Of a DNA stretch of 64,000 nucleotides, positions 1 to 64,000 are shown piece after piece (the first letter of the stretch is position 1; every line of letters begins with the position of its first letter). This stretch comes from Squalus acanthias (lineage: Eukaryota). A program made the translations under genes and the position numbers. Location: the NCBI GenBank assembly GCA_030390025.1, contig CM059431.1, positions 139,688,001 through 139,752,000 on the forward strand, written 5' to 3'. The notes beneath the pieces were generated by a model that saw only the letters and a program-made list of their open reading frames with translations, searched no databases and had not been told where the DNA came from.

Positions 1-425
1 AATAATCCTGGATGAGACACAATTTCCTCCAATTAAACATTGGAAAACCGAAACATTGTCTTCACCCCGCTCCCCACACGCCACGAACTCCACACCCTCA
101 TCATGGATTCCAGCCCCTCCCTGGACTCTGTCTCGGGCTGAACCAGACTGATCGCATCCTCGGCTTCCTACTTGACTGAGCTGAGCTTTCCACCCCACAT
201 CCTCTCCATCACCAAGATAGCCTAGTTCCACCTCCGTAATATCGACCGTCTCCTCTTCTACCTCTGCTATTCTGCTGCTGAAACCGTCACCTGACTTTTG
301 TTTTCTCCGGTCCCGACGGTTCCAATATTCTCCTGGCCGGCCTCCCATCTTCCACTTTCCATAAACAGAAGCTCATCCAAACCTCTGCCGGCTGTATCAT
401 AACCGGCACCAAGAGACGGTCCACC
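1..425 (+). mobile_element. L2-type LINE 3' fragment (degenerate)
   Basis: Decayed RT C-terminal/3' region; resembles the reverse complement of the L2-like segment at 63670-64000 (e.g. 'ctgctgctgaaacc', 'tcccatcttccac'). Confidence 0.6.
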
Positions 426-1322
426 TGCCCCACTGAGATAAACACTCCATTAGATTTTTAAATTGTTTTTTGTACCTGTGTATTGGCGTTTAATCATTTG
501 TGCACTTGGACTCTCAAATCTCTGCTCCTTCGACAGTTCCTACTTTCTCACCATTTAGAAAATACTCCGATTTATCTTTCCTGGGTCCAAAGTGGGTGAC
601 CTGAGACGTGCCCACATTTAACTTCATTTGCCGCAGTGTTTCCACTCAATTACTCTCTCAATGTCCCTTTACAGCTGTGTGCTCCGGTCCCCACTACTTA
701 CTGTCCCCTGAACGGAGGGTCATCCGTGAGTTTGGATATAAAACTCCCTATTCCTTCATCCCAGACATTAATAAATATAGTGAAAATTTGAGTCCCCAGA
801 ACTGAGCCCTGGGGAACATGACTTGTCACTTCAATGGTATTAAACATTGGGAGTGATGTAAAACGGGCTGCCGACTCACCGTCACCCGTTTTACACAATC
901 GCATGAAGTCAAGATCTACCCCCTTGTTAAATAATAGTAAATGAGAAGCAAAAACATCGCCCGGGGTGTAAAATCGATGCCAATTGGTTACCTCCTGTTT
1001 TTCAACAGGTGACTAAAGTTTTCCTACATTCCAACAGTGACTACACTTCAAAAGTACTTCATTGGCTGTAAAGCGTTTTGGAACGCCCTGCGGTCCTGAG
1101 AGGCGCTATAGAAATGCAATTCTTTCTTTCTAAAATTACCGCCATGTCTAACATTGATTAAAAAACCCACTGAGGACATTAACAATGTTTCACGTTTCAC
1201 CAACACCATGTTCTGACTGTACTGAGTCTATTTTTGCTGTAACCTCTCATCAAAATCAGTGACCCTTCAGTTTCAATTCCTGAAGTGAACCGTCCACGAC
1301 TATTTACAACTTCTATTCACAG

Positions 1323-1488
1323 CTCCAAATGCCACAATCATTGAGATGCTCCGAACGTGGGGTGCTGACCAGCTGTACAAACTGGTGAAATTCTCCCGGG
1401 ACAGACTGGAGCAGGCGATGAAGAAGGGCTGGACGGTGTCATGGTGGGGTTAATCTAAGAGGAATAACTCAGTGGATTACAACATCGG
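1323..1488 (+). pseudogene. Orphan diverged NLR exon (first half of CARD-like domain), frameshifted and with stops
   Basis: ttcacag acceptor, then PNATIIEML...QLYKLVKFSRDRLEQAM, ending aacatcgg|gtaagt; clearly paralogous to exon 6514-6680. Confidence 0.75.
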
Positions 1489-1794
1489 GTAAGTGGCAGA
1501 AACACAGACTGAGATTGGTTGGTTTCAGTATCTCACAAGCAGCAGGAAGCTGCAGCCCAGAAATTGCTGATAATGATGTTGTTGGATAAACACATCACAC
1601 TTTACTGTGAGATCCCTCTCGGTGCTATTTTAGCTCAAGGTTTATCCCCTTCAAATAAGAAAATTCCAGAGCAAGGTGATCTGAATGTGTGAAATGCTCA
1701 AATCCGCTAATATCGCCAATGGTAATTGCTGCCTCGTGGTTTTACCCACCACCTGCCCTGAAATCGTTTAACTCTGATCTACTAATAAACACAC

Positions 1795-2090
1795 AGAATC
1801 ACAGAATCCCCACAGTGCAGATAGAGGCCATTTCGACCCATCGAGCCTGCACCGACACATATCCCACCCTATCCCCGTAACCCCACATATTTAATCCCCC
1901 TAACACTAAGGGTCAATTTATCATAGCCAAATCAACCTAACCCGCACATCTTTGGACTGTGGGAGGAAACCGGAGCACCCGGAGGAAACCCACGCAGACA
2001 CGGGGAGAATGTGCAAACTCCTCACAGACAGTCACCCGCGGCCGGATTCGAACCCGGGTCCCTGGTGCCATTATGCCACCGTGTTGCCCC
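1795..2090 (-). mobile_element. tRNA-derived V-SINE (HE1-like shark SINE) with CR1-like 3' tail
   Basis: V-SINE core 'gggaggaaaccggagcacccggaggaaacccacgcagacacggggagaa', B-box 'gggttcgaatcc' on the minus strand, short tandem tail 'cacagaatcacagaat'. Confidence 0.85.
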
Positions 2091-2269
2091 TTGGGGTTCA
2101 CGTTCGAGGGGTGATTTCTAAATAGTGATTTGAGTGCGGGGTCAGTGGGGTGTGCGGGGCTGGGACTGGGTCAGTGGGATGTGCGGGGCTGGGACTGTGG
2201 GGTGTCAAAGAGCATCAACGCCCTGCTCATCGATCAGCCCTGTCCTTGCGAACCTACATTGGCTCCCGG

Positions 2270-2660
2270 TCCCCCAGCACCTACAAATCAAATCTCTCAT
2301 CCTCCTATTTTAATCCCTTCATGGTCATGTCCCTTCCTGTCTCTGTAACCTCCTCCAGCCCTACAGTCCCCCACCACCAAGATCTCTATTCCTGTGACTG
2401 TGGCCTCTTGTGGCATTTCACCCTCTCCTCCCCCCATCTATGGCGGCTGTGTATTCTGCTGTCCCGGCTCAATGCTCATCAATTCCCCACCTAAACCTCT
2501 CCAGCTCCCTCCTCCTTTAGAACCCTCCGAAACTCACTGCTGTGACCAACATTCTGACAAAGCCTCCTTCTACCCCCTTTAGTCTGAGCCCATCGTTTTT
2601 CGCAATTGGCTTCTGTGAAGCACCTTGCGATGTGTTTCGATGGACAAGTTGTTGTTGCTG
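2270..2660 (+). mobile_element. L2-type LINE 3' end fragment
   Basis: 'ctctgtaacctcctccagccctac...ctgtgaagcaccttg...gttgttgttg' tail; same family as 57410-57790 and 63290-63660. Confidence 0.6.
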
Positions 2661-3774
2661 TGTGTTTATTGTAACATTGTCAGCGTGAGTGACACAGCTG
2701 ATAACTGAATCTTAAAAACCTCAAACTTGGTTATAAGTTAATGCCGGAGAATAATTTCAACTACAGTTTAGAGAAATTACTGATCCGAGACTGAATCTCT
2801 TTTTACATTTCCCCAGTGGGGAAAGGAAAGGACGCTGACTGAGAGTTTGATTGGACGCCCGTGTGTGGACACACTCACAGCGAGACACGCGCACAAGTGG
2901 AGAATATTCAATGTAAAACAGCAGGCAAATCTTCCACTTATATATTTATGGCCATTTCTGAGATTGTAAGAGCGCGAAGGATTTTCCAAACATAAATGCT
3001 ATGCATCACCTCACTGTTTAAAGTGACATGATTCACAAGATTACACATTAGTGTTAATATTAGTTGAACAGCGGTAAATGTCCTCACCACCTACAGTGCT
3101 CATTAGTCAGGTGTTGACACCAGGAGAGATATGGTCAATATATTCAAATAGAAGCAGCACCCAGAACACATCTCCATCAAAACACGGACAATGTCACAGC
3201 CCATAGAGACCAGAGGAATCGCACCCAGCTATATATTGTGTGTGGATAGAAATCATATTCATAAAATACCAGAATTTAACATCAAAACGCAGCAAAACAA
3301 AAATGTTGAACACAAATCTGTGAATAAAAATAATACAACACCCCCAGACAGTAAAACCGAGTGGTGAATCAGGTAATTCATCAACAATCACCCGCTCCAT
3401 ATTTCCCTGCAGAATATTCTCTACATCAGGAATAAGGCTGGTTTTGGCCTGCACTGTGAGTAAATTTCACTAATGGTCGCTCCCAGTGCGGAGTCTCGGC
3501 CGACGGGAGCCCGTCTGGAACTCGTTTGTGGGGATCAGCGGGACTCAGTGGATTTCACTGGGCAGCTGTCTGTGTCACACCTGATGTGGAGAGTTGATCG
3601 TAACACTCGGGAAATGCTCGATCCCAGAGCTAACCGCTGTTGTACTGATGGGGAGAAGGGACTTGATACCATGTTTTACAAGGCAACGTTCTTCTCATTT
3701 TAATATTTCCATCTAACTTTCCTATTAATATAGTTATTACAGAGCATCAGAATCTGGAAACGCCTGCCACCACC

Positions 3775-3838
3775 ATGGCTGAAGGTCCAAACAGGGGAGA
3801 AGATCCAACATCTTCAACAAGAATGAGAATGGACACAG
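3775..3838 (+). CDS. NLR copy A, first coding exon (MAEGPNRGEDPTSSTRMRMDT)
   Basis: Acceptor attacag at 3742, strong Kozak gccaccaccATGG, donor cag|gtaag (phase 1); conserved in copies B and C. Confidence 0.75.
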
Positions 3839-3929
3839 GTAAGTTCCCAAAATTATTTACAGTATATTTTCTGTCATGACAAAGGGTCCAGATCTCGTCC
3901 AAAAACCTGCCGCTCACACAGGAATAGGG

Positions 3930-4170
3930 AAAAGGACAGGGATTGAGTAGAAAGATGGAAGTGAGTGACCATTTAGAGGTGCATCACAGTCACAGGTGGA
4001 GGGAGCCCCCGAGTACTGGAACTGCCCAATAGATGCCTGGTATTGGGGACTGTAAGCTGGATAGAGACAGTGACTTGGAAGAGAGTCTTCCTGAGAAGCA
4101 GTGTGACTCCAGGAGCAGGACGTCACCCCGAGTGGTGCGCAGATGAGAGGAGAACGATACAGCTATCTGC
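3930..4170 (+). mobile_element. Old CR1 ORF1 remnant in NLR intron 1, shared by copies A, B and C
   Basis: Paralogous to 53620-53880 and 60970-61330; the copy C segment translates to an esterase-like 'IVVGDSVVRCMDRIVC'. Confidence 0.55.
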
Positions 4171-4284
4171 TTCCAGAGGGAAGAACGTGTTTGAACGACT
4201 GTGACCTTTTCTGTGAAGGCAAGAAGAGCAGAAAATTGTCCCTGTCAAAACCAAAAACACAACTAGAAATACATTGTTTTAACA

Positions 4285-5690
4285 ATCACTTTCTGGACAT
4301 GAGTGTCGCTGGCAACGCCAGCATTTATTGCCCACACCAAGTTGCCATTGATTAGGTGATGGTGGGCCACCTTCTTGAATCGCTCTAGTCCATGTGGTGA
4401 AGGTGCTCCCTTAGTACTGTTAGGTAGGGAGTTCCAAGGTTTTGATCCAGCGACAATGAAGGAGAGGTGATGTATGTCCATGTCAGGATTGTATGTGACA
4501 TTAGGAGACCTTGGAAGCGAAGGTGTTCCCAGGCACCTGGTGTCCTTGTCCTTCTAGGTGGTGGATGTCGTGGGTATGGGAGGTGCTGTCGAAGATGCCT
4601 TGCTGACTTACTGGAGGGCATCCTGTAGACAGTAATCTGCAACCACGGTAAGCCAATGGTGGAGGGAGTCAATGTTTAACCCAATGGATGGGCTGCTGAT
4701 CAAGCATAATGCTTTGTCCTGGATGGTGTTGAGCATCTTCAGTGTTGTTGCAACTTCACTTGTCCAGACAAATGGAAAGTGTTCCATCACTCTCCTGACG
4801 TGTGTTGTAGGTGGGGGAGAGAATTTGAGGAGTCAGGAGGTGAGCCACTCGCCACAGAATACCCAGCCTCTGACCTGCTCCCGTAGACACGGGGGATGTA
4901 TGTGGCTGGTCCAGTTCTATTTTGTTTGATGTGGGGGACTTGGTGATAATGTCATTGACTGTCATGGCATATGGCTATGGTATCTCTGGTTGGAGATGGT
5001 CATTGCCTGACCCTGGGAACGGTAGCGAAGTGGTAATGTCACTGGACTAGTAATCCAGAGGCCTGGACTAATGATTCAGAGACGTGAATTCAAATCCCAC
5101 CACAACAGCTGGGGGCTTAAATAAATCTGGAATAAAAAGCTAGACTCAGTAATGGTAACCATGAAACTATCGGATTGTCGTTAAAAACCCATCTGGTTCA
5201 CTAATGTCTTTTAGGGAAGGAAATCTGCCGTCCTTACCTGGTCTGGCCTATATGTGACTCCAGACCCACAGCAATGTGGTTGATCTTAACTGCCCTCCGA
5301 AATGGCCTAGCAAGTCACTCAGTTGTAACTAACCATTACGAAAAAAAATACCATCACCACACGGACTGCAGCGGTTCAAGAAGGCGGCTCACCACCACCT
5401 TCTCAAGGGCAACTAGCGATGGGCAATAAATGCTGGCCTTGCCAGCGACGCCAAGATCCCATAAAAGGAATTAAAAAAAACTTGTTTGGTTCGAATATTA
5501 TTTGCCAAAACTGGATGTTATCCACGTATTGCTGCATGGGGGCATGGACTGCTTCATTATTGAAGGAATTGCGAATGGGGCCGAACAAACTGCAACTATC
5601 AGCGAGCAGCCTCACTTCTAACCTTATGATGGAGCGAAGGTCACTGATGAAGCAGCTGGAAGTAGTTGAGTCCAGGACGCTGGCCTGGTT
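4285..5690 (-). mobile_element. Degenerate non-LTR retrotransposon 3' portion, interrupted by a SINE at 5015-5480
   Basis: RT C-terminal-like fragments (MEHFPFVW...LNTIQDKALCLI; WNSLPNS); 3' tail 'gggcaataaatgctggc'. Confidence 0.65.
5015..5480 (+). mobile_element. tRNA-derived SINE with LINE-derived 3' tail
   Basis: A-box 'tagcgaagtgg', B-box-like 'aattcaaatcc', tail 'ggctcaccaccaccttctcaagggc...gggcaataaatgctggcc' and terminal A run. Confidence 0.8.
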
Positions 5691-6513
5691 TGAGGTCTAT
5701 ATTGAGGGAATTTAAAGTCAGGCAATGAAATGTCGGGTGGAGGTGGTTAAAAGGGAATTAGGTTCAAGGCCAGCGGATAATATAAAAAAATCAGGGTTTA
5801 TGAAAGGTAAAGCAATAATTCAAGATTCTATCACTGGGGATGAACGGGGAATCTAGTTGTGGAGGATGATGTTTTGAGGAGGTATCAGACATTTCCAATA
5901 GTTTCTAAAAATGATGGTGGTAGTGCGAGAAGGTGGACTAGAGGAGGATGTGGGATCATAGTTGCAGTTAAATGTAGGGAAGGATTTGGAGCTGAAAAAT
6001 AGTCACGATGGATAAGTGACTGGGCCCAGAGATAACACACTCCAGGCTGTTAAATCAAATCACAGATGAGGGAGGACAGACTCTCCACAATTTTTCAATC
6101 CGTTTTAAATACAAACAATACACTGGAGCACTGAAGGAGCCCAAGTAACGTCTCTGTTCAACAATGGAGGAGAGAGGATAAACCGGGTAACTAGAACAGT
6201 CTACGGCAGTTATGGGCAGAATGCTCGAGTCCGGAATTTAATGTTGAATTAGTCAATGTTGAGATACAGGGGGTGATCAGGGGAGGCTGGAATGGACTAG
6301 CTGTAGGCAAGAGGTGTCTGACAAATTTGCAGGTTTTTTTTAAAGAATGGACTATATAGATCGATGGGATGCAGCAACTGCGGTGTATATGTGGTTTAAG
6401 ATGGTGTTTGATAATGCGGCTCACAGGAGACTTGAGCTGTTTGGTATAAGGCAATGTAGCAGCTTGGATATAAAGTGGATAATGAGTTTAATGTTCTCCA
6501 TTTGTGTTCACAG

Positions 6514-6680
6514 AACCGAACTCTACAATCACTGAGTTCTTGACAGAGTGCAACGATTGCCAGCTGTTCCAGTTGACGAAATTCTACCGGGACAGACTGG
6601 AACAGGCGGTTGAAGGAGGGGTGGACGGAGTCAGCTCGTTGTTAACATACGAGAGGCATTTCAGTGGACAAGAACATCGG
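6514..6680 (+). CDS. NLR copy A exon 2 (CARD-like death-fold domain, first half)
   Basis: ttcacag acceptor, (E)PNSTITEFL...FYRDRLEQAVEGGVDGVSSLLTYERHFSGQEHR, gtgagt donor; 167 bp, phase 1 to 0, open. Confidence 0.85.
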
Positions 6681-8592
6681 GTGAGTGGGAGGGACACAGA
6701 ATGAGTTTGGGTTATTTAAATATCACAGAAGCAACAAGAAATCAGATCTTAGAATCATAGAATGTTACAGAAGAAAAATGGCAACTAGGAAAGAAGGGGT
6801 TAAAGCTGTTAATATTTTAAAACAGAAACAACACAAATGTGAAAATACCCACTGGATCCATCAGTCTATGTAAAAAGGACAGGGTAACGGGTACGATATT
6901 ATCCTTTGTGGGCTGAAGTCCAAGGGAACCAAGAATTTTAGCAGGTTCTCTCAGAGAGACAAGAGACAACTAGCCGGAGTTTTAGGGAAGGTCACGAGTT
7001 GAATGTCCAACAAAGTATATGATGTAAATTGAGGAACTGTGATGATTTAAAAAAATCAGCTGCGGGTTAAAGGAAAGATATTTTTATAAAATACTAAACT
7101 AGTGAACAAGTATTGAACCCAAACAACCCCAAAAAACCGGTGGGGAATGTACGATTAACCGAATAGAATTATCCCAATTATATTGATTCAGATACCAGCG
7201 ATAAATCAACTTGTTGGTTCTATGAAGATCCTCAGGATGTTCAAGCAAATTATCCAGCTACAGTTAGTAGAATCACAGGAACTTACAGCAAAGAAGGAGG
7301 CCACGTCTTGCCTGTGCTGGCTCTTTGAAAGAGCAGCCGAGCTCAGTCCCACACCCCCACTATTTGTCCGTAACCCTGCAAGTTCCTCATCCACAAGTAC
7401 CTTTGTAACTCTCTTTAAAACTATTGATGGCATCAGCTTACATCACCTTTTCAGGTCGAGCGTTCCAGATCCCGACATCATTCTGAGTGAAAACAATTCT
7501 CCTCATCCCCCCTCTAGATCTTTTGCCAATGAATTTAAATCTATGGCCTCTGGTTATTGACCCACTCGCCAGACGGAATAGTTTTTTCTCTATCTGTGTC
7601 AAAACTTTTTATCATCTTGAAACTCTCTATTAGGTCACCTGTTATCCTTCTCTGTTCCAAAGAGAACAGTCCTGACTTTCCCGATCTAGTAATAGTACAA
7701 CCTTTTGTACTCTGTCTCTATTTATAAAACTAGGAATCCCGCCTGTTTTTTAACAGCTTTCTCAACTGATTCTGCCAACAGAACTTCAAATAATTCTCTA
7801 CATTAACCCCGAGGTCTCTGTTCCTTCACCCCCTTTAAAATTGTACAGTTTAGTTGGTATTGCCTCTCCTCATTCTTTCTTCGAAACATAGAGTCATAGA
7901 GAAATACAGCACAGAAAGAGGCCCTTCGGCCCATCGTGTCCGCTCCGGCCATCAAGACCTGTCTATTCTGATCCCATTTTCCAGCACTTGGTCCGTAGCC
8001 TTGTATGCTATGGCGTTTTAAGTGCTCATCTAAATGCTTCTTGAATGTTGAGGGTTCCTGTCTTTACCACCCTTTCAGGCAGTGATTTCCAGATTCCAAA
8101 CACCCTCTGGGTGAAAGTTTTTCCTCAAATCCCCTCTAAACCTCCTGTCCCTTACCTTGAAACTATGCCCCCTGGTTATTGAGCCCTCTACTAAGGGGAA
8201 AAGTTCCTTTCTATCTACCCTATCTATGCTCCACATAATTTGTGCACCTAAATCAGGTCCCTCCTCAGCCTTCTCTGCTCTAAGGAAAATAACCCCAGCC
8301 TGTCCAGTCTCTCTTCATAGCTAAAACGCTCCAGCCCAGTAACATCCTGGTGAATCTCCTCTGCACCCTCTCCAATGCAATCACATCATTCCTATAGCGT
8401 GGCGACCAGAACTGCACACAGTATTCCAGCTGTGGCCCAACTAGCGTTTTGTACAGCTCCAGCATAACGTCCCTGCTCTTATATTCTATGCCTCGGCTAA
8501 TGAAGGCATATGCCTTCTTGACCACCTTATCTACCTGTCCTGCTGCCTTCAGGGATCTATGTACATGCACACCAAGGTCCGTCTGATCCAGT

Positions 8593-8907
8593 ATAACAAC
8601 AGAAAACGCTGGAAAAACTCAGCAGGCCAGGCAGCATCCGTGGAGAGAGAAAGAGAGTTGACGTTTCAGGTCGATGACCTTTCATCAGAACTGGGAAGAG
8701 CCGGAAATCAAATAGATTTAAAGCCAGGGTAAAGCTGGGAAAAGGGGGAGGGGATAAAGGAACAAAGGAGGAGATGAAGAGACATTAAGAGATATGCAAG
8801 GCTAGAGGTGGTGTTAATGTGACAGATTAAGGCTGAATGAAGTGTGAAATCCACTGGCAGAATGAAGGACAGCTGCCAGCTTCTAGGAGGAAAAAAAAAG
8901 GTGGGAC
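8593..8907 (-). mobile_element. Penelope-like element 3' (pLTR) fragment, family 1, with about 12-bp TSD
   Basis: Near-identical to 19051-19375; flanked by gtctgatccagt (8581-8592) and gtctgattcagt (8908-8919). Confidence 0.9.
8656..8692 (-). ncRNA. Minimal type-I hammerhead ribozyme (PLE family 1)
   Basis: Minus strand reads AGUU-CUGAUGA-A-AGGUC-AUC-GACCU-GAAAC-GUC-AACU. Confidence 0.85.
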
Positions 8908-9981
8908 GTCTGATTCAGTGTCGTTCCTAGGGTCCTACCATTCATTGTGTATTCCCTTGCCTTGTTAGTCCTCCCAAAATGCATCACCTCACACTTTTCA
9001 GGGTTAAATTCCATTTGCCACTGTTCTGCCCATCTGATCAGCCGTCTATATCGTCTTGTAGCCTGAGGCTTCCCTACTAGTTATTTACCACTCCAACAAT
9101 TTTCATGTCGTCTGCGAACTTACTGATCATCGCTCCTACATTCCTATCTAAATCATTAATGTACACACAAACAGCAAGGGACCCAGCACCGATCCCTGCG
9201 TTACACCACTGGACATAGGCTTCCAGTCACAAAAACAACCTGCGACCATCCCCCTCTGCCTCCTGCCACTAAACCAATTTTGGATCCAACGTGCCAAATT
9301 GCCCTGGATCCCATGGGCTCTTACTTTCTTGACCAGTCTCCCATGCGGGACCTTGTCAAAAGCCTTTCTGAAGTCCATGTAGACTACATCAACTGCACTA
9401 CCCTCATCCACATACCTAGTCACCCTCTCTCAAAATTCAATCACATTGGTTAGACATGATCTCCCCCTGACAAAGCCATGCTGACTATCCTTGATTAATC
9501 CTTGCCTCTCCAAGTGGAGACTAATTCTGTCCCTCAGAATTTTTTCCAATAATTTCCCTACCACTGATGTTAGGCTCACTGGCCTGTAATTCCCTGGTTT
9601 ATCCCTTCTATCCTTCTTGAATAATGGTACTACATTAACTGTCCTCCAATCCTCTGGCAACTCCCCTGTGGCCAGAGAGGATATGAAAATTTGTGTCAGA
9701 AACCCTGCAATCTCCTCCCTTGCCTCACACAGCAGCCTGGGATACATCTCGTCTGGGCCTGGGGATTTTACCACTTTTAAGCCCGCTAAAACCGCTAATA
9801 CCTCCTCCCCCTCGATGCTAATTTGTTCAAGTATATCACAATCCCCCTGTCTGATTTCTATGCTTACATTGTCCTTCTCCATAGTGAACACAGATGCAAA
9901 ATATTCATTTAAAACCTCACCTACATCTTCTAGTTCTACACACACATTGCCACTTTGGTCCCTAATGGGCCCTACTCTTTC

Positions 9982-10723
9982 GATAGCAAAATACTGCGGA
10001 TGCTGGAAATCCGAAATAACAACAGAAAACGCTGGAAAAACTCAGCAGGCCAGGCAGCATCCGTGGAGAGAGAAACAGATTTAACGTTTCAGGTCGAAGA
10101 CCTTTCGTCAGAACTGGAAAAAAGCAGGAAATGAAATAGATTTAAAGCTGGGAAAAGGGGGAGGGGATGAAAGAACAAAAGGAGAGATTAAGAGACATTG
10201 AGAGACGTTAAGAGATAATCATGGCCAGAGGAGGTATTGATGTAACAGGTTGAGGCTAAATGAAGTGTGAAATGCACTGGCAGAATGAAGGACAGCTGCC
10301 AGCTTCTGGGAGGAAAAAAAAGGGGGGAGCCAAACAAAAGGGTGGATGAAAAAATAAAATATAAATGTGATAGGGGCCGAGGAGATGATCTAAAATTGTT
10401 GAACTTGATATTGAGTCCAAAGGGCTGTAGAGTGCCTAAACGAAAGATAAGTTGCTGTTCCTCGAGCTTACGCTGCGCTTCCGTGGAACAGCGTAATAGG
10501 CCGAGGACGGTGAGGTCAGAGTGGGAGTGGAGTGGAGAATTAAAATGACAGGCTCGGGGTCCCCCTTACGGACTGAACGGAGGTGTTCAGCAAAACGGTC
10601 ACCCAATCTGTGTTTGGTCTCCCCAATGTAGAGGAGACAACATCGTGAGCAGCGAATACAGTATGCTAAATTGCAGGAAGTACAAGTAAATCGCTGTTTC
10701 ACCTGGAAGGGGTGTTTGGGGCA
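9982..10723 (-). mobile_element. 5'-truncated Penelope-like element (GIY-YIG end, pLTR, full 3' tail), family 1
   Basis: ORF 10436-10702 has YCIRCSRC..LYIGETK; flanks ctactctttc / ctgctctttc form a TSD; hammerhead core at about 10079-10115. Confidence 0.9.
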
Positions 10724-11007
10724 CTGCTCTTTCCCTGGTTATCCTCTTGCCCTTAATATATTTATAAAACACCTTGGGATTTTCCTTTAATTTGTCCGCC
10801 AGTGTTTTTTCATGCCCCCTCTTCACTCTCCTAATTTCTTTAAGTACCCCCCTGCACTTTCTGTACTCTTCTTTGGCTTCCACTGTTTTTAGTCCTTTGT
10901 ATCTGCCTCCCTTTTTTTCCTAATCCATTCTCGTATATCCTTTGACATCCAGGGTTCCCTGGGCTTGTTCGTCCGACCCTTGACCTTTACGGGAACATGT
11001 TGGCATT

Positions 11008-11010
<3 letters not shown>

Positions 11011-11041
<31 letters not shown>
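11011..11041. repeat. (CT)n microsatellite inside CR1
   Basis: Direct observation. Confidence 0.95.
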
Positions 11042-11043
<2 letters not shown>

Positions 11044-12829
11044 TTCTGAAAGACTCCCACTGCTCTCGTGGATTTTCCTACAAGTAGCTGATCCCAGTCC
11101 ACTTTGGCCAGATCCTGCGTTATCATATTAAAATCCGGGTTCCCCCAATTTAGAACCTTTATTTCTGGTCCAACTTTGTCCTTTTCCATTACTAACTTAA
11201 ATCTCACCGAATTATGGTCACTGTCACTAAAATGCTCTCCTACTGACACTTCTACCACTTGCCCGGCTTCATTCCCTAGAATTAGATCCATTACCGCCCC
11301 CTCTCTTGTAGGACTTTCTACATGCTGGCTCAAAAAACACTCCTGGATGCACTTTAAGAATTCCGCCCCTCTAAGCCTTTCACACTCTGACTATCCCAGT
11401 TAATATTGGGGAAGTTGAAATCCCCTACTATTATTATTATATCAATTCACACTTCTCTGTCATGTGTCTGCCCATTTCACCAGTCTGTCTATGCCCTCCT
11501 GAAGTCTGCTATTATCCTTCTCACTATTTACTACCTTTCTGAGTTTCGCGCTATCTGCATTTTTTTAAATTATGCTCTGTATCCCCAAGTGCAGGTCATT
11601 AATATATATCCAAAAGAGCAGTCGTCCTAATACTGAGCCCTGTGGGACAACACTGTACTCTTTCCTCCAGTCTGAAAAACAGCTGTTCACAACTGCTCTC
11701 TGTTTTCTTTCCCTTAGACAATATTATATCAATGCTGCCACTGCTCATTTAATCCCATGGGTTTCTAATTTGCTAACATGTCTATTACTTGGTCAAACGC
11801 CTTTTGAAAGTCCATATACACAACATCAGCCGCACTACCCTTGTCAACCGTTAATTCATTAAACAACACAATCAATTTATTCAACCACGATATGCCTTTA
11901 ATAATTCCATGCTGGCTGCAATTTATTAACCAATGTTTTTTCCAAGGGAATATTTTGTCCTGGATTATTGTGTCTAAAAGTTTCTCCACTATGGACGTTA
12001 GGCTGACTGGCCTGTAGTTGCTGGGTTCATCCCTCTCCCCTTTTTTGAACAGGGGTGTAACATTTGCAACTCTCCACTCCGCTGACACCACTCAAGTCCA
12101 AGGAGTATTGGAAGAATTTGGCTCGAGCCAGCTCAGATTAGCTGCAGTTCCTGAGAAGCAGTAAATTTTTTGTCTGCGAATTTTAATATCTGGTTCTGCA
12201 AAAATTCTGCTGACCAGCATCATTCATCTGGAGGGAAGAACATCTATCATCCATTTCAAACAAACTAGCGAAGTTAGTGTCAAAAGGATAAACCACTGGT
12301 AACGAATATTCACTTAAAGTAAGTTAAATACCCTGATCCAGCTGTTGAACTGAATCAGCAGCCTTGAATTCAATAAACTGGCCCAATATGGGGTGACATT
12401 GATCTTCAGTATTGTGAAATGGGCTCACAGCGAATCGGCGCCCATTTTCCATCGCGCCCGATTTTCCCTCCTGTTTCAGAGTCAGTGTCAGGCTGAACTC
12501 AGCAGCAACAAGCAAAGTATCTGCGTTCAAATTGCTGAGGATGGTCGGTGATTCTACACATTGCTCTGAATTTAGTGATAGATATTTCAAATAAAACAGC
12601 GCACAGTTGTGCCAGAGACAGGTGTGGGAGGGGGAGTATTGTGAGAGTGCACAGGACCGAAAGCAGGCTCTGTTCCCGGTGGGAAACCAACACCGACTTG
12701 TTTTCCTCCTCCTCCTCCACCCAGACAGTCCTCTCGCCCAAGTGCTGTAAGAGGACAATCTGCCCCAGTTCATTTTCACTGCAGGCCCTTCACTCCGCTC
12801 ATCAATATATTCATTATTATTCTCTACAG

Positions 12830-13001
12830 AAAGTCACTGATCTCATGGAGCAGGGAAACCGGGCGGACAGTTCCAAACTTCTCCTAAATCTGGTGATGGA
12901 GAAAGGCTCTCGGGCCCGAAGGGTGATGTGGGAATCCTTTGTGAAAATGCGCCATGGGGTACCAAAGCTGGACAAAATACTGAGAGAAATACAGGAACAC
13001 G
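12830..13001 (+). CDS. NLR copy A exon 3 (CARD-like domain, second half); if the donor is unused the frame reads through to a stop at 13042
   Basis: ctacag acceptor, KVTDLMEQGNRADSSKLLLNLVMEKGSRARRVMWESFVKMRHGVPKLDKILREIQEH, g|gtacgg donor; phase 0 matches exon 2. Confidence 0.85.
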
Positions 13002-13399
13002 GTACGGTAAAATCAATTTCACATCTAAAATTACATATTTGACTAAAGTAGTGCACGGATTTGTTTTCATGAAAGCTAATTTATTTAAACAGGTTTCTTT
13101 CGATTTAATGACATGTAAGCCACAGAATGTTTATCCGAAGTTCCCAGTCAGCTGAAAGGTAGGTGATGGGCTGAAGATGTCAAACAGATTATTTCGGTTC
13201 TGATTATCAGAGGCTTTAACTTTGATCATTGGTTAAGAGATTTCTTGAATCTGGGAGTGAAAAGTTCAAGAGCTGGGCAAACAGAATTAAACTTCATTTT
13301 CACTTGTCACTGATTCTGAAATATATCTTTGAAATGTGTGGGATGAAGTTACCATCAACACCAGGTTTGGGATTATCTTTAAATATTAGTTGCAAACTG

Positions 13400-15680
13400 C
13401 CGGCGTGACGTCGGCCGTCTCGATTTTCTCTGCTACCATCGCTCACTCCAACCTACCTCCCTCTGAACTTGCAGCACTCCATTCTCTCAGATCCAACCCC
13501 AGCATTCTCATTAAACCTGCAGACAAGGGTGGTGCTGTTGTTGTTTGGTGAACCGATCTCTACCTATCGGAGGCTGAACGCCAACTCTCCGACACCTCCT
13601 CCTACCTCCGCCTGGACCATGACCCCACTACCGAACATCAAGCCATCGTTTCCAAGACTGTCACTGACTTCATCTCCTCTGGAGATCTTCCCTCCACGGC
13701 CGCCAACCTCATAGTTTCCCAACCCCGCACAGCCCGCTTCTACCCCCTCCCCATGATCCACAAACAGGACTGACCTGGTAGAACCATCGTTTCAGCCTGA
13801 TCTTGCCCCTCGGAATTTATTTCTTCCTATCTCAACTCTAGTTTTCTCCCCTTGTCCAGTCTCTTCCCACCTACATCCGCGAATCTTCCAACGCCCTTCG
13901 CCACTTTAACAGTTTCCAGTTTCCTGGCCCCAACCGTCTCCTTTTCACTATGGGCGTCCAATCCCTCTACACCTCCATCCCCCACCAGGACGGCCTGAGA
14001 GCGCTCTGCTTTTTCCTTGAACAAAGGCCCAACCAGTCCCCGTCCACCACCACCCTCCTCCGCCTGGCTGAACTTGTTCTCACGTTGAACAACTTCTCCT
14101 TTGACTCCAGTAACTTCCTCCAAATTAATGGTGTTGTTATGGGAATCCGCATGGTTCCTAGCTATGCCTGCCTTTTTGTGGGATATGTGGAACATTCTTT
14201 GTTCCAGTCCTACTCGGGTCCCCTCCCTCACCTCTCTTTTCCGGTACATTGATGACTGTATCGGTGCCGTTTCCAGCTCTCGCCCTGAACTAGATCATTT
14301 CATTCAGTTTGCTTCTAATTTCCACCCTTCCCTCACCTTCACATGGTCCATCTCCGACTCTTCCCTTCCCTTCCTCGACTTCTCTACTGCATCTCTGGGG
14401 ATATGCTCTTGACAAACATTCACTATAAGCCCACTGACTCCCACAGCTACCTGGACTGCACTTCCTGCCAACCCGCTTCCTGTAACGACTCTATTCCATT
14501 CTTCCAGTTTCTCTGTCTCCACCGCATCTGCTCTGACGATGCCACCTTCCATACTAGTGTTTCTGACATGTCTTCCTTTTTCCTAACTGAGGATTCCCCT
14601 CTACCGTGGTTGACACGGCTCTTGACCGTGTCCATTCTATTTCCCGCACCTCTACTCTCACCCGTTCCCCTCCCTCCTGGAACCACAATATGGTTTCCTT
14701 TGTCCTCACCTTTCACCCCCACCAGCCTCCACATTCAACGGATCATTTTCCGCCACCTCCAGCGTGATCCCAGCACCAAACACATCTTCCCCTCACCTCC
14801 CCTTTCAGCGTTCCGAAGTGACTGCTCCCTCCGCGACACCCTGGTCCACTCCTCTCCCACCCCCAACATATCTTCTGCTTCCCACGGCACCTTCCCGTGC
14901 AAGCGCAGGAGATGCAACAACTGCTCTTTTACCTCCACCCTTCCCACTGTCCAGGGCCCCAAACACTCCTTCCAGGTAAAACAGCGATTTACTGGTTGTA
15001 CTTGCAATTTAGTATACTGTATTCGCTGCTCACGATGTGGTCTCCTCTACATTGGGGAGATCAAACGCAGATTGGGTGACCGCTTTGCGGAACACCTCTG
15101 CTCAGTCCATAAGGGTGACCCTGAGCTTCCGGTCGCCTGTCACTTTAATTCTCCGCTCCAGTCCCACTCTGACCTCTTTGTCCTCGGCCTCTTCCACTGT
15201 TGCTATGAAGCTCAACGTAAGCTCGAGGAACAGCACCTCATCTTTCGATTAGGCACTTTACAGCCTTCTGGACTCAACATCGAGTTCAACAATTTCAGAC
15301 CATAACCTCTGTCCATATCATTTTTTTCAATCTTTCATATGGCAGCGGTTGATGATTCTGCCATTGCCATTTACACTTCATCTCTAGTCATCTTTTGTAT
15401 CTTAACTTGTCCCAATACCATCTCTTTTTGCCTTGCACCGTCATCCCTTTTATCTTTTAATCTCTCCTGCCTTCCATCCTATCACAGACCTTTCCTTTTG
15501 TTCTTTCATCCCCTCCCCCCACTCCCTGCCTCTACACGTGCTTAAAAACCTGTTACATCTCCAACTTTTTCCAGTTCTGACGAAGGGTCATCGACCTGAA
15601 ACGTTAACTCTGATTCTCTCTCTCCAGATTCTGTCCGACCTGCTGAGTATTTCCAGCATTTTCTGTTTTTATTTTAAATT
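13400..15680 (+). mobile_element. Degenerate Penelope-like element (RT + GIY-YIG + pLTR), family 1
   Basis: KPADKG-like region, FRYIDD, CKRRRCNNC linker, VYCIRC..LYIGE; several frameshifts; 3' pLTR. Confidence 0.93.
15573..15609 (+). ncRNA. Minimal hammerhead ribozyme (PLE family 1 variant)
   Basis: AGUU-CUGACGA-A-GGGUC-AUC-GACCU-GAAAC-GUU-AACU. Confidence 0.8.
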
Positions 15681-15889
15681 TGCAGATGTTGTCATTACTC
15701 CAGTGGTTTATCCAGCTGTTCATGTGACTGGCCTTTGCTGCCAGTGGAAGTCACTGACCGGGATAAAACATCAAACTCCCAGTGGTCAGTCTGTCTGATA
15801 CACCGATTAATCAGCAGAGAAAATTAATTTATTGCAGCTTCCCTGGATGACTCAAATGGATGATGTACCAGTGAGTGCAGTGTTTAGGC

Positions 15890-16270
15890 ATAGGCCTAGA
15901 TATTCGGTCGCGCACTGCCGGTTAGCGAACTCCTGCGGCCAATATTGTGGGCAGGAAGCGCACTCACATTTCCAGCCTGAATTGTGGATCGGGCATTGCT
16001 GTGCTGTCGGGAGTTTACGCCAGTATAATTTAAGTGTTAATATATTATGTAAATGAAGGTCCAGTGCTTCCTGCTGCACCCTTTCCCGCTTTGGGTATGC
16101 CACACCATCTCACACCACGTGCTGAATCCGCCCAGCAACAGCTGATGCAAACCGGCAGGAAGGACCCCTGACCAGCGCTATTGAAAGTAATCATCGGGAA
16201 TTACAGTTTGGTAATTGCCTTGTCGGTTCAGGCAGCTGCTTAACTTCTGGACGTTTCTTGCTGTGTTTTA
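15890..16270. mobile_element. Probable DNA-transposon (MITE/Harbinger-like) fragment
   Basis: CpG-rich block starting 'ggcctagatattcgg', similar to the TIR at 26963; no second TIR seen. Confidence 0.35.
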
Positions 16271-16365
16271 TCATTCTGGAAATTTTGCTTTGTCTAAAAA
16301 GAGCAAGATGCTGCTGATCTTGCACTGATGTTGACTCACTCATAGTTTGACTGCAGTCATGAGTG

Positions 16366-16690
16366 GTGAGAATCAGAGCGTTCCAGAGATGGAGATCCGA
16401 AGGAAATCCATCATTTTACTGATCACTGTATCGGGCAGTTTTGTATTGTTGTGGCTGACATCTGCGGTGAATTCTATAGTTATCAACCTGGCCGTGCAAC
16501 ACCGACCCGATAATACATCTCCTGCATTGATCGCCACTCTAACCGGATCTATGCTCATGTATTTGAGTTCCTGTAAAAACACTTGTATTTATGCAGCTAC
16601 ACAAACTAAATTCAGGGAAGAGCTGAAGAAGGTGGTGAAATCTCCTTGAATATTGATTCTGATGTTGGTTAAAAAATTGAAAAATTGAAC
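16366..16690 (+). pseudogene. GPR139-like class A GPCR, 3' fragment (ICL3-TM6-TM7-helix 8) with an internal stop
   Basis: ENQSVPEMEIRRKSIILLITVSGSFVLLWLT...SSCKNTCIYAATQTKFREELKK; paralogous to 31150-31462; 5' half absent. Confidence 0.85.
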
Positions 16691-16851
16691 TAAAGCTTCC
16701 TTTAACTAGAGTAAAATTACAGCCCGTGTTCCATTTTAGAATGGCCATCTTACCGTTCGGACGAAAGCCGATTGTTGCTGTGAAAATTAACAGGTATCAG
16801 AAAACCTTTCTTCCTTTTTGTGCCGTGTGTTTTGTGTCTGCTGCTTTCCCT

Positions 16852-17310
16852 GGGTCAGCCGCGGCTCAGCTGGTAGCAACCTCGTGAGAAGGTTGTGGCT
16901 TCAAGTCCCACTCCAGAGACTCAATAATCTACCATAATCTAGGCTGACACTCCAGTGCAGGGCTGAGGGAGTGCTGCACTTTCGGAGGAGCCCTCTTTCG
17001 AATGAGAAATTAAACCGAGACTCCGTCTGCCCTCTCAGCTGGATGTAAAAGATCCTTTGCAATATCTCGAAGAGGAGCAGTGAGTAATCCCAGGTGTCCC
17101 AGGCAATATTCATCCCTCAATCAACATCACTAAAAAACACATTATCTGGTCATTCTTACATTGCTGTTGTTGGGGGCTTCTGTGCGTAAATTGGCTGCCG
17201 GGTTTCCTACATTAGAACAGTGGTTACAACTCAAAAAGTACTTCGTTGGCGGTAAAGGGCCGGTGGTCGCGACAGGAGCTATATAAATACAAATCTTTCC
17301 TTTTATTTCT
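16852..17310 (+). mobile_element. tRNA-derived SINE (DeuSINE/SacSINE1-like)
   Basis: 'ggctcagctggtagc' A-box, 'ttcaagtcccactccagagac' B-box, 'gactccgtctgccctctcag', tail 'gctatataaatac...ttt'. Confidence 0.7.
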
Positions 17311-18328
17311 TTTACCCCGGGTCAATATAATCATTTCCCGCTAATCTGAATATCCTAAAGTCTGCTAATGTGATACTGTGTTTGTTTGTCTTTCTATTGT
17401 AGCAATGTTAACCTTTAGCCTTTTCCTGTTAAGCAGGGAAGCACAAGTCTGTTTAAAGTACTGTTGGGCTACTGGGACAATGCAGCAATGGTCAGTTTCA
17501 GGATGAAGTAATAAGCGATGTAATTAAACTCTTGACATTGCAAACAGATTCGTCAAATTCAGGGAACTTTAATCATTTGGTAACAGTTGGGGAAGAGAGT
17601 TAGTTCTGCAAAGGAAAACATCTGGACATCCATCATCATTTTCAATTAGTACAATAGATACAGAAACAGACAGTCTTACTGTTAAAGGTTTCACTTGGTA
17701 CAATTGCAATTATATGTGTCAAGAGTGAAACTATCGATCAGATAAATGAATTAAATTATTCTTACGTGAAGTTTTATTTTAACTATGATATAAATGGGTA
17801 ATGCAGAATTGTGAGGATATCGAGTACAGCGAGTGAGAAAAATTAATAAAAAGCTACAGTTTCGAATGAGTATTCGGTTTGGTAAAGGCCTAAGATACTG
17901 AGCGCAGGACTGTGACATGTTTGGGTCTCCACACCAACCATCATCAGGTGAGGTTCTCATTCCTACCTTTTAATTGTGTGTGTAAGGACTATTGCATGTA
18001 TTATGTGCCTAATAAACCTATGACACCTCACTCCAATGTTGAACAACATGATTGAAAAGCTTATGTTGACAATAGCCTTTGTACTTTAATTGTGAATGGG
18101 CTTCAGTTATTAACTGTGATTAAGAGCCCGCTTTACCCGTCACTCTTTCACGTTCCACTTGACCCAGAGGTTCTCCAGAACCACAATCCTTTTTGGTTGC
18201 AGGGCCCCGTGGAGCCCAGGCTCTGCCAATCCGGCTGGCATCCAGCTTCTGGAGAAAGTGGTGATTAGTTGCGGGCGGTTTTGTGTAAGAGCCACATTCT
18301 CATTTACCTGGATGCGGACAACCAGTAG

Positions 18329-18456
18329 TATTTAAGGCCCGAGTCAGGCAGCCGGCAGAGGTTTTATTTCAATCAGTCAGCGATGTTCTGCACCCAGCTA
18401 CAATCCTGAGAAGGCGACCTTCAATCAACCACATCATCCAAACTCCGCAGGTAAAA
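18329..18456 (+). promoter_or_regulatory. Putative TATA-like promoter and short non-coding first exon, duplicated at 33256-33384
   Basis: tatttaa, then gagtcag, then a donor-like gcag|gtaaaa; conserved in the duplicate block. Confidence 0.35.
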
Positions 18457-18529
18457 TAGAAAGCAAAGGCATGAATAATTAACCATTACATTACCAGGTC
18501 ACATTCAATCTGACGTGATTGTGATTCCC

Positions 18530-18975
18530 CGTCCCCTGTTTCTAATTAACCAGTTGTTGTATTACCTTGTGTTTCTCTATTTCTAATTAAACAGTTATTG
18601 TGTTTCCCTGACATTCTCATCTCCTCTCTTTCTACAAAAACAGTTACTGTCTCCCCAGTCCCCCGCTTTTAAATTATCAGTTATTTACTGTGTTACCCCA
18701 TGTCTCCTTTTATTCTATTTCTAATTAGACAATTAGTTTATTCCCCTGAATGTCCTTGTCCTCTATTTCTAATTGAACCGCTGCTGTCTTCTGCTGTCCC
18801 CTACTTCTAAATGAAGGGTTATTGTGTTCCGCTGGGCCCTATTTCTAATATCAGTTGCCATATTCCACTGACCTCTATTTCTAATTAAGCCATTACTGAG
18901 CTCCCCTACATTCCCTTTATTATATTTCTAATTAACAGTTCATTGTTTCCACTTAATTTTCCTGATCTCCATTTC
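18530..18975. repeat. Degenerate AT-rich tandem repeat (core ctatttctaatta), resuming at 23710-23820 after the CR1
   Basis: Recurrent 'tatttctaatt' every 40-60 bp. Confidence 0.7.
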
Positions 18976-19050
18976 TATTGCAAGGAATATTCGGAACAAG
19001 GTGGATGAATTAGCAGCGCAAATAGAGGTAAACAAATATGATTTGATTGG

Positions 19051-20900
19051 AAATAACAACAGAAAACGCTGGAAAAACTCAGCAGGCCAGGCAGCATCCG
19101 CAGAGAGAGAAAGAGAGTTGACGTTTCAGGTCGATGACCTTTCATCAGAACTGGGAAGAGCTGGAAATCAAATAGATTTAAGGCCAGGGTAAAGTTGGGA
19201 AAAGGGGGAGGGGATAAAGGAACAAAGGAGGAGATGAAGAGACATTAAGGGACATTAAGAGATATGCAAGGCTAGAGGTGGTGTTAATGTGACAGATTAA
19301 GGCTGAATGAAGTGTGAAATCCACTGGCAGAATGAAGGACAGCTGCCAGCTTCTAGGAGGAAACAAAAAGGTGGGGGGGACAAATAAAAGGGTGGATAAA
19401 ATAAAATATAAATGTGATTGGAGCTGAGGTTATGATCTAAAATTGTTGAACTCGATATTGAGTCCAGAGGGCTGTAGCGTGCCTAAACGAAAGATGAGGT
19501 GCTGTTCCTCGAGCTTACGCTGAGCTTCCGTGGAACAGTGTAATAGGCCGAGGACGGTGAGGTCAGAGTGGGAGTGAAGCGGTGAATTAAAGTGACAGGC
19601 CACCGGGAGCTCGGGGTCCCCCTTACGGACTGAACGGAGGTGTTCCGCAAAGCGGTCACCCAATCTGCGTTTGGTCTCCCCAATGTAGAGGAGTCCACAT
19701 CGTGAGCAGCGAATACAGTATACTAAATTGCAGGAGGTACAAGTAAATCGCTGTTTCACCTGGAAGGGGTGTTTGGGGCCCTGGACAGTGGGAAGAGGGG
19801 AGGTATAAGGGCATGTGTTGCATCTCCTGCGCGTGCACGGGAAGGTGCCGGGCGAAGGGGAAGGGGTGCTGGGGGTGGTAGAGGAGTGGACTAGGGTGTC
19901 GCGGAGGGAGCGGTCCCTGCGGAATGCTGAAAGGGGAGGTGAGGGGAAGATGTGTTTGGTGGTGGGATCACGCTGGAGGTGGCGGAAATGGCGGAGGATG
20001 ATCCGTTGAATGTGGAGGCTGGTGGGGTGAAAGGTGAGGACAAGGGGAACCCTATCGTGGTTCCGGGAGGGAGGGGCAGGGGTGAGGGCAGATGTGCGGG
20101 AGATAGAACGGACACGGTCGAGGGCCGTGTCGACCACGGTAGAGGGGAATCCTCGGTTGAGGAAAAAGGAAGACATGTCGGAAGCACTGGTATGGAAGGT
20201 GGCATCATCAGAGCAGATGCGGCGGAGACGGAGAAACTGGGAGAATGGAATAGAGTCCTTACAGGAGGCGGGGTGGGAGGAAGTGTAGTCCAGGTAGCTG
20301 TGGGAGTCGGTGGGCTTGTAGTGAATGTTAGTCAATAACCTATCCCCAGAGATGGAGATGGAGAAGTCGAGGAAGGGAAGGGAAGAGTCGGAGATGGACC
20401 ATGTGAAGGTGAGGGAAGGGTGGAAATTGGAAGCATAGTGAATGAAATGTTCTAGTTCAGGGCGAGAGCAGGAGACGGCACCGATACAGTCATCAATGTA
20501 CCGGAAAAAGAGGTGAGGGAGGGGACCCGAGTAGGACTGGAACAAAGAGTGTTCCACATATCCCATGAAAAGGCAGGCATAGCTAGGACCCATGCGGGTA
20601 CCCATAGCAACACCTTTAATTTGGAGGAAATGGGTAGAGTCAAAGGAGAAGTTGTTCAATGTGAGAACAAGTTCAGCCAGGCGGAGGAGGGTGGTGGTGG
20701 ATGGGGACTGGTTGGGCCTCTGTTCAAGGAAGAAGCGGAGCGCCCTCAGGCCATCCTGGTGGGGAATGGAGGTGTAGAGGGATTGTACGTCCATAGTGAA
20801 GAGGAGACGGTTGGGGCCGGGAAACTGGAAACTGTTAAAATGGCGGAGGGCATCGGAAGAGTCGCGGATGTAGGTGGGAAGAGACTGGACAAGGGGAGAA
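19051..20900 (-). mobile_element. Young 5'-truncated Penelope-like element (Neptune-like linker), family 1, with open RT-GIY-YIG ORF 19430-20900
   Basis: MDVQSLYT, KGVAMG, FRYIDD, CTRRRCNTC, VYCIRCSRCGLLYIGET, GLN; no stops; 15-bp TSD atatgatttgattgg (19036-19050 / 20909-20923). Confidence 0.96.
19116..19152 (-). ncRNA. Minimal hammerhead ribozyme (PLE family 1)
   Basis: Identical to 8656-8692. Confidence 0.85.
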
Positions 20901-23900
20901 ATGATTTGATATGATTTGATTGGGATTACCGAAACATGGCTCCAGGGTGGCCAAGGCTGTGAGCTCAAAATCCAGGGGTACTCAATATTCAGGAAAGATA
21001 GGCAAAAAGGAAAGGGAGGCGGGGTAGCATTGCTGGTTAAAGAGGGGATTAACACAATTGAAAGGAAGGATATTAGCTCTGATGATGTGGAATCTGTATG
21101 GGTTGAACTGAAAAATAACAAGGGGCAGACAACGTTAGTAGGAGTGATATATAGACCTCCAAACAGTAATGCGGAGGTTGGGGATGGCATTAAAAGGGAA
21201 ATTAGAGATGCGTGCAATAAGGGCACAGCAGTCATCATGGGTGACATTAATCCACATATAGATTGGGCTAACCAAATTAGTAACAATACTAAGGAGGAGG
21301 AATTCCTGGAGTGTATACGGGATAGTTTCCTGGACCAATATGGCGAGGAACCAACCAGAGATCAGGCCATCTTAGACTGGGTATTATGCAATGAGAAAGG
21401 ATTAATTAGCAATCTTGTTGTGCGAGGCCCCTTGGGTCGGAGAGCTCATAATATGATAGAATTCTTCATTAGGATAGAGAGTGAAGTAGTTGACTCAGAG
21501 ACTAGGGTCCTGAATTTAAATAAAGGAAACTATGATGGTATGAGGCGCGAGTTAGGTAGGATGGATTGGGGAATGTCACTCAAATGGTTGACGGTGGATA
21601 GGCAATGGCAAACATTCAAAGACCGAATGGACGAACTACAGAATTTGTTCATCTCAGTTTAGCATAAGAATAAAACAAAAAGGGTGACTCAACCATGGCT
21701 AACAAGGGAAATTAGGGATAGCATCAGATCCAAGGAGAGGGCATATAAATTGGCCAGAAAAAGCAGTAACCCTGAGGATTGGGAGCAGTTCAAGATTCAA
21801 CAAAGGAGGACAAAGGGATTAATTAAGAAGGGGAAAATAGAATACGAGAGTAAGCCTTCAGGGAACATAAAAACTGACTGTAAAAGCATTTATAGATATG
21901 TGAAGAGAAAAAGATTAGTGAAATCAAGCATAGGTCCCTTGCAGTCAGAATCAGGGGAACTTATAATGGGGAACAAAGAAATGTCAGACCAATTAAATAC
22001 ATATTTTGGTTCTGTCTTCACAAAGGAGCACACAAATAACCTCCCGGAGCTGTTGGGGAACATAGGGTCCGATGAAAGGGAGGAACTGAAAGAAATCAGT
22101 ATTTGTAGGGAAATGGTGTTAGGGAAATTGAAGGGATTGAAGGCCGATAGATCCCCAGGGCCTGATAATCTACATCCTAGGGTACTTAAGGAAGTGGCTC
22201 TAGAAATAGTAGATGCATTGCTGATCATCTTTCAACATTCAATGGGATCTGGAACAGTATCCATTGATTGGAGGGTAGCTAATGTTACCCCACTATTCAA
22301 AAAGGGTGATAGAGAGAAAACGGTGAATTACAGACATCGGAAGTGGGGAAAATGCTAAAGTCCATTATAAAAGATGTAATAGCTGAGCACTTGGAAAACA
22401 GTGACAGGATCGGACAAAGTCAACATGGATTTACAAAAGGTAAATCATGCTTCACTAATCTACTGGAATTTTTGAGGATGTAACCAGTAAAATAGATAAG
22501 GGAGAACCAGTGGATGTGGTGCATTTGGACTTCCAAAAGGCTTTTGATAAGGTCCCGCATAAGAGATTAGCGCGTAAAGTTAAGGCACATGGGATTGGGG
22601 GCAAGGTATTGACTTGGATAGAGAACTGGTTGGCAGACAGAAAGCAAAGAGTTGGAATAAATGGGTCTTTTTCCGAGTGGCAGGCAGTGACTAGTGGGGT
22701 ACCGCAGGGATCGGGCCTTGGTCCCCAGCTATTCACAATATACATTAATGATCTAGACAAGGGAACTAGATGTAATATCTCCAAGTTTGCAGACGACACA
22801 AAACTGGGTGGGCGTGTGTGCTGCGAGGAGGATGCCGAGAAACTCCAGTATGATTTGGACAGGTTGGGTGATTGGGCAGAAGCGTGGCAGATGCAATATA
22901 ACGTGGATAAATGCGAGGTTATCCACTTTGGTGTCAAAAACAGAAAGGCAGATTATTATCTGAATGGCAATAGAGTGGGAGAAGGGGAAGTGCAGCGAGA
23001 CCAGGGTGTCCTTGTGCACCAGTCGCTGAAGGTAAGCAAGCAGGTGCAGCAGGCGGTTAAGAAGGCAAATGGTATGTCGGCCTTCATAGCGAGAGAGTTT
23101 GAGTACAGGAACAAGGATGTCTTGCTGCAGTTGTACAGGGCCTTGGTGAGACCACACCTTGAGTACTGTGTGCAGTTTTTGTCACCTTATCTGAGTAAGG
23201 ATGTTCTTGCCATGGAAGGAGTTCAGCGAAGATTCACAAGGCTGATACCTGGGATGTCAGGAATGACGTATGAAGAGAGATTGGGTCGATTGGGCTTATA
23301 CTCGCTGGAGTTTAGAAGAATGAGAGGGGATCTCATTAAAACTTATACAATTCTGACAGGACAGGACAAACTAGATGCAGGAAGGATGTTCCCGATGGTC
23401 GGGAGTCCAGAACCAGGTGTCACAGTCTAAGGATAAGGTGTAAGCCATTTAGGACAGGAATTAGGAGGATTTTCTTCACCCAGAGAGTGGTGAACCTGTG
23501 GAATTCTCTGCCTCAGAAGGCAGTAGAGGCCAATTCATTAAATATATTCAAGAAGGAGTTAGATATATTTCTTAAGGCTAAAGGGATCAAGGGATATGGG
23601 GAGAAAGCAGGGACTGGGTACTGAATTTGGATGATCAGCCATGATCGCATTGAATGGCGGAGCAGGCTAGAGGGGCCGAATGGCCTACTCCTGCTCCTAT
23701 CTTCTATGATTCTAGAATTAAACATTTACATTGTTCCCCTAAATTCCCCTTCATTCTATTTCTATTTATGCTTCTCGTGTTCCGCTGAATTCCCCTGTCC
23801 TCTAGTTTTAATTCTAAAGATTAGGAGCAAGTCTGTTCCATAGATCGACCGTCGCTCATTGAAATAACGGATCCAGAAATTAGTTTTGAATTTACCCCCA

Positions 23901-24475
23901 CCAATCTCAGGCCATGTCCTCTGGTTTTACAGTTGTGGAAAAGGTGAAACAGCTCGTCATGATCCATATTACCTAGTGGATAAAAATTGGAAATTGCGAT
24001 CTGGCGCAGATTTGCGCTATTTGTCCAACTACTGGCCAGCAGTTACTGACAAAACTGCAACGACAGAAAAAAAAGCAGGCGGACAGCCGGCATTCTATCT
24101 AAAGAAGAAGCAGGAAGAAGACGTGGAAGTCAGGGGGCTGAAACCGGGCTGTTTTAGCTTTTAAAGTTAACAAGATTCTTGGAACAAAGCCTGATTTAAG
24201 TTTTTAACAACTTTAATTTGTTAAATATTTCTTTGGTTTTCGATCTAGTTCTGAGGAGTGTCGGTGATTAGAAGAGGAACTTTCGCTGTGGACAAGGTGA
24301 GCATTCTATTCAAACAGATTTATTTTTTTTAAACTTGAAAATTACTGTTTATAAATTATTTTGTTCACATCTACTCATGTTTAAAATTATGACAAAATAT
24401 ACGAATGTTTTAAATGTTAACTTTTTTATGCTGTTTAAAAATTAATGTATGACTTTGTAAAATGTTTTAAAAATC

Positions 24476-24575
24476 TTAGAAATTGTTCTCAGGCGGTGAT
24501 ATTGATCAGGCGGGTCTGACGGGCGGACGATCCGATACCGCCCGTTTCTCGCCACCGCCCGCCGTGAATTTCTAA
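24476..24575. mobile_element. Approximately 100-bp GC-rich MITE-like insert
   Basis: Terminal inverted 9-mers ttagaaatt / aatttctaa enclose a GC-rich core within AT-rich sequence. Confidence 0.45.
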
Positions 24576-24669
24576 CCACTCACTTTATTAATATGACGTT
24601 TACAACTCTTTCCATTTCTTCCCAACAGTTACTGGATCTATTTAAAGAGGAAGCCTGTGAGGGAGAATC

Positions 24670-25816
24670 ATGCCTCATGAGGAGTTTGCCCTGATGTTTT
24701 GTGTGATTCTGGCCCATAGAATCGAAAACCCCAGGGAACAACAAAGAAGACTGAGGAACCATGACCGCCACCTAATCAGGAGGAACTACTACCCACCCAG
24801 AGAGGGTACAGGGAGAGGCTGTCTTTTCAGATGTTGTCGGAGGATTTGTGTGTGAGCAGGCTGCACTTTTGTAAATAGACATTTGACCGACTATGTTACA
24901 TGTTGAATGACGGCCTTCAAACACGCTCGAAGACCCTCACTGCCTTGTCAGTGTCCATGAAGGTAACCACAGCACTGAACTTCTTTGCATGCGGGTCAGT
25001 TCAGTCAGGCACCTGTGACATTTCAAACATCTCCCAGACTGCTCGAGGACCTGCTTTCACCAGGTCACAGATGCCATATTCCGCAGGGCTTCAGAGTTCA
25101 TAGACTTCGACTTGTCCACTCGGCAGCAAAAGGAGATAGCTCTTGCATTTTATAGGATTGCTGGCTTCCCCAAAGTGATTGGGGCCGTTGGTGTAACCCA
25201 TGTTGCATTGAAGGCAACAATTGATGCACCTGTGACATACATCAACAGGAAGGGGTTTCATTCTTTAAATGTAATAATCATCTGTGATGCGCAACTAAGG
25301 ATCCTAAACATGAATGCAGTTCACCGGGGAAGTGCTCATGACTCCTTTGTCCTCCGTCACTCGGACTTATATAGCACTCGCAGTGCATTGCCTCCAGTAT
25401 CAGCATGGATATTGGGCGACAAGGGCTACCCGATAAAACCATGGTTGATGACACCATACCACAGGACCAATAATGAGGCTCAGCAGAGATACAACCAGGC
25501 ACACGTGTCCACACGGCAAGTGGTGGAGAGGACAATCGGGGTTCTGAAATCACACTTCCGGTGCCTGGACAGGTCAGGGGGGACCTTGCAGTATTCGCCT
25601 CAGAAAGTGGCAAGGATTGTGGTGGCCTGTTGTGCTTTGCATAACTTTGCCCTGCGGGAAGGACTGACCCTTAACCCTGCAGACGAGCTCCCTGCTGAAA
25701 TGGAGGACATGGAGGATGCCAATATCTTTGTGGCCAGGCCTGATGGGGAGGAGCCAAGTGCTGCCGAAACCAAAGCTGCCAGGGAACTGCTAGTAGCCAA
25801 CACGTTTACGAGGTGA
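24670..25816 (+). mobile_element. PIF/Harbinger transposase (HARBI1-like) pseudogene
   Basis: AGFPKVIGAVGVTHV, YINRKGFHSLNV, GSAHDSFV, LGDKGYP..PWLMTP, RYNQAH..TRQVVERTIGVLK.HFRCLD, CCALHN; 5' part frameshifted; first catalytic Asp appears as Gly. Confidence 0.92.
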
Positions 25817-26499
25817 TGATAGTGTCGCCTCCTACCTCCCCCCACCCCCAGCAAGGCACAGAAATGAACAGACACAATTTAAAGTGAAACAGTGAACGTT
25901 TATTGCACCATAGACTTTTGTTATACTGTTTTGATGTTCTTCATCTTTAAATACAAATTGTTAGCTCGCTATTTTCTACTTTGTAAACATTTACAAAGAT
26001 ACATTGGTTGATAAAAAATGTAAACCGTTTAATGTGACTTTTTGGGTTTCTCAGTGCAATAAAGACTTTACATTCAAGATGAAATCTAGCTATTTTCTAA
26101 TGTTTTAAACAGTTGTAATGTTCAATTGGTTGTTAATAAAAAAAAGTTGAAAAAAGAAATAAAGTGACTGGAGGCTTTACATATAAAATGAAATGGTTAA
26201 ATACGCTATGAGTCACAAATATAAATTTCACGAAATGACACAACGCCAGCATTTAAATAACAGCAAACATTAAAAAATTGTCAGATATCCCCCTCGCATC
26301 TGTGCCTGAGGATCGAAGGAGGTGAATTGTGCAAAAGGTGGCACCCTACTGTCTCCTGCGCTTTCCCCTTCCCCGTGACTGGAGCCCTCTCAGACCAAGT
26401 GACAGGCCCCTGTGTACAATCTCTGGCCCTTCAGCAACTGGCTCGTGACAGGGTTACTGCTGCTGCTGCTGCTGCTGAAAGGCAAGATATACATGCAGA

Positions 26500-27940
26500 T
26501 TAAAGCTACCTCTACACCGTCCCATCAAACACTGCCAATTCAGGTACAACATGGGTTACATACAGTGTAAAGCATATTTAAACTGCCGATAAAATACTCC
26601 CACGACAGGTCCAGCACGGGTCACATACAGAGGAAATCTCCAATCACACTATCCCATCAAAGACGCCCACGACAGGTCCAGCACGGGGTAGATATTGAGT
26701 AAAGCTCACTCCACACTATCCCATCAAAGACTCCCACAATAGGTCCAGCACGGGGTAGATATAGAGTGAAGCTCCCTCCACACTATCCCATTAAAGACTC
26801 CCAGGTCAGGAATAGCATGGGTTACATACAGAGTAAAGCTCTCTCCACACAATCCCATCAAAGACTCAAAGGTAAGGTACAGCCCGGGTCGCATACAGAA
26901 AGCTCCCTCGACATTGTTCCATCAAAAACTCACAGGGCAAGTAGGCAGGCGTTGGATACATTGTGCCAGAAATTCGGCTCTCCGGCTTCCCGCGGGTGCA
27001 AGGATCGCGCGCATACTTACCTAGCGCGCCTGTCGTTGTGCTTCGGGCCCCCCTGGAATTCGGCTCCTGGGCCTCCTCCAGCTGCCGGCGCGCAGTGCTT
27101 GCGTATCCCAGGGGCGCAGTTAGTTCGAAGCGTCCCCTGGGATCACATGGGCCATGGAGAGCCAATCTTGCAGGGAATCTTCATTCATAGATTTTGACAG
27201 GAAGGCCTGTCAAATCTATGAATAGAGATCAGCCCCAAAACCTCACTAGAACTTCAAATAAATAAAAATAAAACTTCACATTTTTAAAAAAACTATAAAT
27301 TACATAAATTAACTATTGTAAACAAAAATTTAAATTTTTGAAAAAATTAATTACACTTTTTAACGGTGCTAAAAATAAACTTACCTTTCTTTAAAGTATG
27401 TAAAAAAGATAAACCTGTTGAAAAAATGATTAAATTGTACTTAATTCACCACTAACCTTGTTAAAAGCAGGCATTGCGCCTCCTTTTTCCCTGCGCAGCT
27501 TCTCCTTACTTACCCTCACGGAGAAACCTGAACAAAACACTGAAGTTCGCTGCGTGCACGCTGCCTCTCCATCGCACGCGTTCGACCTCTGAACCCCTTC
27601 CTTCAGGGGAACGGAAGTTCCGGTTTCCAGCGCATGCGCAGTGAATGCGCGAAACCGGCACTTCCGTTGGGTCGACGGGTGAGTACACAGCGCATACTCA
27701 CGCGTGGAGACCCGAATTTCTGGCCCAATCTCACTGTATTATCGTTCATCAAGCACAGTGAACTGAGATACAGCATGAGGTCAAAGCAGCGTACAGCTCC
27801 TCTTACACTACCCAATGAAGCTCACCATCTCACGTACAGCATGGTATGAATACAGGCCAGAAATCCCTGTACATGTAACCATCACGCACTCCCAGGTGAG
27901 GTATGGACGAGCTTTACATACCAGTGAATCCACAGTCAAA
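26500..27940. repeat. Degenerate satellite-like repeat, about 65-bp unit (gatacagagtaaagctccctctacactatcccatcaaa...), split by a MITE
   Basis: Recurrent units at 26500-26960 and 27730-27940. Confidence 0.75.
26963..27726. mobile_element. Non-autonomous TIR element (MITE, Harbinger-like ends)
   Basis: TIRs gtgccagaaattcggctctcc / ggagacccgaatttctggccc (21 bp, 2 mismatches); GC-rich ends, AT-rich middle. Confidence 0.85.
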
Positions 27941-28261
27941 TTATCGCATCAAATACAGAGCCTTTTGCCAAAAATTAAACGGCACCCAATAGCTTGTTAA
28001 AATATCACCTTCAAAAAATCCTGTACTGATGGGATTCTCAGCCTTTCCAATCATTGATGAAGCTTCCTGTTTTATGCCGTCTTGTCCAGTGTGAGTTTTG
28101 GTCACACCAGGTCTGTTCTGTGAAACCAGCGAGCTTTTTCTAGTCCCAGTTAGTTCATAAAATCAGCGTCAGTTCTTGACATTATCGGCCCGCACCACAG
28201 AAAACACTCCTGACCCCGCAAAAGTGGCAGGAAATCCCCCTTAGAGAGACCACATTGGCAC

Positions 28262-28629
28262 GGGTGTGGGGATTAAATCCATGTTGTACTGGGAGTCTCT
28301 CTGAGTCTGTTGCTGAGGTCCATGTGCTGCCTTTGGCCGATACTACAATGGGGCTGGTGTGGGGATTAAATCCATGTTGTACTGGGAGTTTCTCTGAGTC
28401 TGTTGCTGAGGCCCATGTGCTGTCTTTGGCCGATACTACAATGGGTCTGGTGTGGGGAATGAAACCATGTTGTATTGGGAGTCTCTCTGAGTCTGTTGCT
28501 GAGGCCCATGTGCTGCCTTTGGCCGATACTACAATGGGGCTGGTGTGGGGAATGAAACCATGTTGTACTTGGAGTCTCTCTGAGTCTGTTGCTGAGGCCC
28601 ATGTGCTCCCTTTGGCCGACACTACAATG
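28262..28629. repeat. 93-bp tandem repeat, about 4 copies
   Basis: 'gtgtgggga' recurs at 28264, 28357, 28450 and 28543. Confidence 0.95.
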
Positions 28630-29521
28630 CCGTCCCAGCACAGTGTTAGAGTTTGAAAATGACACCCCGGGAGATGCTGGGTAGATTCAGATTATTGCAG
28701 AATGATTGAAACCAAATGAACTCAGAAAGTCCACCAGTGGGTGAAAGCCCTTTGCTCCGGGCTGTAAAAGCCAACATTCCCCTGTCGGAATCACGGGCCA
28801 TGGTGGGAGCGGCTCGGCTTTGCTCAGAGTGGCCGGAGATCAGTGAATTCGGCGAAGAGGATCTGAGACACATTGATGCTGGGGCTGAATTTCCATCAAT
28901 CGACACTGGACCTCAAGGTCCCATTCAGCTGTGGACAGACTCCAAGAGCTGTGCCCATGGGTCGGGGATTTCTGGGACTATCGCTTTGTGTCCGGAATGG
29001 TCTGTCTGGAATGTTTCCTCTCTTTAATGAGCCAGGAAAGAATCCTTTAGTACCTTGCACTCCCTCCATGGTCTGTGGGATCGACAGCCCGATCCTCTGC
29101 TGGGATCCAGTGCGTCGTCTCACGGGAGCAGTCACTACCTTCAAGGCCTTTCTCACAGTTTTACTCCTGTGTCCTCTGCCCCATGGGTTTAACTCTATGA
29201 AAAGTAAGTTCAGGAATCGAATCCTTTTTAATCAGTAGTATTTCTCTATTTGGAGTTCCAGCTCCTACTCACTCCCCTAGTTTACCAGGAGTTCACTGAT
29301 CAGATGTCCATTCATTTCTTTGCGATAGTTGTTATTTCCACCATCCTGTGATCCCCTGGTCTGCAGCAGAGGTCGCGGTTTGTGGTTATAATGCTTTGTG
29401 TCTCAGCTGAATATTATGTTTGAATTTATATCTTTCCATTAATTGTTTGTAATTTATATTGAATACAGCTGACATTGGATGCCGCTCCCGAGATCCCCCT
29501 CGCCAATTAAACCGATTAGAT

Positions 29522-29882
29522 TAAATTATGTACAAAATTATGAGGGGCATAGATAGGGTAGATAGAAAGGAACTTTTCCCCTTAGTAGAGGGGTCAATAA
29601 CCAGGGGGCATAGTTTCAAGGTAAGGGGCAGGAGGTTTAGAGGGGATTTGAGGAAAAACTTTTTCACCCAGAGGGTGGTTGGAATCTGGAACTCACTGCC
29701 TGAAAGGGTGGTAGAGGCAGGAAATCTCACACATTCAAGAAGTATTTAGATGAGCACTTGAAACACCACAGCTTACAAGGCTACGGACCAAGTGCTGGAA
29801 AATGGGATTAGAATAGACAGGGCTTGATGGCCGGCACGGACACGATGGGCCGAAGGGCCTCTTTCTGTGCTGTATGACTCTA
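29522..29882 (+). mobile_element. CR1 3' fragment
   Basis: YKIMRGIDRVD...TRGH...FFTQRVVGIWNSLP followed by a CR1 3' UTR. Confidence 0.9.
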
Positions 29883-30587
29883 AATGTAAAATTCCATCGA
29901 TTGCTCCCTGGGGCCGCTGTAGTAACTCATCAAATTGGCTCGGTGCATCACATGGTCCCAGCCTCATGGCGGGATGGTTTCAGCGCTCCACTCTGCAATG
30001 GAATGTGTGTTTGGGTGTATGTAAGGCAATCCGCGTCTTTATTGACTATCCAATATGAACAAGTTACAGAACCAGCCAAGGTTGCCCTTTAAGGGTCCTT
30101 TATCTGTAACTGTACCGTCCTTGCGAGCTAATCCGGCTTGACCTGGACCGCACAGTTAGACTGTGAATGGAGGCTCAGTCCAGTGTCAGGGGCGATAGTG
30201 ATTGAAATGACAATCGGGGAGATGTATGATGGACGGCTGATCCAGTGTCGCCGGTTTTATATTATCGCACAAAGTTAATATCCTCCTATACCAGTGCCTG
30301 GGTGCCTGTGGCATTGGGGATCGCTCTCCGTGTCCATTCCCGATACTGAATCCGAGCGATCCTCCTCCCCGTGCCGCCTGGACAACGTCTGACTTAAGTG
30401 TGGTGGAAGGATGGTCATTTTCAGTCCCTCTACAGTGAGTGTAGAATCATGAATTTCTTTTGAACAAAATGTCAACATGTCGCTCACCTATATTAAAAAT
30501 AAAAGGAACACATCTCAACATTTCCCCACAATAAGCTGTGAGATTTATCCGAGTGTCCCCGTTGCTGACCTCGTCTCTTTCTCAGAG

Positions 30588-31462
30588 CGAACCAACTGAC
30601 AATGGTGATTCTCTCCGCAGGAAACTGTGGCCTTTCCAAGTGTATCTCTGTCTACTTGGTGGCCATGGCAACAGCAGATCTACTGGTCCTGATCCTCAAT
30701 GTAATAGGGTATCACATTTGTACAAATCACTTTCCACATTCCTTCCTGTCCTACACTGCCGTTTGTAAGATCATTATTTACATCCATTCTACCAGCCTAG
30801 ATATGTCGGTGTGGTTTACAATCTGGTTCACAGTTGACCGATTTGTAAAACAAATTATTGCAGAGTGAGAACTGCGGCTGTGGCCATAACAACGGTCTGT
30901 GTCCTGATCTATTTACAAAGCATTCCAGATTTGATTGTCTATAAACTTGATCGAATAAATAACAATATTCATTGGGGTTGTTTCCCCGGACTGGACTATT
31001 TTTCATCGCCTGCAGGTGTCGTGTTCTCCCGGTTACAAGGTATTTCAACGATGTGGATTCCTTTTTCTTTGATATTACTCTTTAATTGTTTGACAATCAG
31101 ACGTATTTGAGTGGCCAGTAGAGCCCGCAGGAGACTCCGTGGTCACAGCAGTGAGAATCAGAGCGATCCAGAGATGGAAAGCCAAAGGAAATCCATCATT
31201 TTACTGTTCACTGTATCGGGCAGTTTTATAGTGTTGAGGCTGACAGCTGTCGTTAGTTTTTTAACTACCAGACTGACAAACACCGCGCACTACCGAGGCA
31301 ATTATACAGTTCCTGTACACATCGCCACTGAAACCGGATATAAGCTCTTGAGTTCCTGTTTAAATAACGCGTATTTATGCAGCTACACAAAATAAATTCA
31401 GAGAAGAGCTGAAGAAGGTGGTGAAATCTCCTTGGACATTGATTCTGATATTGGTTAAATAA
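30588..31462 (+). pseudogene. GPR139-like GPCR main exon, pseudogenised (deletions, frameshifts, stop); possible decayed exon 1 at about 30228-30309
   Basis: ag|(A)NQLTMVILSAGNCGLSKCISVYLVAMATADLLVLI...SVWFTIWFTVDRFV...WIPFSLILLFNCLTIRRI*VASRARR...KSIILLFTVSGSF...FREELKK. Confidence 0.9.
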
Positions 31463-31874
31463 ATGTAACATTAAGCCAAGGCTTCCTGTCTTTGCTAAAG
31501 TTCAATTACAGCCCGTGTTCTATTTTGGAATGGCCGTCTTTCTGTTGAGACGAAAGCCGATTGTTTTTGTGAAAATGAACAGGAATCAGAAAACATTTCC
31601 TCCACTTTGTGCCGGGTGTTTGATGTCTGCTGCTTTCCCCGGGAGAACATAATCGATTCCCGCTAAAACAGCGCCCTTCCCGCTCAATATTGAAAGAGAT
31701 TTCCTATCAATGCAAGTTGTTGTTGTAGTGTAATTGATCAGAGATTGTTTGCTGAGCTCAGTCAATAACACAAGTTGTTGTAGTGTAATTGATCAGAGAT
31801 TGTTTGCTGAGCTCAGTAATTGATCTGAGATTGTTTGCTGAGCTCAGTCAATAACTCCATTATCAACAATAACA

Positions 31875-32540
31875 AGATGTTAATGAGGCAGGTTAATAAG
31901 GCCAGAAAAAGCAAACCAAGCACTCGTGCATATTTCTAGAGGAATAGAGTTGCAAAACAGCTATGTTATATTAAATTTGTATCGAACCTTGGTTAGACCA
32001 CACTTGGAGAACTGCGCACACTTCCGGTCTCCATATTATAAACAAGCATATAAAGACAATGGAGAAGGTGTAAATAAAGATTTACTGGGATGATACCAGA
32101 ACTGACAGTGTATAACTATCAGGAAAGCTTTCCCTAGAAAAGGAAAGGCTGAGGGGTGACCTGATAGAGGTCTTTAAGATTATGAAAGGGTTTCATTGGT
32201 CGACGTAGGGAAGCTGTTTCCACTTGCGGGGGAGACTGGAACTAGGGACCATAAATAAAGGATAGTCACTAATAAATCCAATAGGGAGTTCAGGAGAAAC
32301 TCCTTTACCCAGAGAGTGGTGGGAATGTGGAACTCGCTACCACATGGAGTAGTTTACGCGAATAACAGATGTATTTAATGGGAAGCTGGATAGGCACATA
32401 TGGGAGAAAGAGATGGAAGGATATGTTGATGGGGTTCGAGGAAGAGGGGTGGAAGGAGGCTCGTGGGGAGCATAAACACCAGCATGAACCTGTTGGGCCG
32501 AATGGCCTGTTTCTCTGCTGTAAATGCTACGTAATACTCT
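31875..32540 (+). mobile_element. CR1 3' fragment (degenerate)
   Basis: LVRPHLE-like, FTQRVVGMWNSLP, CR1 3' UTR. Confidence 0.85.
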
Positions 32541-33419
32541 GAAAGAACATTCATAACTGAGTTTCAGCAGTGGAGTAGAACATGTGGGCATCAGCGTTAA
32601 CTGCCTCACACCGCAGGTACTGGAATGAGTCGCTCAGTTTAATTAATAGTTAAAGTTTTCTTTAGTGTCGAAACAATGTGTTACAATGGTGGTTAGTTGT
32701 TATTTGAATTTTAACTTTTATAAAATTAGGCAATACAGAATTATATCGATTCCCACGTAGCGGGAGTGAGAGCAATGTATAAAACGAGCTGTTTGTAATG
32801 AGTCTTTGAAATTTTAAAAGCCTAAGATACTGAGCTCAGAACTGTTAACTTTTGACTCCATCACCAACAACCATCATCAGATGTGGCTGTAATTTGTGCC
32901 TTTTAAGTGTGTGTTTAATACTATTGCATGTACCGCGTGCTGAATAAACCGATGACACCTCACTACAAATTACAACCTTATTGAAAACCTTACTCTAACA
33001 ATAGCCTCAGTACTTTAAATGTGAATGGGCTTCATTTATTAATTGTGATGAAGGGCGCCCTTTACCCGTCACTTTCGAACGTCCCGGATCATCCTGAGTT
33101 TATCCAAAAGCCAAACGCCACATGGTTTCATTCCCCGTGGACCCCAAACTCTAAAAATCAGCTGTCATCCAGCTCCTGTGGGAAGTGATGGTGAGTTCTG
33201 GACTATTCTGTTTAAGAGGCACGTTCACATTTCACTGGATTGAGCTGACCAACTCTATTTAAGGCACGAGTCAGATAGCAAGCAGGGATTTTAATTCCAT
33301 CAGTCAGCGATGCATCTCAACCCAGCTCCAATCGTGAGAATGCGATGTGTAATCAACCACATCATCTAATATCAACATGTAAAATAGAAAGCAAAGGCAT
33401 GAACAAGTTAACCATTGGT

Positions 33420-36200
33420 GTTCAGGAAAGACAGGGAAGGAAACAAAGGAGGTGGGGTTGCAGTATTGATTAAGGAGAATATTACAGTGCTGGAGAGAAA
33501 GGATGTCCTGAAGGGGTCAAGGACAGAATCTATTTGGTTAGAGTTAAAAAAAACAGTAGAGGTGCCATTACACTAATAGAAAGAAAGAAAAAATGACTTG
33601 CATATATATATAACGCCTTTCATGACCACTGGATGTCTCAAAGCGCTTTACAGCCAATGAAGTACTTTTGGATTGTAGTCACTGTTGTAATATGGGATAA
33701 CTAGGTGTATTCTATAGGCCACCAACTAGAGGGAAGTATATAGAGCAGAAAATTAGCAAGGAAATTTTAGAGAGGTGCAAGTACTATAGAATAGTGATAA
33801 TGGGGACTTCAATTATCCTAATATAGACTGGGATAGTAATAGTGTAAAGGTCAGAGAGGGGGAAGAATTTATGAAGTGTGTTCTTTCTTGATCAGTACGA
33901 TTCTGTCTCAAGGAGGAAGTAGGCATTGCTGGATCTGGTCCTGGGGAAGGAGATGGGTCAAGTGGAACAATTGACAGTAGGGGCATATTTAGGGAACAGA
34001 GAACTTAGAATCATAAAGTTTAGATTAGCTATGGAAAAGGACAGGGAGCAAGCTAAAGTGAAATAGCAAATTGGTGGAAGGGCAATTTCAGTGGGGTGGG
34101 AATGGATCTGGCCCGGTTAAATTGGAATCAAAGATTAGCAGGCCAAACTGTAATTTAAAGAGGAGAATGTTCGGGTATAGTCGAGGTACATTCCACGAGA
34201 GGGAGAGGTAGGGTAACTAAAATCAGAGCTCCATGGATGATGAAAGAGATAGAGAGTAAGATGAAGCAGAAAAAGAGCCCGTATGACAGATGTTGGTTGA
34301 GAATATAAGTGATAATCAGGCTGAATATAGAAAGTTCAGAGGGAAAGTGAAAAAGGAAATAAGAGGGGCAAAGAGAGCGTGTGAGAAACACTGGCAGCTA
34401 ACATTAAAGGGAATCAAAACGTCTTCTGTAGGCATATAAATAGTAAACGGGTAGTAAGTGGAATGGTGGGTGCGATTAGGGATCAAAAAGAAGAACTACA
34501 CATGGAGGCAGAGGGTATGGCTGACGTACTAAATGAGAACTTTGCATCTGTCTTTACAAAGAAAGAAGATGCTGCCAATGTCATAGCGAAAGAGGAGGTA
34601 GTTGAGATACTGAATGGGATAAAAATTGATAAAGTGGAGGTGCTAGAAAGGCTAGCTGTAATTAAAGTAGATACGTCACCATGACCGGATGGGATGCATC
34701 CTAGGATGCTGAGGGAAGTAATGGTGGAAATTGCGGAGGTCCTGGCCATAATCTTCCAATCCTCCATAGATACGGGGGTGGTGCCAGAGGACTGGAGAAT
34801 TGCAAATGTTACACCTTTGTTCAAGAAAGGGTGTAAGGATAAACCCAGCAACTACAGGCCAGTCAGTTTAACCTCGGTAGTGGGGAAAATTTTAGAAACG
34901 ACAAACTCAACAGGACAAGTGTGGATTAATTAAGGAAAGCCAGCACGGATTTGTTAAAGGCAAATCGTGTTTAACTAAATTGATTGAGTTTTTTGATGAG
35001 GTAACAGAGAGGGTTGATGAAGGCAATGCGGTTGATGTGGTGTACATGGACTTCCAAAAGGCATTTGATACGGTGCAACATAATAGTCTTGTCAGCAAAG
35101 TTGAAGCCCATGGAATAAACGGGCAGTGGCAGCAAGGATCCGAAATTGGCTAAGTGACAGTAAACAGAGAGTAGTGGTGAACGGTTGCTTTTAGGACTGG
35201 AGGAAGGTACACAGTGGTGTTCCCCAGGGGTCAATACTAGGATCACTGTTTTTCTTGATATATATTAATGATTTGGATTTGGGTATACAGGGCACAATTT
35301 CAAAATCGGAAGGTGACACAAAACCTGGAAGTATAGTGAACAGTGAGGATAGTGAATGACTTCAAGAGGAGAGCAGGCAAGCTGCTGGAATGGGCGGACA
35401 CACAGCAGATGGAAATTTAATGCAGAAAAGTGTCAAGTGATACATTTTGATAGGAAGAATGAGGAGAGGCAATATAAACTGAAGGGTACAATTCTAAAGG
35501 GGCTGCATCATCCTGGGGGTATATGGGCACAAATCGTTGAAGGTGGCAGGGCAGGTTGAGAAAGCGATTAAAAAGCTTACAGGATCCTGGGATCATAAAT
35601 AGAGGTATAGAGTACAAAAGCAAGGAAATTATGATGAACCTTTATTAAACACTGGTCCGACCTCAACTGGAGTATTGTGTCCAATTCTGGGCACCACACT
35701 TTAGGAAGGACGTGAATGCCTTAGAGAGGGTGCAGAAAAGATTTACAAGAATGGTTCCTGGGATGAGGGACTCCAGTTATGTGGATAGACTGGAGAAGCT
35801 GGGATTGTTCTTCTTATAGCAGAGAAGGTTGAGAGGAGACTTGATAGAGGTGTTCAAAATCATGAGGGGTCTAGACACAGCAGATAGAGAGTAACTGTTC
35901 TCATTTGTGGATGGGTCGAGAACAAGAGGACACAGATTTAAGTTGATCGGTAGAAGAACCAACGGCCACATGAGGAAAATCTTTTTTACGCAGTGAGTGG
36001 TTAGGATCTGGAATGCACTGCCTGAAATGGTGGTCGAGGCAGATTCAATCGTGAATTTCAAAAGGGAAATAGATAAGTATCTGAAGGAAAAATCTGCAGG
36101 GCCAGGGGGTAAGGGCAAGGGAGTGGGTCTAGCTGAAGTGCTCTTGCAGAGAGCCAGCACGGGATCCACGGGCTGAATGGCCTCCTCGTGTATTATACCC
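33420..36200 (+). mobile_element. Degenerate CR1 ORF2, containing a SINE tail fragment at about 33578-33695
   Basis: APE and RT motifs (YRPP, MGDFN, HPRML, NYRPVSLTS, DFQKAFD, LEYCVQFW) with many stops. Confidence 0.92.
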
Positions 36201-36719
36201 TTTATTTGATTGGATGATTCTGAGGTTCAACAGCTTAATATCAGTTTACAGGGAAATTTCTTCACTTTCTAGGGAGAGGGGATATTCCCAGACAGGGAAT
36301 ACACGCAGGGGAGTTTGGAGCAGTGGAGGGAGGGAGGGAGTGGAGAAGTTGGGGAAGGAGTCCATCCCACGTCACACTGGCTCCTTCCAGACCTGTCCGT
36401 GTGGTCTGGTGTGAGCTGTGGGTAGAATTGATCTGTTTCCCTGGGGGCTGTTCTTGGCCCAGCCCTGTGTCGGGGGCCTGCGAGTGGAATCGGTCTTTAG
36501 GACTATTTCAAACTGCAGTAATATTCACGACAAATACTGAGGTTTCAAATCAACAAACAGGAACCTGGAATGTTCCAGGACAAAGCAGTCCGGTCCTGGA
36601 CAGGATTAGCCCGGATGAACATGAGAATGGGCAGAAACACAGGGCGTGCAAGAGCGATAAACCAACATGTCAAGGGCTATGGGGAGGAGCTCCAGCCTGC
36701 AGTTTACAACCTGTTCACC

Positions 36720-37225
36720 TGGGTGGGTGGGTCCCAGTGTGGGGTGTTTCTCGATTGGTGGGTCTTTGGGTGAGGTGGTCTCTGGGTGGGTCTCTCCAAG
36801 TGTGGGGTGTTTCTCGGTTGGTGTGAGGTGGCCTCTGGGTGGGTCTCTCCCAGTGTGGGGTGTGTCTCGGTTGATGTGTCGTTGGGTAGGGGTGGTCTCT
36901 GGGTGGGTCTCTCCCAGTGTAGGGTGTGGCTTGGTTGGTGGGTCTTTAGGTGGGGTGGTCTCTCCCAGTGTGGGGTGTTTCTCGATTGGTGGGTCCCTGG
37001 GTGGGTGGGTCTTTAGGTGGGGTGGTCTCTCCCAGTGTAGGGTGTGGCTCGGTTGGTGGGTCTTTGGGTGAGGTGGTCTCTGGGTGGGTCTCTCCCAGTG
37101 TGCGGTGTGGCTCGGTTGATGTGTCTTTGGTTGGTGGGTCTTTACGTGTGGTGGTCTCTGGGTGTGTCTTTCCCAGTGTGGGATGTGTCTCGGTTGGTGG
37201 GTCCCTGGGTGGGTGGGTTCCTGTG
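36720..37225. repeat. G/T-rich degenerate minisatellite, about 50-65-bp unit
   Basis: Recurrent 'gggtgggtctctcccagtgtggggtgt'. Confidence 0.9.
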
Positions 37226-37596
37226 TGGAGTGGGTATGTCCCAGGGTGGGGGCCCCAAGGGTGGGGGAGTCTCACTCCAAACCACCCCCCTCTCTGGAGG
37301 AAAAACCTCTATCTTGTTTCTCCTGTGTGTCTTCAATGTCTTTCTTGTCTCTCAATCTTTTACTCTCCAGTTTTGCTGGTTTATAACTGGGATTGGCTGG
37401 TAAATGGTGCTGCTGAGAGATTGTCCATATAACTGAGTGAGGGAGAGGGAACCTGGACCGGTGCTGTGTATTTACTAATTGTACTTTGTTTTACTCAATT
37501 TATTTTCGCCCTCTTCTGAGGAATATTTATTGAAAACTGCAACGAGAAAATTCAGGGAAAGACAGTTTGGGGAAAAGTATTCTTGGACAAGATTTA

Positions 37597-38998
37597 CCTC
37601 CAGAGGAGACTGATCGAGACCTCCTCCAGAGGGTACCGACCGAGACCTTCTCCAGAGGGGACTGACCGAGACCTTCTCCAGAGGTGATTGACCGAGACCT
37701 TCTCCAGAGGTGATTGACCGAGACCTCCTCCAGAGGAGACTGACCGAAACTTCCTCCAGAGGAGACTGACCGAGACCTCCTCCAGAGACTGACCGAGACC
37801 TCCTCCAGGTGAGACTGACCGAGACCTCCTCCAGAGGTGACTGACCGAGACCTCCTCCAGAGACTGACCGAGACCTCCTCCAGGTGAGACTGACCGAGAC
37901 CTTCTCCAGAGGGGACTGACCGAGACCTTCTCCAGAGGTGATTGACCGAGACCTTCTCCAGAGGTGATTGACCGAGACCTTCTCCAGAGGAGACTGACCG
38001 AAACTTCCTCCAGGTGAGACTGACCGAAACCTCCTCCAGGTGAGACTGACCGAGACCTCCTCCAGAGGTGACTGACCGAGACCCTCTCCAGAGACTGACC
38101 GAAACTTCCTCCAGAGGAGACTGACCGAAACCTCCTCCAGGTGAGACTGACCGAGACCTCCTCCAGAGGTGACTGACCGAGACCCTCTCCAGAGACTGAC
38201 CGAGACCTCCTCCAGAGGTGACTGACCGAGACCCTCTCCAGAGACTGACCGAAACTTCCTCCAGAGGAGACTGACCGAGACCTTCTCCAGGTAGATGACC
38301 GAGACCTTCTCCAGAGGTGAGACATACGACGAGAACCCTCCCAGAGGAGACTGACCGAGACCTCCTCCAGAGAGCTGACCGAGACCTCCTCAAGAGGGGA
38401 CTGACCGAGACCTCCTCCAGAGGAGACTGACCGAGACCTCCTCCAGAGGGTCTGACCGAGACCCTCCAGAGACTGACCGAGACCTCTCCACAGACTGACC
38501 GAAGACTCCTCCAGAGGGGACTGACCGAGACCTCCTCCAGAGGGTGAGACCTGACAGACTGATAGAGACCTCCTCCAGAGGTACCGATAGAGACCTCCTC
38601 CAGAGGTGACCTGACCGAGACCTCCTCCAGAGGGGACTGACCGAGACCTCCTCCAGAGGGGACTGACCGAGACCTCCTCCAGAGGGGACTGACCGAGACC
38701 TCCTCCAGAGGTGACTGACCGAGACCTCCTCCAGAGGGGACTGACCGAGACCTCCTCCAGAGGTGACTGACCGAGACCTCCTCCAGAGGAGACTGACCGA
38801 GACCTCCTCCAGAGGAGACTGACCGAGACCTCCTCCAGAGGAGACTGACCGAGACCTCCTCCAGAGGAGACTGACCGAGACCTCCTCCAGAGGAGACTGA
38901 CCGAGACCTCCTCCAGAGGAGACTGACCGAGACCTCCTCCAGAGGTGACTGACCGAGACCTCCTCCAGGTGAGACTGACCGAGACCTCCTCCAGAGGT
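37597..38998. repeat. 26-bp minisatellite (cctccagaggagactgaccgagacct)n with length variants
   Basis: Direct observation. Confidence 0.97.
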
Positions 38999-39299
38999 TG
39001 TACCCAGTAGGGCCCACCTGAGTTCTGTCTTTTTATTACCTGGGGTTCAATTTCCTCTCTGGGCCCTGGTCAGGTTAAGAAGTTCCTGTTCGATTGTGCC
39101 GTTCTGTGTTAAAAAGGTTAAAGGCTGGGTTAAAGTAGCCCGGCCTGCAATGTGACGAAAACATGTTAACTTGGTGCATGAACAACAGGGGCTGAGTCTC
39201 AATTAAAGTCGGTAAAGTGACCCCGTGGATGGAGATTTCAATATAATGTTTGTGTTTCGGAGCGATGCGACAACTTTGAGGGGACATGGAGGCCATTTG

Positions 39300-39602
39300 T
39301 GGGGTTTTGATTGTGTAAATAGGGAGAAACTATTTCCGGGGCAGGAGGGTGAGTAACCAAAGGACACAGGTTTAAAATAATTGGCAAAAGAAGCAGAGCA
39401 GAGATGAGGAGGATGTTTTCTGCAGCGAGTTGTTCTGATCTGGAATGCACTGCCTGAAAGGGCGGTGAAGGCAGATTGTACTTGTATCCTTGTAAAGTCA
39501 CAGTTTGCAGGGCTACGGGGAGAGAGAGGGACTAATTGGATCGCTCTTTCAAAGAGCCGGCACAGGCAGGATGGGCCGAATGGGCTGTATGATTCTATGA
39601 TT
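39300..39602 (+). mobile_element. CR1 3' fragment
   Basis: 'ggacacaggtttaaaataattggc...tggaatgcactgcctgaaag...tatgattctatga' tail. Confidence 0.75.
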
Positions 39603-39964
39603 TGTTGCAGATTGATGGGGGCCATTTTGCTGCAGGGTGATGTTGACCATTTTGTGACTGGTTCATGGCGGCCATTTCCCGTTGCCTGTGGGGCGCCATT
39701 TTTAGAGTCCCAGCTGCGCTCTTTTACTGACACTCAGTCTCACCATCTTGTGTAAATTGTATATCCAGCCTCCCGAGTAAGACCCACCCGCTTCAACAGA
39801 CCGACAGGTCGCGTCTACAGTGTCGTTTGGAGAAGGGGGGATGCCGTTTTGAGGAAACTTTATTTAATATATTAAAACAATGAAGTTAGTTTTTTATGAA
39901 AATATCAAGGAGACCAGGCGTGAGCTGAAGTAAGCGGTGGGGTTTTATTAACACAACACAGGGA

Positions 39965-40262
39965 CAACAACAATAACTTGCATTTATATAGCGGCTTCAA
40001 TGTAATGATACGTCACAAGGCAATTACCAGACAAAATTTGACATGGACCCAGGTAAAGAGATTTTAGGACAGATGACCAAAAGCTCGGCGAAACAGGTAG
40101 GTTTTAAGAAGCGTTTAAAGGAGGAGAGAGAGGCAGAGCTGTGAAGAGGTTTAGGGAGGGAATTCCAGAGTTGAGGGCCTTGGCAGCTGAAGTCATGGCG
40201 CCAACGTGGAGCAAAGAAAATCGAGAATGTGCAACAGGCCAGAGGAGAGGAGAGATCTCGGA
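39965..40262 (-). mobile_element. L2-type 3' fragment
   Basis: QGPQLWNSLPKPL and an (aac)n tail. Confidence 0.7.
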
Positions 40263-40275
40263 GGATCGTCGGAAC

Positions 40276-40478
40276 ACTTGTTACAGAGTCTGACTCCTCA
40301 CTGGGAGAGACACACACTGTACACAGGGACACTTGTTACAGAGTCGGACTCCTCACTGGGAGAGACACACACTGTACACAGGGACACTTGTTAGAGTCGG
40401 ACTCCTCATTGGGAGAGACACACACTGTACACAGGGACACTTGTTACAGAGTCTGACTCCTCATTGGGAGACACACCC
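40276..40478. repeat. 55-bp tandem repeat, about 3.6 copies
   Basis: acttgttacagagtctgactcctcactgggagagacacacactgtacacagggac. Confidence 0.95.
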
Positions 40479-40768
40479 AGGAATACTGAGTGCAATTGTC
40501 AGTGTCCCACTGCAGCCCAGACTGAGCCCCACACTGGGCCCTTCCTGTCTGTGCATTTCCCCAGTGCCCCATTGGGGAACATTCAGCCCCGGATATCCTG
40601 CAGAAGCAGCGCTGTGGGGCCGGGCGGCTGAGTCTCGTGACCCTGTGGCTGGGCCTCTGACCTCACAATGTGAGATGACGCTCGCTCAGCTAGAGCTGGA
40701 AACCCTTAAATGGCCGCTTAAAGGGGAGGGGGTAGGAAATCAGCCAATAATGGTCATAATTGAAATGT

Positions 40769-40856
40769 TCACACAAACACTCTCAGTCCGTGTCTGGATT
40801 CCCACAACGACTGCAGGTGCCTCTTTTCATTTGACCTGAATTGATTCTCCCCCAGC
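40769..40856 (-). pseudogene. NLR copy B terminal exon
   Basis: LGENQFRSNEKRHLQSLWESRHGLRVFV*; the acceptor reads caa/g instead of cag/g. Confidence 0.75.
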
Positions 40857-41022
40857 TTGAAACAAATTAAAGATTAAACAGGAAATAAACAGATTGCACA
40901 ACAGTGTAAATAACGGAGACTGGGGTTAATATTTCAATAATTACAACAAATATTACCCATACTAGTGACTGAATCCCATTTATATTTTATTTATTACTTT
41001 AAACATTAACACAAACACTCAC

Positions 41023-41190
41023 CGGATCCGCTCCAGACTCCTGCAGGTCAGTATGAGGCGGGAGAGAGCGGGGACAGATCGGTCTGTGAAGGAGTTTGAT
41101 CTCAGGTTCAGATCGGTTAGTGACCGGATTGTACTGAGAGCGGAGGCGAGATCCTCGGCATCAGAATCTGTGAGACCGACATCCCATAGC
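41023..41190 (-). pseudogene. NLR copy B 168-bp RI-type LRR exon
   Basis: LWDVGLTDSDAEDLASALSTIRSLTDLNLRSNSFTDRSVPALSRLILTCRSLERI, gtgag donor; acceptor reads cgg, not cag. Confidence 0.9.
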
Positions 41191-41327
41191 CCGGGGATCA
41201 GAGAGAAATAACAGGAATCAGAGTAAATCCCCAGTGTTTATTAATAACACTATTACTGATACTAATAATAATGTTCAGTGTCAGACATCCAGTTATTATA
41301 AACACAATCTCACAGTCTGATACTTAC

Positions 41328-41413
41328 TCCAGTTCCTGTATTTTACAGTCCGGGTTCCTCAGAGCCCAGACACTAGTTTCACTCCTGAATCTCCCAGTTT
41401 ACTGTAGCTCAGT
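41328..41413 (-). pseudogene. NLR copy B single-LRR exon, 86 bp (1-bp deletion)
   Basis: tttag acceptor, LSYSKLGDSGVKLVS/ALRNPDCKIQEL, gtaag donor. Confidence 0.88.
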
Positions 41414-41524
41414 CTAAACACAAACAAAGAGTGACAAACAAACTGAATCAAACCCCAGCTCTGATATAATTTGCTCTTTCGGATGTTCCAGCAATCATTG
41501 AAAGTACTTCAGGAAATAAATAAC

Positions 41525-42680
41525 CCGGTTTCCCACCGCGACATCCCACCTGGGCGGGTCGGGTGCTGCCGGCGTCGGTGGTGGGTCACGGCCCCACTCT
41601 GCAGAAGGACTTTCACCTGATTGTCTTGTTAATCCCCACCCAGCACGTTTCCCGGCCAATTAGAGGAAGCGGGTCTGGTGACGTCACTTGATGACACGTA
41701 GCAATCGCTCTCCTTAAAGGGGTCATGCGTAAATTTAGCTTGACATTTGTGCTGTCAGTGTTCTACAGCATTGAGGTGCTGCAAACATGGAGAACCTCTG
41801 TACAGAGGTGCACGGTTGCACCCAGGCTCCCCCTTGACTCCCTCCATGTGCTTATGATTCTCTTCCCTTCCAATGGGCGGAAGAGACCTCACCAGGAGAA
41901 TAACGGAGCCTGGTTGCACATTGCACAGGAAGACACAAGCAGGGATGCCGTCAGGAGGACCAGGCTGCAGTGGTACAAACCTTTCATGAAACGTTACTGC
42001 AAAGCCACACTCAAACTCATCCTGCTGTGCCACTCATCACATCCCCATCACTCTGCCTTCCCTACCCTACTCCTGCACATCCTTACTCACACCAACTTAC
42101 CTTGCACCTCCACCCATCCCTGTCTATCTACATTATCACTTCCCCATCTCACTAGCCACCACTCACACTCACCCTCATCCTAGTCCAATCATACCAACTA
42201 ACACCACACAAGGGAAGCCACTTGGGTTTTTTAGCCAATGTTCATGTGAAGTTTCTGTCAATGTGTTGTCAAACATTGAAATCTTTATTTTCAATACATT
42301 CCGTTCTTGGACAGATTTGTGTGCACCTTTGGAAGTGGCTTAGTGAGTTGCAGTGAATGGTGAGACATAACGGTACCCCCCGCAATGCTGATGAGAGTGA
42401 AAGGAATGGTTTGGGCATTGTAGGGATGCTTTGTGTTGTTGCTGTGGGCTGGTGCCAACCTGGCGCATCATGTGACAAGCCAGGGTGTACAGCTTCAAGT
42501 GAAGAAAATCGGGCCATGGGGAGGCCATTCCTGGCGTCCCGGGCAGCAATGTAGATGGAATAAAATGATCAAGTGGTGATTCCCTGTACTTTATACTCTG
42601 TGCATTATATTAATCTGTATAATATCTCGGGGTAAGTTATATTGCGAAACGCCGCCAAACGATGTAAAATCCGCCCCCCA
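41525..42680 (+). mobile_element. Harbinger-type element remnant with a Myb/SANT-like (NAIF1/MSANTD-type) ORF fragment, in an NLR intron
   Basis: VAPR..DSLHVL..ILFPSNGRKRP....AWLHIAQE.TSRDAVRRT.LQW.K.F matches the trihelix/Myb-SANT pattern. Confidence 0.65.
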
Positions 42681-43582
42681 GGATTTTTTGTAACAAGGAG
42701 GGTTTATTCTGTCCCGTTACAAGTTTTAAATGTCCCTGTGCTCCTAGTTTATAGGGGAGGGGAGTCTCTCACTTTATTCCCCATTAAACTGGCTCTACAT
42801 TTATTTCAGGTGTAACTAGCCCGACAGTTTTTGGGGAATTTTCGGAAGTTCCCTCCCCGAGCGGGGCCTCACACACAGCGGACGGATTATGGGGAATTCC
42901 CGGGTTCACTGCCCCCGGTTTACCCAGGAGCCGCCCGCTGTGTGCGGGGCCCCAGTGTGTCTGTACTCCGGGGCTAATACACCACAACACGTTAGATTCC
43001 AACCTTTTCACCGGCAGATTTAAGATCCTGAATAACAATCTTTACGCAATGTCCAGGACTGTGTATAATTGTAAACATTTACAGCTGAAAGAATTCCCGA
43101 TTCCCCAATATTCCCAATCCAGGAAACTTCCCCCTCGATAAGACACACCCTGCACGGTATTGGAGTAAATATCAAACTGTTAGTGATTTAAACTCGGGTT
43201 TCTCTCCTGTTTCTAGTTGAAATGGTGGATGTGGAAAATATTTTTAATTAATTTTATCTTTACTGCCGGATTATAATTTGCTACCTTCCGCTGTCCAGCC
43301 TTATTAAATATGATTTATTGTAATTAAATTATCAGACTCTGTGACCTGCATTTGCTGATTAGACATAGATTGTAAAATTCTACTTGTTCACAAGGATCTG
43401 TTTTAGATTCTCCAGTCCTCAGTGAATTACTAACCGATCCTCTTATTATTGGTCATATTTGTGTTGAATCTGCTTCTCCCTGGTTTAACTGAACTGTTTT
43501 TTTCCCCTTCATTACGGAACAACAACACAATCCGTGACTGTTCTACAATTCGCCCAACAGTTAGAGACAAATAAACAGTTAC

Positions 43583-45311
43583 CTCAACACCCGGCATTTG
43601 TGCAGTGCGGGTCCCAGCCGCTGGAGTCCTTCACACTGAATGTTGCAGTATTGCAGGTTGAGGTGTTTTACTGTATCACAGAGTCCAATGACATGAGACA
43701 GGACCGCACAGTCAATCGGAGTCAGTCGCAATCCACTAAATGTAAGTGTTTCCACAGATCCCACTGTTTTCTGAGCCAGTGCTGTATTCCGAGACTCAAG
43801 CAGGTAGTGGAATGTGTTCAGGAGGTTCCTTTTACCAGTTTCACTCTGTGTTTCCAATCTGTCCTTCAACCTTCTCCTTCACCCAGTCAATCACTCGGCA
43901 GGTGGTTTGATGAAGAAATGGACCCAGAAACTCCTCCAGGGGCCGAGCTGACTGTGGGGAGGAGAGACCAGCAACAAAACGGAGAAATATCTCAAATCGC
44001 CCATCTTCCTTGCTGTGGGCTTCATTGAAGATTTTCCGGATGTCCCCGGGATCTGGAGTCAGGAATTGTGCGAGTGCGGCTACAAACTCTTGGATGGTGA
44101 GGTGCGGGAATGTGTACACCACGCTCTGGGCAGAATCATCTCTCTCCAAAAGTTCCATCATGAACCCAGACAGGAACTGGGAAGGTTGCAGATTGTATTT
44201 GATCAAATCTCCATTTCTAAACACAATCTTCTTCTCGGAGACTCCTGTGAAGGCCATCTCACCAAGCTTCAGTAACACATCACGGGGGCTTTCAATCTCT
44301 CGGCCATGGTTTTTCAGAATGTTGTAAATATAGGAATATAGTTGGGTGATGGTCTTGGGAACTCGCTGCTGATTCCTGTCTCTTTGTGTAAAGAAGGGAC
44401 CCAGTGAGAGGCCGAGGATCCAGCAGTAGGAAGGGTTGTAGCACATGGTGTACAGGATCTCGTTCTCCTCCACGTGTTTGAAAACAGCTGCTGCCACCGT
44501 CTGATCTTAAAAAACTTGTTGAAATATTCCTTCTGCTCTTGAACAAACTCCAGGATTTCAGCCCAGACACTGATCTCAGCCTTTTCCAATAAATGTAATG
44601 CAGTGGGGCGGCTGGTCACGAGCACTGAACATCCTGGGAGCAGCTTGTGCTGTATTAAACTGTATACAATGTCAGACACTTCACACCAGCATTTGGGATC
44701 TGTGCACATGTGCTGAGGTTCTGTATTTCTCCGATTGTCAGCAAAATCGATGCTGTCCTTGAATTCATCCAAACCATCGAATATAAACAGCAATCTCTCT
44801 GGGTTCTTCCAGAGCTCTCCCAGAATATTCCCAAAGTAAGGATACAGATCCAGTATCAGATTCCTCAGATTTATTCTACAGTTAATAGCGTTCAAATCCC
44901 AGAATTTAAAGCTGAAAACAAATTGAAAGTGTGGGTATATTTTCCCCGTGGCCCAGTCATGAATAATCTTTTGTACCATTGCTCTTTTTCCAATCCCCGC
45001 AACTCCGCTCACTGCTCCTGAACTCCCAGATTTGGATTTTCTCCGGGAAAAACTGCTGTGGAACAACTGATCAGTTCGGATTTTTTCCAGTTCTCTCCGG
45101 AGATGTTTCTCTCACCACTCTTCATGGTCTCGGCCTCTTGCCAGCAGTTCATGTTCTACAAGTGTCCGATCTCGAACAGTAGAAATGACCGTTAGCTCAG
45201 CGTATCGATCAACCAGCTGGAAAACCTTAACCTTCTCCTTTATTAGGATAGTGTTCACGCTCAGTGTTTCAGTTTGTACCCGGAGTGTTTCCTTGTGTTT
45301 CTGTTGAATAT
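43583..45311 (-). pseudogene. NLR copy B NACHT exon (FISNA-like region, NACHT, winged helix/HD2, first LRR)
   Basis: gaag acceptor then DIQQKHK; Walker A GVAGIGK, Walker B LLFIFDGLDE, VLVTSRP, YTFPHLTIQEFVAA, FLRFVAGL; stop at 45112 plus frameshifts; gag|gtaac donor. Confidence 0.95.
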
Positions 45312-46134
45312 CTTCAATTAGAACAGACAGAAAGTGGAGCTCAACATTAGTTGCATTGACATAAAAACTTCTCAATACCACTTTAGTATTCAGTAAAATA
45401 TTGCAAGAACTAATTCAGTTTCAATAGAGGTGTGTGAAGAAATTAAAACTCATTTAATGGAAACCTTGCTTGAAAGTGAACAAAGGCCGAGAAAAGTTTC
45501 CAATCCTCACTTGATTCTAATATTCACTGAACATGGAGATTTCTATGAAGGTGATATTTTGCTCTGATGGTTAATACTATCCGGCCTGCCCTGTACTATA
45601 GACATCGCATTATAAATACACACAAGATCCTGGTTATACGACAGTAGAGGTTCTAGTGGATCAATCTTTGAATCCGTCGGAAAACGGGATTGGTTGCTCA
45701 CCTGAGAGGGACAATGTGCAGAAGATCCACTGTTACTTTTATCAGGCCTTGAGCATGTTTTCTGAGTTAGTGTGGGCACTGAGAGAGCGACAGACTGTGA
45801 ATGAACAGAAGTTCCACCGATAGTGTGTCAGTTCCTGGGCAGGTTATCTGGGGTAGTGTGGGCACTGGGAGAGGGACAGACTGAATGTACAGAAGTTCCA
45901 CCGTTAGTGTGTCAGGTCCTGGGCAGGCATTATCTGCACATCTAATCAGCTAATCACAGCAAGAATGTTATTGCAATGAGGAAAACACAGAAGAATAAGA
46001 TGATCACGTGTCAGGAATTAAGGCAGAGGAAAGGGTGCGGGCGCTGGATTTGTTTTGTTTTGTTTGGAAGAAGAGACTTCAGAATAAAACCGGACAGATC
46101 ATCCGGCATCGACCTCGGCTTCTGACACGACAAC

Positions 46135-46341
46135 GGACCTGGAAATATATCGCCGTTCCTTCATCGTCGCTGGGTCAAAATCCTGGAATTCGCAACCAAA
46201 CAGCACTATGGGAGTACCTTCACCACACGGACTGCTGCGGTTCAAGAAAGCAGCTCACCACCACCTTCTCAAAGGCAATTAGGGATGGGCAATAAATGTT
46301 GTCCTTGCAGCGACGCTCACATCCCAGGAATGAAAAAAAAA
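46135..46341 (+). mobile_element. LINE/SINE 3' tail fragment, same family as 4285-4500
   Basis: 'gttccttcatcgtcgctgggtcaaaatcctggaa...gggcaataaatg' followed by poly(A). Confidence 0.75.
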
Positions 46342-46431
46342 ATCCTGCCAAGTGTGTATGGGGTTTTCACAGTGTATCAGAATCCTGAGGTCGCACAACA
46401 CCAGGTTATAGTCCAACAGTTTTATTTGAAA

Positions 46432-46473
46432 TCACAAGCATTCGGAGCTATCGATCGCCCCTTCCTCAGGTGA
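46432..46473 (-). ncRNA. Hammerhead ribozyme, family 2, left-arm copy with GAAA to GAAU core change
   Basis: Minus strand UCAC-CUGAGGA-A-GGGGC-GAUCGAUA-GCUCC-GAAUG-CUU-GUGA. Confidence 0.7.
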
Positions 46474-48617
46474 AGTAGTAAAGAAATACAGACTCGACAA
46501 AGCATATATAGATAGAGAACAATGCATGTGTACCTTACAATTGCAGACAACTAAATTAAATCATCCTGACTATCTGCCGAGGTGTGATAAAGTTAATCAG
46601 GTCAGCCAGGAAGATACCACATCAAAGACATAGCAAGATACAACTGAGACAATGAGGTGGAGTCGCAGGGGGTCTAACGTGTCAAAAGCTGCCGTCTGTA
46701 TGTAAAACGATAAGCTGTAAAAAAAATTTTACTGGGAAAATTTTTACTTTTTTACTGGGAATCACATCTGTGAACAAGCCAACGACGACTCGAGTCGGGA
46801 TCACGTCATGTATCGTGACATAAACCCAAGATCCCGGTTGAGACCGTCTTCATGAGTGCGGAACTTGGCTATCAGTTTCTGCTCGATGATTTTGCGCTGT
46901 CGTGTGTTCCTAAGCTTGCCTTGGAGAACGCTTACCCGCAGATCCGAGGCTGAATGTCCTTGACTGCTGAAGTGTTCCCCGACTGGGAGGTAACAATCCT
47001 GCCTGGTGATTGTTGCGCGGTGCTCGTTCATACGTTGTCTCAGTGTCTGCATGGTCTCGCCGATGTACCATGCCGCGGTGCATTCTTTCCTGCAACGTAT
47101 GAGGTAGACAACGTTGGCCGAGTCACATGAGTATGTACCATGTACCTGGTGGGTAGTGTCCTCACGTGTGATGGTGGTATCTGTGTTGATGATCTGGCAT
47201 GTCTTGCAGAGTTTGCTGTGGCAGCGTTGTGTGGTGTCGTGGTCGCTGTTATCCTGAAAGCTGGGTAATTTGCTGCGAACGATGGTACTTCTGAGGTTAG
47301 GCGGCTGTTTGAAGGCAAGTAGTGGAGGCGTGGGGATGGCCTTAGCGAGGTGTTTGTCGTCATCGATGACATGTTGAAGGCTGCGAAGAACATGGCGTAG
47401 TTTCTCCGCTCCGGGGAAGTACTGGACGACGTAGGGTACCCTGTTGGTTGTGTCCCGTGTTTGCCTTCTGAGGAGGTCTATGCGATTTTTTGCTGTGGCC
47501 CGTCGGAACTGTCGATCGATGAGTCGAGCGTCATATCCCGTTCTTACGAGGGACGCTCGACTCATCGATCGACAGTTCCGACGGGCCACAGCAAAAAATC
47601 GCATAGACCTCCTCAGAAGGCAAACACGGGACACAACCAACAGGGTACCCTACGTCGTCCAGTACTTCCCCGGAGCGGAGAAACTACGCCATGTTCTTCG
47701 CAGCCTTCAACATGTCATCGATGACGACAAACACCTCGCTAAGGCCATCCCCACGCCTCCACTACTTGCCTTCAAACAGCCGCCTAACCTCAGAAGTACC
47801 ATCGTTCGCAGCAAATTACCCAGCTTTCAGGATAACAGCGGCCACGACACCACACAACCCTGCCACGGCAAACTCTGCAAGACATGCCAGATCATCAACA
47901 CAGATACCACCATCACACGTGAGGACACTACCCACCAGGTACATGGTACATACTCATGTGACTCGGCCAACGTTGTCTACCTCATACGTTGCAGGAAAGA
48001 ATGCACCGCGGCATGGTACATCGGCGAGACCATGCAGACACTGAGACAACGTATGAACGAGCACCGCGCAACAATCAAAAGGCAGGATTGTTACCTCCCA
48101 GTCGGGGAACACTTCAGCAGTCAAGGACATTCAGCCTCGGATCTGCGTGTAAGCGTTCTCCAAGGCAACCTTAGGAACACACGACAGCGCAAAATCATCG
48201 AGCAGAAACTGATAGCCAAGTTCCGCACTCATGAAGACGGTCTCAATCGGGATCTTGGGTTTATGTCACGATACATGACGTGATCCCGACTCGAGTCGTC
48301 GTTGGCTTGTTCACAGATGTGATTCCCAGTAAAAAAGTAAAAATTTTCCCAGTAAAAAAGTAAAAATGTTTTACAGCTTATCGTTTTACATACAGACGGC
48401 AGCTTTTGACACGTTAGACCCCCTGCGACTCCACCTCATTGTCTCAGTTGTATCTTGCTATGTCTTTGATGTGGTACCTTCCTGGCTGACCTGATTAACT
48501 TTATCACACCTCGGCAGATAGTCAGGATGATTTAATTTAGTTGTCTGCAATTGTAAGGTACACATGCATTGTTCTCTATCTATATATGCTTTGTCGAGTC
48601 TGTATTTCTTTACTACT

Positions 48618-48659
48618 TCACCTGAGGAAGGGGCGATCGATAGCTCCGAAAGCTTGTGA
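48618..48659 (+). ncRNA. Minimal hammerhead ribozyme, family 2
   Basis: UCAC-CUGAGGA-A-GGGGC-GAUCGAUA-GCUCC-GAAAG-CUU-GUGA. Confidence 0.8.
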
Positions 48660-50332
48660 TTTCAAATAAAACTGTTGGACTATAACCTGGTGTTGTGCGA
48701 CCGCTCAATTTTGTCCACCCCAGTCCAACACCGGCATCTCCGCATCATATCAGAATCCTGCCAGGTGTGTCTGGAGTTTCACAGTGTATCAGGATCCTGC
48801 CAGGTGAGTCTGGGGTTTTTCAGTGTATCAGGTATCTGCCAGGTGTGTATGGGGTTTCACAGTGTATCAGGATCCTGCCAGGTGTGTATGGGGTTTCCCA
48901 GTGTATCAGAATCCTGCCAGGTGTGTATGGGGTTTCACAGTATATCGGGATCCTGCCAGGTGTGTATGGGGTTTCACAGTGTATCAGGACCCTGCCAGGT
49001 GTGTATGGGGTTTCACAGTGTATCAGGATCCTGCCAGGTGTGTATGGTGTTTTTCAGTGTATCAGCTACCTGCCAGGTGTGTATCGGGTTTCACAGTGTA
49101 TCAGGATCCTGCCAGGTCTGTATGGGGTTTCACAGTGTATCAGGATCCTGCCAGGTGTGTATGGGGTTTCACAGTATATCGGGATCCTGCCAAGTGTGTA
49201 TGGGGTTTCCCAGTGTATCAGAATCCTGCCAGGTGTGTCTGGGGTTTCACAGTGTATCAGCATCCTGCCAGGTATGTATGGGGTTTCACAGTGTATCAGG
49301 GTCCTGCCAGGAGTGTTTGGGGTTTAACAGTGTGTCAGGATCCTGCCAGGTGTGTATGGTGTTTTTCAGTGTATCAGGTACCTGCCAGGTGTGTATGGTG
49401 TTTTTCAGTGTATCAGGTACCTGCCAGGTGTGTATGGGGTTTCACAGTGTATCAGGATCCTGCCAAGTGTGTATGGGGTTTCCCAGTGTATTAGCATCCT
49501 GCCAGGTATGTATGGGGTTTCACAGTGTATCAGGGTCCTGCCAGGAGTGTTTGGGGTTTAACAGTGTGTCAGGATCCTGCCAGGTGTGTATGGTGTTTTT
49601 CAGTGTATCAGGTACCTGCCAGGTGTGTATGGGGTTTCACAGTGTATCAGGATCCTGCCAGGTGTGTATTGGGTTTCACAGTGTATCAGAATCCTGCCAG
49701 GTGTGTATGGGGTTTCAGAGTGTATCAGGATCCTGCCAGGTGTGTATGGGGTTTCACAGTGTATCAGGATCCTGTCAGGTGTGTATGGGGTTTCACAGTG
49801 TATCAGGATCCTGCCAGGTGTGTATGGGGTTTCACAGTGTATCAGGATCCTGCCAGGTATGTATGGGGTTTCAGTGTATCAGGATCCTGCCAGGTATGTA
49901 TGGGGTTTCAGCACTGATAGCGATCTGCACCTGGATTAACTGGAGTAACAAAAAACTACAAATTTACAATAATTCAGAAATCTGAGCAAATATTAACTGC
50001 AATTTATGCAGAATATTTGAGAATTGATAAATCGAAATAAACTTTTATTCTATTTCCCCAGCCTTTGAAATTCTGATTCCCAGTTTTTGACAATCTCTGA
50101 ACAAACAGCTACAGTCAAACATTCGGATTCTCAGGAGTGAAATAAACGGTTTGAAATCTCCATGTCATTACATACCTTTCAGGTGCTTGGGTACTTCGGA
50201 TAAACCTCGTGCGATGTTCATGTAATCAAATGGATCAGAATCTGTTTAAATGAAGCAGCTTTCATGAAATCAGATCTGTGTAATATTATAATAAAATCTG
50301 AATTTGAATTCAGGTGAGTGATTTTACCGTAC

Positions 50333-50392
50333 CAAGTTCCTGTATTTCTTTCAGTATTTTGTCCAACTTTGGTACCCCATGGTGCATTTTCA
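50333..50392 (-). pseudogene. NLR copy B exon 3 remnant (5' two-thirds deleted)
   Basis: KMHHGVPKLDKILKEIQELG then gtacgg donor; homology to 12830-13001 stops abruptly. Confidence 0.85.
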
Positions 50393-50902
50393 TGGCGGAA
50401 GTTCAGCATCACCTTCCCAAAGTCAAATAGGGATGGACAATAGATGTTGGCCTTGCCAGCGACGCCCATGTCCCAGGAATGAATTAAAAAGAGACAGGAG
50501 TAGAGATTAGTGGGGTGAGCAACATCTAGATGAACATGCTAAGTTTTAAGCAGGAGATGAAGGTGAAGAGAAGGATGGGTCCAGCGAATGAATTCCAGAG
50601 CGTGGGGCCTTAGGCAACTAAATGCTCCGTCACCACTAGTAGGGTGAGGGCGTGCACAAGAGGCCAGAGTCAGATGAACAGAGAATTCTAGAGTTGTGGG
50701 ACTGTTGTAGGGCTGCAGGAGGTTACAGAGAAAGGGAGGGGCGAGGCCATTGCTCCAGATTCACAATATTTTCAGTTTTATCTATTTCTTTCCTATTTGG
50801 CCTGTTTCTCTTCAGTAACATTCTGTGATTCTAAGATCTGATATCCTATCAGTTCTGTGATGTTTAAATAATCCAATCTCCTTCTGTGTCCCTCCCACTT
50901 AC

Positions 50903-51069
50903 CCGATGTTCATGTCCACGGAAATGCCTCTCGTATGTTAACAACGAGCTGACTCCGTCCACCCCTCCTTCAATCGCCTGTTCCAGTCTGTCCCGGTAGA
51001 ACTTCGTGAACTGGAACAGCTGGTAATCGTCGCACTTTGTCAAGAGCTCAGTGCTTGTCGAGTTCGGAT
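50903..51069 (-). pseudogene. NLR copy B exon 2 (open, 167 bp)
   Basis: PNSTSTELLTKCDDYQLFQFTKFYRDRLEQAIEGGVDGVSSLLTYERHFRGHEHR, gtaagt donor. Confidence 0.88.
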
Positions 51070-52735
51070 CTGTGAACACAAATGGAGAAAACTAAACACA
51101 TTATCCACTTTCTATCCGGGCTACATTATTTCCTCCAACACCAAACAGCTGAAGCCTCCTGTGAACCACATTCTCTGACACCTGAAAACCCATATACACC
51201 GCAAACGTGACATTTCATCCAACTATATTGTCACGTCTCAACAAAGCTGTATCAAATTTGTCAAATACGACTCGTCTACAGATAATCTGTTCCAGCCTCC
51301 CCTCAGCATCCCCTGTTGATCCTCGCTCCCTATTTTAACAGAGACATTGTTTGGGCTCCTTCAGGCCAACTGTGTATTTTGATATCAAAACGAGGATTGA
51401 AAAATTATCTTCAGAGTCCCTCCTACCTCCTCTGACTTCCTTTAATAGGCTGGGGTGCATTATCTCTGGGCTCACTGACTTATCCACCTAGGCTATTGAA
51501 CCAAGATCCAAATCCATCTCTACAGTTATCTCTAAATATGGTCGCACATCCTGCTCTAGTAGACCAACATTTTCACTTCCACCATCATTTTTAGAAACTA
51601 AATAGTTTGCATCTCCCAAAACGTCATCCTCCAAAACTAGTTTCTCCAGTACCCCCTCTACCTCACCTCCACTGCTTGCTGGCCTGCAAAACCCACCAAG
51701 AATTGTGCTGTTTCCCTTCCTATTGCTGATGTGTGTGCAAATGGATTCTATCTTAACATAGCTCCCTGTAACATCATTATGTTCTAAACCTCTCTGCCTC
51801 TCTCCTCCTTTACGACACGCCTTAAAACCTACCTCTTTGACCAAGCTTTTTGTCACCTGCCCGAATATCGCCTTATGCGACTTTGTATCAAATTTGGTTT
51901 GAGAACGGTCCTGTGAAGCACCTTGGGAAGTTTTACTACGTTAAAGGCACTATATAAATGCAGGTTTATTGTTGTTCTAGCATGGTCATAGAACCCTTTA
52001 ATTAACCTCACTCCCCAGCTCTTTCCCCATTTTTTCCCTTAAGTATTTACCCAATTACTTTTTGAAAGTTATTATTGAATCTGCTTCCACCACTCTTTCA
52101 GGCAGTGCATTCCAGTTTACATGTTTCCTGATGTTGCCTCTGGTAATTGTGCTACTTACATAACACTCGATGCCAAATCCAATTTTTTGGAACATGGAAC
52201 TGTTTTTGTTTTTATCTTAAACCAAGTGACCAGCTCTTTTTTCTGCTAATTACGTTTCACTATTTCATAAATTTTTTAAGCACGCTCTCTCATCTCAGAA
52301 CCGGATATTTCTCACCCTCCATTCATATCCGTGATACACGTCCACTGCTCCATTCACCTTTTGTGTAAAACCATTGTTGTTGGTCGGTACAGATCATGGC
52401 CGTCCCTTCCCTTCTCCCTGAACTCAAACCTACTGCCCCAAGAACGTGAACCCTTCCCTCCTGCTCCAGCCCTGCAGCCGCACATTGACCTGCCTCATAA
52501 TTCCCTCCACAAGTGGCTCAGTGCAAAACAATCCGGAGATCACCACCTTGAGGCCTGGTTTTTTGGTCTGGAGCCGTAGTCTTAATATTCCTTCTATAAA
52601 CGTGTTTCAATCGGTGTTGCTGGTACCGACCATGGCTATTTTCTGCTCTCCTTTCCTTCCCATAGATGGTGCCACCTGTTCCTGGATGTTCTTCTCTGGC
52701 ACCAGGAAGGCATCTTACCATTCGGGACCTGCTCA

Positions 52736-53618
52736 TAGGAACATAAGAAATAGGAGCAGGAGTAGGCCATTCGGCCCTTCGAGCCTGCTCCGCCATTCAA
52801 TGAGATCATGGCTGATCTTCTACCTCAATTCCATTCACCGGCCCTATCGCCATATCCCTTGATGCCCTTACTAGTCAGAAATCTATCGACTTGTTTTGAA
52901 TATACCCAATGACTGAGCCTCCACAGCCCTCTGGGGTAGAGAATTCCAAAGATTTACCACCCTCCTTGTGAAGAAATTTCTTCTCAGATCTTGAATGGCC
53001 TACCCTTTATCTTGAGGCTGTGGCCCCTGGTTCTAGACTCCCCAGCCAAGGGAAACATACTCCCAGCATCCATCCTATCAAGCCCTGTAATAATTTTGTA
53101 TGCTTCAATGAGATCCACTCTCATTCTTCTGAATTCAAGACAATACAGGCCTAGTTTACTCAATCTCTTCTCATACAACAGTCCCGCAATCCCAGGAATC
53201 TATCTCGTGAACTTTCATTGCACTCTCTCTATGGCAAGTATATCCTTCCTTAGGTCAGGAGACCAAAATTGTACACAGTACTCCAGGTGTGGTCTCACCA
53301 AGGCCCTATATAATTGGAGTAAGACTTCTTTACTCCTGTACTCAAATCCTATTGTAATGAAGGCCAGCATACCATTTGCCTTCCTAATAGCTTGCTGCAC
53401 CTGCACATTCACTTTCAGTGACTCATGTACAAGGACACCCAGGACCCTTTGAGCATCTGCATTCCCCAATCTTTCACCATTGAGGAAATACACTGCCTTT
53501 CTGCTTTTTCTACCAAAGTGGATAACTTCACATTTATCCCCATTATTTTCCATCTGCCATGTTCTCACCCACTCACTAAGCCAGTCGAGTTCCCGTTAAG
53601 CCTCTTCACATCCTCTTC
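52736..53618 (-). mobile_element. 5'-truncated CR1 with 5-bp TSD (gctca)
   Basis: DKCEVIHFG...LVRPHLEYCVQFWSP; tail 'aggaacataagaa'; the empty site is visible in copy C at about 61055. Confidence 0.92.
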
Positions 53619-54010
53619 GCTCAGAGCTGCAGACAACTCTGTCCATTACACTGACTATAATTTCTCCCACCACTATCGTTCTGCTCTTCCTCTGCCCCAC
53701 CTGCCTCTCACCCCAGCCCCACTCGGGGTGGATCCCTGGAGTCACACTGTTGCTCAGGAAGACCCTCCTCTGAGTCACTGTCTCCATCCACCTGACAGTC
53801 CCCAATACCAGGGATCTATTGGACAGTTCCAGGTACTCGGGGGCTCCCTCCACCTGTGACTATGATGTCTCTCTAGATGGTCACTCACTTCCCTCTTTCT
53901 AATCAGCCCCTGTCCTGTTCCCTCTTCCTGTGGGAGCTGCAGGATCTTGCAGGAGATCTGGACCATTTGTCAGAACAGAAATTATATTTTAAAGTATTTT
54001 GTGAACCTAC

Positions 54011-54068
54011 CTGTGTCCATTCTTGTTGAAGATGTTGGATCTTCTCCCCTGTTTGGACCTTCAGCCAT
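54011..54068 (-). pseudogene. NLR copy B first coding exon (MAEGPNRGEDPTSSTRMDT)
   Basis: Paralogue of 3775-3838; donor cag|gtagg. Confidence 0.78.
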
Positions 54069-54503
54069 GCCGGTGACAGGAGTTCCCAGATTCTGATGCT
54101 CTGTAATAAATATATTAATAGGAGGGTTAGATAGAAATATTAAACTGAGAAGGAGAACGTTGCCTAGTTAAACATGATATCAAGTCCCTCCTCACCATCA
54201 GTACAACAGCTGTTAGCTCTGGGATCGAGCATTTCCCGAGTGTTACGATCAACTCTTCGCATCAGGTGTGACACAGACAGCTGCCCACTGAGTCCCGCTG
54301 ATCTCCACAACCCAACTACAGCGATCATCCGTCACTCGGACATTTTATTTTCTCTTCCACCGAATTTTACAGCATCATGCGCGTCATCCGGGGACTGGGG
54401 GTGGGGCAGAAGCGAGCATGCGCACTGCGGCTGGAGAGCGCATACGCTGCATAAATTAATAAATACTAACTGAACACGCCCCTTCTATTGGCTGCACACA
54501 TTA

Positions 54504-54723
54504 CGATAGCAAAATACTGCAGATGCTGGAAATCCGAAATAACAACAGAAAACGCTGGAAAAACTCAGCAGGCCAGGCAGCATCCGTGGAGAGAGAAAGA
54601 GAGTTGACGTTTCAGGTCGATGACCTTTCATCAGTTCTGATGAAAGGTCATCGACCTGAAACGTCAACTCTCTTTCTCTCTCCACGGATGCTGCCTGGCC
54701 TGCTGAGTTTTTCCAGCGTTTTC
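54504..54723. mobile_element. 220-bp palindromic PLE pLTR insertion (family 1) with 14-bp TSD
   Basis: Perfect 87-bp arms 54548-54634 and 54637-54723 with a 2-nt loop; TSD ggctgcacacatta (54490-54503 / 54724-54737). Confidence 0.96.
54633..54669 (+). ncRNA. Minimal hammerhead ribozyme (family 1) at the palindrome centre
   Basis: AGUU-CUGAUGA-A-AGGUC-AUC-GACCU-GAAAC-GUC-AACU. Confidence 0.85.
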
Positions 54724-54924
54724 GGCTGCACACATTAGATTGACATGGCTGCCGACCATTAGGACTCCGCAGCGACATAGAGCTCCGCCCACTGTGATTT
54801 GAACCGAGGCGGCCACCGCGCGTGGTGAGCATTGTTATGGGTGACGTCAGAGCCCCGCCCACGTCGATTGTGACTAAAAACAGAAAATGCTGCAAATACT
54901 CAGCAGGTCAGAGAGAATCACTGC

Positions 54925-54992
<68 letters not shown>

Positions 54993-55189
54993 TGTGAGTG
55001 AGAGAGAGAGAGAGAGAGAGAGAGTGTGTGTGAGAGAGAGAGAGAGAGAGAGTGAGAGAGAGTGTGTGTGAGAGAGAGAGAGAGTGTGAGAGAGAGAGAG
55101 AGTGTGGGAGAGAGAGTGTGAGAGAGAGTGTGAGAGAGAGAGTGTGAGTGAGAGAGTGTGTGTGAGAGAGAGTGTGTGTGAGAGAGAGA

Positions 55190-55221
<32 letters not shown>

Positions 55222-55418
55222 GTGAGTGAGAGAGAGAGAGAGTGTGTGTGAGAGAGAGAGATAGAGTGTGTGAGAGAGAGAGTGTGTGAGAGAGAGAGTG
55301 TGAGAGAGAGAGAGAGTGTGGGAGAGAGAGTGTGGGAGGAGTGTGAGAGAGTGTGTGAGAGAGAGAGTGTGTGAGAGAGAGTGTGTGTGAGAGAGTGTGT
55401 GTGAGAGAGAGAGTGAGA

Positions 55419-55451
<33 letters not shown>

Positions 55452-55947
55452 TGTGAGAGAGTGAGTGAGAGTGTGTGAGAGAGAGAGTGAGTGTGTGAGA
55501 GAGAGTGTGTGTGTGAGAGAGAGTGTGTGTGTGAGAGAGAGTGTGTGTGAGAGAGAGTGTGTGTGTGAGAGAGAGTGTGTGTGTGAGTGAGAGAGAGTGT
55601 GTGAGTGAGAGAGAGTGTGTGAGAGAGAGACAGAGTGAGAGAGAGAGACAGAGTGAGTGTGAGAAAGAAAGAAAGAGTGTGTGAGAGTGAGTGAGTGAGT
55701 GAGAGAGTGAGAGAGTGAGAGTGTGAGAGTGAGTGTGAGAGAGAGACAGAGAGTGAGAGAGAAAGAAAGAGAGTGTGTGAGAGTGAGAGAGAGTGTGTGT
55801 GAGAGTGAGAGAGAGTGTGTGTGAGAGGGAGAGAGAGTGTGAGAGTGAGAGAGTGTGAGAGAGAGAGAGTGTGAGAGAGAGAGAGTGTGAGAGAGAGAGA
55901 GTGTGAGAGAGAGAGAGAGTGTGAGAGAGAGAGTGTGAGAGAGAGAG
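54925..55947. repeat. Compound (GA)n/(GT)n microsatellite adjoining a decayed pLTR end (54875-54930)
   Basis: Direct observation. Confidence 0.97.
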
Positions 55948-56147
55948 NNNNNNNNNNNNNNNNNNNNNNNNNNNNNNNNNNNNNNNNNNNNNNNNNNNNN
56001 NNNNNNNNNNNNNNNNNNNNNNNNNNNNNNNNNNNNNNNNNNNNNNNNNNNNNNNNNNNNNNNNNNNNNNNNNNNNNNNNNNNNNNNNNNNNNNNNNNNN
56101 NNNNNNNNNNNNNNNNNNNNNNNNNNNNNNNNNNNNNNNNNNNNNNN
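55948..56147. other. Assembly gap (200 N)
   Basis: Run of N. Confidence 1.
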
Positions 56148-57135
56148 CCCCACACCCCACTGACCCAGCCCCACGCCCACACCCCACTGACCCAGCCCCA
56201 CGCCCACACCCCACTGACCCAGCCCCACACCCTACTGACCCAACCCCACACCCACACTCCACTGACCCAGCCCCACACCCACACCCCACTGACCCAGCCC
56301 CACACCAACACCCCACTGACCCAGCCCCACATCAACACCCGACTGACCCAGCCCCACATCAACACCCCACTGACCCAGCCCCACACCCACACCCCACTGA
56401 CCCAGCCCCACACCCCACTGACCCAGCCCCACACCCCACTGACCCAGCCCCACACCCACACCCCACTGACCCAGCCCCACACCTCACTGACCCAGCCCCA
56501 CACCCCACTGACCCAGCTCCACACCGACACCCCACTGACCCAGCCCCACTCCCACACCCCACTGACCCAGCCCCACACCCACACCCCACTGACCCAGCCC
56601 CACACCCCACTGACCCAGCCCCACACCCACACCCCACTGACCCAGCCCCACACCCACACCCCACTGACCAAGCTCCACACCCCACTGACCCAGCCCCACA
56701 CCCCACTGACCCAGCCCCACACCCCACTGACCCAGCCCCACACCCCACTGACCCAGCCCCACACCGACACCCCACTGACCCATCCCCACACCCACACCCC
56801 ACTGACCCAGCCCCACACCCACACCCCACTGACCCATCCCCACACCCACACCCCACTGACCCAGCCCCACACCCCACTGACCCAGCCCCACACCCACACC
56901 CCACTGACCCAGCCCCACACCCACACCCCACTGACCCAGCCCCTCACCCCACTAACCCAGCCCCACACCCACACCCCACTTACCCAGCCCCACATCCCAC
57001 TGACCCAGCCCCACATCCCACACCTCACTGACCCAGCCCCACACCCCACTGACCCAGCCCCACACCCCACTGACCCAGCCCCACACCCCACTGACCCAGC
57101 CCCACAGCAACATACTACTCACCCAGCCCAACACT
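56148..57135. repeat. C-rich minisatellite with 21/27-bp units (ccccactgacccagccccaca[cccaca])
   Basis: Direct observation. Confidence 0.97.
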
Positions 57136-57409
57136 GATAATCCACGGAACCAGCCCCACCCACAGGATGGAAGTGCACCGTGTCTGTCACAAGAGGGCGG
57201 GCAGAGTACTCTAGGGCACCGAGCCCACAGGATGGCACTGTAGCTCACCTGGCAGATTGTTATGGACAAGCTGAACGTTTTGTAAAGTATCTGCAGGACC
57301 AGGGACTGATTCCGAATGACATGGCGTACAGCAAAGATCCTGGCTGGATACGATAGCCAAATACCCGACTTATCAGGTTGATGAGGCAAGATTACAGGTC
57401 TCCACAAAT

Positions 57410-57790
57410 AGCAGCTTTGATTTATAAAGCGTCTTTAAATTAGTACGACGTTCCAAGGCACTTTGCAGGAGCGTTAACAAACAAAATTTGACACTGAGCC
57501 ACATATTAGGACAGGTGACCAAAAGCTTAGTCGAAGAGGTAGATTTTAAAGGAGCGTCTTAAAGGAGAGAGGGGGAATTCCAGACTTTAGGACAGTAGAA
57601 GGCAGGGCCGCCAGTGGTGGAGTGATTACAATCGGGGGTGCGCAAGAGGCCAGAATTAGAGGATCGCAGAGATCTCGAGGGTTTAGGGTTGGAGGAGGTG
57701 ACAGAGATAGGGAGTGGCGAGGCCATGGAGGGATTTGAAATCAAGGATGAGAATTTTTAAATCGAGGTGTTGCCAATGTAGGTCAGAAAG
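57410..57790 (-). mobile_element. L2-type 3' fragment, duplicated at 63290-63660
   Basis: RSLRSSNSGLL...VWNS; near-identical paralogue including unique flank. Confidence 0.8.
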
Positions 57791-58342
57791 CACACTGGTG
57801 ATGGGTACTTTCTATATCAGATCTATACAGACACGTCTCAGAAAAGCTGCATCAAATTCGTCAAATACAACTTGCCTACAGCTAATCTGTTCCAGCCTCC
57901 CTTTTATCTCTAAATGTTCACTGATTCAACCTGGAATTACAGATTCGAACAGCTTGCTCACCAATAACAGACTAATTGGTCTGCAGTTACCCGCTGATCC
58001 TCTCTCCCCATTTTAACAGAGACATTGTTTGGGCTCTTTCAGTCCACCTGTATTTTCGGATATTATCTGAGGATTGAAAAATTGTGGTCAGAGTCCCTTT
58101 TATCTCCCCTCTGATTTCCTTTAACAGCCTGAGGTGCATTATCTCTGAGCCCAGTGACTTATCCACCTCGGCTATTTTTCTCAGATCCAAATCCTTCGCT
58201 ACAGTGATCACTGACTGGACCCACATCCTCCTCCATTACATCAACATTTTCACTTCTACCAACAAAGGAAATATTTTGTATCTCCCCATACCTTCACCCT
58301 CCATGAGTTTCCCCCCACTCCCCCTCTATCTCACCTCCACTG

Positions 58343-58484
58343 CAACGTTCCCGCTAAGCTGCACGACCGCACAGCTATCTGGAGATGTCGCACAGGCCGC
58401 TTACCGGCTTTTCTATGGTAGATTTGGCACATGCGTGAAATTGTGAATGGGTCCCGCACGCAAAAAAAATTAGGGGGAACATTG
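58343..58484. mobile_element. Short TIR element (hAT-like MITE)
   Basis: caacgttcccgctaa / ttagggggaacattg inverted ends; absent from paralogue B. Confidence 0.6.
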
Positions 58485-58524
58485 CTATTACCCTTCTTAT
58501 TGCTTAACTGTGTACATATGGATT

Positions 58525-60040
58525 ACATAGAATTACAAATATACAACACAGAAAAAGGCCATTTGGCTCAACCAGTCCATTTATGCTCCACTCGAGCCTT
58601 CTCCCATCCTTCCTCATCTATATATCAGCATAACCCTCTATTCCCTTCTCCCTCACAGGCTTATCAAACCTCCCCTTAAATGAATCTATACTATTCGATT
58701 CAACCACTCTCTGTGGTAGGGAGTTCCACATTCTCACCACTCTCTGGCTAAAGATGTTTCTTCTGAATTCCCTATTTTATTTCTTGGTGACTATCTGACA
58801 TCGATGGTCTCCAGTTTTACTCTTCCCCACAAGTGGAAACACTCTGTCTACTGTATCAAAACCTTTCATAATTTTAAATACTTCTAATAGGTCACCCCTC
58901 AACCCTCTCTTTTCAGGAGAAAACAGACCTACCTGTTCAAACTTTCCTGGTAGGTATAGCCTCGCAGTTTTGGTATCATCCTTGTCAATCTTTTTTGCAC
59001 CTACTCCAGTGCCTCTATACGTTTTTTCCAAAATATGGCGACTAGAACTATACGCAATACTCCAAGTGTGGTCTAACCAAGGTTCGATACAAGTTTAGCA
59101 AAACCTCTATTTTTCAATTCTATCCCTCGACAAATAAAACCTCGTGCTTGGTTTGCTTTTGTTATGGCCTTATTGACCTGCGTCTTAACTTTTAATGATG
59201 TATATTTGTACTCAGAGATCCCTTTGCTCCTCTACCCCATATAGATTCTTATTTTCTATGTAATATGTGACCTCCTTACTTTTCTTACCAAAATGTAATA
59301 CATCACACTTATCCATGCTGAAATTCATTTGCCAATTATATGCCCATTCTGCTAGTTTATTAATGTCTTCCTGTAATGTATTGCAGTCCTCCCCAGTATT
59401 GACTATCCCTCCCAATTTGGTGTTGTCCACAAATTTAGAAATTGTGTTTTTGATTCCAAACGCTAAATCGTTAATATAAATTGTGAACAACAGTGGTCCC
59501 AGCACTGATCCTTGTGGAACACCACTATCCACCTTCTGCCACTATGAATAGCTACCCTTTACCCCTACTCTCTGATTCTGTCTTGCAGCCACCTAACTAT
59601 CCATTCTGCTACTTGTCCCCCGAATCCTCATGCTCTCACCTTATACATTAGTTTATTATGTCGTACCTTATCAAAGGCATTTTTGGAAATCTAGATATTT
59701 TACATCTACTACATTACCCCTGTCTACTCTCTCTGTTCCCTCTTCAAAGAATTCAATGAAGCTGGTCAAGCAAGTCTTTCCCATTTGAAATCCACGTTGA
59801 CTATTCATTATTATATTTTTGGTTTCTAGATGTTTTTATATTTTCTCTTTTAGTACAGATTCCATTATTTTTCCTACTACTGATGTTATGTTGACTGGTT
59901 TATAGTTTCCTAGATATCTTCGATCTCCCTTCTTAAATATACGTATAACGTTAGCCATCCACTAGTCCTCTGACACCTTTTTCGAACGAATTATTCAAAA
60001 CGTGTAATAGTGCCTTTTCACTATTTTCTTTTAAAATGCA
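58525..60040 (-). mobile_element. Degenerate CR1 specific to copy C
   Basis: SGVPQGSVLGPLLFTIYINDL...SKFVDNTKLG; absent at the paralogous site near 51745. Confidence 0.9.
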
Positions 60041-61448
60041 CGGATTCTATCTTAATATAGCCACAGGGACATCCTTGTGTTCAAAATATCTCTTTCATCC
60101 TTTGAGACGCTCCTTAAAACTTACCTCTTTGAAGAAGCGTTTGTTCACCTGTACTAATATCTCTCTATGTGGCTCGGTGTCACATTGTGTTTGATGACGC
60201 TCCTGTGAAGCGCCTTGGGACGTTTTACTATGTTAAAGATGCTACAGAAATCCAAGTGTCTTGTTGTTCTCCTAGTGCTGTCCTTTATTAATTCTGGCAT
60301 CCACAATTATTTTTCTCTCTCCTGAAAATGTTATGACCAGGAACATGTCTGAGTCCAGTGATATCCCTGGCCCTGTCCTATCAATACTAAATCACATCTC
60401 ATGCTTCTGACTTTCCAAATGTCTTTGGAATGATTTGTACATTTACAGGCACAATATTCAAACCTAAATCCAATTCTTTGGAATGTTGACCCTTGTTTAA
60501 TTTGCATTTTAACACCAAGTCACTTCATCTCTCACTACTCAAAAGCAATCTTCCTTTTTCCTGCTAATAATTTTTCACTATTTCATAAATATTCTGTTTC
60601 AGCTCAAACAGTTTTATTAATTCCGCTCTCTAGTCTCAGATGCGGATAATTCCCACCCTACAGTCATATCAGTTGATACGTCCCACTGCTCCATTCACCT
60701 ATTCTGTAAAACTGTTGTTGTTGGTGGGTTCAGATCACGGCCGACCCTTCCCTTCTCCCTGAACTCACTCTAGGCACCCAAGAACATGAGCCCTTCCCTC
60801 CTGCTCCAGCCAAGCAGCCCCACATTGACCTGTCTCATTATTTCCCTCATACAGCGGCCCAGTGCAAAACAATCCAGAGATCACCACCTTGAGGCCTTGT
60901 CTTTAGTCTAGTGCCTCAGTCTCAATATTCCCTCTATAAACGTATTTCTATCCGTGGAACTGATTCCGACTATGGGTAATTTCTGCTCCCGTTCCCATCT
61001 TTTCCAGGATGCTCTTCTCTCTGGCACCAGGGAGGCATCTTACCATTCGGAACCTGCTCAGGGCTGCAGACGATTCTGTCCATGCACCTGACTACAGAAT
61101 CTCCCACCACTATCGCTATTCTATTTTTGTTCCCCACCTGCCTCTCACCCCCGCCCCACTGGGTGGCCTCCTGCTCCCTGGTTTCACACTGTTGCTCAGG
61201 AAGACCCTCCTCTGAGTCACTGTCTCCGTCCACCTTACGGCCCTCAGTACTAGCTATTATTGGACAGTTCCAGTACTCGGGCTCCCTCCACCTGTGACTG
61301 TGATGTCCCTCTAGAGGGTCACTCACTTCCCTCTTTGTACTCAGCCCCTGTCCTGTTCCCTTTTCCTGTGTGAGCTGCAAGTTCAGGCACTTGATCTGGT
61401 CCTTTTATCGGGACAGAAATTGTACTTTAAAGTATTTTGTGAACCTAC

Positions 61449-61512
61449 CTGTGTCTATGCTCAGGCTCCTGATCGTTAAAATATCTTCCTCCCAGTCTGG
61501 ACCTTCAGCCAT
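61449..61512 (-). pseudogene. NLR copy C first coding exon (MAEGPDWEEDILTIRSLSIDT); downstream exons missing
   Basis: Paralogous exon with acceptor, accATGG and cag|gtagg donor; intron homology ends at about 57800, just before exon 2. Confidence 0.75.
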
Positions 61513-61764
61513 GGTGTTGACAGGCGTTCCCAGATTCTGATGCTCTGTAATAAATATATTAATAGGAGGGTTGGATGGAAATATTAAAATGAGAAGGAGA
61601 ACATTGCCTTGTTAAACATAATATCAAGTCCCTCCTCCCCCATCAGTACAGCAGCTGTTAGCTCTGGGATCGAGCATTTCCCGAATCTTACGATCAACTC
61701 TCCACATCAGGTGCGACACAGACAGCTGCCCAGTGAAATCCAGTGAGTCCCGCTGATCTTGCGT

Positions 61765-62860
61765 GTGCATGTTGGCAGGCGCTGCAGACCCGAGCAGTTC
61801 ATTTCTATTGCCACTTGTTTCTCCACTTTTCCTTTTCTCTCTATCCCTCCCTCATCACTCTCTCCTGTCATTATGCTTCCTTTCATCTCTCCTCTCTCAG
61901 ATACACTGCCTTTCCAAATCCCTACACTAACCCTTCATTACTCTTCGACCATTCTACTCTGCTGCTGCCGTCCCAGGCTTGACTCCCTCTTAAATAAGTC
62001 TACAGCTTCCCTCTGTGCCTCTCTTGGCATCCTCCGAATCTCCCACCGTGGCACTCGTTGCTGCCTCCTCACGAGCAGCAACCCCAACTGTATTATGCGA
62101 CTCTCTCGTCGACCTTCTGCCCAGCCAGCCCGCTGGGGGCTAATCTTCTCAATCTCCTTCCCGTCCAACTCACCCCTCCCAGCGCAGACCGTGTGGACAC
62201 TGGCAGTGGGTTAGCCATCACCGAACCTCTCCCCATCTCCCTCCAGAATGTCCATTCAGCTGCGAACAAGGTCCTTGCCATCCATGAGCTTATCGTGGAT
62301 GACTGCATCGACATCATGGCCCTGATGAAAACTTGGCTGAGGGGTGATGACGCGTTACCCTTAAATGAAGCCTCCCCGTGTGACTATATCTTCCACCACT
62401 TGCCCCGCCCAGACACCATGGGCAGTCTCATCACCCACTCACACCTTGGTCTTTCCCCCTACTCCTCCGCCACTTTCTCCTCCTTTGAGCATCTCACCTT
62501 ATTCCACAACTCTCACCTCATTTTAAATTCTCATTCTCTCCCGCCCACCCAAATTCCATTATAAATTTATCACCCTCTGCACCTGCACCGAGCGACTTCT
62601 CATCCTCGGTGATTTCAACCTCCATTTCAATTCATCATGGTCTCTGTCCTCTTGAATGGATATGGCGGACAACTGGTTTAGCCATTCGCCGCCAGATCTG
62701 GCTGCACAACATAAAGCATTATCGGGTCCTGCTGTCGTCTGCCAAAATTGCTCACTATTCCAGAACCTGGAATGCAAAGCTAAAAACCGGCTTCTCTTCT
62801 CCACTGCTAACCATCTTCTTAAACCCGTATCCCCGGTCTCCTCCACCCTCACCTCCTTCG
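61765..62860 (+). mobile_element. L2-type LINE 5'/APE endonuclease fragment
   Basis: LQNVHSAANK...IDIMALMKTWL..DD, ILGDFNLH. Confidence 0.75.
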
Positions 62861-63034
62861 CTTCAACCACTCCCTGTTACAGCGAGTTCCACATTCTCAC
62901 CACTCTCTGGCTAAACATGTTTCTTCTGAATTCCTATTTGATTTCTTGGTGACTATCTTATAGCTTGCTCATCCACCGCATTGATACAGCCAAACAACGA
63001 AACCCCACTGAACCAGCACCTTCCCGCCTGCCCA

Positions 63035-63145
63035 CCGACTTAGCCCCGCCCCCGGCCGACCCAGCCCTGCCGCCCCGCAGCCCCTCTGCCCCAGCCCCGC
63101 CGACCTAGCCCCGCAGCCCCTCCGACCCAGCCCCGCAGTCCCAGC
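63035..63145. repeat. Short GC-rich repeat (gacccagccccgc)
   Basis: Direct observation. Confidence 0.7.
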
Positions 63146-63289
63146 TATTTGTGCTGTAAATTAATTGCAGGGTCCAGGGACTGATTCCGAATGACATGGC
63201 GTGCAGCAAAGATCCTGGCTGGATACGATAGCCAAATACCCGACCTATCGGGTTGATGAGGCAAGATTACAGGTCTCCATAATAGCAGC

Positions 63290-64000
63290 TTTCATTTATA
63301 TACCTTCTTTAATATAATAAGGCGTTCCAAGGCACTTTGCAGAAGCGTTATCAAACAAAAATTGACACCGAGCCACATATTAGGACAGGGGACAAAAGCT
63401 TGGTCAAAGAGGTAGGTTTTAAGGAGCATCTTAAAGCAGAGAGGGGGAATTCCAGACTCTAGGGCAGTAGAAGGCATGGCAGCCAATGGTGGAGTGATTA
63501 AAATCGGGGGTGTGCAAGAGGCCAGAATTGGAGGATCGCAGAGATCTTGAGGGTTTAGGGTTGGAGGAGGTGACAGAGATAGTGAGTGGTGAGGCCATGG
63601 AAGGATTTGAAAACAAGGATGAGAATTTTTAAACCGGGGTGTTGCCGGATCGGGAGCCAATGTAGGTCATAAAGCAAATGGGTGATGGGTGGACGGGACT
63701 TGGTGCGAGTTTGGGCTGTGTTCAAGCTTATGGAGGGTGTGAGATGGGAGACCGACCAGCAGTGCTTTGGAATAGTCTTGTCTAGAGATAACGAAGGCAG
63801 GGAAGTGGGTTTCAGCAACAGATGAGCTGAGGCGGGGTGGAGACGGCAATGTTACGCAGGTGGAGGAAGAGGGTTTTGGTGATGGAGTGGATATGCGGTC
63901 GGATGCTGATCATAGGGTCTAATATGACAGCAAGTTTGCGAAAGGTCTGATTCAGCCTCAGACAGTGGGCAGGGAGAGGGATGGAGTCGATGCCTCGGGA
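63290..64000 (-). mobile_element. L2-type LINE 3' portion
   Basis: AFVISRQDYSKALLVGLP, ITHLLYDLHWLPI, KILILVFK. Confidence 0.85.

What the first reader, a model, noticed from the sequence alone, without database searches (positions are those of the whole stretch)
46388..48747. 2.36-kb near-perfect palindromic Penelope-like insertion with a hammerhead at each end
Seen: two arms of about 1.15 kb joined at their truncated 5' ends with a 19-bp spacer. The spacer continues the left arm's reading frame (LVRTGY). Both GIY-YIG frames are open and differ by only a few substitutions. A single 13-bp TSD shows one insertion event into the first unit of a 39-bp minisatellite, inside an NLR intron. Only the right arm has a 45-nt tail. 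Known: inverted pLTR arrangements occur in Penelope. Inference: produced by fold-back or twin priming during reverse transcription. Any read-through transcript would form over 1 kb of dsRNA (siRNA, ADAR or MDA5 substrate), and the DNA could extrude a cruciform.
Basis: partly seen in the sequence, partly recalled or inferred. Interest (0 to 1): 0.72.

Follow-up and report, generated by a model that had tools for sequence, protein, structure and literature searches.

The report
Back-to-back Penelope retroelement insertion, shark
A jumping gene of the Penelope type landed in a dead shark immune gene as two mirror-image partial copies; this layout is already described for these elements, but the position of the small loop between the copies hints at how the mirror copy is made.

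Summary
The palindrome is real: arms 46389-47532 and 47552-48702 (10 substituted bases, one 7-nt indel cluster), a 19-nt spacer that is natural element sequence of the left arm, a 45-nt tail on the right only, and a 13-bp duplication. It is one 5'-truncated insertion of a high-copy shark Penelope-like element (Neptune-type linker). An inverted truncated partner, junction palindrome, one-sided tail and opposite-strand hammerhead pairs are all published PLE features, and this scan noted such doubles before in this and other genomes. Corrections: the left hammerhead core is mutated (GAAA to GAAT); the host NLR is a pseudogene; neither arm has RT or a start. A second, unrelated PLE palindrome (54504-54723, 14-bp TSD, one-sided 44-nt tail) repeats the anatomy. 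In both (2 of 2) the loop belongs to the tail-less arm, which contradicts simple fold-back of the tail-primed cDNA. Best model (0.5): both target strands primed at the two RT start sites, the tail-less cDNA snapped back. Junction-spanning reads and a genome-wide count were not obtained; dsRNA, ADAR, MDA5 and cruciform claims are untested. New member of a known kind.

The parts
46375..46387 (.). Left copy of 13-bp target-site duplication, in the 39-bp minisatellite
   Evidence: same 13-mer at 48748-48760; found in 3 of 28 other array units
46389..47532 (-). Left (tail-less) arm, 1144 nt, sense on the minus strand: truncated ORF, 3' region and hammerhead-bearing end; one extra base at 46388
46432..46473 (-). 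Left minimal hammerhead homologue with core change at 46440 (position 15.1 A to U); probably inactive (inference)
   Evidence: about 99% of family depth in runs X1, X2, X16, X8 has the intact letter
46801..47550 (-). Left 5'-truncated ORF, 249 aa (end of thumb, CX4CXXC linker, GIY-YIG); no RT core, no own start
   Evidence: (GIY-YIG E 3.5e-4, 21.2 bits, below the 22.6 cut-off)
47533..47551 (-). 19-nt spacer = natural upstream element sequence of the left arm; weak intrinsic hairpin; 1 base (47552) is shared microhomology
   Evidence: X16 contig 16 matches through 47552; hairpin -2 kcal/mol, 48 of 200 shuffles as good
47552..48702 (+). Right arm, 1151 nt, sense on the plus strand
47552..48283 (+). 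Right 5'-truncated ORF, 243 aa, GIY-YIG
   Evidence: (E 2.2e-4, 21.9 bits)
48618..48659 (+). Right minimal type-I hammerhead motif: helix I 4 bp, CUGAGGA, extra A, helix II 5 bp with G10.1-C11.1, GAAA, palindromic 2-nt helix III centre, predicted cut after 48655
   Evidence: features as described in PMC4209133; no Rfam hit; activity untested
48703..48747 (+). 45-nt tail, present on this side only
48748..48760 (.). Right copy of the 13-bp duplication
48748..49910 (.). 39-bp minisatellite, 29.9 copies; a further 47 nt of it lie at 46341-46387
40772..54068 (-). Host NLRC3/NLRP3-like (NACHT-LRR) pseudogene; the insertion is in the intron between the exon at 50236-50177 and the NACHT exon from about 45318
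   Evidence: nonsense codon 45114-45112, frameshifts near 44510, 43850 and 41365, 5' half of the exon ending at 50331 missing
54504..54723 (.). Second head-to-head palindrome from a different PLE family (comparison case): 87-nt arms with 0 mismatches, 2-nt loop on the tail-less arm, 44-nt tail on one side, 14-bp TSD (54490-54503, 54724-54737)

Best explanation
A single integration of a Penelope-like retrotransposon. The GIY-YIG endonuclease nicked both target strands 13 nt apart. Each 3' end primed reverse transcription: the right one at the outer start site (giving the tail), the left one at the inner start site 45 nt further in (no tail). The left cDNA stopped after about 1,163 nt in a weak hairpin, folded back with a 1-base anchor, and copied itself; this sense strand then paired with the tail-bearing cDNA from the right, and gap filling closed the site. 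The arms began identical and have since decayed independently. The product is a dead element, not a functional cassette. Shown: anatomy, single-source arms, loop polarity. From literature: two RT start sites bounding the tail and extension of both strands in a related PLE in vitro. Inferred: the snap-back step and the order of events.
For: TSD plus one-sided tail. Spacer is natural sequence continuous with the tail-less arm; same polarity, 14-bp TSD and 44-nt one-sided tail in the second palindrome, whose apex sits on a natural 3-bp stem with 2-nt loop. 3' ends of the second family fall in two groups about 32-44 nt apart: 2 at the full tail, 4 further in, 1 diverged copy unresolved, of 7 ends. 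PAc cleaves and extends both strands, is predicted to be a dimer and starts RT at two sites that bound the tail (PMC11167929). Both arms share letters that are minor in the family (for example 47491: about 0.05% of depth in X1, 2.4% in X2), so one source. Private changes lie on both arms: 5 on the left by family letters, at least 2 events on the right by related proteins. Small-hairpin self-priming with 2-bp homology makes inverted duplications at L1 ends.
Against: Polarity rests on n=2, which random polarity gives 1 time in 4. The apex hairpin is not better than shuffles and the anchor is 1 base (chance 1 in 4). PAc is a Poseidon element, this family has a Neptune-type linker. No junction-spanning contig was shown. 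The model cannot be told from rivals 1 and 2 on these two loci. Arkhipova et al. read such junctions as self-priming on an antisense template.
Confidence: 0.5

Rival explanations
1. Double priming without fold-back: both cDNAs ran along the same RNA (or sister RNAs of one master copy) to nearly the same 5' end and were joined 3' end to 3' end by microhomology, with 19 nt (2 nt in the second case) lost from one.
For: Both-strand extension in vitro; joining of two cDNA ends by microcomplementarity is the L1 twin-priming finish; explains TSD, tail asymmetry and shared rare letters equally well.
Against: Needs two RTs to stop within 19 and 2 nt of each other; predicts random loop polarity, while 2 of 2 are on the tail-less arm, which is weak.
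Confidence: 0.25
2. Hairpin made before integration: an antisense template self-primed, giving a hairpin whose new sense strand carries the tail; endonuclease resolution removed the tail from the other end (published proposal).
For: PMC3846280 Discussion proposes self-priming on an antisense template for head-to-head junction palindromes; PMC8557442 ascribes the tail to endonuclease resolution. Predicts the observed loop polarity.
Against: The later in vitro work maps the tail to two RT start sites on sense RNA; no antisense transcript was shown here.
Confidence: 0.17
3. Simple fold-back of the cDNA primed at the tailed (right) end, or a later replication-based inverted duplication of a normal copy.
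For: Gives identical arms from one source and loss of the tail on the second arm.
Against: Predicts the loop continuous with the tailed arm; it is continuous with the tail-less arm in 2 of 2 cases. The right arm cannot have been the template for spacer sequence it lacks.
Confidence: 0.04
4. Assembly or fold-back read artefact, or two independent insertions.
For: One search showed no contig bridging the left junction or apex in its truncated tables; at 45992 all laid contigs of X1, X2 and X8 differ from the window, so this flank haplotype was not seen in those runs.
Against: Flanks are not mirrored; NLR exons stay collinear across the insert; tail on one side; private changes on both arms; no second TSD at the apex; same anatomy at a second locus and in print.
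Confidence: 0.04

Closest known systems
Endonuclease-positive Penelope-like insertions with an adjacent inverted 5'-truncated copy and one-sided tail (Arkhipova et al. 2013, PMC3846280; Craig et al. 2021, PMC8557442)
   Same: [quoted passage not shown]
   Different: Here both copies are truncated at almost the same point inside the ORF, so the whole insert is a 2.3-kb palindrome; tail 45 nt rather than 30-40; TSD 13 bp; elasmobranch host. The passages I read do not state on which arm the loop lies.
[quoted passage not shown]
   Same: Short helix I, extra nucleotide between 9 and 10.1, G10.1-C11.1, palindromic 15.2-16.2; that paper reports dual min-HHRs 100-700 bp apart on opposite strands in Schistosoma.
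   Different: Motifs are 2.15 kb apart; the left one has a core change; in a read-through RNA both are paired into the long duplex.
PAc, Poseidon element of Anolis carolinensis (Frangieh et al. 2024, PMC11167929)
   Same: Two element ends a tail-length apart; hammerhead just upstream; AT-containing target next to the tail.
   Different: Poseidon clade versus a Neptune-type linker here; that paper leaves the steps after first-strand synthesis unvalidated, and the main text I read does not explain inverted copies.
L1 twin priming and L1-associated inverted duplications (10.1101/2024.08.27.596794; 10.1101/2024.12.14.628481)
   Same: Both target nicks used as primers, one TSD, junction by 1-2 bp microhomology or a small hairpin.
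   Different: L1 inverts an upstream segment and keeps one poly(A) end; here both arms begin at the element's 3' end and overlap almost entirely.

Membership tests
EN+ Penelope-like elements | C-terminal GIY-YIG endonuclease | tested here: met
   Pfam GIY-YIG E 2.2e-4 and 3.5e-4, just under the curated cut-off; at the C-terminus of RT-bearing relatives
EN+ Penelope-like elements | [quoted passage not shown] | tested here: met
   C153 and C157 invariant in 9 of 9 aligned proteins; downstream histidines present in both arms
EN+ Penelope-like elements | Telomerase-like RT upstream in the same ORF | tested here: inconclusive
   Absent from this truncated copy; P0001 (88-89% identical) carries RVT_1 with a DKG motif. 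No RT tree was built.
EN+ Penelope-like elements | Tail at one end, inverted 5'-truncated partner, TSD | tested here: met
   TSD lies in a tandem array, so a deletion mimic is not fully excluded
Neptune (or Nematis) clade | CX2-5CxxC zinc-finger-like linker between RT and EN | tested here: met
   C110-X4-C115-XX-C118 invariant in 9 of 9; definition from PMC8557442
Neptune (or Nematis) clade | Placement by RT phylogeny with named clade members | not tested
   No named reference elements were returned by the searches, so the clade is 'Neptune-type by linker' only
min-HHR of metazoan PLEs | Intact core CUGANGA / GAAA / UH with helices I and II (right motif) | tested here: met
   description; no Rfam model matched
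min-HHR of metazoan PLEs | Intact core (left motif) | tested here: not met
   GAAT for GAAA at 46440; derived relative to the family
min-HHR of metazoan PLEs | Self-cleavage | not testable with these tools
   Published min-HHRs are inactive as monomers or need protein
L1-type twin-priming inversion | Inverted part comes from upstream of the forward part, with deletion or limited duplication at the junction | tested here: not met
   Both arms cover the same 1.14 kb up to the 3' end; L1 pattern
Foldback / MITE-type DNA transposon | Terminal inverted repeats of a DNA transposon rather than retroelement sequence | tested here: not met
   The arms are PLE ORF and 3' end throughout; the family's natural sequence continues upstream of the apex into RT

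The most novel reading that the evidence does not exclude
Shark PLE palindromes obey a fixed rule: the loop always belongs to the tail-less arm and apices sit on small natural hairpins. That would make the many such inserts a genomic read-out of the unresolved PLE steps after first-strand synthesis (two primed strands, snap-back of the inner-start cDNA as the route to second-strand synthesis), and show that shark genomes keep kilobase near-perfect palindromes with a 19-nt loop for millions of generations.
Probability: 0.3. Interest if true: 0.55.

Novelty: new member of a known kind. Interest (0 to 1): 0.3.

Why it matters
As a single locus it matters little: a dead retroelement in a dead gene. 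Its value is as a clean specimen. How Penelope-like elements finish integration is still open (PMC11167929 says the later steps are unvalidated), and loop polarity, apex position and tail side are countable in any long-read shark assembly and separate the rival models. If the arm divergence (0.45% per arm) is ordinary decay, a 1.1-kb near-perfect palindrome has lasted a long time, which bears on palindrome stability in slow-mutating genomes.

Tried and rejected
No whole genome is held, so no genome-wide count. Pattern scans of metagenome and viral contigs found 0 matches; a protein scan of metagenome contigs gave 163 candidates, 0 confirmed. Rfam: 0 hits at gathering in the whole window, 2 irrelevant weak hits in 46300-48800. 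PDB sequence search with P0001: 0. Contigs of 4 of the 24 listed runs were laid on 45950-47640 only (left flank, left arm, apex, 89 nt of the right arm); tables were cut (40 of 118 variant rows, 15 of 73 joints shown), no bridging contig appeared and no clean empty allele could be assigned because the minisatellite and NLR flank are themselves multi-copy; the right junction was not examined. Run X8 (RNA by guess) holds the family, which says nothing about this locus. One opposite-strand joint (46984/47105, one contig in X1) may be another inverted copy; not followed. Idea that the left hammerhead was selected against because it is sense to the NLR transcript: rejected as unsupported (post-hoc chance about 0.06-0.11, motif would be paired in the duplex anyway, gene is broken). 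Idea that the arms lack CpG decay: rejected (1 of 10 changes, expected share 0.17, P 0.47); transition deficit also not significant (P 0.12). Spacer hairpin as the cause of the stop: not better than shuffles. Look-ups of earlier findings by sequence returned nothing.

Full report
Observation. The inverted repeat is in the sequence as described. The left arm is 46389-47532 and the right 47552-48702, joined at their 5'-truncated ends across 19 nt. A global alignment gives 10 substituted bases at 9 places plus one cluster (7-nt gap and 3 substitutions) in a 23-bp tandem duplication; the 289 bp next to the apex are identical. The right arm alone continues for 45 nt (48703-48747). The same 13-mer flanks the insert (46375-46387, 48748-48760), with one extra base at 46388. 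A scan of the whole window for exact 14-nt inverted seeds at most 100 nt apart found 2 sites, this one and 54548-54723.

What the element is. Each arm holds the last 243-249 codons of an ORF with a GIY-YIG domain (scores just under the Pfam cut-off). Among 21 longer homologues the best are shark proteins, led by P0001 at 89% identity, which carries RVT_1 upstream. [quoted passage not shown] No RT tree was built, so the clade is by linker only. The family is abundant: tens of thousands of contigs per DNA run were laid on the stretch and summed depth over the arm is about a thousandfold that of the flank, which is not a copy number. Neither arm has an RT core or its own start, so the open frames are not a functional gene.

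Spacer and apex. The spacer is natural element sequence: relatives read DALVRTGYDARL and a contig of run X16 matches through 47552 with one other letter. So the left, tail-less arm is 19 nt longer at its 5' end, and 47552 is one base of microhomology. The spacer can fold into a small hairpin, but 48 of 200 shuffles fold as well.

Hammerheads. Rfam finds none. My pattern scan found the motif at 48622 (+) and 46469 (-). The right one has the published min-HHR marks: 4-bp helix I, an extra base between 9 and 10.1, G10.1-C11.1 and a palindromic 15.2-16.2. The left one has U at 15.1; about 99% of family depth in all 4 laid runs has the intact letter, so the change is derived and the motif is probably dead (inference from the conserved core). 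Published min-HHRs show no monomer activity or need protein.

One source, one event. Both arms share letters that are minor in the family (47491: about 81 of 151,359 depth in X1, 5,571 of 236,857 in X2). Of the 9 substitution places, 5 are derived on the left by family letters (46440, 46614, 46915, 47217, 47225), 2 on the right by related proteins (47841, 48078-9), and 2 could not be polarised because the table was cut. This fits identical arms that decayed separately. Divergence is 0.45% per arm; at the epaulette shark rate of 7e-10 per generation (PMC10587355) that is about 6 million generations, a rough figure that fails if palindromes mutate faster or convert each other. The TSD needs care: in a tandem array a deletion mimics a duplication. 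In favour of a true TSD, the exact 13-mer starts only 3 of the 28 other units, and neighbouring PLE inserts have 14- and 15-bp duplications.

Host context. Translated searches with 120 shark NLR proteins place exons at 54068-54006, 51073-50903, 50399-50331, 50236-50177, 45318-43582 and LRR exons near 41433-40772, all on the minus strand and in order. But the gene has a nonsense codon (45114-45112), three frameshifts (near 44510, 43850, 41365) and has lost the first half of one exon. A minus-strand transcript would fold into 1136 bp with helices of 289, 282 and 210 bp, pairing the hammerhead bases with their antisense. Cruciform extrusion was not tested.

A second palindrome. At 54504-54723 an unrelated hammerhead-bearing PLE family (27-35% identical to the focal family's relatives) forms 87-nt perfect arms with a 2-nt loop, a 44-nt tail on one side and a 14-bp TSD. 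Its loop letters match the natural sequence of the tail-less arm, where the element has a 3-bp stem with a 2-nt loop. Of 7 PLE inserts I found in the window (the focal one and 6 of the second family), 2 are palindromic. The second family's 7 ends fall at the full tail (2), 32-44 nt further in (4), or are too diverged to place (1).

Mechanism. If the cDNA primed at the tailed end folded back, the loop would be continuous with the tailed arm. It is continuous with the tail-less arm in 2 of 2 cases, so that model is contradicted. Classical L1 twin priming inverts an upstream segment, which also does not fit. PAc of Anolis nicks and extends both strands and starts RT at two sites that bound the tail. 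This suggests that both target ends were primed, one at each start site, and that the tail-less cDNA snapped back and copied itself to meet the tail-bearing cDNA (0.5). End-joining of two cDNAs that stopped at nearly the same place (0.25) and a hairpin made by antisense self-priming before integration, as Arkhipova et al. proposed (0.17), explain the same two loci. Small-hairpin self-priming with 2-bp homology is reported at L1 ends. At the left junction, four bases match the element just beyond the arm end with a 2-nt skip; this is compatible with priming there but too short to count.

What was not obtained. At 45992 all laid contigs of X1, X2 and X8 differ from the window, so those runs did not show this flank haplotype. 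The locus is therefore not independently confirmed by reads.

Comparison with what is known. PMC3846280 reports abundant inverted-repeat PLE structures with palindromes at the junction, a one-sided tail and 8-10-bp TSDs; PMC8557442 calls the adjacent inverted 5'-truncated copy and one-sided tail typical; PMC4209133 reports dual min-HHRs on opposite strands 100-700 bp apart. Seven searches of the held library returned no paper whose title or abstract opening describes kilobase PLE palindromes in sharks or loop polarity; the library lacks most subscription papers, and the 2005-2006 PLE reviews were not read. What I saw: PMC11167929 and PMC4209133, parts 1-2 of 4 (main text and start of methods); PMC3846280, passages and the Discussion; PMC8557442, passages and the Introduction; 10.1101/2024.08.27.596794, 10.1101/2024.12.14.628481, 10.64898/2026.07.22.740005 and PMC10587355, passages only. 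No supplements or figures were seen; figure 2 of the first two structure papers may show loop polarity. Earlier notes of this scan describe back-to-back PLE doubles in this genome and others; they are unchecked leads, not support.

Verdict. Interest 0.3. The bolder reading, a fixed loop-polarity rule that reads out the unresolved end of the PLE cycle, has probability about 0.3 and would deserve about 0.55.

Noticed in passing
window 54490-54737: Second head-to-head hammerhead palindrome (87-nt arms, 14-bp TSD, one-sided 44-nt tail) about 440 nt upstream of the NLR pseudogene's first coding exon, among CCAAT-, GC- and CRE-like boxes (motif names recalled). Its apex lies 2 nt before the hammerhead core, not at the cut site.
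   Followed up: yes
window 8593-8905, 9981-10726, 13447-15685, 19050-20908, 54866-54940: Five more inserts of the second PLE family; 19050-20908 has a 15-bp TSD and a long open frame and appears to interrupt a LINE ORF (20910-22355); its endonuclease also has a CX4CXXC linker.
   Followed up: partly
window 1319-13157 (+) and 61450-61551 (-): Further NLR 5' exons (a second paralogue on the plus strand, fragments elsewhere); no second NACHT exon in the window.
   Followed up: no
window 50389-50490 and 46136-46341: A short repeat fragment abuts the remaining half of the NLR exon ending at 50331, where its first half is missing; a related fragment sits directly left of the minisatellite.
   Followed up: partly
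window 46341-46387 and 48748-49910: The 39-bp minisatellite is itself a high-copy family in runs X1 and X2, and its plus strand gives a 441-codon open frame that is probably only a by-product of the 39-nt period.
   Followed up: no
window 48323-48367 and 46723-46761: A 23-bp tandem duplication in the 3' region, present in both arms but altered in the left; the place of the only indel between arms.
   Followed up: partly
window 25019-25813 (-): A 265-codon frame that looks like a Harbinger-type DDE transposase fragment (recalled likeness, not tested).
   Followed up: no
proteins P0007, P0010, P0014, P0015, P0017, P0020, P0021: Pieces of this PLE family are built into annotated isoforms of several shark genes (septin 5a, XRCC5, IFIT5-like, USP8 and others): exonisation or annotation error.
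   Followed up: no
window 55948-56147: A 200-N assembly gap between an (AG)n tract and a 27-bp array, about 7 kb from the finding.
   Followed up: no
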